Assembly (NCBI GenBank): GCA_032718475.1
Contig: JAUCBJ010007289.1
Span: forward strand, 1-64,000
DNA length: 64,000 nucleotides
Source of the DNA: Nemertoderma westbladi
Taxonomy: Eukaryota > Animalia > Xenacoelomorpha
Direction of reading: 5' to 3'
The translations under genes were made by a program, and so were the position numbers. This document shows, one piece after another, positions 1-64,000 of the stretch. Positions within the stretch are counted from its first letter, which is position 1, and each line of letters begins with the position of its first letter. Under the pieces are notes generated by a model. The model searched no databases. It saw nothing but the letters and a program-made list of their open reading frames with translations, and was not told the origin of the DNA.

Positions 1-109
1 TATTGTTTGTTCTGTTGTTCCTCTGTAAAAACCAGTTTATGCTGAACTGCTAAATCTGTAATCGATATACTGATATAAACTTAGTGATAATTCCGTGATT
101 GCTCTTGAA

Positions 110-1531
110 ATGGCAATTATTCGATTTATGTTGAATAATTGTCCGTTCCATCGGTCATGGGTCTCCATTGTGGGTCCGCCGGTGTATCCGTCCACTCGTA
201 TACTCCCTCGCACACACCTCCTTGCTGTTCCGACATCCGCCGCCTGGCTCCACTGCAGGCCTGCTCTACGTCAAGAAGAATTCCACAAAGACAAAACCTA
301 TAAACGGTCGGCTCGGCGGGATATAATGCAGATAGAACAGTTGTTCCAAACGGGATACAAACAAGCGCCTACGAGGGAGAACTTCTTAGCAATCCTGGAT
401 GCCTACAAGAACTTCGATAGAGACCGAAAGTTAATCCAGGAGATGGTCTACGCCTGTCTACATTGGGTGAAAGTCTTTAATCTCCATGAACAGGAGGATG
501 CGACTGATGTTTATTACCGGATATTGGATTTGTTCCCGGAACGCGGGATGCAGGCCGAGAACTCCTTCCAGATGTTCCTGTTCCACATGGCCGGGCATCA
601 GGAGGCCGCCATCTGGGTGCTGGAAGAGATGCTCGCGAATCGGGTATACCCGGACGGACGATTCTACAGACTCATAGCAAACCGATTCGGTAAAAACAGA
701 AACATCCCGATCTTTAAGAAAATATCGGTTATTCTTTATTTCTATAGGAAAATGAGATTTTTTCCATTTAAATGGCAGCAGGAAGAAATTCCTTCTGATT
801 TAGTGAAACGAGCTGAGAAATCTTTGCTAAGATTGACAGACTGGTACTCGGAGGTGACGGTACATTATGACTCGCGGAGAGACTCGGCTGATAACAAGGT
901 GAATAAAATTCTCGAGGAAGTCACCACGAAGTTGATTCCGCGGTCCAGTGCGGCGGATATCCGTAGGTTTATAATGACGGCGCAGTCCCCCGCGCAGAAG
1001 GACGCTCTCTCCAGACACCCGTCCGATAAGCCGGTCTACATAGAGGGCCCGTACCAGCAGTGGATGGCCAACCACTTCCAGACGTACTACGTGCTGCGAG
1101 GCGACGTCGGGAGCAACCCGTGGATCGGCGGCGTTGAACCCTCCGGGATCCGGAAGCGGAGTTTCCATGGGAAACGCTACCGGTTCGCGAGCGAACGCTC
1201 CCTACTCGCGAGACCGGAGGGGCCTGTTTACGCGGTCGCTATGATGAACCCCCCTGACAACCAATCAGTACACAGCTGGCTCGGTTACTTAGAGACCGAT
1301 AACCCCCGACTCTCGGAGTTGTCTGTGTTTCTCAACAGTGCGGAAGGGAGTCTTACTTACCAGACTTACCACGTGACCGGGGACTTCCCGCTGTGGCGGC
1401 ATGTTGGCCCTCAGCCGACTCTAGGTAACGATATGACCCCGGCACTGACTCGCATAGATGGTAGACTTGGTCGTGCCAATATGGTCCGACGACGAAGAAT
1501 ACCAGAAAATGTTTGGCAAATTCGTTATTAA
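110..1531 (+). CDS. ECSIT: ECSIT homolog (mitochondrial complex I assembly / Toll pathway intermediate), single ORF
   Basis: ECSIT-like motifs run along the ORF: VYYRILDLFP..HQEAAIWVLEEM..VYPD..RFG, QSPAQKDALSRHPSDKPVYIEGPYQQW..YYVLRGD, EGPVYAVAM..WLGYLETDNPRL. First ATG is at 110; the N-terminus is basic and presequence-like. Confidence 0.88.
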   Translation: MAIIRFMLNNCPFHRSWVSIVGPPVYPSTRILPRTHLLAVPTSAAWLHCRPALRQEEFHKDKTYKRSARRDIMQIEQLFQTGYKQAPTRENFLAILDAYKNFDRDRKLIQEMVYACLHWVKVFNLHEQEDATDVYYRILDLFPERGMQAENSFQMFLFHMAGHQEAAIWVLEEMLANRVYPDGRFYRLIANRFGKNRNIPIFKKISVILYFYRKMRFFPFKWQQEEIPSDLVKRAEKSLLRLTDWYSEVTVHYDSRRDSADNKVNKILEEVTTKLIPRSSAADIRRFIMTAQSPAQKDALSRHPSDKPVYIEGPYQQWMANHFQTYYVLRGDVGSNPWIGGVEPSGIRKRSFHGKRYRFASERSLLARPEGPVYAVAMMNPPDNQSVHSWLGYLETDNPRLSELSVFLNSAEGSLTYQTYHVTGDFPLWRHVGPQPTLGNDMTPALTRIDGRLGRANMVRRRRIPENVWQIRY

Positions 1532-1921
1532 CGAAGATAAAAAATTACCCCACAGTAGGAAATAATGAGTACATTAATTAGAATAATATGGATCCTTGTT
1601 TTGTATTTTTTTATGAGCTTACATGAGATGAGTGGCTCAATGGTATAATTTTAAATATTGAATTGATTAAGTGGGCATTTATAATATTATAATTTGTATT
1701 TAATTCTAATACCGGTACTATATTATACGAATGACAATAACTCCATGGATCTGTCTGGATTGTACGTGTGAGCCATATGATCCAATCCTCTTATTCGTAA
1801 GAAAAGATACTTACGGTGGTGATTTAGTATTTTTTCATGTTTTTCGAAATAAATTTTCATTTTTTCCGAAAGAATTATTCATTTTTTCCGAAAGTATTTT
1901 TTTCATTTTTTGCCTAAGGTT

Positions 1922-2209
1922 TCACTTCTTGTTATTATTATAATATGTGTATTGAACTGTTATAATTGCTGCACTATGTAGGATGTCTCCTACATTAAAT
2001 TCTTTTCTAAGGTTATTTCGATGCACGTGACGTCGAATTATCCTTGTCGACACAATCACATTGCGGTTTTCCTTACAAAGTATTCTAGTTTCATCATATG
2101 AATAGCCGCGATCAAAATAGTCATGAAAAGCCTCTTCCATTACAAAAATAGTAATCAGCAATTTAACGCCGCGCCGGGCCCGGGGCTTTACACATATTAA
2201 TAATAACAA
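1922..2209 (-). pseudogene. Probable transposase-associated HTH (Clr5-like) fragment
   Basis: YFDRGYSYDETRILCKENRNVIVSTRIIRRHV resembles the YFxxGxSYxEI..IS.RT..RR N-terminus of integrase-core transposon proteins. No downstream catalytic domain is seen. Confidence 0.4.
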
Positions 2210-2259
2210 CGAAGTAAAACATAATGCAAAAAATGAAAAATAATTATTTATTACATGGG

Positions 2260-2575
2260 AAAAATTTATAACTTTTTTTCAGTATTCTCGAGGCATTTTA
2301 TTTACCGAGCGTCAGCGAGGTTAATAAAGGGTCGAGAGAATATTGACCAATCGACACTAAACTGCAATAACTTTTTTGAGTGTTTGAATGGATTTTGCTC
2401 AAATTACAAACAAACCTTTTCTACGTCGATGCTCTTTCAATATATATGTAATAAAATTTAAGTAATTCCACCAAAAATATTTTACTTTCCTTTTTTCGTC
2501 GGGAAAAAAAGTAAAAACAAAACAATCCTATGAGTTTCTTTTTTTCCCTAGGGAAAAAGTGAAACTTATTAAAAC
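2260..2575 (+). repeat. Dispersed non-autonomous repeat, related to 32030-32650 (opposite strand)
   Basis: ttttatttaccgagcgtcagcgaggttaataaagggtcgagagaatat and ccctagggaaaaa blocks recur reverse-complemented at 32030-32650. Confidence 0.7.
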
Positions 2576-5476
2576 CGACTCCCGACTTATTAAAATAATA
2601 CCCAAAAGATAGTAAATGGCCGGGCTACCGATGTCTTGATTTTAAGTTTTTTTTAATTTGAGGGGCGAATTGTTGCATATTTGCTGACCTGTAAATTTTA
2701 ACCATTGAGATACAAATATCCGTTTTCATTTTACCATAGAAAACAGTTTTTTTTGTATGATGTAAAGCAGTATTTATGGTTTCCTTAATGGTTTTAACCG
2801 ACATCCGTGGTTTTTGGGATAAATTTTCGGCATTTATTTATATTATGTGGTCTTGCAAAAAACCACAACAGTTAATTTTATGAATTTTTTTTAGTACAAT
2901 ATACCAACATTTACAAAAACAACCATTAACATTAACCCCCGCCACCTCTATCATGGTGCCAGGAATCTCCAGTCAACCTCCATGTCACCTCCCTCCAACC
3001 ACTGCGCCGTCTAATGTTATCACCTCCACTACTCCACTCCAACCAGAAGATCCCGTAGTAACGGATCCTTTGGAAAGCGCCGTTGCATCTCATGATCGCT
3101 CTCCCGCTCCCCTACTGTCCCGGAACTCATCTGTCGTCCACCGCCCATCGTCCATAGAGCCGACACAACTGAGAATGGACCAAAAAATATATTTTATAAG
3201 TCGGCCTACTGTATGCCAAATTGTAGGCCTACTCTCAAAGGGTACAATAATTGCAAAAAAAACACATCTGGGCCTACATTATTTACCTACAAAATTCTAC
3301 GCCGACGATATTATTTTTGAAAAGACCTCAATAATAATACCTTATCAAGACCACTACACAAACTCAGGGGATACTGTAGACCGAGACCAAATGCAACACA
3401 ACAAGTTACCGTACTAATTAATAGCCTTTTCTCTCTTCCTAAAGTTGTTTCAGTATTGACTTTTCCTATGATGATTAAAGCATCAATATTCGAGTCGAGT
3501 CAAAGGGGGGGGGGGGGGGGGGGGGGGGGTCGGGCTGCTCGCAAGTCTCATCCTGGCAAATTAGGATCTCGTCTCAATGTTAAGTTATCAATTTAGCGAA
3601 AGGCGAAGTTACATTGAACGTTATTCTAACCAAAACAATAAATATAAATCAGTATAACTGGTTACAGATATATTTTTCAGAGTTATCAATCAGCTGTTAT
3701 TTGCGTCGATTTGTAGAGTCTAGGATTTGCAGTATAGGGTCACCATTATTCCTGTCCACTACGCTAAACACAACTTACAATTTCAAGTAGCCTATACCGG
3801 TACGTCGTTGGAGTAACCGTTTAGTTTCGTGTGTCGCTGTAACGAATCAAGGAAAGGAAAGAAATGTACTATCCGCAATAATACTGTACACTGCAGTATA
3901 TGGGAGGTATTATTGTTCAAGGCGTGACAACCCCTACAGTTTACTGGATGGTGAAGTAAGGCCACATGCAGTTAGACCAAACGTGGACTTACCGTTAACG
4001 CACACAATAACACAACGCACGAAATACACAGACCCTACAATGTATTTAAGATAATAATGACTACACTGTAGCTATGATAAAGATTAAGGTAAAAATCTAA
4101 ATGGCCCACTTTGTGGGTAGGCCCTACCGGTATTGAATATTCCCACAAACTTACCTGCAAACTCAGCTGTAAGTACCATCAGTAAAATGACAAAGAAGTT
4201 TAACTTTACCATAATTAGTGAGAAAATAGTTCCTTTGTTGCTGAAAATACTTGTTATTAAAAAAAACTATTATAAATGCATGAAAATATATCACGTATTT
4301 ATTTCCAAATTGAGTTAAAATACGTCCAAATGAACCACATACATTACTTGGAGGCCTATATATAGTACAGTACTGTACTAGAAAAGTAGACAGACATTGT
4401 GATCATTAAATGGATACCAACATCTTGCATTAAAAGTATGTCACTATATTGTACAAATAGAGAGATTAAAAAAATAATGATGATGACACATTGCACAACG
4501 AGAGAGATGACTTAAGGTTGATACTGTAACATCTTGCACTGCTTACAGTAAGTAGTATTTCCGATTGTACAACGAGAGAGATGAGATGACTAAAACGATG
4601 ATAATGTTAACATGCTTGCACTGCCTATTTCCCAATGAGTTAAGGATAAATACAGTAAGTATTCCAGGTCAACATTTTTCTTTATACTTTCATCCACTTA
4701 AATCATAGCACTTGTCACCTAACACATATAGGCCATCATTATTACTGCACCTAAACATGACCATCTCTCGCTGAGGAACATGTCATGCGTGTAGACTTTA
4801 AGCAAAGTATACAACCAGTTGGCTCAAGTCAACTGCACTCTCCAACAAGGCTAACCGAATGCTCCTCTTCCTATAGATGCAACACGAAGGTAGGGGTGGG
4901 CGCTATACTCCTATCCCAAGTTTGCTCGCAGTTATTCAACCTAACAGTGAATGAAACAATATGAAGCTAAGAGCAAGGATGAAAGATACCAGTGGACCCT
5001 GGCGGTTCTCAAACTTACAACTAGAAAGCCAACAAGCTGGCTAGAAGGAGCCCGGGGGAAAAATCCTAGCCAATACTATTACAAAGAACTATGTCAGTCA
5101 GCAGTAAGTAAACTAAACTTGTCTAAACTGCAAGGCGTGAGGCTAGCTGACTTTGTGGCTCGTCCCACATAATAAAAAATGCAACTTAGCTACCACTAAC
5201 AAAAATTGAAGTAAATAATTTCATTATCAAGCACGTTTACAAGATATAAGATACGATTACCGAATATTTATAAAAAATGGCCATGAAGCACAACCAGATA
5301 AATAACAACGAATAGAGCCAAATAACAAATTTAGTTTCCTTCTATAGGTATTACCCCGTCGTCAAGCGGAATATCTCTTCCCAGTGAATCCTATGTGAAT
5401 ATGTAATATAGGTATTCATGCTAAGTTAGGCAGTAGGCCAGAGCGGGCTCTTTAAATACATGCAACTACTGTATTA

Positions 5477-6053
5477 TACTGCCGTCCTAAGGCAGACCCA
5501 TGTAACTTGAATTTTGACGAAAATGAGATATTGGTATAATTTTAAAGCTTACGGCGAGCTCTATCTGGTGGTAGAACTTAATAGAGTGCATCTAAACTCT
5601 AAAGGGTTTAAAAAGGGGGTAGAATGTAACTACATTATATGAATTTGTTAAGGCATGCCAAGGCAGAACCATGTAACCCTAATGTGATAATGACACTCCA
5701 TGTAACTATAAGCGTACACCATGTATCTCATGCGAGTTACATTGTTTTGGCTCAGGAACAGCTGTTGAAATTTATATAATTTACATGATGTAATATAATT
5801 AAACTGGTTAGAATTTGTAAGGTAAATCCATGTAACTCGAAAATCAAAATAAAATAAATTTTTTAAATAGCTAGCTTAAGTTTGGAGCTCTAAGACTTTC
5901 TATGTATTTAAATAAACTATTTGACTATAAACTTTAGTGTTAAAATGTTCACACAGACATTCACATGTTTTTGTGCAGATTCGTTAACTTTAGGTTGATT
6001 TTTCTCAAAACTCGATTTTTTGAGTTACATGGTTTTGCCTTAGGAGGGCAGTA
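5477..6053. mobile_element. MITE with about 32-bp TIRs and TA flanks (Tc1/mariner-type)
   Basis: tactgccgtcctaaggcagacccatgtaact ... agttacatggttttgccttaggagggcagta, with TA on both sides and internal ccatgtaac repeats. Confidence 0.8.
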
Positions 6054-6181
6054 TAGTGTAGGTCAACTATAAAACATTTTGCAATCCACAGTGAGTAACA
6101 ACTGCAATAGGACACAACACACTGCTTTGTGTAACTAAAATTCATTCTCCTGATCCACCCCTTAAAATAGCAGAGTGAGTA

Positions 6182-8168
6182 CTACTACTACGATCGGCAT
6201 GCTGCATTGCAGCTGCATTTTTAAGAATGCTGTGCCGGCTTGTCAACAAAATTGCACCGCCACAACTCCCTATCACCCATGACATTTGCTAGATCATCCG
6301 CATCTTTAAGGCCAGTGTCCTTTAAGATGCGTCTCAAGAAAGTCATGGGCTGTCCACCATGCTTATTCACTCCATGAGGCTGCCAAAGTACAAGATTATG
6401 CACTGGCTGGTCCTCACGGCGAAAGCAATGTCCTGCAAAGCGGAGGCGATTTTGTTCTAGTGTCAAGCTTGGGGGAACCAATGAGACACCTCCAATGTTA
6501 TATAGTGTCTGGTTGGAGATGTGTGCATTGTACTTGACACAATGAACCCGGCGTAGCATTCTTGTGAATGTGCCATCCAGAGATTTGGTGTCCTCAGCAG
6601 TTAGAGCCCAGCATGGACTCCCGTAGAGGAGTACTGGAACTACTGCTGCTCTAAATAATCGGACCTTAAGTTTCCGATTAATTCTCGGTGACTTCCAAAT
6701 CCTGGAAAGCCTATTCAAGGCTGCCCATGCCTTTCCCTTACGTATTCGAAGGTCCTCACCTGACTTCCGGATCCATGATCCCAGGTAACAGAAGTCGTCC
6801 ACATGCTCAAGCATACCATCCTTTGAGCTTATGCTCATCCGATCAGAGACTTGCTGAGGACTTTCAAAGTTAACTGTCAGAATTTTGGTCTTTCTGGAGT
6901 TAATAAAAAGACCAACACTAGAAGCAGCATGCTCCAACGAGCCGAGGAGCCGTTGGGCTCCCTCTAATGATTCTGAGAGTACTCCTAAGTCATCAGCAAA
7001 GTCTAGATCAGTTAGGTACTTGGCACGATTTCCTCGACTTCTGGAGCCAGTAGGTGGAGTTATCATCACCCCATCATCATTATGATGATCTAAGGACATG
7101 CGTAGAACATAGTCAACCACAATAATGAACAAGAATGGTGCAAGTGTGTCTCCTTGGAGGACGCCCCATAACACTTCAAATGGTTCTGTGTCACCGTCAA
7201 CAGTAGATACAAATGTTGTCGAACCATCGTATACTGATCTGATTGCTACAATAATTTCATCAGGAATCCCATATAATGAAAGTATGCTGAACATACGTGA
7301 GCGAGAGACTGAATCAAAGGCCTTGAAGAAGTCAACAAAGATAACAGCCAGATGCCTGTCTTTCTTTTTTGACAATTCTTCAATTATCCTTCTAAGTGCC
7401 AAAATGGGCTCCATGGTCCCACGACCTTTACGGAACCCATTCTGATTTCCACGGAGCAGTCTCTCAATGGGATCCCTGATGCGATTTAATAGAATCCTAT
7501 TGTATAGCTTTGCAGCAATCGAGATCAATGAGATTCCCCGAAAAGAACCATAGAGTGTTAGGTTGCCCTTCTTGGGAACTGGCACCAACTTATTTGTTTT
7601 CATTTCTTGTGGGACTCTTGTTGTTCGGTACATGTCTACTATGATGGGATAGATGAGCTTTAAACACTCAGGTATTTTAAAGACCTCAGGGGGAACACCA
7701 TCTACTCCACTGGCACGATTGGTCTTAATGCTCTTTGCAGCAGCCTCCACTTCTGCAAAGGAGATATCGCCAATGGGAATATCTGGGAGTACAGACTCAG
7801 ACACTTTTACTTCTATAAAGTTATCAGGCAATACCCTGTCATTATTGAGGAGCTTTTCAAAGTGGGCTTTCCAACCATTGAGGCGATCGGCTGGTGATTC
7901 AGCCTTAACCTTGGTGGTTGGTTGGCTTTTCCGCCCAGTAAGCAGATTGATCGATTTCCATGCCTGGGATGATTGCCTGCTGTCGTCAGCATCATTGATG
8001 GCATCAACCTGTTGGTTTATTAGCTCCTGTAGATTAACAGAATACTGCCTGTTCAGGGACCTAGATGCAGCCTTAACTGCATTCTTGGCCGCTGTAGTCT
8101 GTTTGAGTCGGGACTCTTTCTGCGCCTTATGAAGGTCATTTCGGCACTTAGTAGTGAGTAGTAGTAGT
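6182..8168 (-). mobile_element. 5'-truncated RTE-clade non-LTR retrotransposon
   Basis: RT ORF, short 3' UTR with hairpin gctgca-a-tgcagc, (GTA)n tail, and TSD gagtgagta (6173-6181 / 8169-8177). Confidence 0.9.
6221..7831 (-). CDS. RTE reverse transcriptase domain (frame appears open upstream to the truncation point near 8150; endonuclease missing)
   Basis: Motifs PVPKKG..FRGISL, NQNGFRKGR, FVDFFKAFDSV, GVLQGDTLAPFLF, LDFADD, YLGS, RLRFAGHCFR. Confidence 0.9.
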   Translation of the reverse strand: MPDNFIEVKVSESVLPDIPIGDISFAEVEAAAKSIKTNRASGVDGVPPEVFKIPECLKLIYPIIVDMYRTTRVPQEMKTNKLVPVPKKGNLTLYGSFRGISLISIAAKLYNRILLNRIRDPIERLLRGNQNGFRKGRGTMEPILALRRIIEELSKKKDRHLAVIFVDFFKAFDSVSRSRMFSILSLYGIPDEIIVAIRSVYDGSTTFVSTVDGDTEPFEVLWGVLQGDTLAPFLFIIVVDYVLRMSLDHHNDDGVMITPPTGSRSRGNRAKYLTDLDFADDLGVLSESLEGAQRLLGSLEHAASSVGLFINSRKTKILTVNFESPQQVSDRMSISSKDGMLEHVDDFCYLGSWIRKSGEDLRIRKGKAWAALNRLSRIWKSPRINRKLKVRLFRAAVVPVLLYGSPCWALTAEDTKSLDGTFTRMLRRVHCVKYNAHISNQTLYNIGGVSLVPPSLTLEQNRLRFAGHCFRREDQPVHNLVLWQPHGVNKHGGQPMTFLRRILKDTGLKDADDLANVMGDRELWRCNFVDKPAQHS

Positions 8169-8451
8169 GAGTGAGTAACCTTATTGTAGATATACCCTTA
8201 GGAAGCACTGGGAGAGCAATCAGCTTATGGCGTAATACATTAGAAACCAACAGCTTATGTGTGAGTAAACATTGCCTTTCCTTATAGCCTAAGCCTACTA
8301 GTAAAACTTGGCAACCAACACGTTTTACTATGACTGTGTATAACGTATTACAGTACACCATATTTCATCATGAACACCAGCTGTTATTTTACCATTGCTT
8401 TTAATTTCGCGACAAAATAATGTCAAAAAACTAAATATATCGAATACCACA

Positions 8452-9696
8452 TGTAAAAGCTTTTGTGGGATAACTGATACGTTTGCCTATGCTGGCCAGT
8501 TCCCCCCCAGGCGCTGGAATACTCTAAAAGGGTTTTCTAACTGTAGATATATTCCCCTCGCCCGCAAGGTACCTTTACAGGTGTTTTAACGGACATAAAA
8601 GTAATTCTGCTATATACGTGTTTTAGCGGACATGGTAAGACAAAAAACTTGTAATGCACCAACCACCTTTCACAGCTTAGCCGTGATGATTCATATTACG
8701 ACATCTAGCAGCTGGTTGCTGACATGGAAACAGCCATTGGCCGCGTGGTTCTTTGTTTGGCTTGGGCCAATCAGGGCGGTTTTTCCTGTCGACGTGTAGC
8801 TTTCCTGCCGATCATAAGGAGAGTGTTCAGTCTTACTGTTTTAGAGTTGTTACTTTGTTGTTATTGCTGTCTAAGCCAGAAACACCGGCATTTTTGGATA
8901 GATACTGCTGTACCGTAAACTGCTTGAATTATCGAAAGTATAAACTGTTACCTAATTGATCAATCTTAATTAACATACTCACTTGATTTAATTGCATTAA
9001 TCATATTGTTTGTACTGTTATTTTACCGTCAGTTATTAATTGTAAATATTTGTTGATGGAAATATTGCTATTTGGATAATACGGATAAATCACCCAATTC
9101 CCAATTTTCTTGATAACACTACAGGTTAGAGAGACCGGCTATATATAACAATTGCGATTTATATTAATGTGGTGTGTATTGAATCCAATGTTATTTAGCA
9201 GACCCTACGTGAGTCAATTACTGCTCTCTTTATGTGTGATCAAATGTACTGACTGTCGGCAGAATAGTGTGTATGATTGTGATTGGTAACAAAGTATTTC
9301 CTAAAGAATACGTTTTATACTTTAATCAGCAGCAGTATCGTTGCGTTTTAGTATAAGTCTTAGTTCTGTTTAAATAGATAAAGCGCCACGTCCTAAAGGA
9401 ACTGTTAATATTTCCCGAAAGCCAATAATACCTGTCAGAGATTAATTATTAACGATCTATCGAATAATACATTAGGTATACACTGCAACCTTACACTGTA
9501 ATAATACAATTCAAGCATCCGAATTCAGTCTCCCGGGTGTAGATCCATCGGGTGAATGATCGCGCATGGGCTGACTTCGGCTAATGTTTTGCGTATTAGC
9601 ATAAATTATTGTCGTATGCTAAAGTGGTTTTAATTAACTAAAAGACATATAAATTTTGGCAGGTTAAACTGCTAAAGGTCTTCGAAAGCGCGAACA
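8452..9696 (+). mobile_element. Solo LTR (diverged subfamily B of the BEL/Pao element)
   Basis: Ends TGTAAAAGCTTTT...AAAGCGCGAACA, 5-bp TSD CCACA (8447-8451 / 9697-9701), and blocks shared with 15746-16986. Confidence 0.93.
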
Positions 9697-9715
9697 CCAC
9701 ACATAGAATCGATCT

Positions 9716-10103
9716 GAAATTTTGTAACGCGATTATGAACCACCAAAGCAATGTACAGTACTTGCAAAATTTCATCAAAATCGCCAGCCAGGAAGTGCCT
9801 GAAACTGGTAAATTATCAGTCAGTCAGTCAGTGTTATATCCTGAGATTTTTACAGAAAGTATCCCTGAGATTCTTACAGTAAGTATCTCGCTGTCAAGCG
9901 GGCTCCTAACTGAAATTTTGTAACGCGATTATGAACCACCAAAGCAATGTACTTGGAAAATTTCATCAAAATCGCCAGGCAGGAAGTGCCTGAACCTGGT
10001 AAATTATCAGTCAGTCAGTCAGTGTTATATATCCTGAGATTTTTACAGAAAGTATCCCTGAGATTCTTACAGTAAGTATCCCGCTGTCAAGCGGGCTCCT
10101 AAC
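9716..10103. repeat. About 195-bp tandem duplication of the HINE-like element terminus
   Basis: tgaaattttgtaacgcgattatgaacc...gcgggctcctaac occurs twice head to tail. Confidence 0.9.
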
Positions 10104-10388
10104 TAATAGATTTTAAGCCTGGCGGGCGCCCAAACTAAACCCACACATATTCTATAGACACAAGTTGTTAGAATGAAAGATGTCTCCCTACTAGAGGGGT
10201 AGACGGGAGGGTGGGTCCCGCGTATTGGTACATGACCCTTCCCCATTTGAAAAAATATTAAGAAAGAACTGTTTAATTTAATAATATATATATTTTGATT
10301 ACAAATCAAGTTTAATACACAAAGATAGAATTATAATACAATAAAAATAACATATTAATCCTAAAATTCCTAAACACCTAATAAACAT

Positions 10389-11771
10389 TAGGGCTGTGCG
10401 TTTTTTACTTTTTTTCGATTTCATTGTTCTACCGGTGCACAAAAGTTGCCAAATGGTAAAAAAATAAGGCAAAAAAAATTTCTTTCCATTTCGTCTATAT
10501 CTTCACGGATCCCAAGAGGGTTGAAATTTTGTGCCATCGCGATGCACCATAATGAAATTTATAACAATATAACACATTGATGAAAGATCAATGACTCAAA
10601 AAAGAACTTCCTGCATGCATCAAATGTCATCAAATGGGTCCAAACTTAGTTAGATACCAAAATTTTAATTTTTGGATCAAGGGAAGTAGTGCCACAGGCA
10701 AATGACCAGAACCTACCATTTGGTGCAAGTGATGATTATTCTCAATTTTGGTGATGGACAACTTTTAGTTCTCCTACAGCATTAATATTATGCTCATTAG
10801 AACCGCAATGACCGATTTAGTGGGGGTAGACACCATCAAAACAAGCATAGAGCGAATAGATCTTGAGATATTGCAGAAAATGTAAAGTACGGCACAAGTC
10901 AACATTTACCGCCTTGATGATTTATAGACAAATACACAAAAGTGTTACTTCTAATTATCTTAAGGCATCAAAAATATACACATCACTGCAACAAATTGAT
11001 TTAGTGTATACAGACAACTTCAAAATTAAAGAGTAGTGATTAATTCACTATAGTTTTTGTACAAAATGTGTGGAATGGGTCAACTCAATATCAAGTACAG
11101 TATTAATTGGTGGACATAGTCTTGACATTTTGTAAAATAACTCGAGAACTACATAATATTACATTTAACTTATTTTTAAGGTGTCTTCACCCACTATATC
11201 GATCATTTCTGTGATGTGATCATTTCTATTCGTGATTCCTTGAGTGAGATAATTCAAAATATCATTTTTAGTATATTTGTCCATATCACATCAAGGCGGT
11301 AATGTAGACTTGTGCCGGACTTCACAATTTCTGCGATATCTCAAGAATTATTCGCTCTACGTTTGTTTTGAAGTTTTCTACCCCCACTAAATCGGCCATT
11401 GCGGTTCTAATGAGCATAATATGAATGCAGTAGGAGAACTCAAAGTTGTCCATCACCAAAATTGAGAATAATCATCACTTGCGCCAAATGGTAGGTTCTG
11501 GCCACGTGCCTGTGGCACTAGTTCCCTTGATCCAAAAATTAAAATTTTGGTATCTAACTAAGTTTGGACCCATTTGATGACATTTGATGCATGCAGGAAG
11601 TTCTTTTTTGAGTCATTGATCTTTCATCAATGTGTTATATTGTTATAAATTGCATTATGGTGCATCGCGATGGCACAAAATTTCAACCCTCTTGGGATCC
11701 GTGAAGATATAGACGAAATTTAAAGAAATTTTTTTTTGCCTTATTTTTTTACCATTTGGCAACTTTTGTGC
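10389..11771. mobile_element. Fold-back non-autonomous DNA element with about 500-bp inverted arms; hAT-like TAGGGCTG left end, right end lost
   Basis: 10437-~10935 is the reverse complement of ~11275-11771. The element is absent from copy B. Confidence 0.8.
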
Positions 11772-11869
11772 CCAGTGTCAGTCAATAGGCCTAATTATTA
11801 CCTGATTACCGTTGGTAATTGTTTTATTCGAATAGATAGCAAAGCAGGTAGACCACGCCATCCCAAGCC

Positions 11870-12835
11870 GGAAGCAGGATAATTCAGTCCCGGACAATTC
11901 GGTCCGGACAATTCGGTCCCGGATAATTCGGTCCCATTAATTTTGTGTTTTGGGACCGAATTGTCCGGGACCGAATTGTGCGGATACTGACTAGGACATT
12001 TCGGTCCCAAAACATGCATATTAATGGGACCGAATTGTCCGGGACCGAATTGTCCGGGACCAAATTTAATTGGTACTATAAAACTAGCTAGTATTTTTTT
12101 GAAAATAGAAAAAATTTCCCCCTACTTTTTTTTTGTTAACATTATTAGTTATGGTGCTATGGTGTTTTTATGGAGCTTGTGAATTATCTACTACTGTAGC
12201 TACTGTAGTAATAGTGTATTTAAAATGTTTAAAACTGTTTTTTTATACTGTATATTGCGTATGTACTGTATACTGTATGTGTTGTTGGTTGGTTAAGAAC
12301 TCTAAATTATTATCCTAGATAATAGCTGGATCTCATTCAGAGACTGTTATAATATCATCAATATTGTTGGTAATTAATATAACCAGCAACAGTTAGGCCT
12401 AATTCTGAAATATCAATGTTTTCACAAGTGTTTTTATAATTTCAAGAAAATGCTAGCTAGTAAAAAAAAACACTAGCTACACCTTAATAAATAATATATA
12501 ATAATGTTCTCGAACACTTACCAATAACAAAAATAAAAAAATACAGTATTTTTAAATTTCAAAAAATTGTAGCTTCAAGTAAATAACACTAGCTACCATA
12601 AAAAAAATATCTCTACTAATGTTCTAGAACATTCACCAATATCAAAAAAGCACTAAAACGTTGCTATCAGGAACCGGACAATTCGGTCCCGGACAATTCG
12701 GTCCTGGACAATTCGGTCCTAGGACAATTCGGTCCTGGACAATTCGGTCCTTGGACAATTTGGTCCCGGACAATTCGGTCCCATTTATTTAGTGTTTTGG
12801 GACCGAATTGTCCGGGACCGAATTGTCCTACATCC
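11870..12835. mobile_element. MULE/Foldback-like element with modular TIRs built of ggacaattcggtccc units
   Basis: Ends ggaagcaggataattc / gaattgtcctacatcc, 8-bp TSD cccaagcc (11862-11869 / 12836-12843), and an empty site at about 28113-28120. Confidence 0.85.
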
Positions 12836-13964
12836 CCCAAGCCACACCAGGCTCAACCAAGCAATGTTGGGCAATTTGATTCATTATGACTTGTGAGTAA
12901 AATGGTTTATAAAATTAACAGTCGGACAGCCAGACAGCGCATTTAATTCGGAAAATGCGCGAAGCTGTTTTTTTGTCATTTTACCGATAGCGGATAGGCC
13001 TACTTCTTTAATTTTAATTTCGCCATTGTTCACTTTTCTAATATAAATTATACTTCCATGTACCGGTACCGGAAATTTAATGCGAGCGAAGAGTAGCGAG
13101 TCTTATTTATATTATGTGGTCTTTAAAAAAACTACAACAGTTAATTTTATGATTTTTTTTTAGTACATTATACCAACATTTACAAAAACAACCATTAACA
13201 TTAACATTAACCCCCGCCACCTCTATAATGGTGCCAGGAATCTCCAGTCAACCTCCATGTCACCTGCCTCCAACTACTGCGCCGTCTAATGTTATCACCC
13301 CCACTACTCCACTCCGACTCCAACCCTTAAAGGCAGTGTTTTCGGATCCTTTGGAGAACGCCGTTGCATCTCATGATCGCTCCCCCGCTCCACTACTGTC
13401 CCGGACCTCATCTGTCGTCCACCGCCCATCGTCCATAGAGCCGACACAACTGAGAAAGGACCAAAAAATATAATTTTTTAAGTCGGCTAACTGTATACAG
13501 TAACTATAACACATCTACATTATTTACCTACAAAATTATACGCCAACGATATTATTTTTGAAAAGAAAAGACCTCAATAATAATACTGTATCAAGACCAC
13601 TACACAAACTCAGGGGATACTGCGTAGACCGAGACCAAATGTAACACATCAAGTTACCGTACAAATAGCCCTTTCTCTCTACCTAAAGTTGTTTCAGTAC
13701 TGACTTTTCCTATGATGATGAAAGCATCAATATTCGAGACTGCTCGCAAGTCCCTTCCTGGCGAATTAGGATCTCGTCTCAATGTTAAGTTATCAATTTA
13801 GCGAAAGGCGAAGTTACATTGAACGTTATTCTAACCAAAACAATAAATAAAAATCAGTAGAACTGGTCACATATATATTTTTCAGAGTTATCAATCAGCT
13901 GTTATTTGCGTCGATTTGTCGATTTGTATAGTCCAGGAATTGCTGTATATATAGGGTTATCATT

Positions 13965-14635
13965 GGTGTTATGGCTGAATGAGTGGTTTCATATTATTAT
14001 AATTTTTTGTTGAGCACAGCTTTTGCAAAGTCGGCTAAGACGTCCAGGTGGGATCGAACTGGTGACCTCCGGGTTGGAAGTCTGACGCTCTAACCATTCA
14101 GTTAGCGGCTCAGGTGAACTATAGACCTGGAAATACTGTCTGATACCTTGTATGTCCGCAATTTACCTCCTCATGGCCTCCCGGCTGTCAATAGCCTACC
14201 ATCATATGCTGCCACTGTGCTCAACTACAGTACTTGGCCGTCTTTAAACAGTCGCTGCAATGAAAGGGTACTGTATATTAACCATGAACCATCACGGCCA
14301 CAATGATTAATTAAACACTCTAGCTACTAATTTAGGTAGGACAGTTACACCCAGAGAGAATTGCGACCGGTATATTTATATATATTTTTCGGTTCAAGAC
14401 GGCCAAGTATGATAGGGTTGAGCACAGTGGCAGCATATGATGGTATTGACAGTTGGGAGGCCATGAGGAGGTAAATTGCGGACATACAACGTATCAGGTA
14501 GTATTTCCAGGTCTATCTTTTACCTGAGCCGCTGGCTGAAGGGTTAGAGCGTCAGACTTCCAACTCGGAGTTCTCCAGTTCGATCCCACCTGGACGTCTT
14601 TGCCGACTTTGCAAAAGCTGTGCCCAATAAAAAGT
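13965..14635. mobile_element. Palindromic insertion with a tRNA-derived Pol III cassette in each arm
   Basis: 15-bp TSD tatagggttatcatt (13950-13964 / 14636-14650), inverted arms ~13998-14244 / ~14396-14639, A box tggctgaagggt and B box gttcgatcc. Empty site at about 3733-3747. Confidence 0.85.
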
Positions 14636-15745
14636 TATAGGGTTATCATTACTCCTGTCCACTACGCTCAACACAACTTATTACAATTTCAAGTAGCCCA
14701 TACCGGTACTTCGTTGGAGTAACCGTTTAGTTTCGTGTGTCTCTGACACAAACTATTCATTGAAAGGAAAAAAATGTACTATCCGCAATAATACTGTACA
14801 CTACTGTACAGTATATGGGAGGTATTTGTTCAAGGCGTGATAACCCCTACAGTACTGGATGGTTATAAGTATGGCCACATGCAGTTCATATAGGTTGTTA
14901 GACCAAACGTGGACTTACCGTTAACGCACACAATAACACAACGCACGAAATACACAGACCCTACAATGTATTTAAGATAATAATGACTACACTGTAGCTA
15001 TGATAAAGATTAAGGTAAAAATCTAAATGGCCCACTTTGTGGGTGGGCCCTACCGGTATTGAACATTCCGGCAAACTTACCTGCAAACTCAGCTGTAAGT
15101 ACCATCAGTAAAATGACAAAGAAGTTTAACTTTACCATAATTAGTGAGAAAATAGTTCCTTTGGTGCTGAAAATACTTGTTATTAAAAAAAAACTATTAT
15201 AAATGCTTGAAATTAATTTACGTACAGTATTTAGTTCGAAATTGAGTTAAAATACGTCCAATGAACCACATACATTACGGGGAGGCCTATATATAGTACA
15301 GTACTGTACTAGAAAAGTAGACAGACATTGTGATCATTAAATGGATACCAAAATCTTGCATTAAATCTTGCATTAAATCTTAAATCTTGCATATGTCACT
15401 ATATTGTACAATTAGAGAGATGAAAAAATAATGATGATGACATATTGCACAACGAGAGAGATGACTAAAAGGATGATACTGTAACATGTTTACTTTCATA
15501 CTAACATACTTTCATCCACTTAAATCATAGCACCTGTCACCTAACACACATCGATAGGCCATCATTATTACTGCACCTAAACATGACCATCTCTCTCTAA
15601 GGAACGTGGCAAGCGTGTAGACTTTAAGCAAAGTAAACAACCAGTTGACTCAAGCCAGAGGCTAACCGAATGCTCCTCTTCATATAGATGCAACCCGAAG
15701 GGAAGGTAGGGGTGGGCGCTATACTCATATCCCAAGTTTGCTCGC

Positions 15746-16986
15746 TGTAAAAGCTTTTGCGTCATTAACCGGTTATTTTCCCTTAAAGTACTCTGTAGTT
15801 GGTTTGCCAGGCATAAAAAGGCCGTGTCCTTGCTGTACTGGTGTTTTAGAGGACATAAAAGTCATTTCTTCTTATTTGAACTGTATTTGTACTTTAGAGG
15901 ACATAATCTGCAATTTCATGACGTAAAAAGCTCGATACTCTTGAAAACAGTGTCGCTACCATGACGACGGCTAACGGCTGATATTGCCACGTTGCAGCTT
16001 TCTGTATCTGCCAATAGGATTTGAGTTGGCTTTGATTTTGACCTATCACAGAGCTACTGAACTGAATTTTCCTATCTCACTGCTCTTTCTCTGTGTTGGA
16101 CGGGAGCTTCGTAGAATAAGGGTAGCTGGTATTCTTATAGTTATTCTTATCAGTGATCAGTGTTGTTGGTGATTCTAAGCCAGGAAGAACGGCTTTAGAG
16201 TATTTTGTGCTTTTATGCTTTAGCCTTACACTAGTAGGCTTAATTATAAGGACATATATCCTTTATCTGCATAACATCCATAAATGCGGCATACCATACC
16301 AAATCATTTATACCTTAACTTTACTGATTTTGCTGTCGGTTATTCATTATATTTGTTGATGAATTATTATATTGGAATAACGAGAAATAAACCCCGAAAA
16401 CCCAATATTCTTGATATACCGAAGGTAAGAGAGAAGGGTTACATATAACGATTGTGACTTATGTTAAAGTGGTTTGAAGTGAATCTAATGTTATTTGATA
16501 TACCCTACATGAGCCAGTCTGTGTTCCTTTTATATGTGACTAAAATCAGTGAAGATCGGCAGATTAGTGTGCAGTATTGTGCAGCATTGTGTATGAGTGA
16601 AACTGATAAAGAAGCATTTCCTAAAGAATGCGACATATATGTGAATTATAACTGAGCCATATCGTTGTGAGTAGTTTAAGTCATAACTCTGTTTATATAG
16701 ATAGAGCGCCACGTCCTAAAGGAACCATTAATATTCCCCGAAGGTGAATAATATTGTCAGAGATTATATAATACTGTCAGTCGAATAATACATTAGGCTT
16801 ACATAGCAATACGATTAAGCCGTCGAAGTCAATCTCCCGGGTATATCCAACGGGTGAATGATCGCGCACAGATTGGTTTCAACTAGTGTAGTGAATCAAA
16901 TACTTGTCAGAGGCTAAAGCGATTTATTATCTAGAAGACATCCTAATTTGGCGGGTTAAACTGCCAAAGGTCTGAAAGCGCGAACA
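15746..16986 (+). repeat. 5' LTR
   Basis: Direct repeat of 25819-27059. I noticed only three differences (two 1-nt indels, one substitution). Confidence 0.96.
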
Positions 16987-16998
16987 ATAAAGGATATA
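16987..16998 (+). promoter_or_regulatory. Candidate self-priming primer-binding site
   Basis: ataaaggatata abuts the LTR end and is the exact reverse complement of tatatcctttat at 16255-16266. No TGG-type PBS is present. Confidence 0.6.
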
Positions 16999-17049
16999 GC
17001 TTCTTTATTGCAGTAAGCAATAAAGTTGAAAGTACCGGTCAACCGGTAA

Positions 17050-17930
17050 ACCTGAACGGTACATCTGTAGGTCAGTAGGCCCAACTGCCAGAACCGGTAC
17101 TGCCGTAGGCCCGTAGGTCCAACTGCCAGAACCGGTACTTCTGTAGGTCCGTAGGCCTAACTGTCCTAACCGGTACTTCCGTATAAGTACATTAGTATTA
17201 TTCGACTTGATTGTTGTAAACCGGTAGGCTGTTTAAGAGATTAGGGACTGTACACCCCTTGTTTCTTTTGGAGCTTACTTATTTCTGTCAGTTTTATTTG
17301 TTAGTAGGCCAGTATTGAACAGAAGGCGTGTAAACCTGATCAGATTGTACAGACAATTTGTAGGCTGAGCTGTTGTCTGATTGCTGTGAGGTCTGAACGG
17401 ATTACAGTGTGTGTAGAGCACCTGTCCGATTAAGTACGGTTAGGAAGTAGGGGCAGCAAATGCTGTAAGGTAAACCCCCAATTAAAGAATAAGTCGTACT
17501 ACTGGGTTAGAACGCATACTGCCTAATCATTTCGGAGTCTGCATGTCCTGTAGTTTATTTAGGCTTGAGAGTAGTCTGCCATCGTTTAGTCTGTACTTTG
17601 TTTGTGTAAGTCCGTACAGGAAGCGTATAATATTTATTTAGATAATTTGTAGGCTGGATAGTTGTCTGGCTGTTATTAGGTCTGAACGGATTGTAGTGTG
17701 TGTAGAGCCTCTGTCCGATTAAGTACGGTTAGGAAGTAGGGGCAGCAAATGCTGTAAGGTAAACCCCCAATTAAAGAATAAGTCGTACTACTGGGTTAGA
17801 ACGCATGCTGCCTAATCATTTCGGAGTCTGCATATACCGTAGTTTGTTTAGGCTTGATAGTAGTCTGTCGGTATTTGGTCTGCATTTTGTTTGAGTAGTT
17901 TGTACGCGTAGCGTAATATTTATTATTCAG
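17050..17930 (+). repeat. Tandem repeats in the retrotransposon leader: about 38-bp units (17050-17185) and an about 290-bp dimer (17350-17930)
   Basis: ccggtac..gtagg..gtagg..caactgccagaa occurs 3-4 times. aatttgtaggctg...ggcttga.agtagtctg occurs twice. Confidence 0.85.
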
Positions 17931-19241
17931 AGTTTATGCGATTATTCGCAACATTCATATTCCCCAAGTTTGTTCCTACAGTAATTGTGTTTGTTATACA
18001 TACCGTTATAGTTAAATTAACCCCGGTACTACACGGGCTGCTTGGCGTAGGTAAAGACTGGTGATTTTGTGCACCGGTCACTCCAGCAGATGCCGTGGTT
18101 CTTTTAGCTGTTCAAGTATAGTTAACTACTGATTATCTGTTGTACAAGTACTCGTACCTAATTTAGGGTTTAGTGTACAGTGCTTTCCGAAAGTAATTAT
18201 TGTAGGCATTATATTTGTGTTGTAAAGTGGTTGATAGGCACCTTCGATTAGCTCTATTAGCTTCTAGGTAGGAACACTCCGTGATACATAACGTAGAACC
18301 TATAGCGATACGGCTATAGGTCGTCAGGCGGTGGTATTTTCCTATCTAGACAACGCAGTGTATTTACTACTACTTATTATTTTCAAATACCGTAGTACCC
18401 TGTTCGTTGTAATAACCAGATTCTAACCCTTTGTTAGGCTGGTTTGTAGACTTCTTGTAAAATTACCCTAAAAATTCGTATTTTGTGTTTTTTTGTAAAT
18501 TTTTGTGTTTATTTAGAGATTGTAATCTCAATCCGAATTGTACGTAATTTGTAGTATTAAGTAACTTAGGTAAATTAGAATTATTTGTTTTAGTGTCCTA
18601 TAAGTAACACTTCACTGAAAGCGTACCGCTTTGTGTAGTGATTACTCCCCAGAAATAATAACATTTATTTCAAATATTGACAAAGCCCATTAAAACGGGT
18701 ATATATATATTATAAATCAAATCTAACGATTTATAAATAGTAGGCCTACCATATAACCATTAGGTCTCAATATCAGTTGGACTACTGTTCAAATAACGGT
18801 AATAAAGTAAGTAAAGTAACAAAGTAACCCTAAAGTTCAGAAATTCAATTATTTAAAATAATTGATATACCGGTATTTACGATAGGCCTATTATCTTTAT
18901 TTCTGTAAATTTAGGCTGAAATTATACCGGTACTTGTAATTAATTCTAGTCCAGAATTATATATACTACAAATTGTAAGCTGTATACCGGTATTCCCGAT
19001 AGGCCTATTATATATTTATATATATTTGTGCTAAAATTATACCGGTATTCTGAGATAAACCTAGTCTGTAATAATACTTATATATACTATAAGCATACCG
19101 GTATTCTAATATATTATATATATATCACGCTACACTGAGTAGCTGTATCGGTAATTAATTACTAGGCTAGCAGTTAATACTGAATTACTAGACTTGCTTA
19201 GACTGTAATATAGCAGTAGGCATTCAACTGTACAAACAAAA

Positions 19242-20132
19242 ATGTCTGACACAAAACGGGCACTGTCAGATAGTCTTTTGGAAGGTGTTAGAATCAGTCT
19301 TAGACTTGGACAGGGTCTTGAAAGGAAGATGGCAGAGGCAATGGCAACAGCAGAAGCGAAAAGAAAGGCGGCAGAGACAATGGCAACAGCAGAAGCGGAA
19401 AGAAAGGCGGCAGAGATAATGGCAACAGCAGAAGCGGAAAGAAAGGCGGCAGAGGCAATGGCAACAGTAGAAGCGGAAAGAAAGATAGAGACACCTGTAC
19501 TCCCAGAACCTGCCTATAAATTCCCTTTGTACAGTACTAAACTACCTGTGCCCAGTAGGACTGTTCCCGAGTCCGAACCCATCCTGGACGCCGAGCGAGA
19601 TATTAAGAATTTATCGCCCGTCGTCTCTCGCTCGCCCGCTACAACGTTGGCGACTCCCGCTTCGGCGGTTGAGTGGGTAGCTGAGGGACGACGGGAGATG
19701 GGTCTCCTGCTCGAGCAGCTGAGGGAACACTGTTTGTGCTCCTCTCAGCAGGTCCGGGAAATGGAAGAGACTGTTCAGCAGCTCAAGGGAACAGTAAGGG
19801 AAAGTAGGTTAGAGTTGCAAAAGGTGCAGCAAAGTATCGCGTTAGAATGCGATAAATTAGTGAACATACAAAGGGGTATAACACCACCCCCTGTAACAAT
19901 GTGTCAACCCGATAGGTCTGAAGTATTTCATGCGCAAGGTGTGGAGCCTACACGCATCTATACTGCTAGTGAAGTAGAAACTCCTATAGTAAACCCTATT
20001 CAGGGTAATTATAAACCTGTTGATAATAATATTCCATATAGACCTGATCATAATCCGAGAAATTTATATACCGATAATTCTATATTCAATAATACGATGG
20101 CTCAAGAAAGTTTTTTCGCGTCAAATGGCTAG
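19242..20132 (+). CDS. Gag N-terminal part (coiled coil, MATAEAERKAAE repeats)
   Basis: 296-aa ORF after the long leader, overlapping the next ORF, which is in the +1 frame. Confidence 0.7.
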   Translation: MSDTKRALSDSLLEGVRISLRLGQGLERKMAEAMATAEAKRKAAETMATAEAERKAAEIMATAEAERKAAEAMATVEAERKIETPVLPEPAYKFPLYSTKLPVPSRTVPESEPILDAERDIKNLSPVVSRSPATTLATPASAVEWVAEGRREMGLLLEQLREHCLCSSQQVREMEETVQQLKGTVRESRLELQKVQQSIALECDKLVNIQRGITPPPVTMCQPDRSEVFHAQGVEPTRIYTASEVETPIVNPIQGNYKPVDNNIPYRPDHNPRNLYTDNSIFNNTMAQESFFASNG

Positions 20133-22746
20133 AACCGAAGCCCGGCAAGCGGTAAAGGTGGGAGAGATCGTCAAGTTCAATGGAGATGAGATGAAATGGT
20201 TACCTTTTAATGAATATTATAAAGATAACATACAGAACTCTGTACTATCTAACGGAGAGAAACTTAGATTCCTCATCGAATGTTTGGAAGGACCTCCCAA
20301 GTCAATGGCGTTAAAATTTATTGGACATCCAGATGGATTAAGACAAGTTTGGGATACACTAAACATCAGGTATGGTAATAGGACTAACATAGCTAGGTAT
20401 TTATATGCGAAAATAATGGCGCCCCGAAAGTTTCTTAGCAGCGGGATTATAGAGTTTTCCGATGAGATTCAGGAGATCTGTAGACAACTAGATTGGTTAG
20501 GTAAGTCTCATGAATACCAGAATTCTATGGTTGTAGGAGCCTTAGCATCTACTTTGCCCAAGGGTGGAGTAGGTACACGCTGGGACAAGAAGGTGTTATA
20601 TATGATGGAACAACAACAACGAGACCCTACCATGGCTGATCTCATGTCATTCCTGGATAGCGAGGTGAAATTACAGCTCATAAAGCAGTCCAGAGAGAAG
20701 ACAGCGGAAAGTAAGGTAAGTGAGAAACCCGTTTCTAGGAGAAGGGTAACACCAGTATGTTATACCGACGACGGTGAAAGCCAAACTTCTCAAGGAGAGG
20801 ACAGCGGGAAAGACACTGACAGATCTTATGTCAATAAAATGCCTAAAGATCAGGTAAATAAATCCAAGTCTCGACCCAATGACAGAAGAGAACCGGTACG
20901 AAAAACCCCTCCTACGTCTCCTAAAAGAATTCAGGTGAGAAAGCCCGAGGAAAGAACAAGTGTGCACCACACAGCACATGTTAAAGTAAGTAACATCAAG
21001 CCCAAATGTGTGCTGTGCGACGGGCCCCACCGTTTAAATGCGTGTGATAAATTCCTGAGGAAATCACTAAAGGATAGACGTGAAGTCATGTGGGATAAGC
21101 GGTTGTGTTATAATTGCCTCAGACGAGGACACCAACGGCGAACCTGTAACTCCGACGCAAGGTGTGCGAAGTGCGGCGCAAAACATCATATCTTGTTGCA
21201 CACGGAATTCGAACGAAACAGCCCGAGTCAGGTAAGTGAGTCCGAACTACATGACCAATTCAGTGATGTGAATGACACTGATCAATCTGAGATGGAAGGA
21301 TTCTATACGGACGAGTTCTCCGACCAAAACGAATCCTGTTACCTAATAAACACCACCGCAGTGTATCGAGCACTCGTGTATGAGAAAGACACAGACAGCG
21401 ACCTTACCTTAACTACTTCCGATCAACAACCATCTTGGAAAGCGCCAACTTCCAATATAGGAATCCGAGAATTTCCTGTAGTCCAGTTACGGGTCCACGG
21501 ACCTCAGAAGAGCTATATAGTGAACGCCCTCCTGGACTCCGGTAGCACAGGAACATTCATCGATAAAGAACTAGCCGAAGTCATCTTTGCTGGACAACCC
21601 AAGTTCCGAACCAAGCTAAACATGTCAGGGATCATGCAGGTTTGGAATTCTACTGTAGCTGCCGACTATTATATAGGTGAGTTGTCCACTCCACAGGATA
21701 AACTAGGAGAATACAGTATAAGGTCAGTAAAAATGGTGGCTATAAAGAACTTCGCTACCACCCAAGTGGAACCTTATAATTGGGACGAAGATGATCATGT
21801 CCAACAACTTAACATCCCTAGATTCGACACCGATTATCCTGGAGTACAAATATTAATCGGTCAAAACGCGCATGAGGCGCTGGAGACATTGGAGAAACGA
21901 CCTGCTCAACCGCAACCACTTCAGACCTATGCGGTAAGAACTAGAGTAGGTTGGTACCTTACTGGACCTTCCCGAAGAACGCTCAGAGAAAGACTGCTTC
22001 AAGATCGCGTCCGCCAGGTGAGTGAATGGGAAGATGATACTAGTGAGGGAGACGACCCAACTGAGGGAACACCACACTCCTCAGATAATGACAATCTTAG
22101 CTCCAATGTAGATCAATGGAGATATTGCCCCAAGAAGTTTAATCCAACGGACATCGCTTCCAGAGGAGCAACTCCTCAAGAACTAACAGATACTATAGAT
22201 CGGTTAGGTGAACCCGACTTCCTGAGTAAGGAGAATGAATGGCCTCCCCATCTTACTCCGACTGAGATTAGACCAGCCAAGGGAGCGGAGAAAGTCGAAC
22301 CTGAAACCCGGACGGGTGGATCGGAGTTATTTGAACCCGGGATAGATCTGTCGGTATTACATGTTGCCAGGGACGACGCCGTGGATCTGGGCCTCCCCTC
22401 CGCGAGTGGATCCTTCATGAAGATCAGAGAGAGCGATTGGAGCTCTGGAACATCAGACGTCTCGCAGGGACTCTCACCTCTCCTGCAGAGAGCGACGGAC
22501 CACTATAGCTCCTGGAATCGGCTTTGTGACGCCGTCATATACTTTGAGCGATGTTTCTATCGTCACTATTCCAGGACGAAGAGGAAACCTGGAATTGTAT
22601 TCAGGATGCAGCGACTCAATCACCCAGTCGGTCGTTTGTGTTTATCGGAAGGGAATGGAGGACTCTCCGGAAACTGTGGAAGGCAAGATTCTCTTCCCAC
22701 GACCACCTCCCTAATCCTTCAAACATCTAGGGACTCCATAACGTAA
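20020..22746 (+). CDS. BEL/Pao Gag core, three zinc knuckles and aspartic protease, fused to an RNase H tail remnant
   Basis: KFNGDEMKWLPF..EKLRFLIECLEG (DUF1759-like); CVLCDGPH..C, CYNCLRRGH..C, CAKCGAKHHILLH; ALLDSGSTGTFI; TRVGWYLTGP; QWRYCPKKFNPTDIASRG. No YxDD RT motif or integrase. An in-frame ATG lies at 20125. Confidence 0.9.
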   Translation: MIIIFHIDLIIIREIYIPIILYSIIRWLKKVFSRQMARTEARQAVKVGEIVKFNGDEMKWLPFNEYYKDNIQNSVLSNGEKLRFLIECLEGPPKSMALKFIGHPDGLRQVWDTLNIRYGNRTNIARYLYAKIMAPRKFLSSGIIEFSDEIQEICRQLDWLGKSHEYQNSMVVGALASTLPKGGVGTRWDKKVLYMMEQQQRDPTMADLMSFLDSEVKLQLIKQSREKTAESKVSEKPVSRRRVTPVCYTDDGESQTSQGEDSGKDTDRSYVNKMPKDQVNKSKSRPNDRREPVRKTPPTSPKRIQVRKPEERTSVHHTAHVKVSNIKPKCVLCDGPHRLNACDKFLRKSLKDRREVMWDKRLCYNCLRRGHQRRTCNSDARCAKCGAKHHILLHTEFERNSPSQVSESELHDQFSDVNDTDQSEMEGFYTDEFSDQNESCYLINTTAVYRALVYEKDTDSDLTLTTSDQQPSWKAPTSNIGIREFPVVQLRVHGPQKSYIVNALLDSGSTGTFIDKELAEVIFAGQPKFRTKLNMSGIMQVWNSTVAADYYIGELSTPQDKLGEYSIRSVKMVAIKNFATTQVEPYNWDEDDHVQQLNIPRFDTDYPGVQILIGQNAHEALETLEKRPAQPQPLQTYAVRTRVGWYLTGPSRRTLRERLLQDRVRQVSEWEDDTSEGDDPTEGTPHSSDNDNLSSNVDQWRYCPKKFNPTDIASRGATPQELTDTIDRLGEPDFLSKENEWPPHLTPTEIRPAKGAEKVEPETRTGGSELFEPGIDLSVLHVARDDAVDLGLPSASGSFMKIRESDWSSGTSDVSQGLSPLLQRATDHYSSWNRLCDAVIYFERCFYRHYSRTKRKPGIVFRMQRLNHPVGRLCLSEGNGGLSGNCGRQDSLPTTTSLILQTSRDSIT

Positions 22747-25700
22747 CAACATATGGAGTGGGTGTGTGACTCTATTATTTTATATTATTTTATTATTTTT
22801 ATATTTATGTATGTATTACTATGTAATTCTATTATAATCGTTTTCTTTAATTTTATTCAGTAGAATGTTATTTTAGCGATTATTTAGTAGATTAGTGCAA
22901 TATATATTCGCGTTTATTACTTAATTACGTATATATTATATTTAATGCGACGGCAAGAAATAATTCTTTTCCTTCTTCCTTACTGTCCGTATTACATTAC
23001 AAATACGTAACTACAGTAAGATGAAATGTCCGTACTTATTAAAGTACAATAAAGCCACTACTATATTCAAGTATTATTGGTAGGCAGAGTATTAGGAATG
23101 CAAAGTTCAGATCCTCGTGTCTCGGCTAAACCAAGCTCTGGGTAGACCTTGGAAACGACTTGCCTCTTCACACTGACATTGCTTCGTGCGATATTGCTCT
23201 CATACCGTATATTAAATAATACATATAGTAGCGTGATGTCCCTTTAACAGTAGCGTATAACGCAAAATAAATCTGTTAAACCCTTTGACCATCTGTAATT
23301 CTAGTCGATTAAGATATCGTGGCACCCACCGATATACTTGAAAGACAAATTATAGAATCAGTGGTTAACGTCCCCAGACAAGTTCTGGAATAAATCGGTG
23401 CCCATCTCAAATATTAATTATTTAATATTTGCAAATCTAATAAGTCAAAATCTGTAAAATTCAGATCCTTCAACGATTCTAGTCAATTAAGATATCGTAG
23501 CATTTACCGATATTCTTAAAAAGACAATTTTCATAGAATTAAGGATCTTGTGTCCCCAGACATGTTCTAGAATCAAAATATGTCTATTTAATTATCAAAT
23601 AATAAAATTTCAGGGAATAAATTTAAATTCATGTCTTTTAATGAATTTAATAAATTGCCATTTTACGCAATTTATAACATTCCCAAAATTCCATTAATTA
23701 ATAGATCAAGGGAGCGGAGATTTATATTATTATGCGTATGCGTGTACGAAAGTCTCCCAAACATAGTCAATAGCCGATAAAATTCATAAAGTCATATATA
23801 AAACAGGACATTGACTATTAAAGAATTACTATTAAATAACATCCCAGATCTGTATGCATTGGAATTACCCTAATTCTACCGCTAGCTTTACATAATGTCA
23901 CCATAGTAACAACCACGCTAGAATTAGAATTGAGTTAAAAGAACAATAGAAAGCTTGTCCCATTGAATAGCATAGGGAATAAATAGTGCACTGATAGTAT
24001 CAAAGGATACATAATAATACAGTGACATTCTGGAAGGCATTGACTAACGGACAAGTGACCCGAGTGTGTGTAATTTGTGACAAGTTGTGTGTGTGGTATT
24101 TGTGAGTTTATAGGCGAATGTTACTACTAAGGTGTGTTTACAGTAGCGAGTCGCAATTGTGAAAGTAACCCTAACTCTCCAGTAAGAACCTGAGGTGTAT
24201 CTAAGCCTTTGGGACGGACAGTCGAGTGACTTGTGCCGGTTGTCGTTGTCGTTGTGCGGCTACGTCGTTGGCGAAAGTACAGCGGCGACGACACATCGGT
24301 GCTGAGGATCTCGCACTGTCTGGGGGCTGATTGGGGTAGGCAGCGACGCTCGCTAGCCTAAATATAAACTCATTATAATATTAATAAAATCATATATAGC
24401 AGATATGACGGAGTTGATAGAAGATGGTCTTGGTCAGGGAGCGATATACTCTACTTTTACAAGCGTTTGTTGATAGCTTAATACGCGGCGACGTTAGTCC
24501 AACTGCTGCGGAGGACGATGGTCGTTATATCGAACCGCCAATGTCCCAAGAGCAGCTCTCGCGAGAGTTGGACTATAGAAAATTCGCTGCTCGATATATG
24601 CAGCGTAATGGTACGTATATGGGCTTCTTAACTACTGGTCATCCTATCGATTTACATAATACGGACTATGTCGACTATATATCCTGCCCAGCGGAGTCGG
24701 AACCATAAACTGAAATTCGAATGTGAAAATTCTATTCGAAATCGACTCGAAAGAAAAGACACTAAAGAAACAAATAAACGCGGTAACTCCAACGTATATT
24801 TGGAATTCTTGATAGAAGCATTGTAACAACAAATAAATATCACCCGCGTTTCCCCTACCAGACGTGCGTCTTTGGTATTATTACGATAAATGCCCTAGAC
24901 CCAGCCAATAAACGGAAAGACATAAACATCCACGGAAACGTTGTGTTAAACACAGTTGTGCTCGTTATATTTACTGGAGTTTCGAGCGAAACTTGTTTGA
25001 CGTATCACCTATGCTCACTCGGTTCGAACGATCCTGGAGTAAACCTACGATCAGAGTCCCGGAATACTCGGTCAAACCTCCTCATTCCTTAGTTGGACCT
25101 CAGACCTGCGATCCTGGTGGTGTCGCGGATCCTCGCGGACTGTATTCACTGTTCAAAGATCTAGTGCTACCCTAACAATTAATCGGTAACACTCCGACAG
25201 TGATTTCTAGCTAGCTGCCCATCTACCTAGCCGGATTGGGACGCGGACATTTAATATCGCCGTTTAACCCTTACCATCGTCCCGTCCCGGCTTAACACGA
25301 TATAACCTGTCACCAAAGTGGCGGAGAACGTTGTACCAAACGAGTTAAACGCTATTCTACAAAGATCAGAAAGGAAACCTGCGTTTGTTCAGATAAACGT
25401 AAGTTGTAACAGCAAGTCCAAGCGATAAACGAATTGTCTTTATCTCAGTTCGATTGTAAAATCCAGAATCTCTAAGAAGATATCGAACTTAGGCAACCCC
25501 ATTCTCTGCGAGAGTTTTTGGATGAACGTATCCAGCTACGAGCGGAGGAAAATCAGCTCGAGGAGAAGCATATCGAAACGGCGGATACCCCGACCATAAT
25601 GCTACACCTTCTGATGCAATCATATTGCACCCTTCACCCAGGATTTATAGCCCTCCTAGTAAAGTGGCTCGCCCCAAAGAGAAAAGGACTCTTGCTAGCC

Positions 25701-25810
25701 TCAAAAACTGCGTAAACGCCGTCTGCGTAAGAAAGACTAACTGTTTAGAGTATCTTTATATTTTAGAAACTGTGATTTGTTATATTTTATAGACTTAAAT
25801 CCCATTTTCT

Positions 25811-25818
25811 GGGAGCGG
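25811..25818 (+). promoter_or_regulatory. Short polypurine tract
   Basis: gggagcgg lies immediately before the 3' LTR. Confidence 0.6.
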
Positions 25819-27059
25819 TGTAAAAGCTTTTGCGTCATTAACCGGTTATTTTCCCTTAAAGTACTCTGTAGTTGGTTTGCCAGGCATAAAAAGGCCGTGT
25901 CCTTGCTGTACTGGTGTTTTAGAGGACATAAAAGTCATTTCTTCTGTATTTGAACTGTATTTGTACTTTAGAGGACATAATCTGCAATTTCATGACGTAA
26001 AAAGCTCGATACTCTTGAAAACAGTGTCGCTACCATGACGACGGCTAACGGCTGATATTGCCACGTTGCAGCTTTCTGTATCTGCCAATAGGATTTGAGT
26101 TGGCTTTGATTTTGACCTATCACAGAGCTACTGAACTGAATTTTCCTATCTCACTGCTCTTTCTCTGTGTTGGACGGGAGCTTCGTAGAATAAGGGTAGC
26201 TGGTATTCTTATAGTTATTCTTATCAGTGATCAGTGTTGTTGGTGATTCTAAGCCAGGAAGAACGGCTTTAGAGTATTTTGTGCTTTTATGCTTTAGCCT
26301 TACACTAGTAGGCTTAATTATAAGGACATATATCCTTTATCTGCATAACATCCATAAATGCGGCATACCATACCAAATCATTTATACCTTAACTTTACTG
26401 ATTTTGCTGTCGGTTATTCATTATATTTGTTGATGAATTATTATATTGGAATAACGAGAAATAACCCCGAAAACCCAATATTCTTGATATACCGAAGGTA
26501 AGAGAGAAGGGTTACATATAACGATTGTGACTTATGTTAAAGTGGTTTGAAGTGAATCTAATGTTATTTGATATACCCTACATGAGCCAGTCTGTGTTCC
26601 TTTTATATGTGACTAAAATCAGTGAAGATCGGCAGATTAGTGTGCAGTATTGTGCAGCATTGTGTATGAGTGAAACTGATAAAGAAGCATTTCCTAAAGA
26701 ATGCGACATATATGTGAATTATAACTGAGCCATATCGTTGTGAGTAGTTTAAGTCATAACTCTGTTTATATAGATAGAGCGCCACGTCCTAAAGGAACCG
26801 TTAATATTCCCCGAAGGTGAATAATATTGTCAGAGATTATATAATACTGTCAGTCGAATAATACATTAGGCTTACATAGCAATACGATTAAGCCGTCGAA
26901 GTCAATCTCCCGGGTATATCCAACGGGTGAATGATCGCGCACAGATTGGTTTCAACTAGTGTAGTGAATCAAATACTTGTCAGAGGCTAAAGCGATTTAT
27001 TATCTAGAAGACATCCTAATTTGGCGGGTTAAACTGCCAAAGGTCTGAAAGCGCGAACA
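25819..27059 (+). repeat. 3' LTR
   Basis: Direct repeat of 15746-16986, followed by TSD CTCGC. Confidence 0.96.
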
Positions 27060-29174
27060 CTCGCAGTTATTCAACCTAACAGTGTATGAAACAAGATGAA
27101 GCTAAGAGCAAGGATGAAATATACCAGTGGACCCTGGCGGTTCTCAAACTTACAACAAATAGATTTTAAGCCTGGGGGGCGCCCAAACTAAACCCACACT
27201 TATTCTATAGACACAAGTTGTTAGAATGAAGGATGTCACAGACTAGGCGGTCCCATACTAGAGGGGGAGAGGGGAGGGTGGGTGGGTATTGGTACATGAC
27301 CCTTCCCCATTTGAAAAAAATATTAAGAACGAACTGTTTAATTTAATAATATATATATTTTGATTACAAATCAAGTTCAAATCAAGTACAAATCAATCAA
27401 AGATAGAATTATAAAACAATAAAAATAACACATTAATCCTAAAATTCCTAAACACCTAATAAACATACCGGCACCTAAAATTGTCGTTTGCTTCCTCATA
27501 AATTCGCCAAATCCTATTATTGATCCTCCACTGACCTCCCTTAATATGTCATAATCGCATGTTGGCTATCACTAGAGACCCCCATGGTTCTCGCATGGAT
27601 TTATAGGTTTTATCTTTTGGTTAGGATTAGTTTGTCGAGCCCAAACCATAATTAATTACTGTAAAATTGACATAACCATAAGCTTTAAGTCATGAGCCTC
27701 TAATCTAAGAAACTTTGTGGAATTCAGGACCCTTGCTGTTGGCCATCGTCAGCGACAAAGGACATGACTGGCATTGCAATTGCAAACAGTTATCAGCTGT
27801 TATGTTACTAGGCAACAAATCAAACATTATTCAGTACACATTTAAATAGGTAACACCTGGTTCATGCCTGGTTGCAGAATCAGACTTTGTATTTTGTACC
27901 GGTAGTTCTGTAGTATATTGTATGTACTGAATGAAGTCTGCAAGTATGATAGAGGCCTACTGATACTGCAGCGTACGTCGCGGATAAGGGTCAACTGACC
28001 CTCTGACAGTGCAATGCTCCAGTGTCAGTCAATAGGCCTAATTATTACCTGATTACCGTTGGTTGGTAATTGTTTCATTCGAATAGATAGCAGAGCAGGT
28101 AGACCACGCCATCCCAAGCCACACCAGGCTCAACCAAGCAATGTTGGGCAATTTGATCCATTATGACTTGTGTGTAAAATGCCAAATGGTTTATAAAATT
28201 AACAGTCGGACAGCCAGACAGCGCAGTTAATTCGGAAAATGCGCGAAGCTGTTTTTTTTTGTCATTTTACCGATAGCCGATAGGCCTACTTCTTTAATTT
28301 AATTTCGCCCTTGTTCACTTTTCTAATATAAATTATACTACCATGTACCGGTGCCGGAAATTAAATGCGAGCGAAGAGTAGCGAAGGCGACATTTTGTAA
28401 AATTTTTGTGCATTTTTTAAACAAAATATACTTTTTTTAAACAACCGGTAATGTTTTGCTTTTTATCTCAACCAGTCTTTTTCGGATAGTCAGTGTTTTG
28501 TTGTCACTACACAACTAAAACACCAGTATACAACTACACTCTTCAAGGGGGGGTAGGGAAGGTAGGTAGGTAAACGCTACGCTTACACACGCCTTCACAC
28601 CTACACCTATTTATCGGCTCGGCATGCTAGTAATAAAGAAGCAGGTTACAGAGATGGGTTGAGTGGAACAAAACAATAATCGAGAGTTAGAAATATTGTA
28701 GAAAATCAAATTTAATTGAGAATCCACAGCCAGATGTATAGGCCTATCGGCTTGCGCCCTACGGTACATGCATGTGTGTGTAGGCGTAACGTTTAATCCC
28801 TCTCTTCAAGTTGTGTGCCGGTAGTTACCGAGTTAGTGAATTTGCAAGTAGGTCTTTAACAGAAACCATTGTACAAGAGTTGTCCTTGACCTTGGCCTGC
28901 AGCCTATAGCTTTCTGGATCAGAAATACAGTACATCAAGGCAGATGCCAGATTTTATGATGAAATATTGATTTAACTACTGTATTGAAGTTGTGTTGTAT
29001 AAAGTAACGTAGCCTGACATTTTCGGCACTGTTCTCTCTGATTCTAATACCAGTGCAGTATAGCTTACTGAAACTTTATGTAATTAATTATTTATATTCG
29101 TATACCGGTATGTGTTGGTGTAGATATTCATATTTGGTGTTTATAAAACAATAAATATAATGTAATTTGTGGCA

Positions 29175-31943
29175 ATGTCTGACAGTGATTTTCAAGATAT
29201 CGATGGGTTGAGAGAACTGGTTTCTGTAAAGGAGAGAGAATGGAAGGAAGTAGAAACTCTTCGAATTAAATCTTTAGAAGAAACTATTCAGAATTGTCGC
29301 CATGAATATACTCAACTTAATAAGAAATTTATGTTGCTTAAGAAAGATTTTAAGTATAATCTCAAACTTATTTCTGAAAGAGATTGTGAATTAGAGCAAT
29401 ATGATGAGGATGTTACAAAACTAAAGATTGAGTCCACAGAGAAGGACAAAGAAATTAGTGAACTTAAAATAGTACTGGATGGAATAAGACAAAAACAACT
29501 ATCTGAAAAGCGATCAATTGATGATATTAAGGATCATTTTCAAGGTCGCGTCGTAGAAATTCAAACAGATTTCGACAGGTACAAAGCAGAAAAGGATGAG
29601 TTATTTGCCAATGAACAAGATAGACATTCTAAAGAGAAGCGTGATATTGATAAGAAATTGATTGAGTGCCAGTTAATGTTGGAATACCAGAAACACGAAA
29701 TGAGTTTGGCATACGATGACATGTCGAGCAATAAGGATCGCGAATGGCAACTACGATTCGACGAATCGGACAACAAGGTGATGGCTGCTGAGCTTAGAGC
29801 TAGAGTACTTCAGAATGACTATGAAAGGGTTTCGAAATATCTAGAAAGCAAAACTAATTTGGTTGGAAATTTAGAATCTAAAGTTTCTGATTTAGAAAAA
29901 CAAATTCGTACTAAACATTGGGAAATCACGGACAATAAGTGTATTTTAGAAGCTGAACTAAACGGAATGCGCCAAAAATTAGTGGAGTCAGATGATAACA
30001 GATATAAAATTCAGGTTGATTATGATAAAAAGATGAATCAACTTGATAAAGATAACAGAGAGTTGGTTAGTCGTTTAGAAAATGTAAAGGAGAGTCAGGA
30101 AGTTCGTATTCAAGAATTCATCAGGAGAATTAACAGCCTTGAAGCCGAAATTGGAAATGAGAGGGATAAATGCGCAGAGTTGACGAGGCTTATGAATGAC
30201 CACGATGATGTAGGCGAAAAGATTCAGAGTGAGCTTCGTTGTAAAATACAAGAGTTGAAGTTAGATTCGGATCGGAGGTTGAAATCCGATTGTCGGGATA
30301 ACGTCAACAAAGACTTAGAATTACAATCACTTCGGGAGGAAAGCATGAAGCTGCGATCGGCCCAGGTTATTAAAGATAAAGATATTGAATTTTATAAGAG
30401 GGAATTAGAGAAAGCGTCAGAAAATCATTGCGAAAGTCTTGCTGAGAAGGAGGAAGTTGAATTGAACTGGAAGAAACGATTACAGAGACAGATGACGGAG
30501 CGAGACGCTGATAATGAGAAACTCGTGAAGAATATTAGTCGTGCGAGAGACGATGCGATGGCCGAATGTCGCGAGTTAAAGAGACAATTAGTGGCTAAAG
30601 ATGGTTTGGTGAAAGTTATAAAGACCGAGAGAGACCAAGCACTGCGACATGAAGGCCGCACATCTACGGACCCAATGACGTCCGACATTCTGCAACAAAT
30701 TGGCAAAGAGAATGAAGGATTGAGACGGATTGTCGCTCTAATGAGACGAGAGATGGAGGAATTAGCGACAAATTTACCAGAAATGTCGGATTGTTCGGCA
30801 GACCTACCTATTAGTGAGGAATACGTTAAAGTGATAGAGAAAGAACTGCGGGAGCTCAAGGTGAATCTTCATCGGGTCAGTGAAACGGGGAGAGATGCCA
30901 GCGAGTTGCACCAAAACGAGCTGGTTAAAATGGAGACCACGATATCGCGATTAGCCAATGAAAACACGGAACTCAATAAACGTATAGAAGTCATGAGAGC
31001 GAGAATTCTGGAATTAGAAAGTAGTTTAAACGCGAAGTTTAAAGGGGAATCTGTTGAGTCTATCGAACTTTTCGATCTGCGGAACCAAGTTAATCAACTG
31101 AAGAGTGTCGTGTTACCTGGGAATTTACGGGAACCGCAAGACGATCTGAGTAGTAAGTTGGTTCGTCAGGCGGAGATGGTAGGGGAGTTAAAGAGGCGTT
31201 TGGAGGAATCGGTTCGGTGTATCGGGCAACTCGTACAGGAGAAAGAACAGCTGATCGAGAGCGGGAACCGGTTGAGAGCGGAGTTAGCCGGTATGAGGGA
31301 GGGAAGTAATCCCTGGGATGGGGTCTCTAGCAACCGGGGTGGGGTCCTTAGCAACCGGGGTGGGGTCCATAGCAGCCGGGATGAGGTCCCTAGCAACCGT
31401 GATGGGGTCCCTGGCAACTGCGGTGTGGTCCCTAGTAACCGGGGTGGGTTCCATAGCAACCGAGATGGAGACCCTAACAACAGGGATGGGGTCCATAGCA
31501 ACCACCCAGGGGACCAGCCGACGAAACTCAGTGAATACGAGGACACCGAATACCGAAATGTAAAGGAAACTTTATTTAAAGAAACTCGAAACTTAACCAA
31601 AGAACTGGGAATTAACCCGTCGTCCATGGTTACGGATCCAAGGTTATTAAACCCCTCGTTGATGTCTTCCTTGTCTTCCTTGGACGACGTCTGGAGGGTC
31701 TTAGAGGAAACTCCCCCCCGAATCGACTCCCTGCGTGATGAAAGTATCAAGTCGAAGGTGACAGGTGTTAATGACGTCATTTCCGGGGTTGTGGGTGACG
31801 GTGTTTGCGGTACTAAAGCGGCTCTGGGTATCCGTAAAGGTAAACCGGCGTATCGGCCGGACCAGAGGGTCTCGAAGTCAAAGCGAAACACCTTAGTGAG
31901 GAACTATAACATAAAAGAGGATTCTATTTATAGTAAACGTTAG
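29175..31943 (+). CDS. CCDC57: Coiled-coil domain-containing protein 57 homolog, single ORF
   Basis: N-terminal LRELVSVKEREWK..LKKDFKYNLKLISERDCELEQYD, internal ENEGLRRIVALMRREME and LVQEKEQLIESGNRLRAEL, and C-terminal VRNYNI match the CCDC57 pattern. First ATG is at 29175. Confidence 0.85.
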   Translation: MSDSDFQDIDGLRELVSVKEREWKEVETLRIKSLEETIQNCRHEYTQLNKKFMLLKKDFKYNLKLISERDCELEQYDEDVTKLKIESTEKDKEISELKIVLDGIRQKQLSEKRSIDDIKDHFQGRVVEIQTDFDRYKAEKDELFANEQDRHSKEKRDIDKKLIECQLMLEYQKHEMSLAYDDMSSNKDREWQLRFDESDNKVMAAELRARVLQNDYERVSKYLESKTNLVGNLESKVSDLEKQIRTKHWEITDNKCILEAELNGMRQKLVESDDNRYKIQVDYDKKMNQLDKDNRELVSRLENVKESQEVRIQEFIRRINSLEAEIGNERDKCAELTRLMNDHDDVGEKIQSELRCKIQELKLDSDRRLKSDCRDNVNKDLELQSLREESMKLRSAQVIKDKDIEFYKRELEKASENHCESLAEKEEVELNWKKRLQRQMTERDADNEKLVKNISRARDDAMAECRELKRQLVAKDGLVKVIKTERDQALRHEGRTSTDPMTSDILQQIGKENEGLRRIVALMRREMEELATNLPEMSDCSADLPISEEYVKVIEKELRELKVNLHRVSETGRDASELHQNELVKMETTISRLANENTELNKRIEVMRARILELESSLNAKFKGESVESIELFDLRNQVNQLKSVVLPGNLREPQDDLSSKLVRQAEMVGELKRRLEESVRCIGQLVQEKEQLIESGNRLRAELAGMREGSNPWDGVSSNRGGVLSNRGGVHSSRDEVPSNRDGVPGNCGVVPSNRGGFHSNRDGDPNNRDGVHSNHPGDQPTKLSEYEDTEYRNVKETLFKETRNLTKELGINPSSMVTDPRLLNPSLMSSLSSLDDVWRVLEETPPRIDSLRDESIKSKVTGVNDVISGVVGDGVCGTKAALGIRKGKPAYRPDQRVSKSKRNTLVRNYNIKEDSIYSKR
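31315..31510 (+). repeat. Coding 21-bp minisatellite in CCDC57 (about 9 units of SNR[G/D]GVx)
   Basis: Repeated tagcaaccggggtggggtcc variants, in frame. Confidence 0.9.
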
Positions 31944-32029
31944 AACCTCCAATGTTGTTACTGTAAATATTTTGGGGAATAATTATTTTATTCTTAAATT
32001 GATACTTTTTCGCTTGAATTTACACCAAA

Positions 32030-32650
32030 ATCGGGAGAAAAATTTCACTTTTATTCCCTAGGGAAAAAAAGTAACCCATAGGATTACATTGATTTTACTT
32101 TTTTCCCGGCAAAAAAAGTAAGTTAAAATATTTTTGGTAGAATTTCTTAAGTTTTATTACATGGGTTGAAACAAGAGCGTCGACTTAGAAACGGTTTGCA
32201 AGTAATTTGAGCAAAATCCATTCAAACCTTCAAAAGTTATTGCAAGTTTAGTGTCTGCAAGAAGGCGTACACCAAAACGAAACTCAATATCCAATATTGG
32301 GTTGTGTTTAGCGGCTCTCTAGTTACGTAATAAATATTCGAGAACATTAAATTATTTTACATTGAGTAAGGCAACATCATGAGTTGAAGAGTACAATAAT
32401 TAGAATCGCAGTAACTATGGAAGCAATATAGTGAAATACTGCAGATCAATTTATTTTGTAACACTTACTTCGTTCAATCTTTTATTGAAGAATTGAGCAA
32501 CAAAAAGTGCCAATTTAAGAATAATATTACGTATTACATGTGGAAAAAAAACGTAGAACATTTTTTTTCGATATTCTCTCGACCCTTTATTAACCTCGCT
32601 TGCGCTCGGTAAATAAAATGTCTCGAAAATACTGAAACAAAATTTTAACT
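32030..32650 (-). repeat. Second copy of the 2260-2575 repeat family
   Basis: Reverse-complement matches, with about 300 bp of extra internal sequence. Confidence 0.7.
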
Positions 32651-32728
32651 TTTTTTCCCCAAGTAATATATAATTATTTATTAACATATTCTCCACTGAT
32701 GTTGCTTATCCTACAGACCGTCTAACAA

Positions 32729-32759
<31 letters not shown>

Positions 32760-33205
32760 CCATAAAATCAATATTTTTAATTTTTCTTTTTCAGAAGCAT
32801 TTATTATCCTGCATAATCTTGTACACGTTTAACTTTCGTTTATTGTTTTGGTTCCAATAATACACCTCTGTAACCTGCTCATTTACTAAACTGCCTACAA
32901 ATACACTATTATTTCTGTGTTTGTAGCAATTCCAATTTAATCCCCATTTAGTTTTTGCTGAGGGGAGGGATGGGGTGGTGTGTTGTACTCCCCCCCCCCC
33001 CCCCCCTAAACTACCATTCGTATTTTTGCAGAGATTGGGTTTAGTTTCTATATTTTTTTATTGTATATAATTAATCATTAACAAACATATTTTTGGTCAA
33101 TTATACAAGCGAATGAAATGAATTATTTATTTGATTTTAGTTTCCGCGGTACTAATAAAAATACAAGACGATCCGTACTTTATCGGCAAAGCAATTGTCG
33201 GGACT

Positions 33206-33385
33206 ATACTAACAGCCGTATACTATAACAGCCGTATACTATAACAGCCGTATACTATAACAGCCGTATACTATAACAGCCGTATACTATAACAGCCGTA
33301 TACTATAACAGCCGTATACTATAACAGCCGTATACTATAACAGCCGTATACTATAACAGCCGTATACTATAACAGCCGTATACTA
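33206..33385. repeat. 16-bp minisatellite (tatactataacagccg), about 11 units
   Basis: Read directly from the sequence. Confidence 0.95.
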
Positions 33386-34378
33386 GCATTACACAAGTAT
33401 GTTTTATTGCGTAACAAGATAAAGACGATGTAGGCCTAGTTTAACTTGTGTAACAAGATATACGTTAGGAGGATGGGGGGGGGGGGGGGGGGGGGGGGGG
33501 TGCAGCGACCCAATTACAACTTTTCATTTTGCTATTTCTCCAGCCTAAAATTGAGTGAAAATTGAATTTAGTGATACGAAGCATAGTCTGGGATTGGCCA
33601 ATCTAATTTTTTTTCAAAAAGTATTGGCACTTTAGCGGCCAAAAGGGCTTTTTTCCCAAAAACATTATTTCTTGAACAATTTTCATTTTATTTTATTGAG
33701 TTCAAATTTGGTGAATCGATTCAATTCATGGTTGCATCTAATGCTGTCGAGTAATTTTGTTTTGTCTGAAATTTATCTGGGGCCATTTTATACACGAAAA
33801 GGCCCAAATAGTGCCGTTTTTGGGGCCTCAAATTGCTCGAAGAAAAGTATTATTTTGAAATTAAGAATTGTTCGAGAATTAGACTTTTTCATAAAAAAAA
33901 TACATTCTAAGATTCATGGGTTTAAAGTTTAAGGAAAAATTCTAAATTTCCAGCTACATGTATTTTAGATAATACCATCTTTCTTTGTTAGACAATAACT
34001 TTGTCATAAATGATTGAATTTTAACGAAATTTTTCGAATAGCTAATAATATAACATATTAAACATCCATTTATAAATTATTGTATTCATATGTGTTCGTA
34101 GGCAGCCTTTTTGTGAAAAATGCCTTATTAAATTGAAAATATCGAACGATATCAAATATCACTTGTCAAAAAAATAGACTAGCTCTTACCTTTGGGCTTA
34201 TAACTTGAGTTTGAGAAAAGATATGAGAAAATGCTTGCAGATTTGAAATCACCATTTATTTGGCACAGGATATGACCATAATTTATGTGTAAAAAGATGT
34301 AAGTTAACTTCTGTAACGTGATTTATGATAACTTGGGTAACAATGTACTGTACTTTAATTTGCACAACAAGAAATACG

Positions 34379-35038
34379 TTATCTCGAGCAACATGATGGT
34401 TTCATTTGATTTATAGAAGACTTTGTGTGGAGCTGTAAATTTTCCATTGGTTTTTCTTTATGGACGGGGAGGGGCGCGGCAATGAAACAGTCCGTGGCGA
34501 TTTTCTCAAACATATGATAAACATTATAGCCGGTTTTACTGCTGGTCTCATAGACCTCGGCCCTTATCGTATCAGCGTAATCGCTCACATTATGGAAGTC
34601 AACGTGTCGCATGCGACTACCTCGCTCCTTATTCCTATCGTCCTGAACCAAATCGTATTTAGTCCCGCACAAATAGATCAAACATTCTGGTTCGTTGTCG
34701 CGAAGTTCTCCGACCCAGAATTTAACTCGCTCGAAACTTGTCGCGTCAGTAATATCGTAACAGATAACGGCGGCCTTCGCGCCTCGGTAGTAAATCCGAC
34801 TCATCGCCTCGTAACGTTCGCTTCCCGCAGTGTCCCAGACACCCAGAGTGACCAGACCCCCGTCCGCAACACCCAGTTTCTTGGATCCGAACGCCGCACC
34901 GATGGTGTTCTGGTACGGCTGATTAATGTTGAACCGATCATTGAGGAATCTGAACATGAGACTAGTCTTTCCTCCGTATTCCTTGCCGAGAAGAACGACT
35001 TTAACGTCAACTGTGTTTGATCCCGTGTATCGATTCAT
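34379..35038 (-). CDS. RAB24: Rab24 small GTPase, single ORF
   Basis: [47 protein letters not shown] (diagnostic Ser for Gln), GTKYD in place of NKxD, ETSSKTG, C-terminal CCSR. Likely ATG at 35038 (219 aa). Confidence 0.95.
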
Positions 35039-35687
35039 TGTCTCTTTTGACAATCCCTTCTTTGGATTCGTCCGATCCACAGTATCAATAAAAAATATAT
35101 AATAGAAAAATATATCCGTACTTAATACATGTATGTATTGAACAATAAGAGTTGCTTCGCGATACACTAAGTAGAAGCCGTACAGTACAATGAATCAATG
35201 AGTAATATATTACTGTAATTAATTATACAGTATGTAATTATTACTGCAATTAATATATGGATAGTCTAACAATAGAAGTGGTAATGTTAATTACTGTTAA
35301 AAATATCCAATTACATACAGTATTACTGTACAGTAGTATAAAATATCAAATAATATTTAATTTAATTTTACAAGGAGATCATGTGACCATGAATATAACA
35401 GTTACTTAAAACTACTAAGACACAATAAGGAAGTTATGTATAAAATTAAATAATAATATTTTCGTTGTTGTAATCAATATAAGGTCAATATGAACTTTGA
35501 GCACTTACTGCTGGTCATAGAGTCAGGCCATTATGATGTAATAAAAGTTGGCAGGCTTTGCTGGTATGGGGGTGTTTGTGTAGTGTGTGTTTGGGGTAAC
35601 GGGAATAAATATTACAGTTTAGTTTGTTAAATATTTCGTTTAAAGGTGCGTTCACGAGACATGGGAGAACAACTGGTATTGCTATTG

Positions 35688-35941
35688 GAGACAGGGGGTG
35701 GGGGAAACTGGACTCAAAACCCTCCTTAGCGAATTAATATCCCGCCTCAATTCTCAATTTAGGGAAAGGAGCAGGTTACAGTGGCACGTTATTTTAACCA
35801 AAACAATAATCTAAACACAATGGAACAGGTTACAGTTTTATTTTTGAGAGTAATCACCTATTACAGTATTTGCGTCGAATTTCCCCTGGAGAAGGAGGAA
35901 TTTTTATTGCGTCCAGTTCCCCCCCCCCCCCCCCCCCCCTG
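35688..35941 (+). mobile_element. About 250-bp MITE (G-rich TIR ..ggaaactggacgcaa)
   Basis: Same family as 42705-42955 and 59821-60055. Degenerate copies lie near 3505-3720, 13740-13920, 28630-28740 and 32730-33000. Confidence 0.8.
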
Positions 35942-38900
35942 GCATTCACATAACGTTTGAGTTGGTTTTGGTGTATGTATGTATGGACTGGTTATGGCCT
36001 AATTCTATGCGGCGGAATGAAATCTCTTCAAAATCGGCTTCTTCTCTAGAAACAATACTACTGTATAGGCCTACTGTATAGGCCTACTGTATAGGCCTAC
36101 TGTAAGAGATGTCGAAAAAAAGTCAATCAAAACTCCACACATCGTCGGATTCATGCCTCATTTGTGTAAGTTGTGTCAATTTGCCTCAATTTATGTATTA
36201 TGAAAATATGTGGTCCTCGGTTATATTTGCATAATTTCTAAATGTCCTCAGTTTTGGGTGTTGGTGATTTTCAGTGACGTCACAACAAAGTCCTCGTTTT
36301 GCACTGGGAGTTTGTAATACATGTGATAATAAAAAATGAAATATGAGGTCCTCAATATGTTGCTTGTGTATTTATTTTAAGAATAGCACTGCATATTATT
36401 TTGTGTCCTTTATATTTAAAATTTAATAAGCCCATTTCTGCCACAATCTGCGCACAATTAATCATGAAAGCTTATTGTTTATTTCCGAAACTCGCGTTAC
36501 TGATAAAATACGAATAACATCAACTTAAAAGTATTTGCGTAATGCTTATAAGCGAGTATTTGCGTAATGCTTATAAGCGGATGTTCCATTTATGGCTGTG
36601 TCGGATTGAATAAAGTGATACAATTGAACAATAAGAAGATACTGTATATCACCGAGCCAGGTGTAGGCCTAATAGTAAATGAGATAGTAAATGTCACACT
36701 GGTACTTTTAAGACCACAAGGGGGACACCCCCTGTGGTCTCTAATCCACTGGAACAATTTGTCTTAATGCAGCCCTGTCTTCACTTTAATAAAGTACGGT
36801 AGTCATTGTTATTCATTACCAAACCATAAAATTACCCTTTCGATTCATTTATGTGCTTTACAGTAGGCCTAGAATATAATCTTTCTACAGTATATGTATT
36901 ATTTGGTATCTATATTAATATATTATTTAGCTCTGTTCTATTATATTAATAATCTCTCTTTTTCCTCCATTATTCCAAACCATTCAAACCATACTTTGTA
37001 TCGTACCTTACCTACATTACATATTTTTGTGCTTCTAATTTACATCTGTACCCTGTTTCGGTATTATGTGTATGAATAATAATGTGTCATCTGTACTTAA
37101 GAGTACAGATGACCAATTTTATAGAATGAGCACAGATATAGGTTTCGAATAGAAATGGGGCGTTGGGCGATGATCCCAAAGAGCATTATGTAGGACATGT
37201 CCATGCGATAGAACATCTATCCAAGATGGAAAGCATGTTATAAAATATTGTAGCCAAACAGAGAGGCTGCGTTAAAAAATACCCCCAAATTTGTACCAGC
37301 TCGAATAAACGAGTTTTTTTTTAAATAACGATAACTACAAAATATGTTTATTTTTGGAACAAATATCCCAAATTGTAAATTTTCGGCTGTATATTTGCAT
37401 GTGCTGTACTTTTGTTAACTATTTCAATTTTCCATCTTTATCAGACAATAAACATAGATTATCGCATGTGTCCCAGAAGGTGATATACGGTTATAAAACA
37501 TGAAGCAAATAAATCGTATAACTACTGAGGCCGCAGGCCTAAGTGCTGAATACGACAATGAAAAGTGCTGGTTACCTATCTCTACAAATCGGGTGATTCA
37601 TATATCTTTGCTACGTGACTAACTATTTATTAAACTAATCATTAGTCTCATTTTAACCGTCTTCCTAGCATGTAGACCAACGGTAATGACAATAATGTAA
37701 CTAATTAATTTTCGCCAAATTCGAAAATAAAGTGGCTCTAAAAATTTCTCTACTGCTTCATTAGGTGCCTAACGTCAACCACTCGTTATATAACATATTT
37801 TGAACATTTTCACAAAATATTTTTGAAATCTGCGATATAGTGCCACACCGATTTGTTGTTGTTGCATGGAATGAGCCTATACATGATTTATTTGCTGAAG
37901 GTTTTATAACCGTATCACCTTCTGGGAGAGGCGATAATCTGTTTATCATGTATATTCGAGCTTATTGCGCTGATAAATTTTGTGAGCTACTTTTGTATCT
38001 TTCACGTTTGGGGAAACGCAGACCCCACTGAAACAAACACACCCTTGCATCCCCCCTCCCTCCCCAGTTGTCCGAACATTAAAAAAATATTGTAGAGAGA
38101 AAGGTTCAATTTCATTTAATATTAAGACAGAACAAGCAATTGTTACTTGTAGACCTAGACACCTATTAATTATATTTGATTTTAATTGTTGCTCTTTTCG
38201 TGTTTTCACTGTCTTTGTTGTCTTTGTTGATATCTGTTACCGGAAGCATCTGCAAATCTCTTTCTATTATTGGGTTTGCTGAAACTCATCTTATGACGAA
38301 TTTAGGCACTGCAGTAATAATACTGTACTGTAATACAGCCAGTAGTGTGTGAGCATTTTATTGTGATAAATCTCAAAATAAAAATTTTAATAAAAAAACT
38401 CAAAACTCAAAAAAAATATAAAAAGAAAAAAAGAATAATCCCATAAAAACTCAAATCGATATTCATTTAAAAGTATTAAGAAATTTACTTAAAAATATTT
38501 CATTTTAATTTACTAGCTATAATAAAATAAAAATCGAGCTATATGTTCTAGAACATTAAATTTTTTATTGTATTTATGTTCTAGAATAGTATATAATACT
38601 TTTATATTGTTCTGCAACTCCTCAATGTTACTATTTTATCAATGATATACTGTATGATTTATAAATGTAGTGCTATACGGAACTCTAACCGAAAAGATGA
38701 TGCAAAATTTTCAAAAAACGGTCACACAGGCTATACTACAGTAGGGTGCGGACTTCAATATTAGCTCCTGGTTGGCAACTGTTATATTCCTATTAGCCAC
38801 AAAAGTGATTAAATCAGTTGGGAATGGATATAAATTCTTTCAACTTGGGGAAGACTGTGCTAAAAATAATGTCAAAACACAACAATAAATGTGTAAGTTC

Positions 38901-39295
38901 TAGAATTTTGTATTAGGAGTGTTAATATAGTATAGTTACATTGGGTATTTTGGCTTTAGCTGGGTGATATACAGTTATTTAAGTTCTTGAATTTTGTATT
39001 AGGAGTGTTAAATAGTTACATTGGGTATTTTGGCTTTAGCTGGGTGATATACAGTTATATCACCCTATTGTTTAGCCAATCAGATTTGAGAATAAGCGAT
39101 AATACATGATAAACTTATTTATTATATATACAGTATGTTATGTGGTTGTCTTACCAGTAGGACAATATCTAAAATGTATTAAACCGTACTAAGTACGATG
39201 AACTGGAGCTCTGACAATTCACCCCCTAACGGCAGACAGAGGAACTGTAAAAGTCTGTTTATGTGTAAAATGTCTAATTAAGTAATCCTCGTAGG

Positions 39296-39510
39296 TTGAA
39301 AGGCCCTCATAGATGGTTGGATATCTTTACTACCGGTATTCCATTACATATCATTTCTGATCGTGGATCACAATTTATGTCTAAAATAATACCAAATATC
39401 GCCTGCAATCTCGGATTTACTCATCTACCAACGACGGCCTATTATCCACAAACCAATGGGAAGGTAGAAAGAATGCACCGTCGACTCAAGAGGACCATAA
39501 TAGCGCGCCA
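39296..39510 (+). pseudogene. Ty3/Gypsy integrase core fragment
   Basis: GIPLHIISDRGSQFMS..TTAYYPQTNGKVERMHRRLK. Confidence 0.85.
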
Positions 39511-39734
39511 TATTTTGACCCAGCAAACCATTCACAACACATGTTTGCGTACGCCCAACATGTTTGGTGTCTCTCCTGAAACCGTGTTTTGCAAAGCACG
39601 CCTTCTGCCCCAGTCATCTCTACAGAACCTTATCGTCCTCGCGATAAGATTCCTCAAGCTACCTCGACAGCGAACGACAACAACCCAACATCGGCAACAG
39701 AAACGCCCATCAATTAATCCCGGCCCCCAGAACA

Positions 39735-39958
39735 AGTTAAAACTTGCTCAGGACGAGTGGTGATTGTTGTCGTTGGTTTGTAGTATCTCAGCGATACTAC
39801 TGTAGTCACCGGATATTGGATCGGGGGGTGGTTGGATAATGCCATGTCATGGGTGATATGGAGTTGTGGCGGTGCAATTTTGTCGATAAGCCGGCACAGC
39901 ATTCTTAAAAATGCAGCTGCAATGCAGCATGCCGATCCTAGTAGGAGTAGTAGTAGTG
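39735..39958 (+). mobile_element. 3'-end fragment of the same RTE family as 6182-8168
   Basis: gataagccggcacagcattcttaaaaatgcagctgcaatgcagcatgccgatc followed by a (gta)n tail. Confidence 0.85.
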
Positions 39959-40682
39959 GATAATGCAGGCAAAATGAAAAAGAAGGAGTTGGGTTGAATC
40001 TTCAATTTATTCTAACTGATCTTGTTCTCTAACGATTTTAACGCTGATTCCAAATATATGGGACTCCCCAATACGCCAATATAAATAGAATATTCACAAT
40101 GAATGTGTTTATAACAATATTAATAAGCCTACAGTACAAATAACCATAACATATATAGATCAACTTGAAAGGGATACTGAACTTGGGAGAAACGAAATTA
40201 CGACAACTATGGAGACTCATTTCTACAAGACATCTCATTTCCACTGTCCGAGTTCGCTCGACCTAGTAGTAGTACAGTACAAATTATTTAATCAAGCAGA
40301 GAACTTCATTTTAGTTAGATTTTAATACCCCAAGAACTACTGTACGTTTGAAACACGTCTGTCCGGTCAGTCTGTGTCTGCCATAAGTCTGTCGGTAGGC
40401 CGTCGGTTCTATCCCTTGCTTTGCCTAGTGTCACCGTAACCTGAACCCTTTTCAGGCTCATACTACGCTGACCGGCTCCGCTCGGTTTTCCATTGGGTGA
40501 CTGTCGTTCAGCGAGAGGATGCAGCAGTGATGCTGCATATCACTCCATATAGTACGTCGACCCTTTCTGCGTACAGCTCGCCCCTCGCAATCCCTTTCGT
40601 ATGGAAGCCCATAGCGGTCATCATTTCACACACACAATGTGTGTCGCAACTGTGCTTTACATTTACATTTTGGAGTGTGTGG

Positions 40683-40683
<1 letters not shown>

Positions 40684-40731
<48 letters not shown>

Positions 40732-41031
40732 GGGGGGGGGGTGTGCGTGTGCGTGTCATGATACGTGTGTGCGTGTCATGATATGTTTGTGCGTTTCATG
40801 ATATGTGTGTGCGTGTCATGATTCGTGTGTGGGTGTCATGATAAGTGTGTGCGTGTCATGATATGTGTGTGCGTGTCATGATATGTGTGTGCGTGTCATG
40901 ATATGTGTGTGCGTGTCATGATATGTGTGTGCGTGTCATTGGGTGTGTGTGCGTGTTATGATATGTGTGTGCGTGTCATGATATGTGTGTGCGTGTCATG
41001 ATATGTGTGTGCGTGTCATGATATGTGTGTG
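40684..41031. repeat. (GT)n microsatellite followed by a 20-bp minisatellite (gtgtgtgcgtgtcatgatat), about 14 units
   Basis: Read directly from the sequence. Confidence 0.95.
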
Positions 41032-41569
41032 AAAGGAGGTGGCTGATGAAGATATCAATCTCCTTGCACCACACCCCATTGGTGGTTCCAACAAGGGGGT
41101 GAAGGAGAACCTTCTATCTTCGCACACCGCGCTGTAGTGCACCTTTGTGGCTCGGACTCTCTGTTGGAGGACAGAGTACAAGGGCCGGTGAGCATATGAG
41201 GGGGCGTCGAGCGTTAACGATCGCAATATCGAAAGACGCCACCCTCTATTTATTTTATTTCGTTTCACGTTTAGATATATTTTTTAATGTGTATAAACTA
41301 TTTACAGTAGTTCATTTTTCTCAAACTCATATTTCCGACATTCGTTTAATTTTAAGGTAGGGATGCTCGACATCTTAAGGGTTAAGGAGGGGGGAGGGGG
41401 GGCTGTGTGGTGGTTTTCGCCGCAGGTGGTCGGCGCAGATTCCCCAGGGTCGGTCTCTCGTCAGAAAAATAATTTATAATTACCCTCAGTGCCAGCGTTA
41501 CCTGGCAATACCATATCATTCACCTGAATCAGCATTACCTAACCTACCTTCAGAACCAATCCAACCATA

Positions 41570-42420
41570 CTATTCCGGTACACTGTACACTGGTGTTGAT
41601 TTCTTTGGATATCTATTCCTGAAATATTCTTCTAAAGTGTGGATTTTACTATTCACTATTGTTATTCGCGCAGTCCACCTGGAGGTGGACTCAGATTGCA
41701 GTGCAAAGTCTACGCATCTTGCCTTTCGCCGTTTCCTAGCTCGTCTGATCGCTCCATTCACTGATAGACAGTTTAGATCTGACAATAATGCCAAGACCTT
41801 TTATAAGTTTTCCGTGATGAAGTTCCCTAGCCATGTTGTATCCAGGAAGATGATTCCGGCCCGTAGCCCCGCATGGGGTGGTTATAGGGAACGTCTTGGA
41901 AGGATCATTAAAGACTGCACACGAATGACATGCCACAGTGTTCGTCTTACTCAAATCCAATTTGATACTCACTGAAATAGAATCAGTCGTCAACTTCCGT
42001 CCCTTGACTTAAAAATCAATGGATCCAGAAGATTCTGGTCCACTGACGCCTGCACATTTCCTATATGGGATGTTTCCGCCTACTGATGTCGACATGAATG
42101 CAGCCGCAGTGGATGGCCCCATGTTACGCCGTTCTCTACTGCAACGTGAAAGGGGAAAGAACTTTATGTTCTGGAAACTGTTCTCCCAACAATGCTTGGA
42201 ATCCCTAAAGTCGTGGCGCACCACTGGAACCACTGGGCCAGCGCCTATCGTTGGGGCAATGGTTCTAGTCAAACAGGATACACCACGCAGCAAATGGCTC
42301 CTTGCCCGCATTATAAAGTTGGTAACTGGTGTTGACGGTGTTTGTAATGCTGTTGTAATTCGCCGACGCGGACGCATTACAACACGGGCTACAAATAAAC
42401 TCGCTCCATTGGAATGTAAG
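41570..42420 (+). pseudogene. Decayed BEL/Pao integrase and DUF5641-like C-terminus
   Basis: TGVDFFG, IRAVHLEV, SDNNAKTF, PAWGGYRERL, PLTPAHFL, FWKLF, VLVKQDTPRSKWLLARI..GVDGV, RATNKLAPLE, spread across frameshifts. Confidence 0.88.
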
Positions 42421-42704
42421 GACCCTTACCCTTCGTTATATGGCTCACCTATGGGAAATCGTGTTCCGAGACCCAACAACGAACCACTGTCAATCCAAAT
42501 CCAAACGATGTACTGTACCTACCATGGGCTCTCATGAAACAGGAATTGACGCACCACTAACAGAAGCGTTGAGCTCAACTTTATGTTTTTCAACAATATT
42601 ATAAATGGGAAACTTTTATAATGGGATTAGGAAAGATTAGGATAATGTATGCTGTATGATGTGCGGTGGCTCTAAAGTACTGTAGGCACCAGCTCAATAC
42701 TGCA

Positions 42705-42955
42705 CAGATAGGGGGGTAAACGGGACGCAATAAAATATAATCTCTCTCCAGGGGAAATTGGACGCAAATAACAGCTGATTACACTCAAAAAAATAAAACA
42801 GTAACCTGTTCTATTGTGTTTTGTTTATTGTTTTGGTTAAAATAACGTGTCACTGTAACCTGCTCCTTTCCCTAAATTGAGAATTTAACATTGAGGCGGG
42901 ATATTAATTCGCCAAGATGTGATTTGCGTCCAGTTCCCCCCACCCCCCCTGTCTC
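42705..42955 (-). mobile_element. MITE copy with near-perfect 8-bp TSD (hAT-like)
   Basis: atactgca (42697-42704) / atactgcg (42956-42963) flank a reverse copy of 35688-35941. Confidence 0.8.
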
Positions 42956-45019
42956 ATACTGCGAATGAATGCCGCTCTTATCCATCCCATCAGGGCATCA
43001 CCGCACCGGTGAGTTCAGTCCCAGATATAACTCACGAAGCACAAGTCGAGGGATAACCGTATCACACTATATATTCCACATTCAGAATGTCATGTGCTAC
43101 AAATCTAATTGACAGTTTCGAATTCAGCTCGGATAACTTTACATTAATTACAATTCTGCGCAGAGGTAATTTAAAATGTAATCTAATACTAATATCACTA
43201 TGATATTATTCATGGACCATGAATAATAATTAATGATAAATAATTAATATAATTGCAGCAAGTTAAATTATTGAGTGCATTGTGTATTCAGTACTGTACT
43301 GTAGATAACACACATTTAAAATAATATATTGGCGAATTATGACTAAATTTCCCAAAAGCGCTGGAATTTAAAGGCTGGTTGCAATTATTATTAGGTGCAG
43401 ATACCTGAAAAATGTCAGAATGCCTCTATTCGTGTAATTTAGCCACAAGTATATTACTGGAACCTCTGGTATTAAGGCTTCCCAAGTATGAATCTACAGT
43501 AGGCCTATGTATGGACGTAATAATATCATAGGTGAATTTTACAATAATAGACATCAGTGTAAATAATTTTTATCACGAAAAATAGTGGTTCTGCAACATT
43601 ATTTAGTAGTTATTGGGTTACAGACAGCTGGTTGTTATGCTTCGTTAGTTTGCATTAGTTATGTGATAAATTTAATTTTCATATTCTAATTACTATATAT
43701 TAATTACATACTATTTATGCAGTAATAGTTTCGTAGAAATGAATTATTTCTTGCAAACAACAGCGAATGTGTAATAATCTACACGTGTAACAATGATGTG
43801 GTCGTGCTACTATCCCTGGCCACCCGACGACCACCTGGCTGTGTTGTCTAACATTCCGCGCTAACCTATCGCGTTTACCATTACGCGTGAAATCAATTAA
43901 CTCGGATCTCTACTAAATGTGTTATAGAAAATGTATTTCAGTTAAGTTGTTTTTACTCCATCCATTGTAGCTATGAATACCACGAAAAATTTCCTATTTT
44001 TCCTATTTATCACAAAAGTATTTGCCCCATTTTAAAGAATTTTTACCATGATTGATTATAGGAATTATGGCCCGATAATCTTACTGTTATAAACCTGATT
44101 GACATATAATGATATTACCGATGAAGGATATTGCTTAGTATAGATGATGGATGACGGAGAGATGAATCTGAGATTGAAATCGCTGATCGAGAATTCTAGC
44201 GATGTTGTGTTGCCGTAACGTATGTTGTGGTGTGGGGCAATCAATGTTAATGTAACTGTATTGTATATCTTCCATATGCTTAGCCTTGCCATACAGTCTA
44301 GCAGCAGGATGTTTGCTGCCAATGATGAACGATACTTTCTACGGGGCAGCTGTTGCGAATAATTAATAGCTTTTATATGAATCCTTTGTTGTATAAAATA
44401 CAGATACTGTAAGACATATTTCTCATAGTACATAATTACTTAGAAATTGACATAGATAGACATACTGTATTATTTATATTTTATACGTTATAAGCTCATA
44501 TAATTGATTAAAATAATTAGTTCTTACCTTAGTGACTTTACTGCACCCACTAAATTTTTTTATACGCCCGCTTAATTGTATCGAATTTTTCCGCTGCTTT
44601 TTACTAAAATTGATGTAATACGGAAATACACCATGGCTCTTAATATTGTGTCATTTTCTGATGACACGATGACATTTTCTGATTTCTTTATCATATTGCT
44701 TGAAATTTGAAACATAAGTAGTTCCAGTATTGTTCGCTGAAGGCCATTTATTCTATTTAATAAATACACGATGTTCTGGAACATTTTGTTTAAGTATGAA
44801 TAGCTACACAATAGATATATTAGATAGGAATAGCGATGTTGCCAACCAACTCCTAAAATAAATAACAAATTCTAGAATTTTGTGTACTTATCAAATAAAT
44901 GACACTATTATACTGGCCATGATGTATATATATTTGGACTTTTATATACATACTGTTATATTTGTAATGCAGTAGTAGTAGTCTCGCACAAACAGTGCGC
45001 ACCGACAGCCAAACTGGCT

Positions 45020-48000
45020 TTTAATATTTATATTAAAAGGTTTAAAACCGCACGTATGCTAATAATATTAAAACTGATAAGAGCAATGTAATTTAGTTAT
45101 AATTGACTCCAGATACGCTTTCACTTTGTCCAACTTTGCCGTGAATCTGACCATCTCCGATCCAGAAATTGATTTGATTAATTCCAAATGACCCAGCTCG
45201 ATTGAATCCATAACGTTGGTACCAAGATCAGACAGGAGAGTACTCTTTTGATATTCACATTGTAACAGTTACGAGAGCTGTGGGACTGCATATTTTTTCG
45301 CGCATTTCTTTATAGTTGAACAAAGACCCAAATATTGTTGCTGGTTATTTAGGGTGCCAGTTGTCCGTGTTATTGATTGCAATAGTGTGTTAGGGGCTCT
45401 GATCAATCGCTGGACAGTTAGAATAGCTGATTGGTATATTTCTCGAATTCAATGATTGATTCCAAATAACCCATATAAAATGTTCGACGAAATTAATGTT
45501 CCATTAATTTGGAGAAGTTTTCGTAGTGCATTTCTATACCTCACTTCCAACTGGTCCCGCTGTAGAGAGTTTAGAGCTCCTATGTAAAACGGAAAACTAT
45601 AGCGAAAAATTTGCAAAGAGTAAGTTTTCCAAAGTGTTGATAGTGTTTCGATGGGGATACGCCTGATTGTCCCCCAGAGAGATGAAGAAGCACTTCGCGA
45701 ATGAATCAACAAGTCTAAGGCACTCCTGATATATGAACCGGTTATCTCGAGGGATTTTCTACCCGATGAAAGTGAGGTGTGTCGTTGTTTGGGGGATCAG
45801 GTGATCACTTATGTGCAAAAAAAGAGGGGGTGACTCAGCTGATCCTCTACCACTAAAATCCTTGGAAAATCCAAGCTGTCTTGTTCATATCGATCTGTAA
45901 GCCCACCTTTTCTAATTTTAGAAATATCGAGTATCTTTCTAATTCGATGTTAAACTGTGATGTGCTTATTATAAATATATCATCCGCATATGAGAAGGAC
46001 CAGCATTGGTTCGGGTATGAGGTAAGCAATGCGTAGTAATCTTCATCATTGTAATTATGGTGGATATGTTTTATGTAAAAGTTAAATAGAGAGAACCCTG
46101 TTTGACTCCAATCTTTGCCGGGAAGCCCTCTGAGTCAGTTACTGTTCCAGATCTCATAAATATCATACTAATGGAGTAATAGTGGATGAGTACACGACAT
46201 ATGTGTGGATTTATTACACTACATAGTCCGTTGAACAGTATCCCCCGCTGAACCTTATCGAATGCCTTTGGAATGTCCATTTGGCAAATAACTATATCTG
46301 AGCCTTGCTCCCGAAAAAATTGTATTAGTTCCAGAACATCAGCAAGAACAGTATCAGTACCGATTCTTTTTTGATATGCAACTTGAGCAAAATTAGGTGA
46401 TACAGTATGAAAATAGTTCTGCAGAATAACTGCTTCAAAAACTTTGGCAAATATTGTTCGCGCTTTTATACCTTTAGCAGTTTAACCTGCCAATTTTAGT
46501 TGTCCTCTTGTTTATAAATCGACTTTAGCCTATATCAATTACCTAGTGCACTGAAGTTACATCAGCTGAAGCCAGTCCGTGCGCGGCGTATGACCCACGG
46601 TGTGGGAGACTGGATTCGGATTCCTTGAGAGTTATTGCATTGTAGACCTACTGTATTATTCGATTGATCGTTACTATATAATCTCTGACAAATATATTTA
46701 CTTTCGGGCAAATATAAACAGTTCCTTTAGGACGTGGCGCTTTAAGTATAAAAACAGAGTTATGACTTATACTAATCACAACTAGATGGCCACAGAGTTT
46801 CGTAAATAGCGCATTCTTTAGGAGATGCTTTATTAACCTTCACACTACTTCACACGACTTCACACTACTTCACACTACTTCGCACTAATCTGCCGACCGT
46901 CACTGATTTTGATCATATATAAGGAGAATCGCAACTGACACACGTAGGGATTATGAAATAGCATTTAATTCACACAAAACCAATATTATTTAAGTCGCAG
47001 TTGCTACCGGTAAACCTGTTCCTCTTACCTCAGTAATCAAGTAGATTGAGGGGTTTATGATTATTCTTATTATTATTATTATGTTTATGAGTATTCTCCA
47101 AATATAACAGCAATATCCATTAATATAACAACCATTAATAAAAGACCGTAAACAGAAGTAAAATAGTGCGGTGATTCAGTAATATGCAGTCAGTTAATGA
47201 CAAGTTAGGTGTAAAATGAGTATGATCAGTGTTCCATGTGCAGCAATGTTCAATGTTAATAGTTTTACGTTCTTATAATCAAGGCCATCTGATGTTCCTA
47301 GGCCGAAGTCTGAAACTTCTACACAGAAGCACAGAAAATTCCGAGCTGGCTCTGATGCTCAGAAAATAGTAAACAAAGACCGTAATGCATTGTGCGAGTT
47401 TCCATAGGTTTCTGTTAGACATAAAGGGAAAATTGCTCTGATTGGCTGAATAAGGCAGAACAAAGAACCTCCACGTCCACAAAGAATCAGCTGACAGATT
47501 TCGTCATCTTGGTTCCAATTCCTTCCCGTTGCGTAGTTGGATAAATTTAGGGCTATTTTAGAGTATTCTGCGCATTGCGTAAAAATGACTTGTTATGTCC
47601 GCAAAAGCTTTTACAAATATGTTGATTAAACATACTGGCCGGTATGATCCTAGTACATAGGGGTCCTTATTTTTACCTTTGAATATTGGAGAAAGGGCAG
47701 TATAGCCAAATGTTTCTGGCGTTTCACCTAGAAATATGGAGCTCTGTAAGATGATAAACATGCATAACTGGTAATCCAACATGCAACAAATGGTCCACAG
47801 TCAAACTATTTGTGTCTGGTGACTTTCCTCTAGGTAGTGAGCAGATAGCTGTCTGAATCCAACAGTCACTGATGATTGTTGGAACTGGTGATTTGTTACA
47901 CATCAAGTTAACTTCCTTATCCAATTCCACAGACTTATCATCAGTCACATTAGAGGTGAAATTTCCTTCGAAAAATGATCGGAGTTTACTGTTTCCAGCA

Positions 48001-48530
48001 GCAGGTATATTACAGTTATGGTGTCTTCTAGCATATAATTTCCAAAATTGCCTACTTATTATGTAGTTAGGCTGACTTTTTCTTTATATCTTTACATATG
48101 TGTCTGTTAAGAAGTTGTCTACTCATTCTCTTGGAAAGTGTAGTACACTCCTTGTATGCTTCCTTAAATTGGGCTTTTCTCTGTCCTGAAGATATCCTCC
48201 ACAGACTATACAAGGTCTTCCGACTCTTGTTAATGTGGTAGAGCTTCTTGTTTCTTAAGCGGAGGTTCTTGCAACTATTATTTATGTTACATCGAATGTG
48301 ACACTCACTTTCTTGAACAAGAATATCATTTACCTTATTTGTGTATGAGTTCAAATCAATTATATTCCATGTTGCTATGGATGCAGGCATAGATGAGTTA
48401 AGTTCCTGCAATCGAAGAGTGACATTGTCAGAATACTCCTTAATTGTATGCGGTTGTGTACCAGTCAATTAAACTTTTTGAGTTTCTTTATCTTTCTTTT
48501 TAAATGGACATTTGTCTCCTGGACCTTGTG
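45020..48530 (-). mobile_element. Decayed non-LTR retrotransposon (CR1/L2-group-like RT) interrupted by a solo LTR
   Basis: LPRGKSPD..DHLLH, PIFKGKNKD..SYRPVCLINI|FAKVFE, MDIPKAFDKV, GVKQG, SYADDI, with stops and frameshifts. Confidence 0.8.
46455..47615 (-). mobile_element. Solo LTR (diverged subfamily C of the BEL/Pao element)
   Basis: tgttcgcgcttt...caaaagcttttaca with TSD AATAT (46450-46454 / 47616-47620). Removing it rejoins the LINE RT frame. Confidence 0.93.
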
Positions 48531-48589
48531 AAATACATGATTTTGTGGTAGGCTTTACTCACTCTTCTCCTCTTACTTAAAGAACTTAC

Positions 48590-51000
48590 TCTTCAGGTGC
48601 CTAGAGAGGTCTGATTTCCAGAAGGTATAATTTTTTATAGAGCTACCCAGGCCTTTGCTTTCCTAACTTCTATGTCTTTTTTGCTACTCTCTATCCATGA
48701 TCCAAGGTACTGGAAGTCACCGACCTTGCTTAGTTGATTATTATCAATATTGTTGTAAAGTTTCCATTAACATTAAAGGTCATGAATTCGGTCTTGGTAG
48801 CATTTATATGCAATCCAACCTCCTTAGCTGCCCTCTCCACTTTATTTAGTAGAAGCTGTGTATCTGCTAGTGTATTAGAGAGCAGGGCGATGTCATCCGC
48901 AAAGTCGGTGGCTGTGACTGCAGTTGCCGGATATCTACAACTTCTGCGTTCTTGTCGTGTGAATCCCAGATCTTCTCCCTTTGTGGCCGTCCTCATTGCA
49001 TAATCCAGTACAATTACAAATAGCAAGGGTGCTAATGTGTCGTCACATTGCATTACGCCAGCCAGGATTGAGAAGAATTAAGTTTCACCATCTGGTGAGA
49101 GTACCTGAGCTTTTGTGTCACAGTATAACAATCCATTGCCAGCAACAATTACTTCTGGTATTCCATAAGCTCTTAGGATTTCAAGCATTTTACCTCTAAG
49201 GATGGAGTCGAATGCCTTCTTGAAGTCCACAAAAGTCATGACTGCGGGGAGATTCTTTAACTTAATTCCCTCAATCAGTCACCGTAGCGCAAGTATATGA
49301 GCTATTGTTGATCTATTTGGTCGAAATCCGTTTTGGCACTTATGGATCAGTTTCTCTATGTGAAATTCTTTATAATAATTCTTTTTATTTATTATAATAA
49401 TTATCTATGTCATCATGTCCATCCTGCCCCCCACTCGCTACTCTCGGCCAACTATAGCTGCTCACACGCTCCTTTTATCTCATTACTAACTAACTACAGT
49501 ATATGGTGAAGGGTTGGACAGTATAAATATGTCCACATATAATGTCTAACTATATTTTATTGTGCTTATTTACCCCGAACGGGGGTGTATCTTTTGTTAA
49601 AAAAATAATTATCTATGTCTAATTCTTTATAGAATCATTTTGTTGTATATTTTCGAAGTTACCACAAACAGACGGATTCAACGATAGTTTGTTGGTATAC
49701 CAAAGTCTCCTTTTTTGGGGGAAGCAATAGTTGACTTTTAGTCCAAATTGGTGGTGGCTTTTCCCCTTTCAGCATCCGGGTCAAATAATGGTCGGTTTAG
49801 CACTCCTGTTTTCCATACCTCAGCAGGGATTTCATCTAATCCACTCGCTTAATGATTGGACATGCTTTTAATGCTTCTTTGGAGTTCGGCAGGTGTGAAG
49901 TCCACTGTTTCTGTAGGTAGCATCGTGTTATATATTTTCCTTGTAGGCCTGACCTTGATGTTTGGTGGCTGCCCATGCCCAAGCAAGCTGCTGAAGTGAT
50001 TTTTCCACTTCCCAACACGTTCTTCAGGACTATCAGCTTTGAAGCGCCCCTTAGCACAACTTTCCGACCAGATACCTCATTTACAGTTTGGCAGGTAAGT
50101 CTTGATTGTTGCTGTATGTGAGCAGTTGCAATTTCTTCAATTTTATCCTCTATATACTTCTCCTGGCTGATGTTGTAGGCAATTTTAAGTATTTATGTTT
50201 AATTTTAAGTTTTAAGTGAGAGCATAGCTTAGCTTTCTCAACCTTGTTAATGTTTTCGGTTGTTGGTTGTTCGGTTTCTACTTTGTAAGCTATCTTAAGA
50301 TCTTCTCTCTTAGAAGTAACCTCAGAGTTTTGCCATGGCACATACTGTTTTCGTTTGGGTATCTGGGGAATATCCTCTTGGCTGATTCCTTGTGGGCTTT
50401 TATTATTTTCTGGTATATTGAATCGGTGGACTGGTCTTCATCCATTGACTGAAGTGCTTCAAAGCGGTTTTGAACTTCTACTGTATAAGCATCCTTTACA
50501 GCATTGTCAGTTCTGAGTTTCTCCCAGTCATAGTTGATTTGCTTGCTTGTCCTGGGTTTGCTGGCTCTCAAACTGAGTCTGATCTCTGCAGTCACAATTC
50601 TGTGGTCCGAACCAATTAGGTTGAATGATCTGTATGACTCGCAGTTAATCATGCTGTTTCTCAACTTTTTGTTTATAAGGATGTAATCCAGCTGTGCTTT
50701 GGATCCATTAGGGCATTAAAAGTGTGAATACCACATTCACACGAGTTCACACGATTCACCGAGTTTGTCGATTAAATTTTCTTTCTTCCATTAGGTCTAA
50801 AAGTAAGTACCCATTTCTGATAGAACTGGTGTTATAGGTATAACTATAGGTGTTATTGATGTCTTCTGGGCTAATTTTTGCATTCAGGTAACGAGCAATG
50901 ACTTTGATATTGTGTTTCGGAATGTACTTTATAGTCCAGTTAGATCTTCATAAAACATGACTGGTTGTTCTGGCTCTAGTTGGACTGTAGCAACATATTC
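48590..51000 (-). mobile_element. Decayed RTE element (endonuclease and RT remnants), different family from 6182-8168
   Basis: AQLDYILINKK..SDHRIVTAEIRLSL, FVDFKKAFDSI, DTLAPLLFVIVLDY, TDFADDIALLS, FQYLGSW. Confidence 0.85.
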
Positions 51001-51634
51001 CTGGATGTTCTAGAATATTTCAATATGCATAATTACAATTAATTCCCTACAAATATATATTATAATTATAATAATAATTATAATTATAAATATAATATAT
51101 ATATTAGATTCGCCGTTGTTCATAATTAGCACTTTAAAGCTTTATGGCCCTCGTTTTGTTATTACAAAACTAGTTTACAAAATCACTCGTATTTAATGAA
51201 CAATGACGTTTATAGTTAATATTGCCAAATAAATAAAATAAATGTAATACTATTATTTTGTTGATAATTTAAGTTGATATTTTATGTAGGTAAGTTAAGT
51301 TGATAAATATTAATATTATATTATTTTCACGTTTTCTCATTGTATATGTAGTGTTGTGGGGTGTGGGGTGGGTTGTGAAACGTTCTAAGTCTGAAATTAT
51401 ATTTGAGAAAACACGGTTTCATAAAACTATAACTGAAAAAATAGCTTTTAAAAAAACAAGGTTGGATAAATGTCGTGGAAATAACTATTTACATCATTGT
51501 GTGCAAAGCAGCACTTTGCAGCGTTATGATCCGAGTTTATTTATGTACCGAGCGAGCGCAGCGATGGAGGTTTACATCAATAAACAAGGGTCTTTAACGC
51601 TGAAAGGTGACCTTTGCAAGCAATGGTATATGTA

Positions 51635-52214
51635 ATTTTGTTACATTATGTCAACTTATCAGCGTTCTGTATGTGATGAAAGGATTTTATGGATGCGCAT
51701 TTAAACATTTTAATAATGTACTATTTCAAATATAAGTGAAATTTATTAACAGGTACACAGTATTAATTATACATTTAAATCTAATTAAAGTTTATTTGAA
51801 GTTATCTCGTGCATAGATTTGATAAATCGTTAATCCATTTTGATTTTAGTCGACTGAAGCAAACTTAGTCACCGTCTGTGTCCTTTCAGTTTTACTGAAC
51901 ACTGTCGCCATTTTCTTTGGTCATTTTAGTTTCTTCTATTGGACGTCTCTACATAATGGATTACATTACTCGTTAAACAATTATTTACATACAGTAGCTA
52001 GTCCCGTCACTGCAAACTGAATAATAAAGCAGCATTCATTAACATAAATGGAAATAATACATGCTGGAATACGGTAATTGAAATTGTTTCCATGCCATTG
52101 ATTACTTTGCAACGTTCCGTCCTATAGGCCGTAACGCTGCAAAGTAGTACTTTGCAGCGTTAAAATACGAGTAATTCACCAGAACGCTGTTAAGTTGACA
52201 TAATGTAACAAAAT
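51635..52214. mobile_element. Non-coding element bounded by 35-bp inverted repeats
   Basis: attttgttacattatgtcaacttatcagcgttctg / cagaacgctgttaagttgacataatgtaacaaaat (1 mismatch), with an internal hairpin at 52101-52148. Confidence 0.65.
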
Positions 52215-52511
52215 GTATTTCATCACTAATCCTTTGGAAAAAAGGAGGGAAATTCAAACGTACTCCCAATTAATCAAATTCTGAATTTTCATTTAAAGTA
52301 GGACTTAGACCTTAAACCACATAATCCATAATGCATAATGTACTGTAGATTAGAAAATCTTTTAGAATATAAATATATATTTTTTTAAATAATATGTTTA
52401 ATACTAAGGACTGTTGACTTGACATCACTTTTTGGTCCGCGTAGCGAGAGTCACTCAGTTGTTGTTGTTTTTTAAAACAACGGTTAGATTTTAGTTTTAT
52501 AATGCTTCATA

Positions 52512-52586
52512 CGGCGCAGTAGTGGCGACGTTGGTAGAGCGTTAGACTTTGAATCTCTAGGTACGGAGTTCAATCCCACTTACAGG
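52512..52586 (+). pseudogene. tRNA-derived SINE head or tRNA pseudogene (Gln-like TTG loop)
   Basis: tggcgacgttggtagagcg (A box), ttagactttgaatct, gagttcaatccc (B box). The acceptor stem does not pair. Confidence 0.6.
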
Positions 52587-54133
52587 TTAATTTTTTGGTA
52601 GTAAGCCATTCAAGGAGACAGTTCATGCGTTAGTAGACGCGGACCTTTGTGCGATTTCGAGCTTGTTTTTAGATATAAAACAAAAGAATTACAATATTAT
52701 AAGTGCACCAGGTACTGTACAATGTGTATCAACGATCTGCTCCCCTTTCTGCATATAGTATGGATGTAAACCAATGTAGACCCTACTAGTTCGTGGGACG
52801 TTCGGCTCACAAGTAATCAATCATATCAAGCTTAATATACCGGGACCACTTTATAAAGAGTTGATAAGCGCCCTTTAGCAGGAGACCGGGGAAATGCTAA
52901 GTCTCCCAGTCCCCCACACAAATTTTATTTCAGAATTTTGATAGACTACATGTGTTCCAAGATTTCCGGAGATTACTACTACACCAAGGTCCCACCTTGG
53001 TGTAGGTCGTGGGTTCGACCCTCGCATTGGGCAGGGCAGTTTTTATTTCGGCACGAATGCTTTGTAGGGACTACCCGACCGATATGATACTTACTTTATA
53101 AGGCTTTAAACGCCATTATGAATTCTGAAACTTAGTATTTTTTTTTTATTTATTAGCACTTATTTTAAAGTGCAGATGAACTACTTCTTGTTGATGGTGT
53201 TGGATACCAGTTCTGAAGATCTGGCTCTGATCCCAAACGAAATCTGCTGCAACAATGTTTTATATCTCTATTAAATTGTTACTACGCTTCGATGCATCTT
53301 CCGATCCATCATGGTGGAATCAGGATGATCTAATGCAAATGACCCGAACTTCAGGTTAATAAACAAGAGCAGGAACAGCTGGTGTTGTTGAGCTGTCACA
53401 ATGGATCGACTCATCTAAGTCGCAGAACATGATGCCACGTGTTTCTCTTCTGTCATTAATAATTGCTGAGAGACATATAACACAGGATGCTCTTCAGATA
53501 TACACGTTCGAGGGACCTTCGCGCAGCACGAGGCTCGGTTATGAGATACAAATTAATTGTATCACAAACTCGGTATCTAAGAAATTTAACCAAACACCAG
53601 TAAATCAATGAGAGGGAAAAGCCCCCCCTCTTAACATCCCTCTTAATTTGCACCACCCCAACCTAAAGGCAACGATTGGAGGTATTAACATAAAATATGT
53701 ATTTTAAAAGTAATATGTAATATTATTATTTTTAATATAACACAAAATACAACTGGAAGCGATTCACAAATATACAAACAGCACAAATTTCTAGCAAAAA
53801 TAATTAAAGATAGAATATTATTTAATTTACATAACCAACAAAGAAATCAATAAACCCATGTTATTATTGGTAACATGTTAAACTCATAAAGTAATATATT
53901 AAAATTTTAGGCGTGGAGGCAACCCAACTTGTAAGAAATATAAAAGTTACTTTATGCCGATAGTATTGATACTGAGATATTAATTTATTGTCAACACCTC
54001 AATGAAATTATTTAGCTAATATATTCTAAAGATAAACAAAAGTTAAAGATGGTTACAGGACAAGTTGTATCAAGACAAGTTTTTTCAAAATTATAAACAA
54101 AACATTTTTATAGTCAATTTTCTTTTTTTTTAA

Positions 54134-54288
54134 TTGGGGGCTGCCGCCCCCAACCCCCTTCTTCTTTTCTTGGGGGCTGCCGCCCCCAAACCCCTGCTTC
54201 TTTTCTTGGGGGCTGCCGCCCCCAAACCCCTGCTTCTTTTCTTGGGGGCTGCCGCCCCCAAAGCCCCGCTTCTTTTCTTGGGGGCTGC
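54134..54288. repeat. 36-bp GC-rich minisatellite, about 4 units, each with a hairpin gggggc-tgcc-gccccc
   Basis: Read directly from the sequence. Confidence 0.9.
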
Positions 54289-54556
54289 AGATAATAAATT
54301 GACTAAGCCTAAAGTAGGAGCTGTATTGAACGTTAACCAAATTAATATATAAATTACTACAATATTATATAATTCAACAAAATCCTAGTAAAAATATTGC
54401 AAGTAACCAGGAAATTTAATTAATTTACCGATATGTAATGCTGAACACAGAATACAGGTCGACGCATGTCGATTTTACCCTGGAGAGGTATAATTTTGAT
54501 TGCAACAATAATATTCATCCTCATCTGCTACAATTTGAAGAAGACTATTACATAAT

Positions 54557-55106
54557 TTATTAAGTAATTAAACAGGACTAAGGATTATAGGACTAAGGAC
54601 TATAGCAAATGGAGCGGAAAAAATTAATTCGCCACCAGCGGGGATCGAACCCGCGTCTCCCGAAAAACGTTCAGGCTATATGCTAACCACTACACCACGG
54701 AGGCTCCTACATCTTTCCGATTGATTTGCTATAGGCGGTAAGCTACCTTACGGTTGCTATTGAATACAGTCCTCCTTAAGGATGGATTTAATCTGTATTC
54801 TAATACAGTAGCAGTTATGACCTGTACTGCAAACGAATGTTATTGTATATGTGTTTAACATCCATAGATTGTATAAATTATTAAGTAATTAAACAGGACT
54901 AAGGATGATCCAACTCTATAGCAAATGGAGCGGAAAAAATTAATTCGCCACCAGCGGGGATTGAACCCGCGTCTCCCAATAAACGTTCAGGTATGCTAAC
55001 CACTACACCACGGAGGCTCCTGCATCTTTGAAATTGGATCATCCTTAGTCCTGTTTAATTACTTAATAATTTATACAATCTATGGATGTTAAACACATAT
55101 ACAATA
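54557..55106 (-). mobile_element. tRNA-derived element with partial tandem duplication and inverted terminal segment
   Basis: 13-bp TSD actattacataat (54544-54556 / 55107-55119); direct repeats ~54557-54715 / ~54878-55030, each with a minus-strand tggtgtagtggt..gggttc(a/g)atccc cassette; 75-bp inverted repeat 54839-54913 / 55034-55108. Confidence 0.8.
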
Positions 55107-55234
55107 ACTATTACATAATAATACATATAATTAAAACAATTAATTATTATAATTCTATAGTTAATAAAAACAGTATATCATTCGGGGGATGGAATTTTAG
55201 GTCATCTAATTAATTGTTTAAAGATTAGCAATCA

Positions 55235-55800
55235 ATACACGTTCGTGGGGACTTCGCGCAGCACGAGGCCTAGTTATTATATACAAATTAAAATGCAGCG
55301 ACTGTATCACAAAATCAGGTTTTGAGAAATTTACCCACACCACCAATCAATCAAAGAAAGGTGGACAGTACGTGTTCACCCCTTTTAATCTCCCCCCCCC
55401 CCACCCTTCCCAACCACCAATACATAACCGCGACATCTACCACCCACGGAAGGGTAGCACGAACTTATTTCCAATCGCACGTTAAATATGCAAAGCCAGG
55501 TGGTTTATAGGAATATAATAAACGCAGTACTCGTTTTCATTATAAGCCTCTTTGCGTTCGTCCTGTTTTGTATTTAAATATATTTCTTAAACGCAAGCTA
55601 GGACGATCTTTATAATAATAATAACTAGGGATGCGATCAATATGTGAAGCCAGGTGGTTTATATAATAATTTAGTCAACGCAGTACTCGTCTTCATTATA
55701 TGCCTCGTTGCGCTCGTCGCTTGTCCTGTTTTGTCATAAAATGTTTTTCCTAAACGCAGACTGACGATCTTTATACAGTTATAACTATGCGAAGTTTCGA
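55235..55800 (+). repeat. Repeat head plus about 2.5 units of a ~125-bp satellite
   Basis: Head acacgttcgtggggac..gcacgaggcc also occurs near 53500 and 57650. Unit core aacgcagtactcgtcttcattataagc. Confidence 0.85.
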
Positions 55801-56329
55801 AACTGTGCGAGTAACTGTTGATACATCTATGTGGAGATGTGTGATATGTGGAGATGTGTGATACAACGCCAACGCATCTTATGCCGATGTAGTAATATGG
55901 GTATTGAAATAATATTAAATCAATGTACACTCTTAAAGCTGCAGCGAAAAAATGTAGCTAATTTCCTAGGTTAAATATAAAATAATAATATTATTTTTAA
56001 GAACATTAATTTTACTACTTTGCAAAAATTCAATTAAAAAATAACCAGACATATACATTGTGGAATAAACTATTTCAGAAGCCTACAACAGCCATGCCAT
56101 GGATTGTATTTATGTTATTATATCTGTCATTTAACTGAGATAGCAATAGTAGTAATAGTCGAACGGTTATGCGGCCCGTCCAGCCTATAATAAACACAAT
56201 TCGGTGATTGGGCTGGAATAGCAATACTGGTTGCCTCTATTACAATTCCTCTCAGGTTAGTCTACAGCCACAACTCCCAGCAGCTAGCTCCACACCAGCA
56301 GAGACTTGACCAATAATGGGAAGGATTAA

Positions 56330-56797
56330 ATTTGTACTCAATAATTGTGCGGTTTAATTACGTTTAGATCAATTAAAGACACATTTATTAAAGCAAATCA
56401 CTTAAACTAATTAAAAACTATAATAGAATGGCGTATGGGGATTATATCTGTATAATTTTTAAGTATAATTATTTAAATCTTATACTGTAAAACAATTAAT
56501 TTCCTTTAAAAGGCAGGTTGAAAATGGCGTTTTCACCGCAATCAACTTAATTAACTAATTAACTGCTATTATCTTAGCTTCTCGAAGGCCACACGGAAAT
56601 TCTACTTGGAAAATTTCTAAACTTTTGCCAAACAACATGTGTACCAAGTTTGGATAGATTTCATCAAAGATTGGCCGAGTTATTAACGTTTAAAATTGAA
56701 CACGACAGAACGACAGAACGACAGAACGACAGAACGACAGGTTGATTAATGGTACCACTACGCTAAGGCTCACTCACTTCGTGGCTCGCCCCACAAT
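56330..56797 (+). mobile_element. HINE/DINE-like element body
   Basis: gtaccaagtttgg, (acagaacg)n microsatellite and 3' motif ggctcactcacttcgtggctcgcc. Homologous to 57230-57655 and 60830-61285. Confidence 0.65.
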
Positions 56798-57229
56798 GTA
56801 ATTGCATTGATAAAACCTATAAATAAAACTTGGATATAAAATGTAAAATCGGGATGCGAAAGATTACTTTCTGAGCTACGAAAGGAAAATTGGATACAAC
56901 TTGTCTGGATACAAGCGGTCCGTTTACCTTACAAAATGAAAAATACGAATGTGCGAAGTTAAGAACAGTCGGGGGGGGGGGGGGGGGGTGAGTGTCCGGG
57001 GAGGAAGTGTCCTACTTGAGCGGGGGGGGGGAGTGTCCGGGGCGGAAGTGTCCGAACACCGTACTCGGCCAATCATTTTGTAAGCTAAACACAATAACCA
57101 TGCTGGCTTATTAGTCTGGCTCATTACAATGCTGCCTTTGAGTAGAGGTGAGGTGTGGTTGGACTGGTTCCCCTTCCAAGCTAGGCTAGGCTTGCCAAGG
57201 AAGGAGGAAGCTATTGCAGGAGATGGGCA

Positions 57230-57655
57230 ATTTTAATAAGTTAATTACGTTTAAATCAATTAAAAACACTTTTCTAAAAGCAAATCTCTTCAACTAATTA
57301 AAAACTATAATGGAATGGGCTATGGGGAATACAACTGTATAATTGTTAAGTATAATTATTTAAATCTTATACTAGAAAATAATTAATATCCTTTAAGAGG
57401 CAGGTTGAAAATGCAGTTTTTACACTAATCAACTTAATTAACTAATTAACTGCTATTATCTTAGCTTCTCGAAGGCCACACGGAAATTCAACTTGGAAAT
57501 TTTCTAAACTTTTGCCAGACTACATGTGCCCACACCCAGTTTGGATAGATTTCATTAAGATTTGGCTGAGTTATTAACGTTTAAAATTGGACACAACAGA
57601 TCAACAGAACAACAGAACGACAGAAAAACAGAACGACAGAAAAACAGAACGACAC
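57230..57655 (+). mobile_element. HINE/DINE-like element, second copy, 3' end replaced by another repeat
   Basis: Colinear with 56350-56740. Confidence 0.65.
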
Positions 57656-57904
57656 GTTCGTGGGGACACTGCGCAAAGCACGAGGCCCAGTTATGAGATA
57701 CAAATTAAAATTGAGCGACTGTATCACAAAATCAGTATTTGAGAAATTTAACCACACTGCCAATCAATCCAAGAAAGGGGGACAATACGTGTTCAGCCCT
57801 TTTAATTTGCACCTGCCCCCCCCCCCTCCCCTTTCCACCCTCAAATACATAACCGCGACATCTACCACCCACGGAAGTGTAGCACGAACTTAGTTCCAAT
57901 GGCA

Positions 57905-58690
57905 CGTTGAATTTGCGAAGAGGCGGTTTATAGGAGTATAGTCAACACAGTACTCGTCTTTATTATAAGCCTCGTTGTGCTCATCCTGTATTGTATTTAA
58001 ATATATTTCCTAAACGCAGACTGACAATCTGTATTATTTAACTATCGATGCGTGCAATATGCGAAACGAGGTATGGGTTATAGAAATATAATCAACGCAG
58101 TACTCGTCTTCATTATTATAAGCGTAGTTGCGCTCGTCCTGTTTTGAATTTAAATATATTTCCTAAACGCAGACTGACGATCTTTATAACTATCGATACG
58201 TTCAATATGCGAAGCCAGATGGTTTAAAGGAATATAATAAACGCAGTACTCGTCTTCATTATAAGCATCGTTGTGCTCGTCCTGTTTTGTATTTAAATAT
58301 ATTTCTTAACCACAGACTGACGATCTTTATAATAATAATAACTAGGGATGCGTTCAATATGTGAAGCCAGGTGGTTTATATAATAATATAGTCAACGCAG
58401 TACTCGTCTTCATTATAAGCCTCGTTGTGCTCGTCCTGTATTGTATTTAAATATATTCCTAAACGCAGACTGACAATCTGTATTATTTAACTATCGATGC
58501 GTGCAATATGCGAAACGAGGTATGGGTTATAGAAATATAATCAACGCAGTACTCGTCTTCATTATTATAAGCGTAGTTGCGCTCGTCCTGTTTTGAATTT
58601 AAATATATTTCCTAAACGCAGACTGACGATCTTTATAACTATCGATGCATTCAATATGCGAAGCCAGGTATGATTTATAGGAATATAATG
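57905..58690 (+). repeat. ~125-bp satellite array, about 6 units
   Basis: Repeated aacgcagtactcgtcttcattataag..aaatatatttcctaaacgcagactgac. Confidence 0.9.
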
Positions 58691-59820
58691 CAATCGATGC
58701 AGTAATGATATTCAAATAATTAATTTAATACCAGTACCCTCTGTTAATGCCTCAGTGTAAAAATATTTGATGACACAAAAAGTAGGCGATCTAAATTTAC
58801 CCTGTTAACCTGTACTATACAGTACAGCCAATATAATTCCGGCATATACATTGTGGTTTAACTTTTAGTTAATGAGACTCAAGCAAATCCAATTGTCAAC
58901 AACTGGAACTTATGTACTGTAACAAAAACACACACATGTAATCACTCTGATTTTAGTTGAAGGATCAGATCTTTCTTTTAGATACTGTATATTCAAACTT
59001 TAGGATTTTTATATTATTAACATTGATTTTGTCTTTGTCTTAATATTACAAATATCCTGTCACACTCACCATAGTACAAATGTGATGGAAATCCCAAATA
59101 AACTGGGATCAGTTGTAATACAAGATGGTAGTGCAAAAATGGTTGTTCTAAACGACAGTAACAAGATAATTCTTACCGAAGCTTCTAACGTTTCTGGAAA
59201 ACCTAGCAGTGATAGAAAGTTCAGATGAGATTGTACAGTAATAGAAAGTACATCATATAAAATAAAGCGTAAAGCTGGGAACATATTGATCCTCAAACCG
59301 ATAGATGTTCGTTCAACTTCACAATCAGTAGGCCTACGACCACGGGGCAGTGAAATTGACACAAACAAACCAATAGCCGGAGATACAGATACAGATACAG
59401 AATGGGAACATCTGGCTAAGGCAATGATGAATCGTTTGGTCGGCAGTATGGCCGGCACTGATGATGGACCTCATGCCTTACCTGCGGAACAAAGCTCTGG
59501 ATTGGAACTCATCTACGCTATAGGAGGCGATTCATTGAATTGCAGGATGTTATGATGACGTTGACGTCGACGGAACAAGTCAGGAGGCAAGTCAGGAAAT
59601 CGCATCGCGTCCTCAGGGCTCTGTTATCAGCCTTACTGACACTCATTAGATACAGGAGTGCCCTATTTCCTAAAGATCGCGAAGCTATGCTTGTGTGTTA
59701 TGCTAATCTACAAGACATGGCGCCACTCAATAGCTTCGAATACCTAATATTAAATGAGATCTGTCTGTCTATTACCTGAGACGAAAACTGGACGCAATGG
59801 GATCTGTCTGTCTATTATCT

Positions 59821-60055
59821 GAGACGGAAACTGGACGCAAAACCCGCCTTGGCGAATTAATATCCCGCCTCAATGTTAAATTCTCAATTTAGGGAAAGGA
59901 GCAGGTTACAGTGGCACATTATTTTAACCAAAACATTAAACTAAACACATTAGAACAGGTTACAGTTTTATTTTTGAGAGTAATCATCTGTTATTTGCGT
60001 CGAATTTCCCCAGGAGAAGGATGAATTTTTATTGGGTCCAGTTTTCCCCCCTCTG
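59821..60055 (+). mobile_element. MITE copy (35688 family)
   Basis: gagacggaaactggacgcaa...gtccagttttcccccctctg, preceded by a ~43-bp duplication of the junction. Confidence 0.8.
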
Positions 60056-60316
60056 TTAATGGGGTGGTATAAGTAAGAAGAAAAACGAATTGCCTAATAC
60101 TAACTAAGACTAACATCCAAATGAAATGAGGGGTGCGGGCACTAATGACTCGTGGGCACTAACGTCTCACTTGCAGACAAGGTCCTCGGGCACTAATGAC
60201 TCGCGGGCACTAAAGTCCTGAAACATTAGTGCCCGCGGGCACTAACGTCCCCCATTCGGTTAGTTATATACAACCCCCACCCCCCTCCACTCGCCTTCCC
60301 AGTAAATCATTGTGAG

Positions 60317-60797
60317 CAACTGGCTGCTCTACACATCCTTACCTATCTATCTATGGACCAGCACCAACTGGCTGCTCTACACATCCTTACCTATCTATCT
60401 ATGGACCAGCACCAACTGGCTGCTCTACACATCCTTACCTATCTATCTATGGACCAGCACCAACTGGCTGCTCTACACATCCTTACCTATCTATCTATGG
60501 ACCAGCACCAACTGGCTGCTCTACACATCCTTACCTATCTATCTATGGACCAGCACCAACTGGCTGCTCTACACATCCTTACCTATCTATCTATGGACCA
60601 GCACCAACTGGCTGCTCTACACATCCTTACCTATCTATCTATGGACCAGCACCAACTGGCTGCTCTACACATCCTTACCTATCTATCTATGGACCAGCAC
60701 CAACTGGCTGCTCTACACATCCTTACCTATCTATCTATGGACCAGCACCAACTGGCTGCTCTACACATCCTTACCTATCTATGGACCAGCACCAACT
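60317..60797. repeat. 48-bp minisatellite, 10 units
   Basis: caactggctgctctacacatccttacctatctatctatggaccagcac repeated perfectly; the last unit is 4 nt short. Confidence 0.97.
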
Positions 60798-60829
60798 TGC
60801 TTGTCGACCAATAAATGAGCAGTATTTAA

Positions 60830-61285
60830 TGCCGTTTTAATTACTTTAGATCAATTAAAGACACATTTATTAAAGATAATCACTTGAAATAATTAAAAAC
60901 TATAATGGAATGGGGTTTGGGGATTACAGCTGTATAATTTTTAAGTATAATTATTTAAATCTTATACTAGAAAATTATTAATTTCCGTTAAAAGACAGAT
61001 TTGAAAATGCTGATTTTACCGCAATTCATTAAATAACTAATTAAGTGCTTTTTATCTTAGCTTATCGAAGGCCACACGTAAATTCTACTTGTAAAATGTC
61101 TAACTTTTGCCAAAAACCATGTGTTCCAAGTTTGGATAGATTTCATCGAGTTTAAATATTGGACACGACAGACAGGTATGATTAATGGTACCACTTCGCT
61201 AAGGCTCACTTACTTCGTGGCTCGCTAGCTTGAGCTAGTGGTACCTGTATGCTAAGCTCGCTTACTTTCGTGGTTCGCCCCACAT
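60830..61285 (+). mobile_element. HINE/DINE-like element, third copy
   Basis: Colinear with 56350-56797, with the 3' motif duplicated. Confidence 0.65.
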
Positions 61286-61859
61286 TGATCTACATTCGTG
61301 TTTTATATGTTGATCTCACATTGTTAGGACACCTGGCAATGTGTGATAAGGCAAAGGTGTTTTAAATGTAATGTAATATAATATGACAACAACATGATTT
61401 TATATTAATTTGCTGGGTCGCAATTGTACTTTTCGCAATTGACCGGACGCTGTATTATTTATATTAATTATACTTATTTAAATTACTGTAGCTACATTTT
61501 AAAATTTTTATTTAAGAGGATGTTGGAGCAAAGCCAGCCGACCTTGGCGTTGACGTATGACGATGGCCTTGGTTGGAGCAACATTATTCGCATTGTTATT
61601 TTCTGGAATGCTTTTTATATTAATTTTACTAAGGTTGTCTTGTATGTGTAATGAGGCCTCAATCATCACGCGATATTTTTCAGCGCGGTACACCACAGGT
61701 AATTATACATATATATACATCATACAGTACATTCAATTGAGGTGTGATTTCCAGATGATATCCATTATCAATGAATCCTTTCAGGCGCATTTCCTTTACT
61801 AAGTCGAATGCGAATCTTAAAGTCGTCAAATGTCAGAACTGCAGGAAGGTTATTTGATT

Positions 61860-63300
61860 CAATTCCTTCAACCAATTTCCGTAGTGCTGTTTGGGCTGTT
61901 GTTGACATATTTGGTCAAAGTCCATTTTGGATCCTGTGCAGTAGTTTTGCTCTATTTGAGGCCTAATTCTATATAGAATCATTTTGTTTTATTTTTTGGC
62001 AGTTAACACATGGAGACTGATCCCACGGTAGTTTGTTGGTATACCGAAGAATCCTTTCCTTTCATAGGGAGAGGCTTTGGTTGACTTTTAGTCCAAATTG
62101 GTGGTGGCTTTTAACCTTTCAGAATGATCTGTTTAGCACTAGGCCTACTGTTTTCCATAACTCTGCAGCGATTTCAGATAATCCACTCGCTTTATTATTA
62201 GACATGTTTAAGTGTTTCTCTGGAGTTCGGCAGGTGTATCTATCTATAATCGGCCAGCTGCATTGCAGCTGCATATTGAGATTCTGGCTTAACAAAAATG
62301 ATTTGCCACCACCATGCAATCCACAATTGACAAGCCCAATTCAGCGTGCGTTAAGAATGCTATGCCGGCTTATCAAGAAAGTTGTACAGCCACAACTCCC
62401 TATCCCCCATGACTTTCGCGAGATTGTCCTCAGCTTATCCTCATCCAGTGTCCTTTAAGAGGCGTCTAAAGAAAGTTATGAGCTGTCCACCCCCACCATG
62501 CTTATTTCCTCCATGGGGCTGTCAAAGTACTAGATTGTGCACGGCGAAAATAGTATCCTGCAAAGCTGAGGCGGCTTTATTCTAGTGTCAAGATTTGGGT
62601 AACTAATGAGACACTTCGAATGTTATATAGTGTCTGGTTGGATGGACCTAGACGCAGCCTTAACTGCCTTCTTAGCCGCTGTAGTCCGTTTGAGTCGGGA
62701 CTCTTTCTGTGCCTTAGTTAGATCGGCACTTCTAAATTCCGTGATCCGTCTAGGGGGGCCATTTTTCTGCTTCGAGTGTATACAGGAACTGTTTTTGCAG
62801 CTGCTACTGCCTCTGTGAAGGCAGTATAGCCGTCACAATAATCTGTTGCCTCAGATGAAAGGGCCTCATACCTGTTGTTCTGTTCTAATGTGAATCTGAG
62901 TTAGGCCTACTGCTTTCCATAACTCTGCAGGCCCAGGGATTTCATCAAATGCACCCTTTATTGTTATACATGTATTAATCTTTCTCTGGAGATCGGCAGG
63001 GGTAAATCCGCTCTCATTGTCATTATATTTTAATTTTAGGGATGACCTCGATGTTGGGTTGCTGCCCAAGCAAGTTACTGAAGCGATCTCTCCAATTCAC
63101 AACACGTTCTTCAGGTATATCAGTTTTAGCGAGACTTAGCGCAACTTTTCCAACCAGATACCACATTTACAGTTTGCCAGGCTAGGCCTGATTATGTAAT
63201 TGCTTCAATATTCTCTTGTATGTATTTGCCTGGCAATAATGTTAAGTTTGTATGCAACTTTGAGATCTTCATCTTTGACGATGTTTCCACTGTTGGTTGT
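61860..63300 (-). mobile_element. Nested decayed RTE fragments from two families
   Basis: 61960-62240 and 62900-63300 resemble 49620-50300. 62250-62740 resembles the 3' end and upstream part of 6182-8168 joined by an internal deletion. Confidence 0.75.
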
Positions 63301-64000
63301 TACATTTTTTTAAACACATGAACTGTTAGTGGTACCACACTGGATGGTGCTGGTTGGGTTATAGGATTTTGGGACGGATTCTAGCTGGAGGGTCGACAGA
63401 TTATTTAACTGTAACAAAATGTTGAGTTTCTTGATGCCCTTAGCGCGGTAGCCTGGAGATCGACAATATTCGCAACCATATGAACAATGAATATTTATTA
63501 TATTTATACGCTAACCCTCCCAACTCCACTCCACCCATCCACAACACTGACCATACCATACCACACACCATCCCTCTATATCTCCCCCCCCCCCTCCCCT
63601 CTATAACACACCTCCACCATACCCAACCATAATATACCCCACTACACCCTACGCATTGCTGTTCAACTAATTTTGTAGTGACAAATTAACTGAACCCAAA
63701 TTAATTAATGTAAATGATAATTCAACTAATTATTTCAACTAATTTTGAGGTGTTTAGTTAAATAAAAGTTGAAAATTCAACTAAAATTTAACTAAATACC
63801 AAAATTGCGAATATTTCAGGTAATCATAGCAACCGAGATGTAATTGGCGTTTCGCAACACGTTTTCATTTTCAATTTTCATATGATTAACACTATGTTAA
63901 CTTAACAATAGGTGTTATTACTTGTTATTGTTTAGAGAGCATTCAGTCGAGACTTTCAACGAGATGGTTCAGAACAGCCAAAGGACAAGGGAAAATAGAA

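Follow-up and report, generated by a model that had tools for sequence, protein, structure and literature searches.

A BEL/Pao retrotransposon of Nemertoderma westbladi whose primer-binding position is complementary to its own LTR, a probable case of self-priming

The window analysed here is a 64,000-nt stretch of Nemertoderma westbladi DNA (contig JAUCBJ010007289.1, positions 1 to 64,000, forward strand). It contains one long terminal repeat (LTR) element with both LTRs, and two solo LTRs:

15741–15745, + strand: left target-site duplication, CTCGC (a single CTCGC stands at the empty paralogous site, 4925–4929)
15746–27059, + strand: BEL/Pao LTR element, with boundaries taken from the LTR pair and the target duplication
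15746–16986, + strand: 5′ LTR (A), 1241 bp, TG...CA, from LTR comparison
16425–16430, + strand: splice-donor-like GTAAGA, aligned in A, B and C
19242–20132, + strand: ORF1, with coiled-coil-like repeats and no Pfam match, overlapping the start of ORF2
19993–22746, + strand: ORF2, with BEL/Pao Gag (DUF1759), three Cys-His knuckles and an aspartic protease motif, without reverse transcriptase (RT)
22096–22270, + strand: short C-terminal remnant of RNase H within ORF2, about 55 residues
25811–25818, + strand: short G-rich polypurine tract, resembling the tracts of relatives
25819–27059, + strand: 3′ LTR, 1241 bp, with its own copy of the primer site at 26329–26340
27060–27064, + strand: right target-site duplication, CTCGC
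8452–9696, + strand: solo LTR B, with its own 5-bp duplication; the site aligned with the primer site, at about 8939–8951, ends in AC
46455–47615, − strand: solo LTR C, with its own 5-bp duplication; the aligned site, 47267–47255, ends in AC

The ends of the element were fixed in four ways, by the CTCGC duplication, the 3′ LTR, solo LTRs B and C and, in addition, the empty paralogous site, which confirms the LTR end at 16986 proposed in an earlier, sequence-only reading of this DNA. The TG...CA LTR ends and the target duplication are those of BEL/Pao elements. The insertion lies in a duplicated repeat (13103–15748 and 27060–27156, with an empty copy at 2834–5021), and the two 1241-bp LTRs differ at three positions; the element is a recently inserted copy. 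Conservation among A, B and C is about 70% in the 3′ half of the LTR (16346–16986) and about 30–60% in the 5′ half.

ORF2 matches DUF1759 with an E value of 1.8e-13, and its 26 homologues are all BEL/Pao polyproteins, 24 of them with PF05380, PF03564 and integrase-region domains and the remaining two with PF05380 and PF03564 only. The sequence-only reading had called the element BEL/Pao, which holds for Gag and protease, but the copy is not intact: ORF2 passes from the protease straight to the RNase H tail, RT and most of RNase H are gone, and no RT or integrase matches were found inside the element. The PR–RT–RH–IN order of BEL/Pao elements is accordingly absent from this copy, and in place of the Ty3/gypsy chromovirus Pol of the Tf1/sushi type it carries BEL/Pao Gag and protease. 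The window copy is a young non-autonomous BEL/Pao deletion derivative; lacking RT, it would need a helper, and because it is a deletion derivative it cannot be placed by RT. The ATG of ORF2 overlaps the end of ORF1 (20125–20132), and in this copy Gag is apparently divided between two frames.

Elsewhere in the window, a second BEL/Pao remnant (integrase, DUF5641) lies at 41379–42537, with no LTR pair found, and a non-LTR-type reverse transcriptase ORF (RVT_1, DUF6451; 6221–8197, − strand) adjoins solo LTR B. Of three apparently intron-less host genes, that at 74–1531 encodes ECSIT, that at 29166–31943 a coiled-coil protein of 925 aa and that at 34379–35194 a GTPase of the Rab family. ARAGORN also made two weak tRNA calls at 54630–55017, within an inverted-repeat region, which are probably spurious.

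The priming question turns on three short segments at the 5′ end of the element:

16245–16254, + strand: 10-mer TATAAGGACA, directly before the primer site
16255–16266, + strand: putative self-primer site TATATCCTTTAT, 12 nt, contiguous, without an intron
16987–16998, + strand: primer-binding-site (PBS) position, complement of 16255–16266, without TGG

The segment 16987–16998 matches the reverse complement of TATATCCTTTAT exactly and the pairing ends at the LTR boundary, just as the sequence-only reading had described. Within the 64,000-nt window, TATATCCTTTAT is confined to the two element LTRs. The missing TGG was likewise borne out, the nearest one downstream of the 5′ LTR being 282 nt away. 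A 12-nt match at offset 0 arose in none of 5,000 dinucleotide shuffles of the LTR, and in three of 5,000 when offsets of 0–5 were allowed, in agreement with the earlier estimate of chance; none of 386 window tiles had a self-complement longer than 10 nt. The PBS position of the window element is thus complementary to its own LTR over about the 11 nt typical of Tf1-type elements. A splice junction that would lengthen the window primer was considered and rejected, because the best spliced match is only 4 nt, against 12 nt for the contiguous one. A self-encoded tRNA-like primer, as in Cer7 of C. elegans, was also rejected, with zero Rfam or ARAGORN matches inside the element; we counted this absence of a tRNA-like RNA in favour of self-priming.

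Among the variants listed for contigs from runs X1, X3, X4 and X5, which cover the LTR and the leader, none falls in either 12-mer; none of these contigs spans the stretch, and the comparison is uninformative. Contigs of X1 and X3 include a variant of the primer site with two letters changed (subfamily D). One X1 contig parts from the reference beyond 16990, the point at which a D-type PBS would begin to differ, and the summed contig depth of bin 16213–16269 exceeds that of neighbouring bins; neither observation is counted as evidence. The conserved LTR-end pattern had no matches in viral or metagenome contigs, and a protein alignment search had none in viral contigs.

Relatives were drawn from the five homologue hits nearest to ORF2 or nearest to those hits, giving 92 loci (80 of 577 confirmed stretches and all 12 of a second set). 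A repeat pair surrounds the polyprotein in 41 of the 92, of which 39 were inspected (L054 and L077 were left out). The LTR end could be fixed in 15 loci, in which both copies run on past it, and removal of L002 as a duplicate of L003 left 14. LTR boundaries were placed manually; L026 and L091, whose boundaries are doubtful, were both retained. Contiguous and GT–AG-joined matches were scored. Loci L081–L092, eukaryotic BEL/Pao elements of which some have both LTRs, lie in bacterial genome bins, probably as host contamination.

None of the 14 relatives has TGG within the first 8 post-LTR nt, and 11 of them (L003, L016, L021, L038, L042, L060, L062, L072, L078, L085 and L088) have a self-complement of 11–15 nt that starts 0–4 nt past the LTR, with a length of exactly 11 nt in five; L026, L082 and L091 fall short, with 8, 8 and 9 nt. 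Only one of 600 internal 30-mers and none of 210 cross-family pairs reached 11 nt in controls. Self-priming, as the sequence-only reading had proposed it for the window element, is thus supported across families. The relatives have a median polyprotein identity of 42% (82 pairs), their paired letters are family-specific, and the post-LTR letters track each family's own LTR. We read the differing paired letters of diverged relatives as covariation across families.

The relatives also suggest how such a primer might be made. Ten of the 11 matches are best across a GT–AG intron of 74–451 nt, and one (L072) is contiguous. In L060, the 5′ LTR (1–214) lacks exactly the 117-nt GT–AG intron that is held in the 3′ LTR (6935–7265), which reflects either splicing followed by reverse transcription or the mixing of two forms in the assembly. 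Removal of the junction weakens most duplexes, with L003, L042, L060, L078 and L085 retaining −10 to −13 kcal/mol on one side, and in nine of the ten spliced cases an AATAAA or ATTAAA is found after the primer end. The predicted 3′ letters of the primer are AC in 9 of 11 relatives, ACT in 2 of 11 and AT in the window, and the distance from primer to LTR end is 48–278 nt in relatives as against 720 nt in the window. GGAC or GGAT precedes many relatives' primers and several PBSs contain a short palindrome; these features and the primer-end letters are possible cleavage or dimerisation signals. The LTRs of L021, L038 and L072 end in TA, not CA. A blind scan of 11 loci, in which only the LTR start was fixed, reached 11 nt in 10 of them and in 11 of 88 shuffles, which is weak support given a looser null, three re-finds of families already counted, an L087 match inside a longer LTR and a doubtful L057. 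Eight of the blind-scan matches are spliced, all of 11 nt, and five are in families new to the set.

A link between the window family and these relatives is provided by TATAAGGACA, which ends 1 nt before the splice-junction primer in L042 and L060. It occurs four times in the 709,345 bases of the 92 loci, and three of the four occurrences are at the primer-adjacent place. In solo C, TATAAG stands before the aligned site, spaced as in A, and the AC endings of the aligned B and C sites are those of most relatives' primers. That TATAAG serves as a TATA box is unlikely in L042 and L060, where a start 25–30 nt downstream would be intronic. Because TATAAGGACA is common to it and to L042 and L060, the window family seems to belong, as a member without the intron, to a wider self-priming lineage and not to be a local invention. 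The suggestion in the sequence-only reading that tRNA-independent priming arose here is therefore pitched at the wrong scale: the trait is common to a wide BEL/Pao group to which the window element is 22–28% identical in Gag–protease.

A tree of the Gag–protease–RNase H tail (38 rows, unrooted; L082, L088 and L091 were dropped as too short) places ORF2 and the 11 relatives that entered it together on one side of a 99/99 split, with ORF2 outside the relatives' own 100/99 group, on a long branch (1.42; identity at most 28%). The tree is modest evidence, because the relatives were fetched from hits on ORF2's side of an earlier tree. We give the window family no lineage name, since the tree holds no named Sinbad, Suzu or Tas reference. 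The predicted duplex energy of the window primer and PBS is −11.7 kcal/mol, within the −9.6 to −16.9 kcal/mol of relatives; this energy, the common 10-mer and the shared side of the tree were counted for self-priming.

Where the transcript starts decides the geometry of priming, and the leader holds these signals:

16150–16161, + strand: two TCAGT initiator-like motifs from a motif scan, candidate transcript start
16386–16391, + strand: AATAAA, 119 nt past the primer site, absent from solo B
16985–17025, + strand: mutually exclusive hairpins from computed pairing probabilities; 16985–17010 (8 bp) would hide half of the PBS and 17003–17025 (9 bp) frees it

The sole AATAAA is removed from the 3′ LTR by a 1-nt deletion (5′ LTR position 16389), and A5, A3, B and C have no conserved poly(A) signal in common. 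Contigs of three runs show the same 1-nt deletion. Upstream of the window primer site, at a distance of 100–240 nt, there are CCAAT and TCAGT motifs, and CCAAT boxes in B and C lie about 170–180 nt upstream of their aligned sites. The primer/PBS pair is predicted for an RNA of 16255–17050 only (mean probability 0.97–0.99); the other 11 of 12 start/end frames, with five upstream starts or a longer 3′ end, give it a probability of 0.0 at either temperature. The RNA 16255–17050 itself folds better than shuffles (z −3.7). Motifs and folding thus point opposite ways on whether the primer is the 5′ terminus of the transcript. Equilibrium folding of 800–1500 nt is unreliable and ignores nucleocapsid chaperoning.

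If the folding is followed, the RNA would start at or next to 16255, the primer would be its first 11–12 bases, as in Tf1, and TATAAGGACA would be promoter-proximal. The predicted pair requires just this start, and 11-nt pairs like that of Tf1 (PMC7175516) occur in the five relatives noted above and in 8 of 8 spliced blind-scan matches. However, even the fold from 16255 is lost once the RNA is extended to 17300, and the CCAAT and TCAGT motifs speak for a start farther upstream. Because a Tf1-like start would also demand first exons of 3–8 nt in the spliced relatives, a start near the TCAGT motifs is more likely than one at the primer, and we regard the Tf1-type arrangement as unlikely. In contrast to that of Tf1, the primer probably lies inside the leader. 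A primer made of the first RNA bases, the geometry in the sequence-only reading, is less likely than that reading's own caveat of a start about 100 nt upstream.

We consider it highly probable that the lineage is self-priming in some geometry. With more reserve, we favour a fold-back version in which minus-strand synthesis is primed by the element's own internal leader piece, with a cut predicted at the 3′ end of the duplex. Transcription would start near 16150, about 100 nt upstream of the primer site, and inside the particle the leader segment 16255–16266 would fold back to pair with the PBS. A nuclease, RNase H or another, would then cut after 16266, the 3′ end of the 12-bp duplex, and the cut leader piece would be extended into minus-strand DNA by the RT of an autonomous helper. 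Counted against this fold-back version were the loss of the pair in 11 of 12 folding frames, the 720-nt distance and the AT end, and likewise the long branch of ORF2, the three misses among 14 relatives and the lack of a shared poly(A) signal.

The pairing could instead serve structure, in leader folding, packaging or dimerisation, or be a vestige, the true primer being a piece of host RNA, for example a half-tRNA. Half-tRNA priming is known in copia lineages (PMC6317226), fungal GalEa elements have a hairpin instead of a PBS (PMC5445492), and local hairpins are predicted at 16985–17025 in the window. A common host RNA would nevertheless not explain post-LTR letters that are family-specific and follow each family's own LTR; the pairing, moreover, always ends 0–4 nt from the LTR end, and we judge this reading quite improbable. 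A primer supplied in trans by a separate short transcript of a solo or 3′ LTR, in place of fold-back within one molecule, would suit the failure of 11 of 12 frames to predict long-range fold-back and the presence of solo LTRs in the window; yet such short LTR transcripts are without support here and equilibrium folding of long RNAs is a poor guide, which makes this a slim prospect. A chance match in an A/T-rich copy with a decayed PBS, despite the low complexity of the 12-mer and a 10-nt chance match that did occur to the pyrimidine tract of L016, is hardly credible in view of the three hits in 5,000 shuffles with offsets 0–5, the mere three differences between the LTRs and the upstream 10-mer common to relatives.

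Returning to the fold-back version, its history can be sketched from the relatives, which would assemble the primer across a spliced LTR intron, the window family having a ready-made, intron-less form. The LTR intron could persist because that part of a new LTR would be copied from the 3′ LTR of the RNA, and splicing in the 3′ LTR would yield intron-less LTRs like those of the window and L072. Whether a wide aquatic-animal BEL/Pao lineage dropped tRNA priming, with the splice-assembled leader primer ancestral and the window family a deeply diverged intron-loss branch that kept TATAAGGACA, we hold to be evenly balanced.

The window element resembles Belpaoviridae (Semotivirus) in its BEL/Pao Gag (DUF1759), three Cys-His knuckles, protease, LTRs of about 1.2 kb and polypurine tract (PMC8742986), and differs in that it and 14 of 14 relatives have no TGG and that the window copy has no RT. 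The ICTV profile of the family, which terms its replication poorly understood, describes tRNA-primed replication with an 18-nt PBS for tRNA-Arg or tRNA-Gly (PMC8742986); the window element has no such PBS for the 3′ end of either tRNA. In Tf1, the first 11 transcript bases pair with the PBS and RNase H cleaves between the 11th and the 12th (PMC7175516, PMC4600332). Tf1/Tf2 (Schizosaccharomyces pombe), Tj1, Tf1/sushi and Tcn1 likewise lack a tRNA PBS and have about 11 nt complementary to their own LTR-derived RNA. These are Ty3/gypsy elements, whereas the window element is BEL/Pao, with a primer that is probably internal and 720 nt from the LTR end, and its relatives differ from the Tf1 group in a primer predicted across a splice junction. 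Self-priming is also predicted for the TAR lineage of Ty1/copia (Houba, Osr-1), with an LTR–PBS complement of at least 10 nt (PMC6317226); TAR elements are plant copia, for which the passages compared offer prediction only and report no intron, unlike the window's relatives. Fungal GalEa copia elements likewise have no PBS and carry short inverted repeats directly after the LTR, but no LTR complement was found there (PMC5445492), in contrast to the exact one in the window.

The literature comparison also took in PMC3601003, PMC8220671, PMC13524379 and PMC3286476. No report of BEL/Pao self-priming was found in a literature whose subscription journals and Repbase reports were thinly covered, and an earlier mention is possible; a word search of PMC554778 (Sinbad) and PMC3118150 (a BEL/Pao survey) returned no mention of a PBS or tRNA. 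If true, self-priming in BEL/Pao would add one more origin of the mechanism, beyond Ty3/gypsy and copia. It would also explain BEL/Pao copies in which no tRNA PBS can be found and which annotation tools that rely on a PBS may discard. Should most relatives make their primer by splicing, host RNA processing would gate reverse transcription, and intron-less families like that of the window would be the natural comparison.
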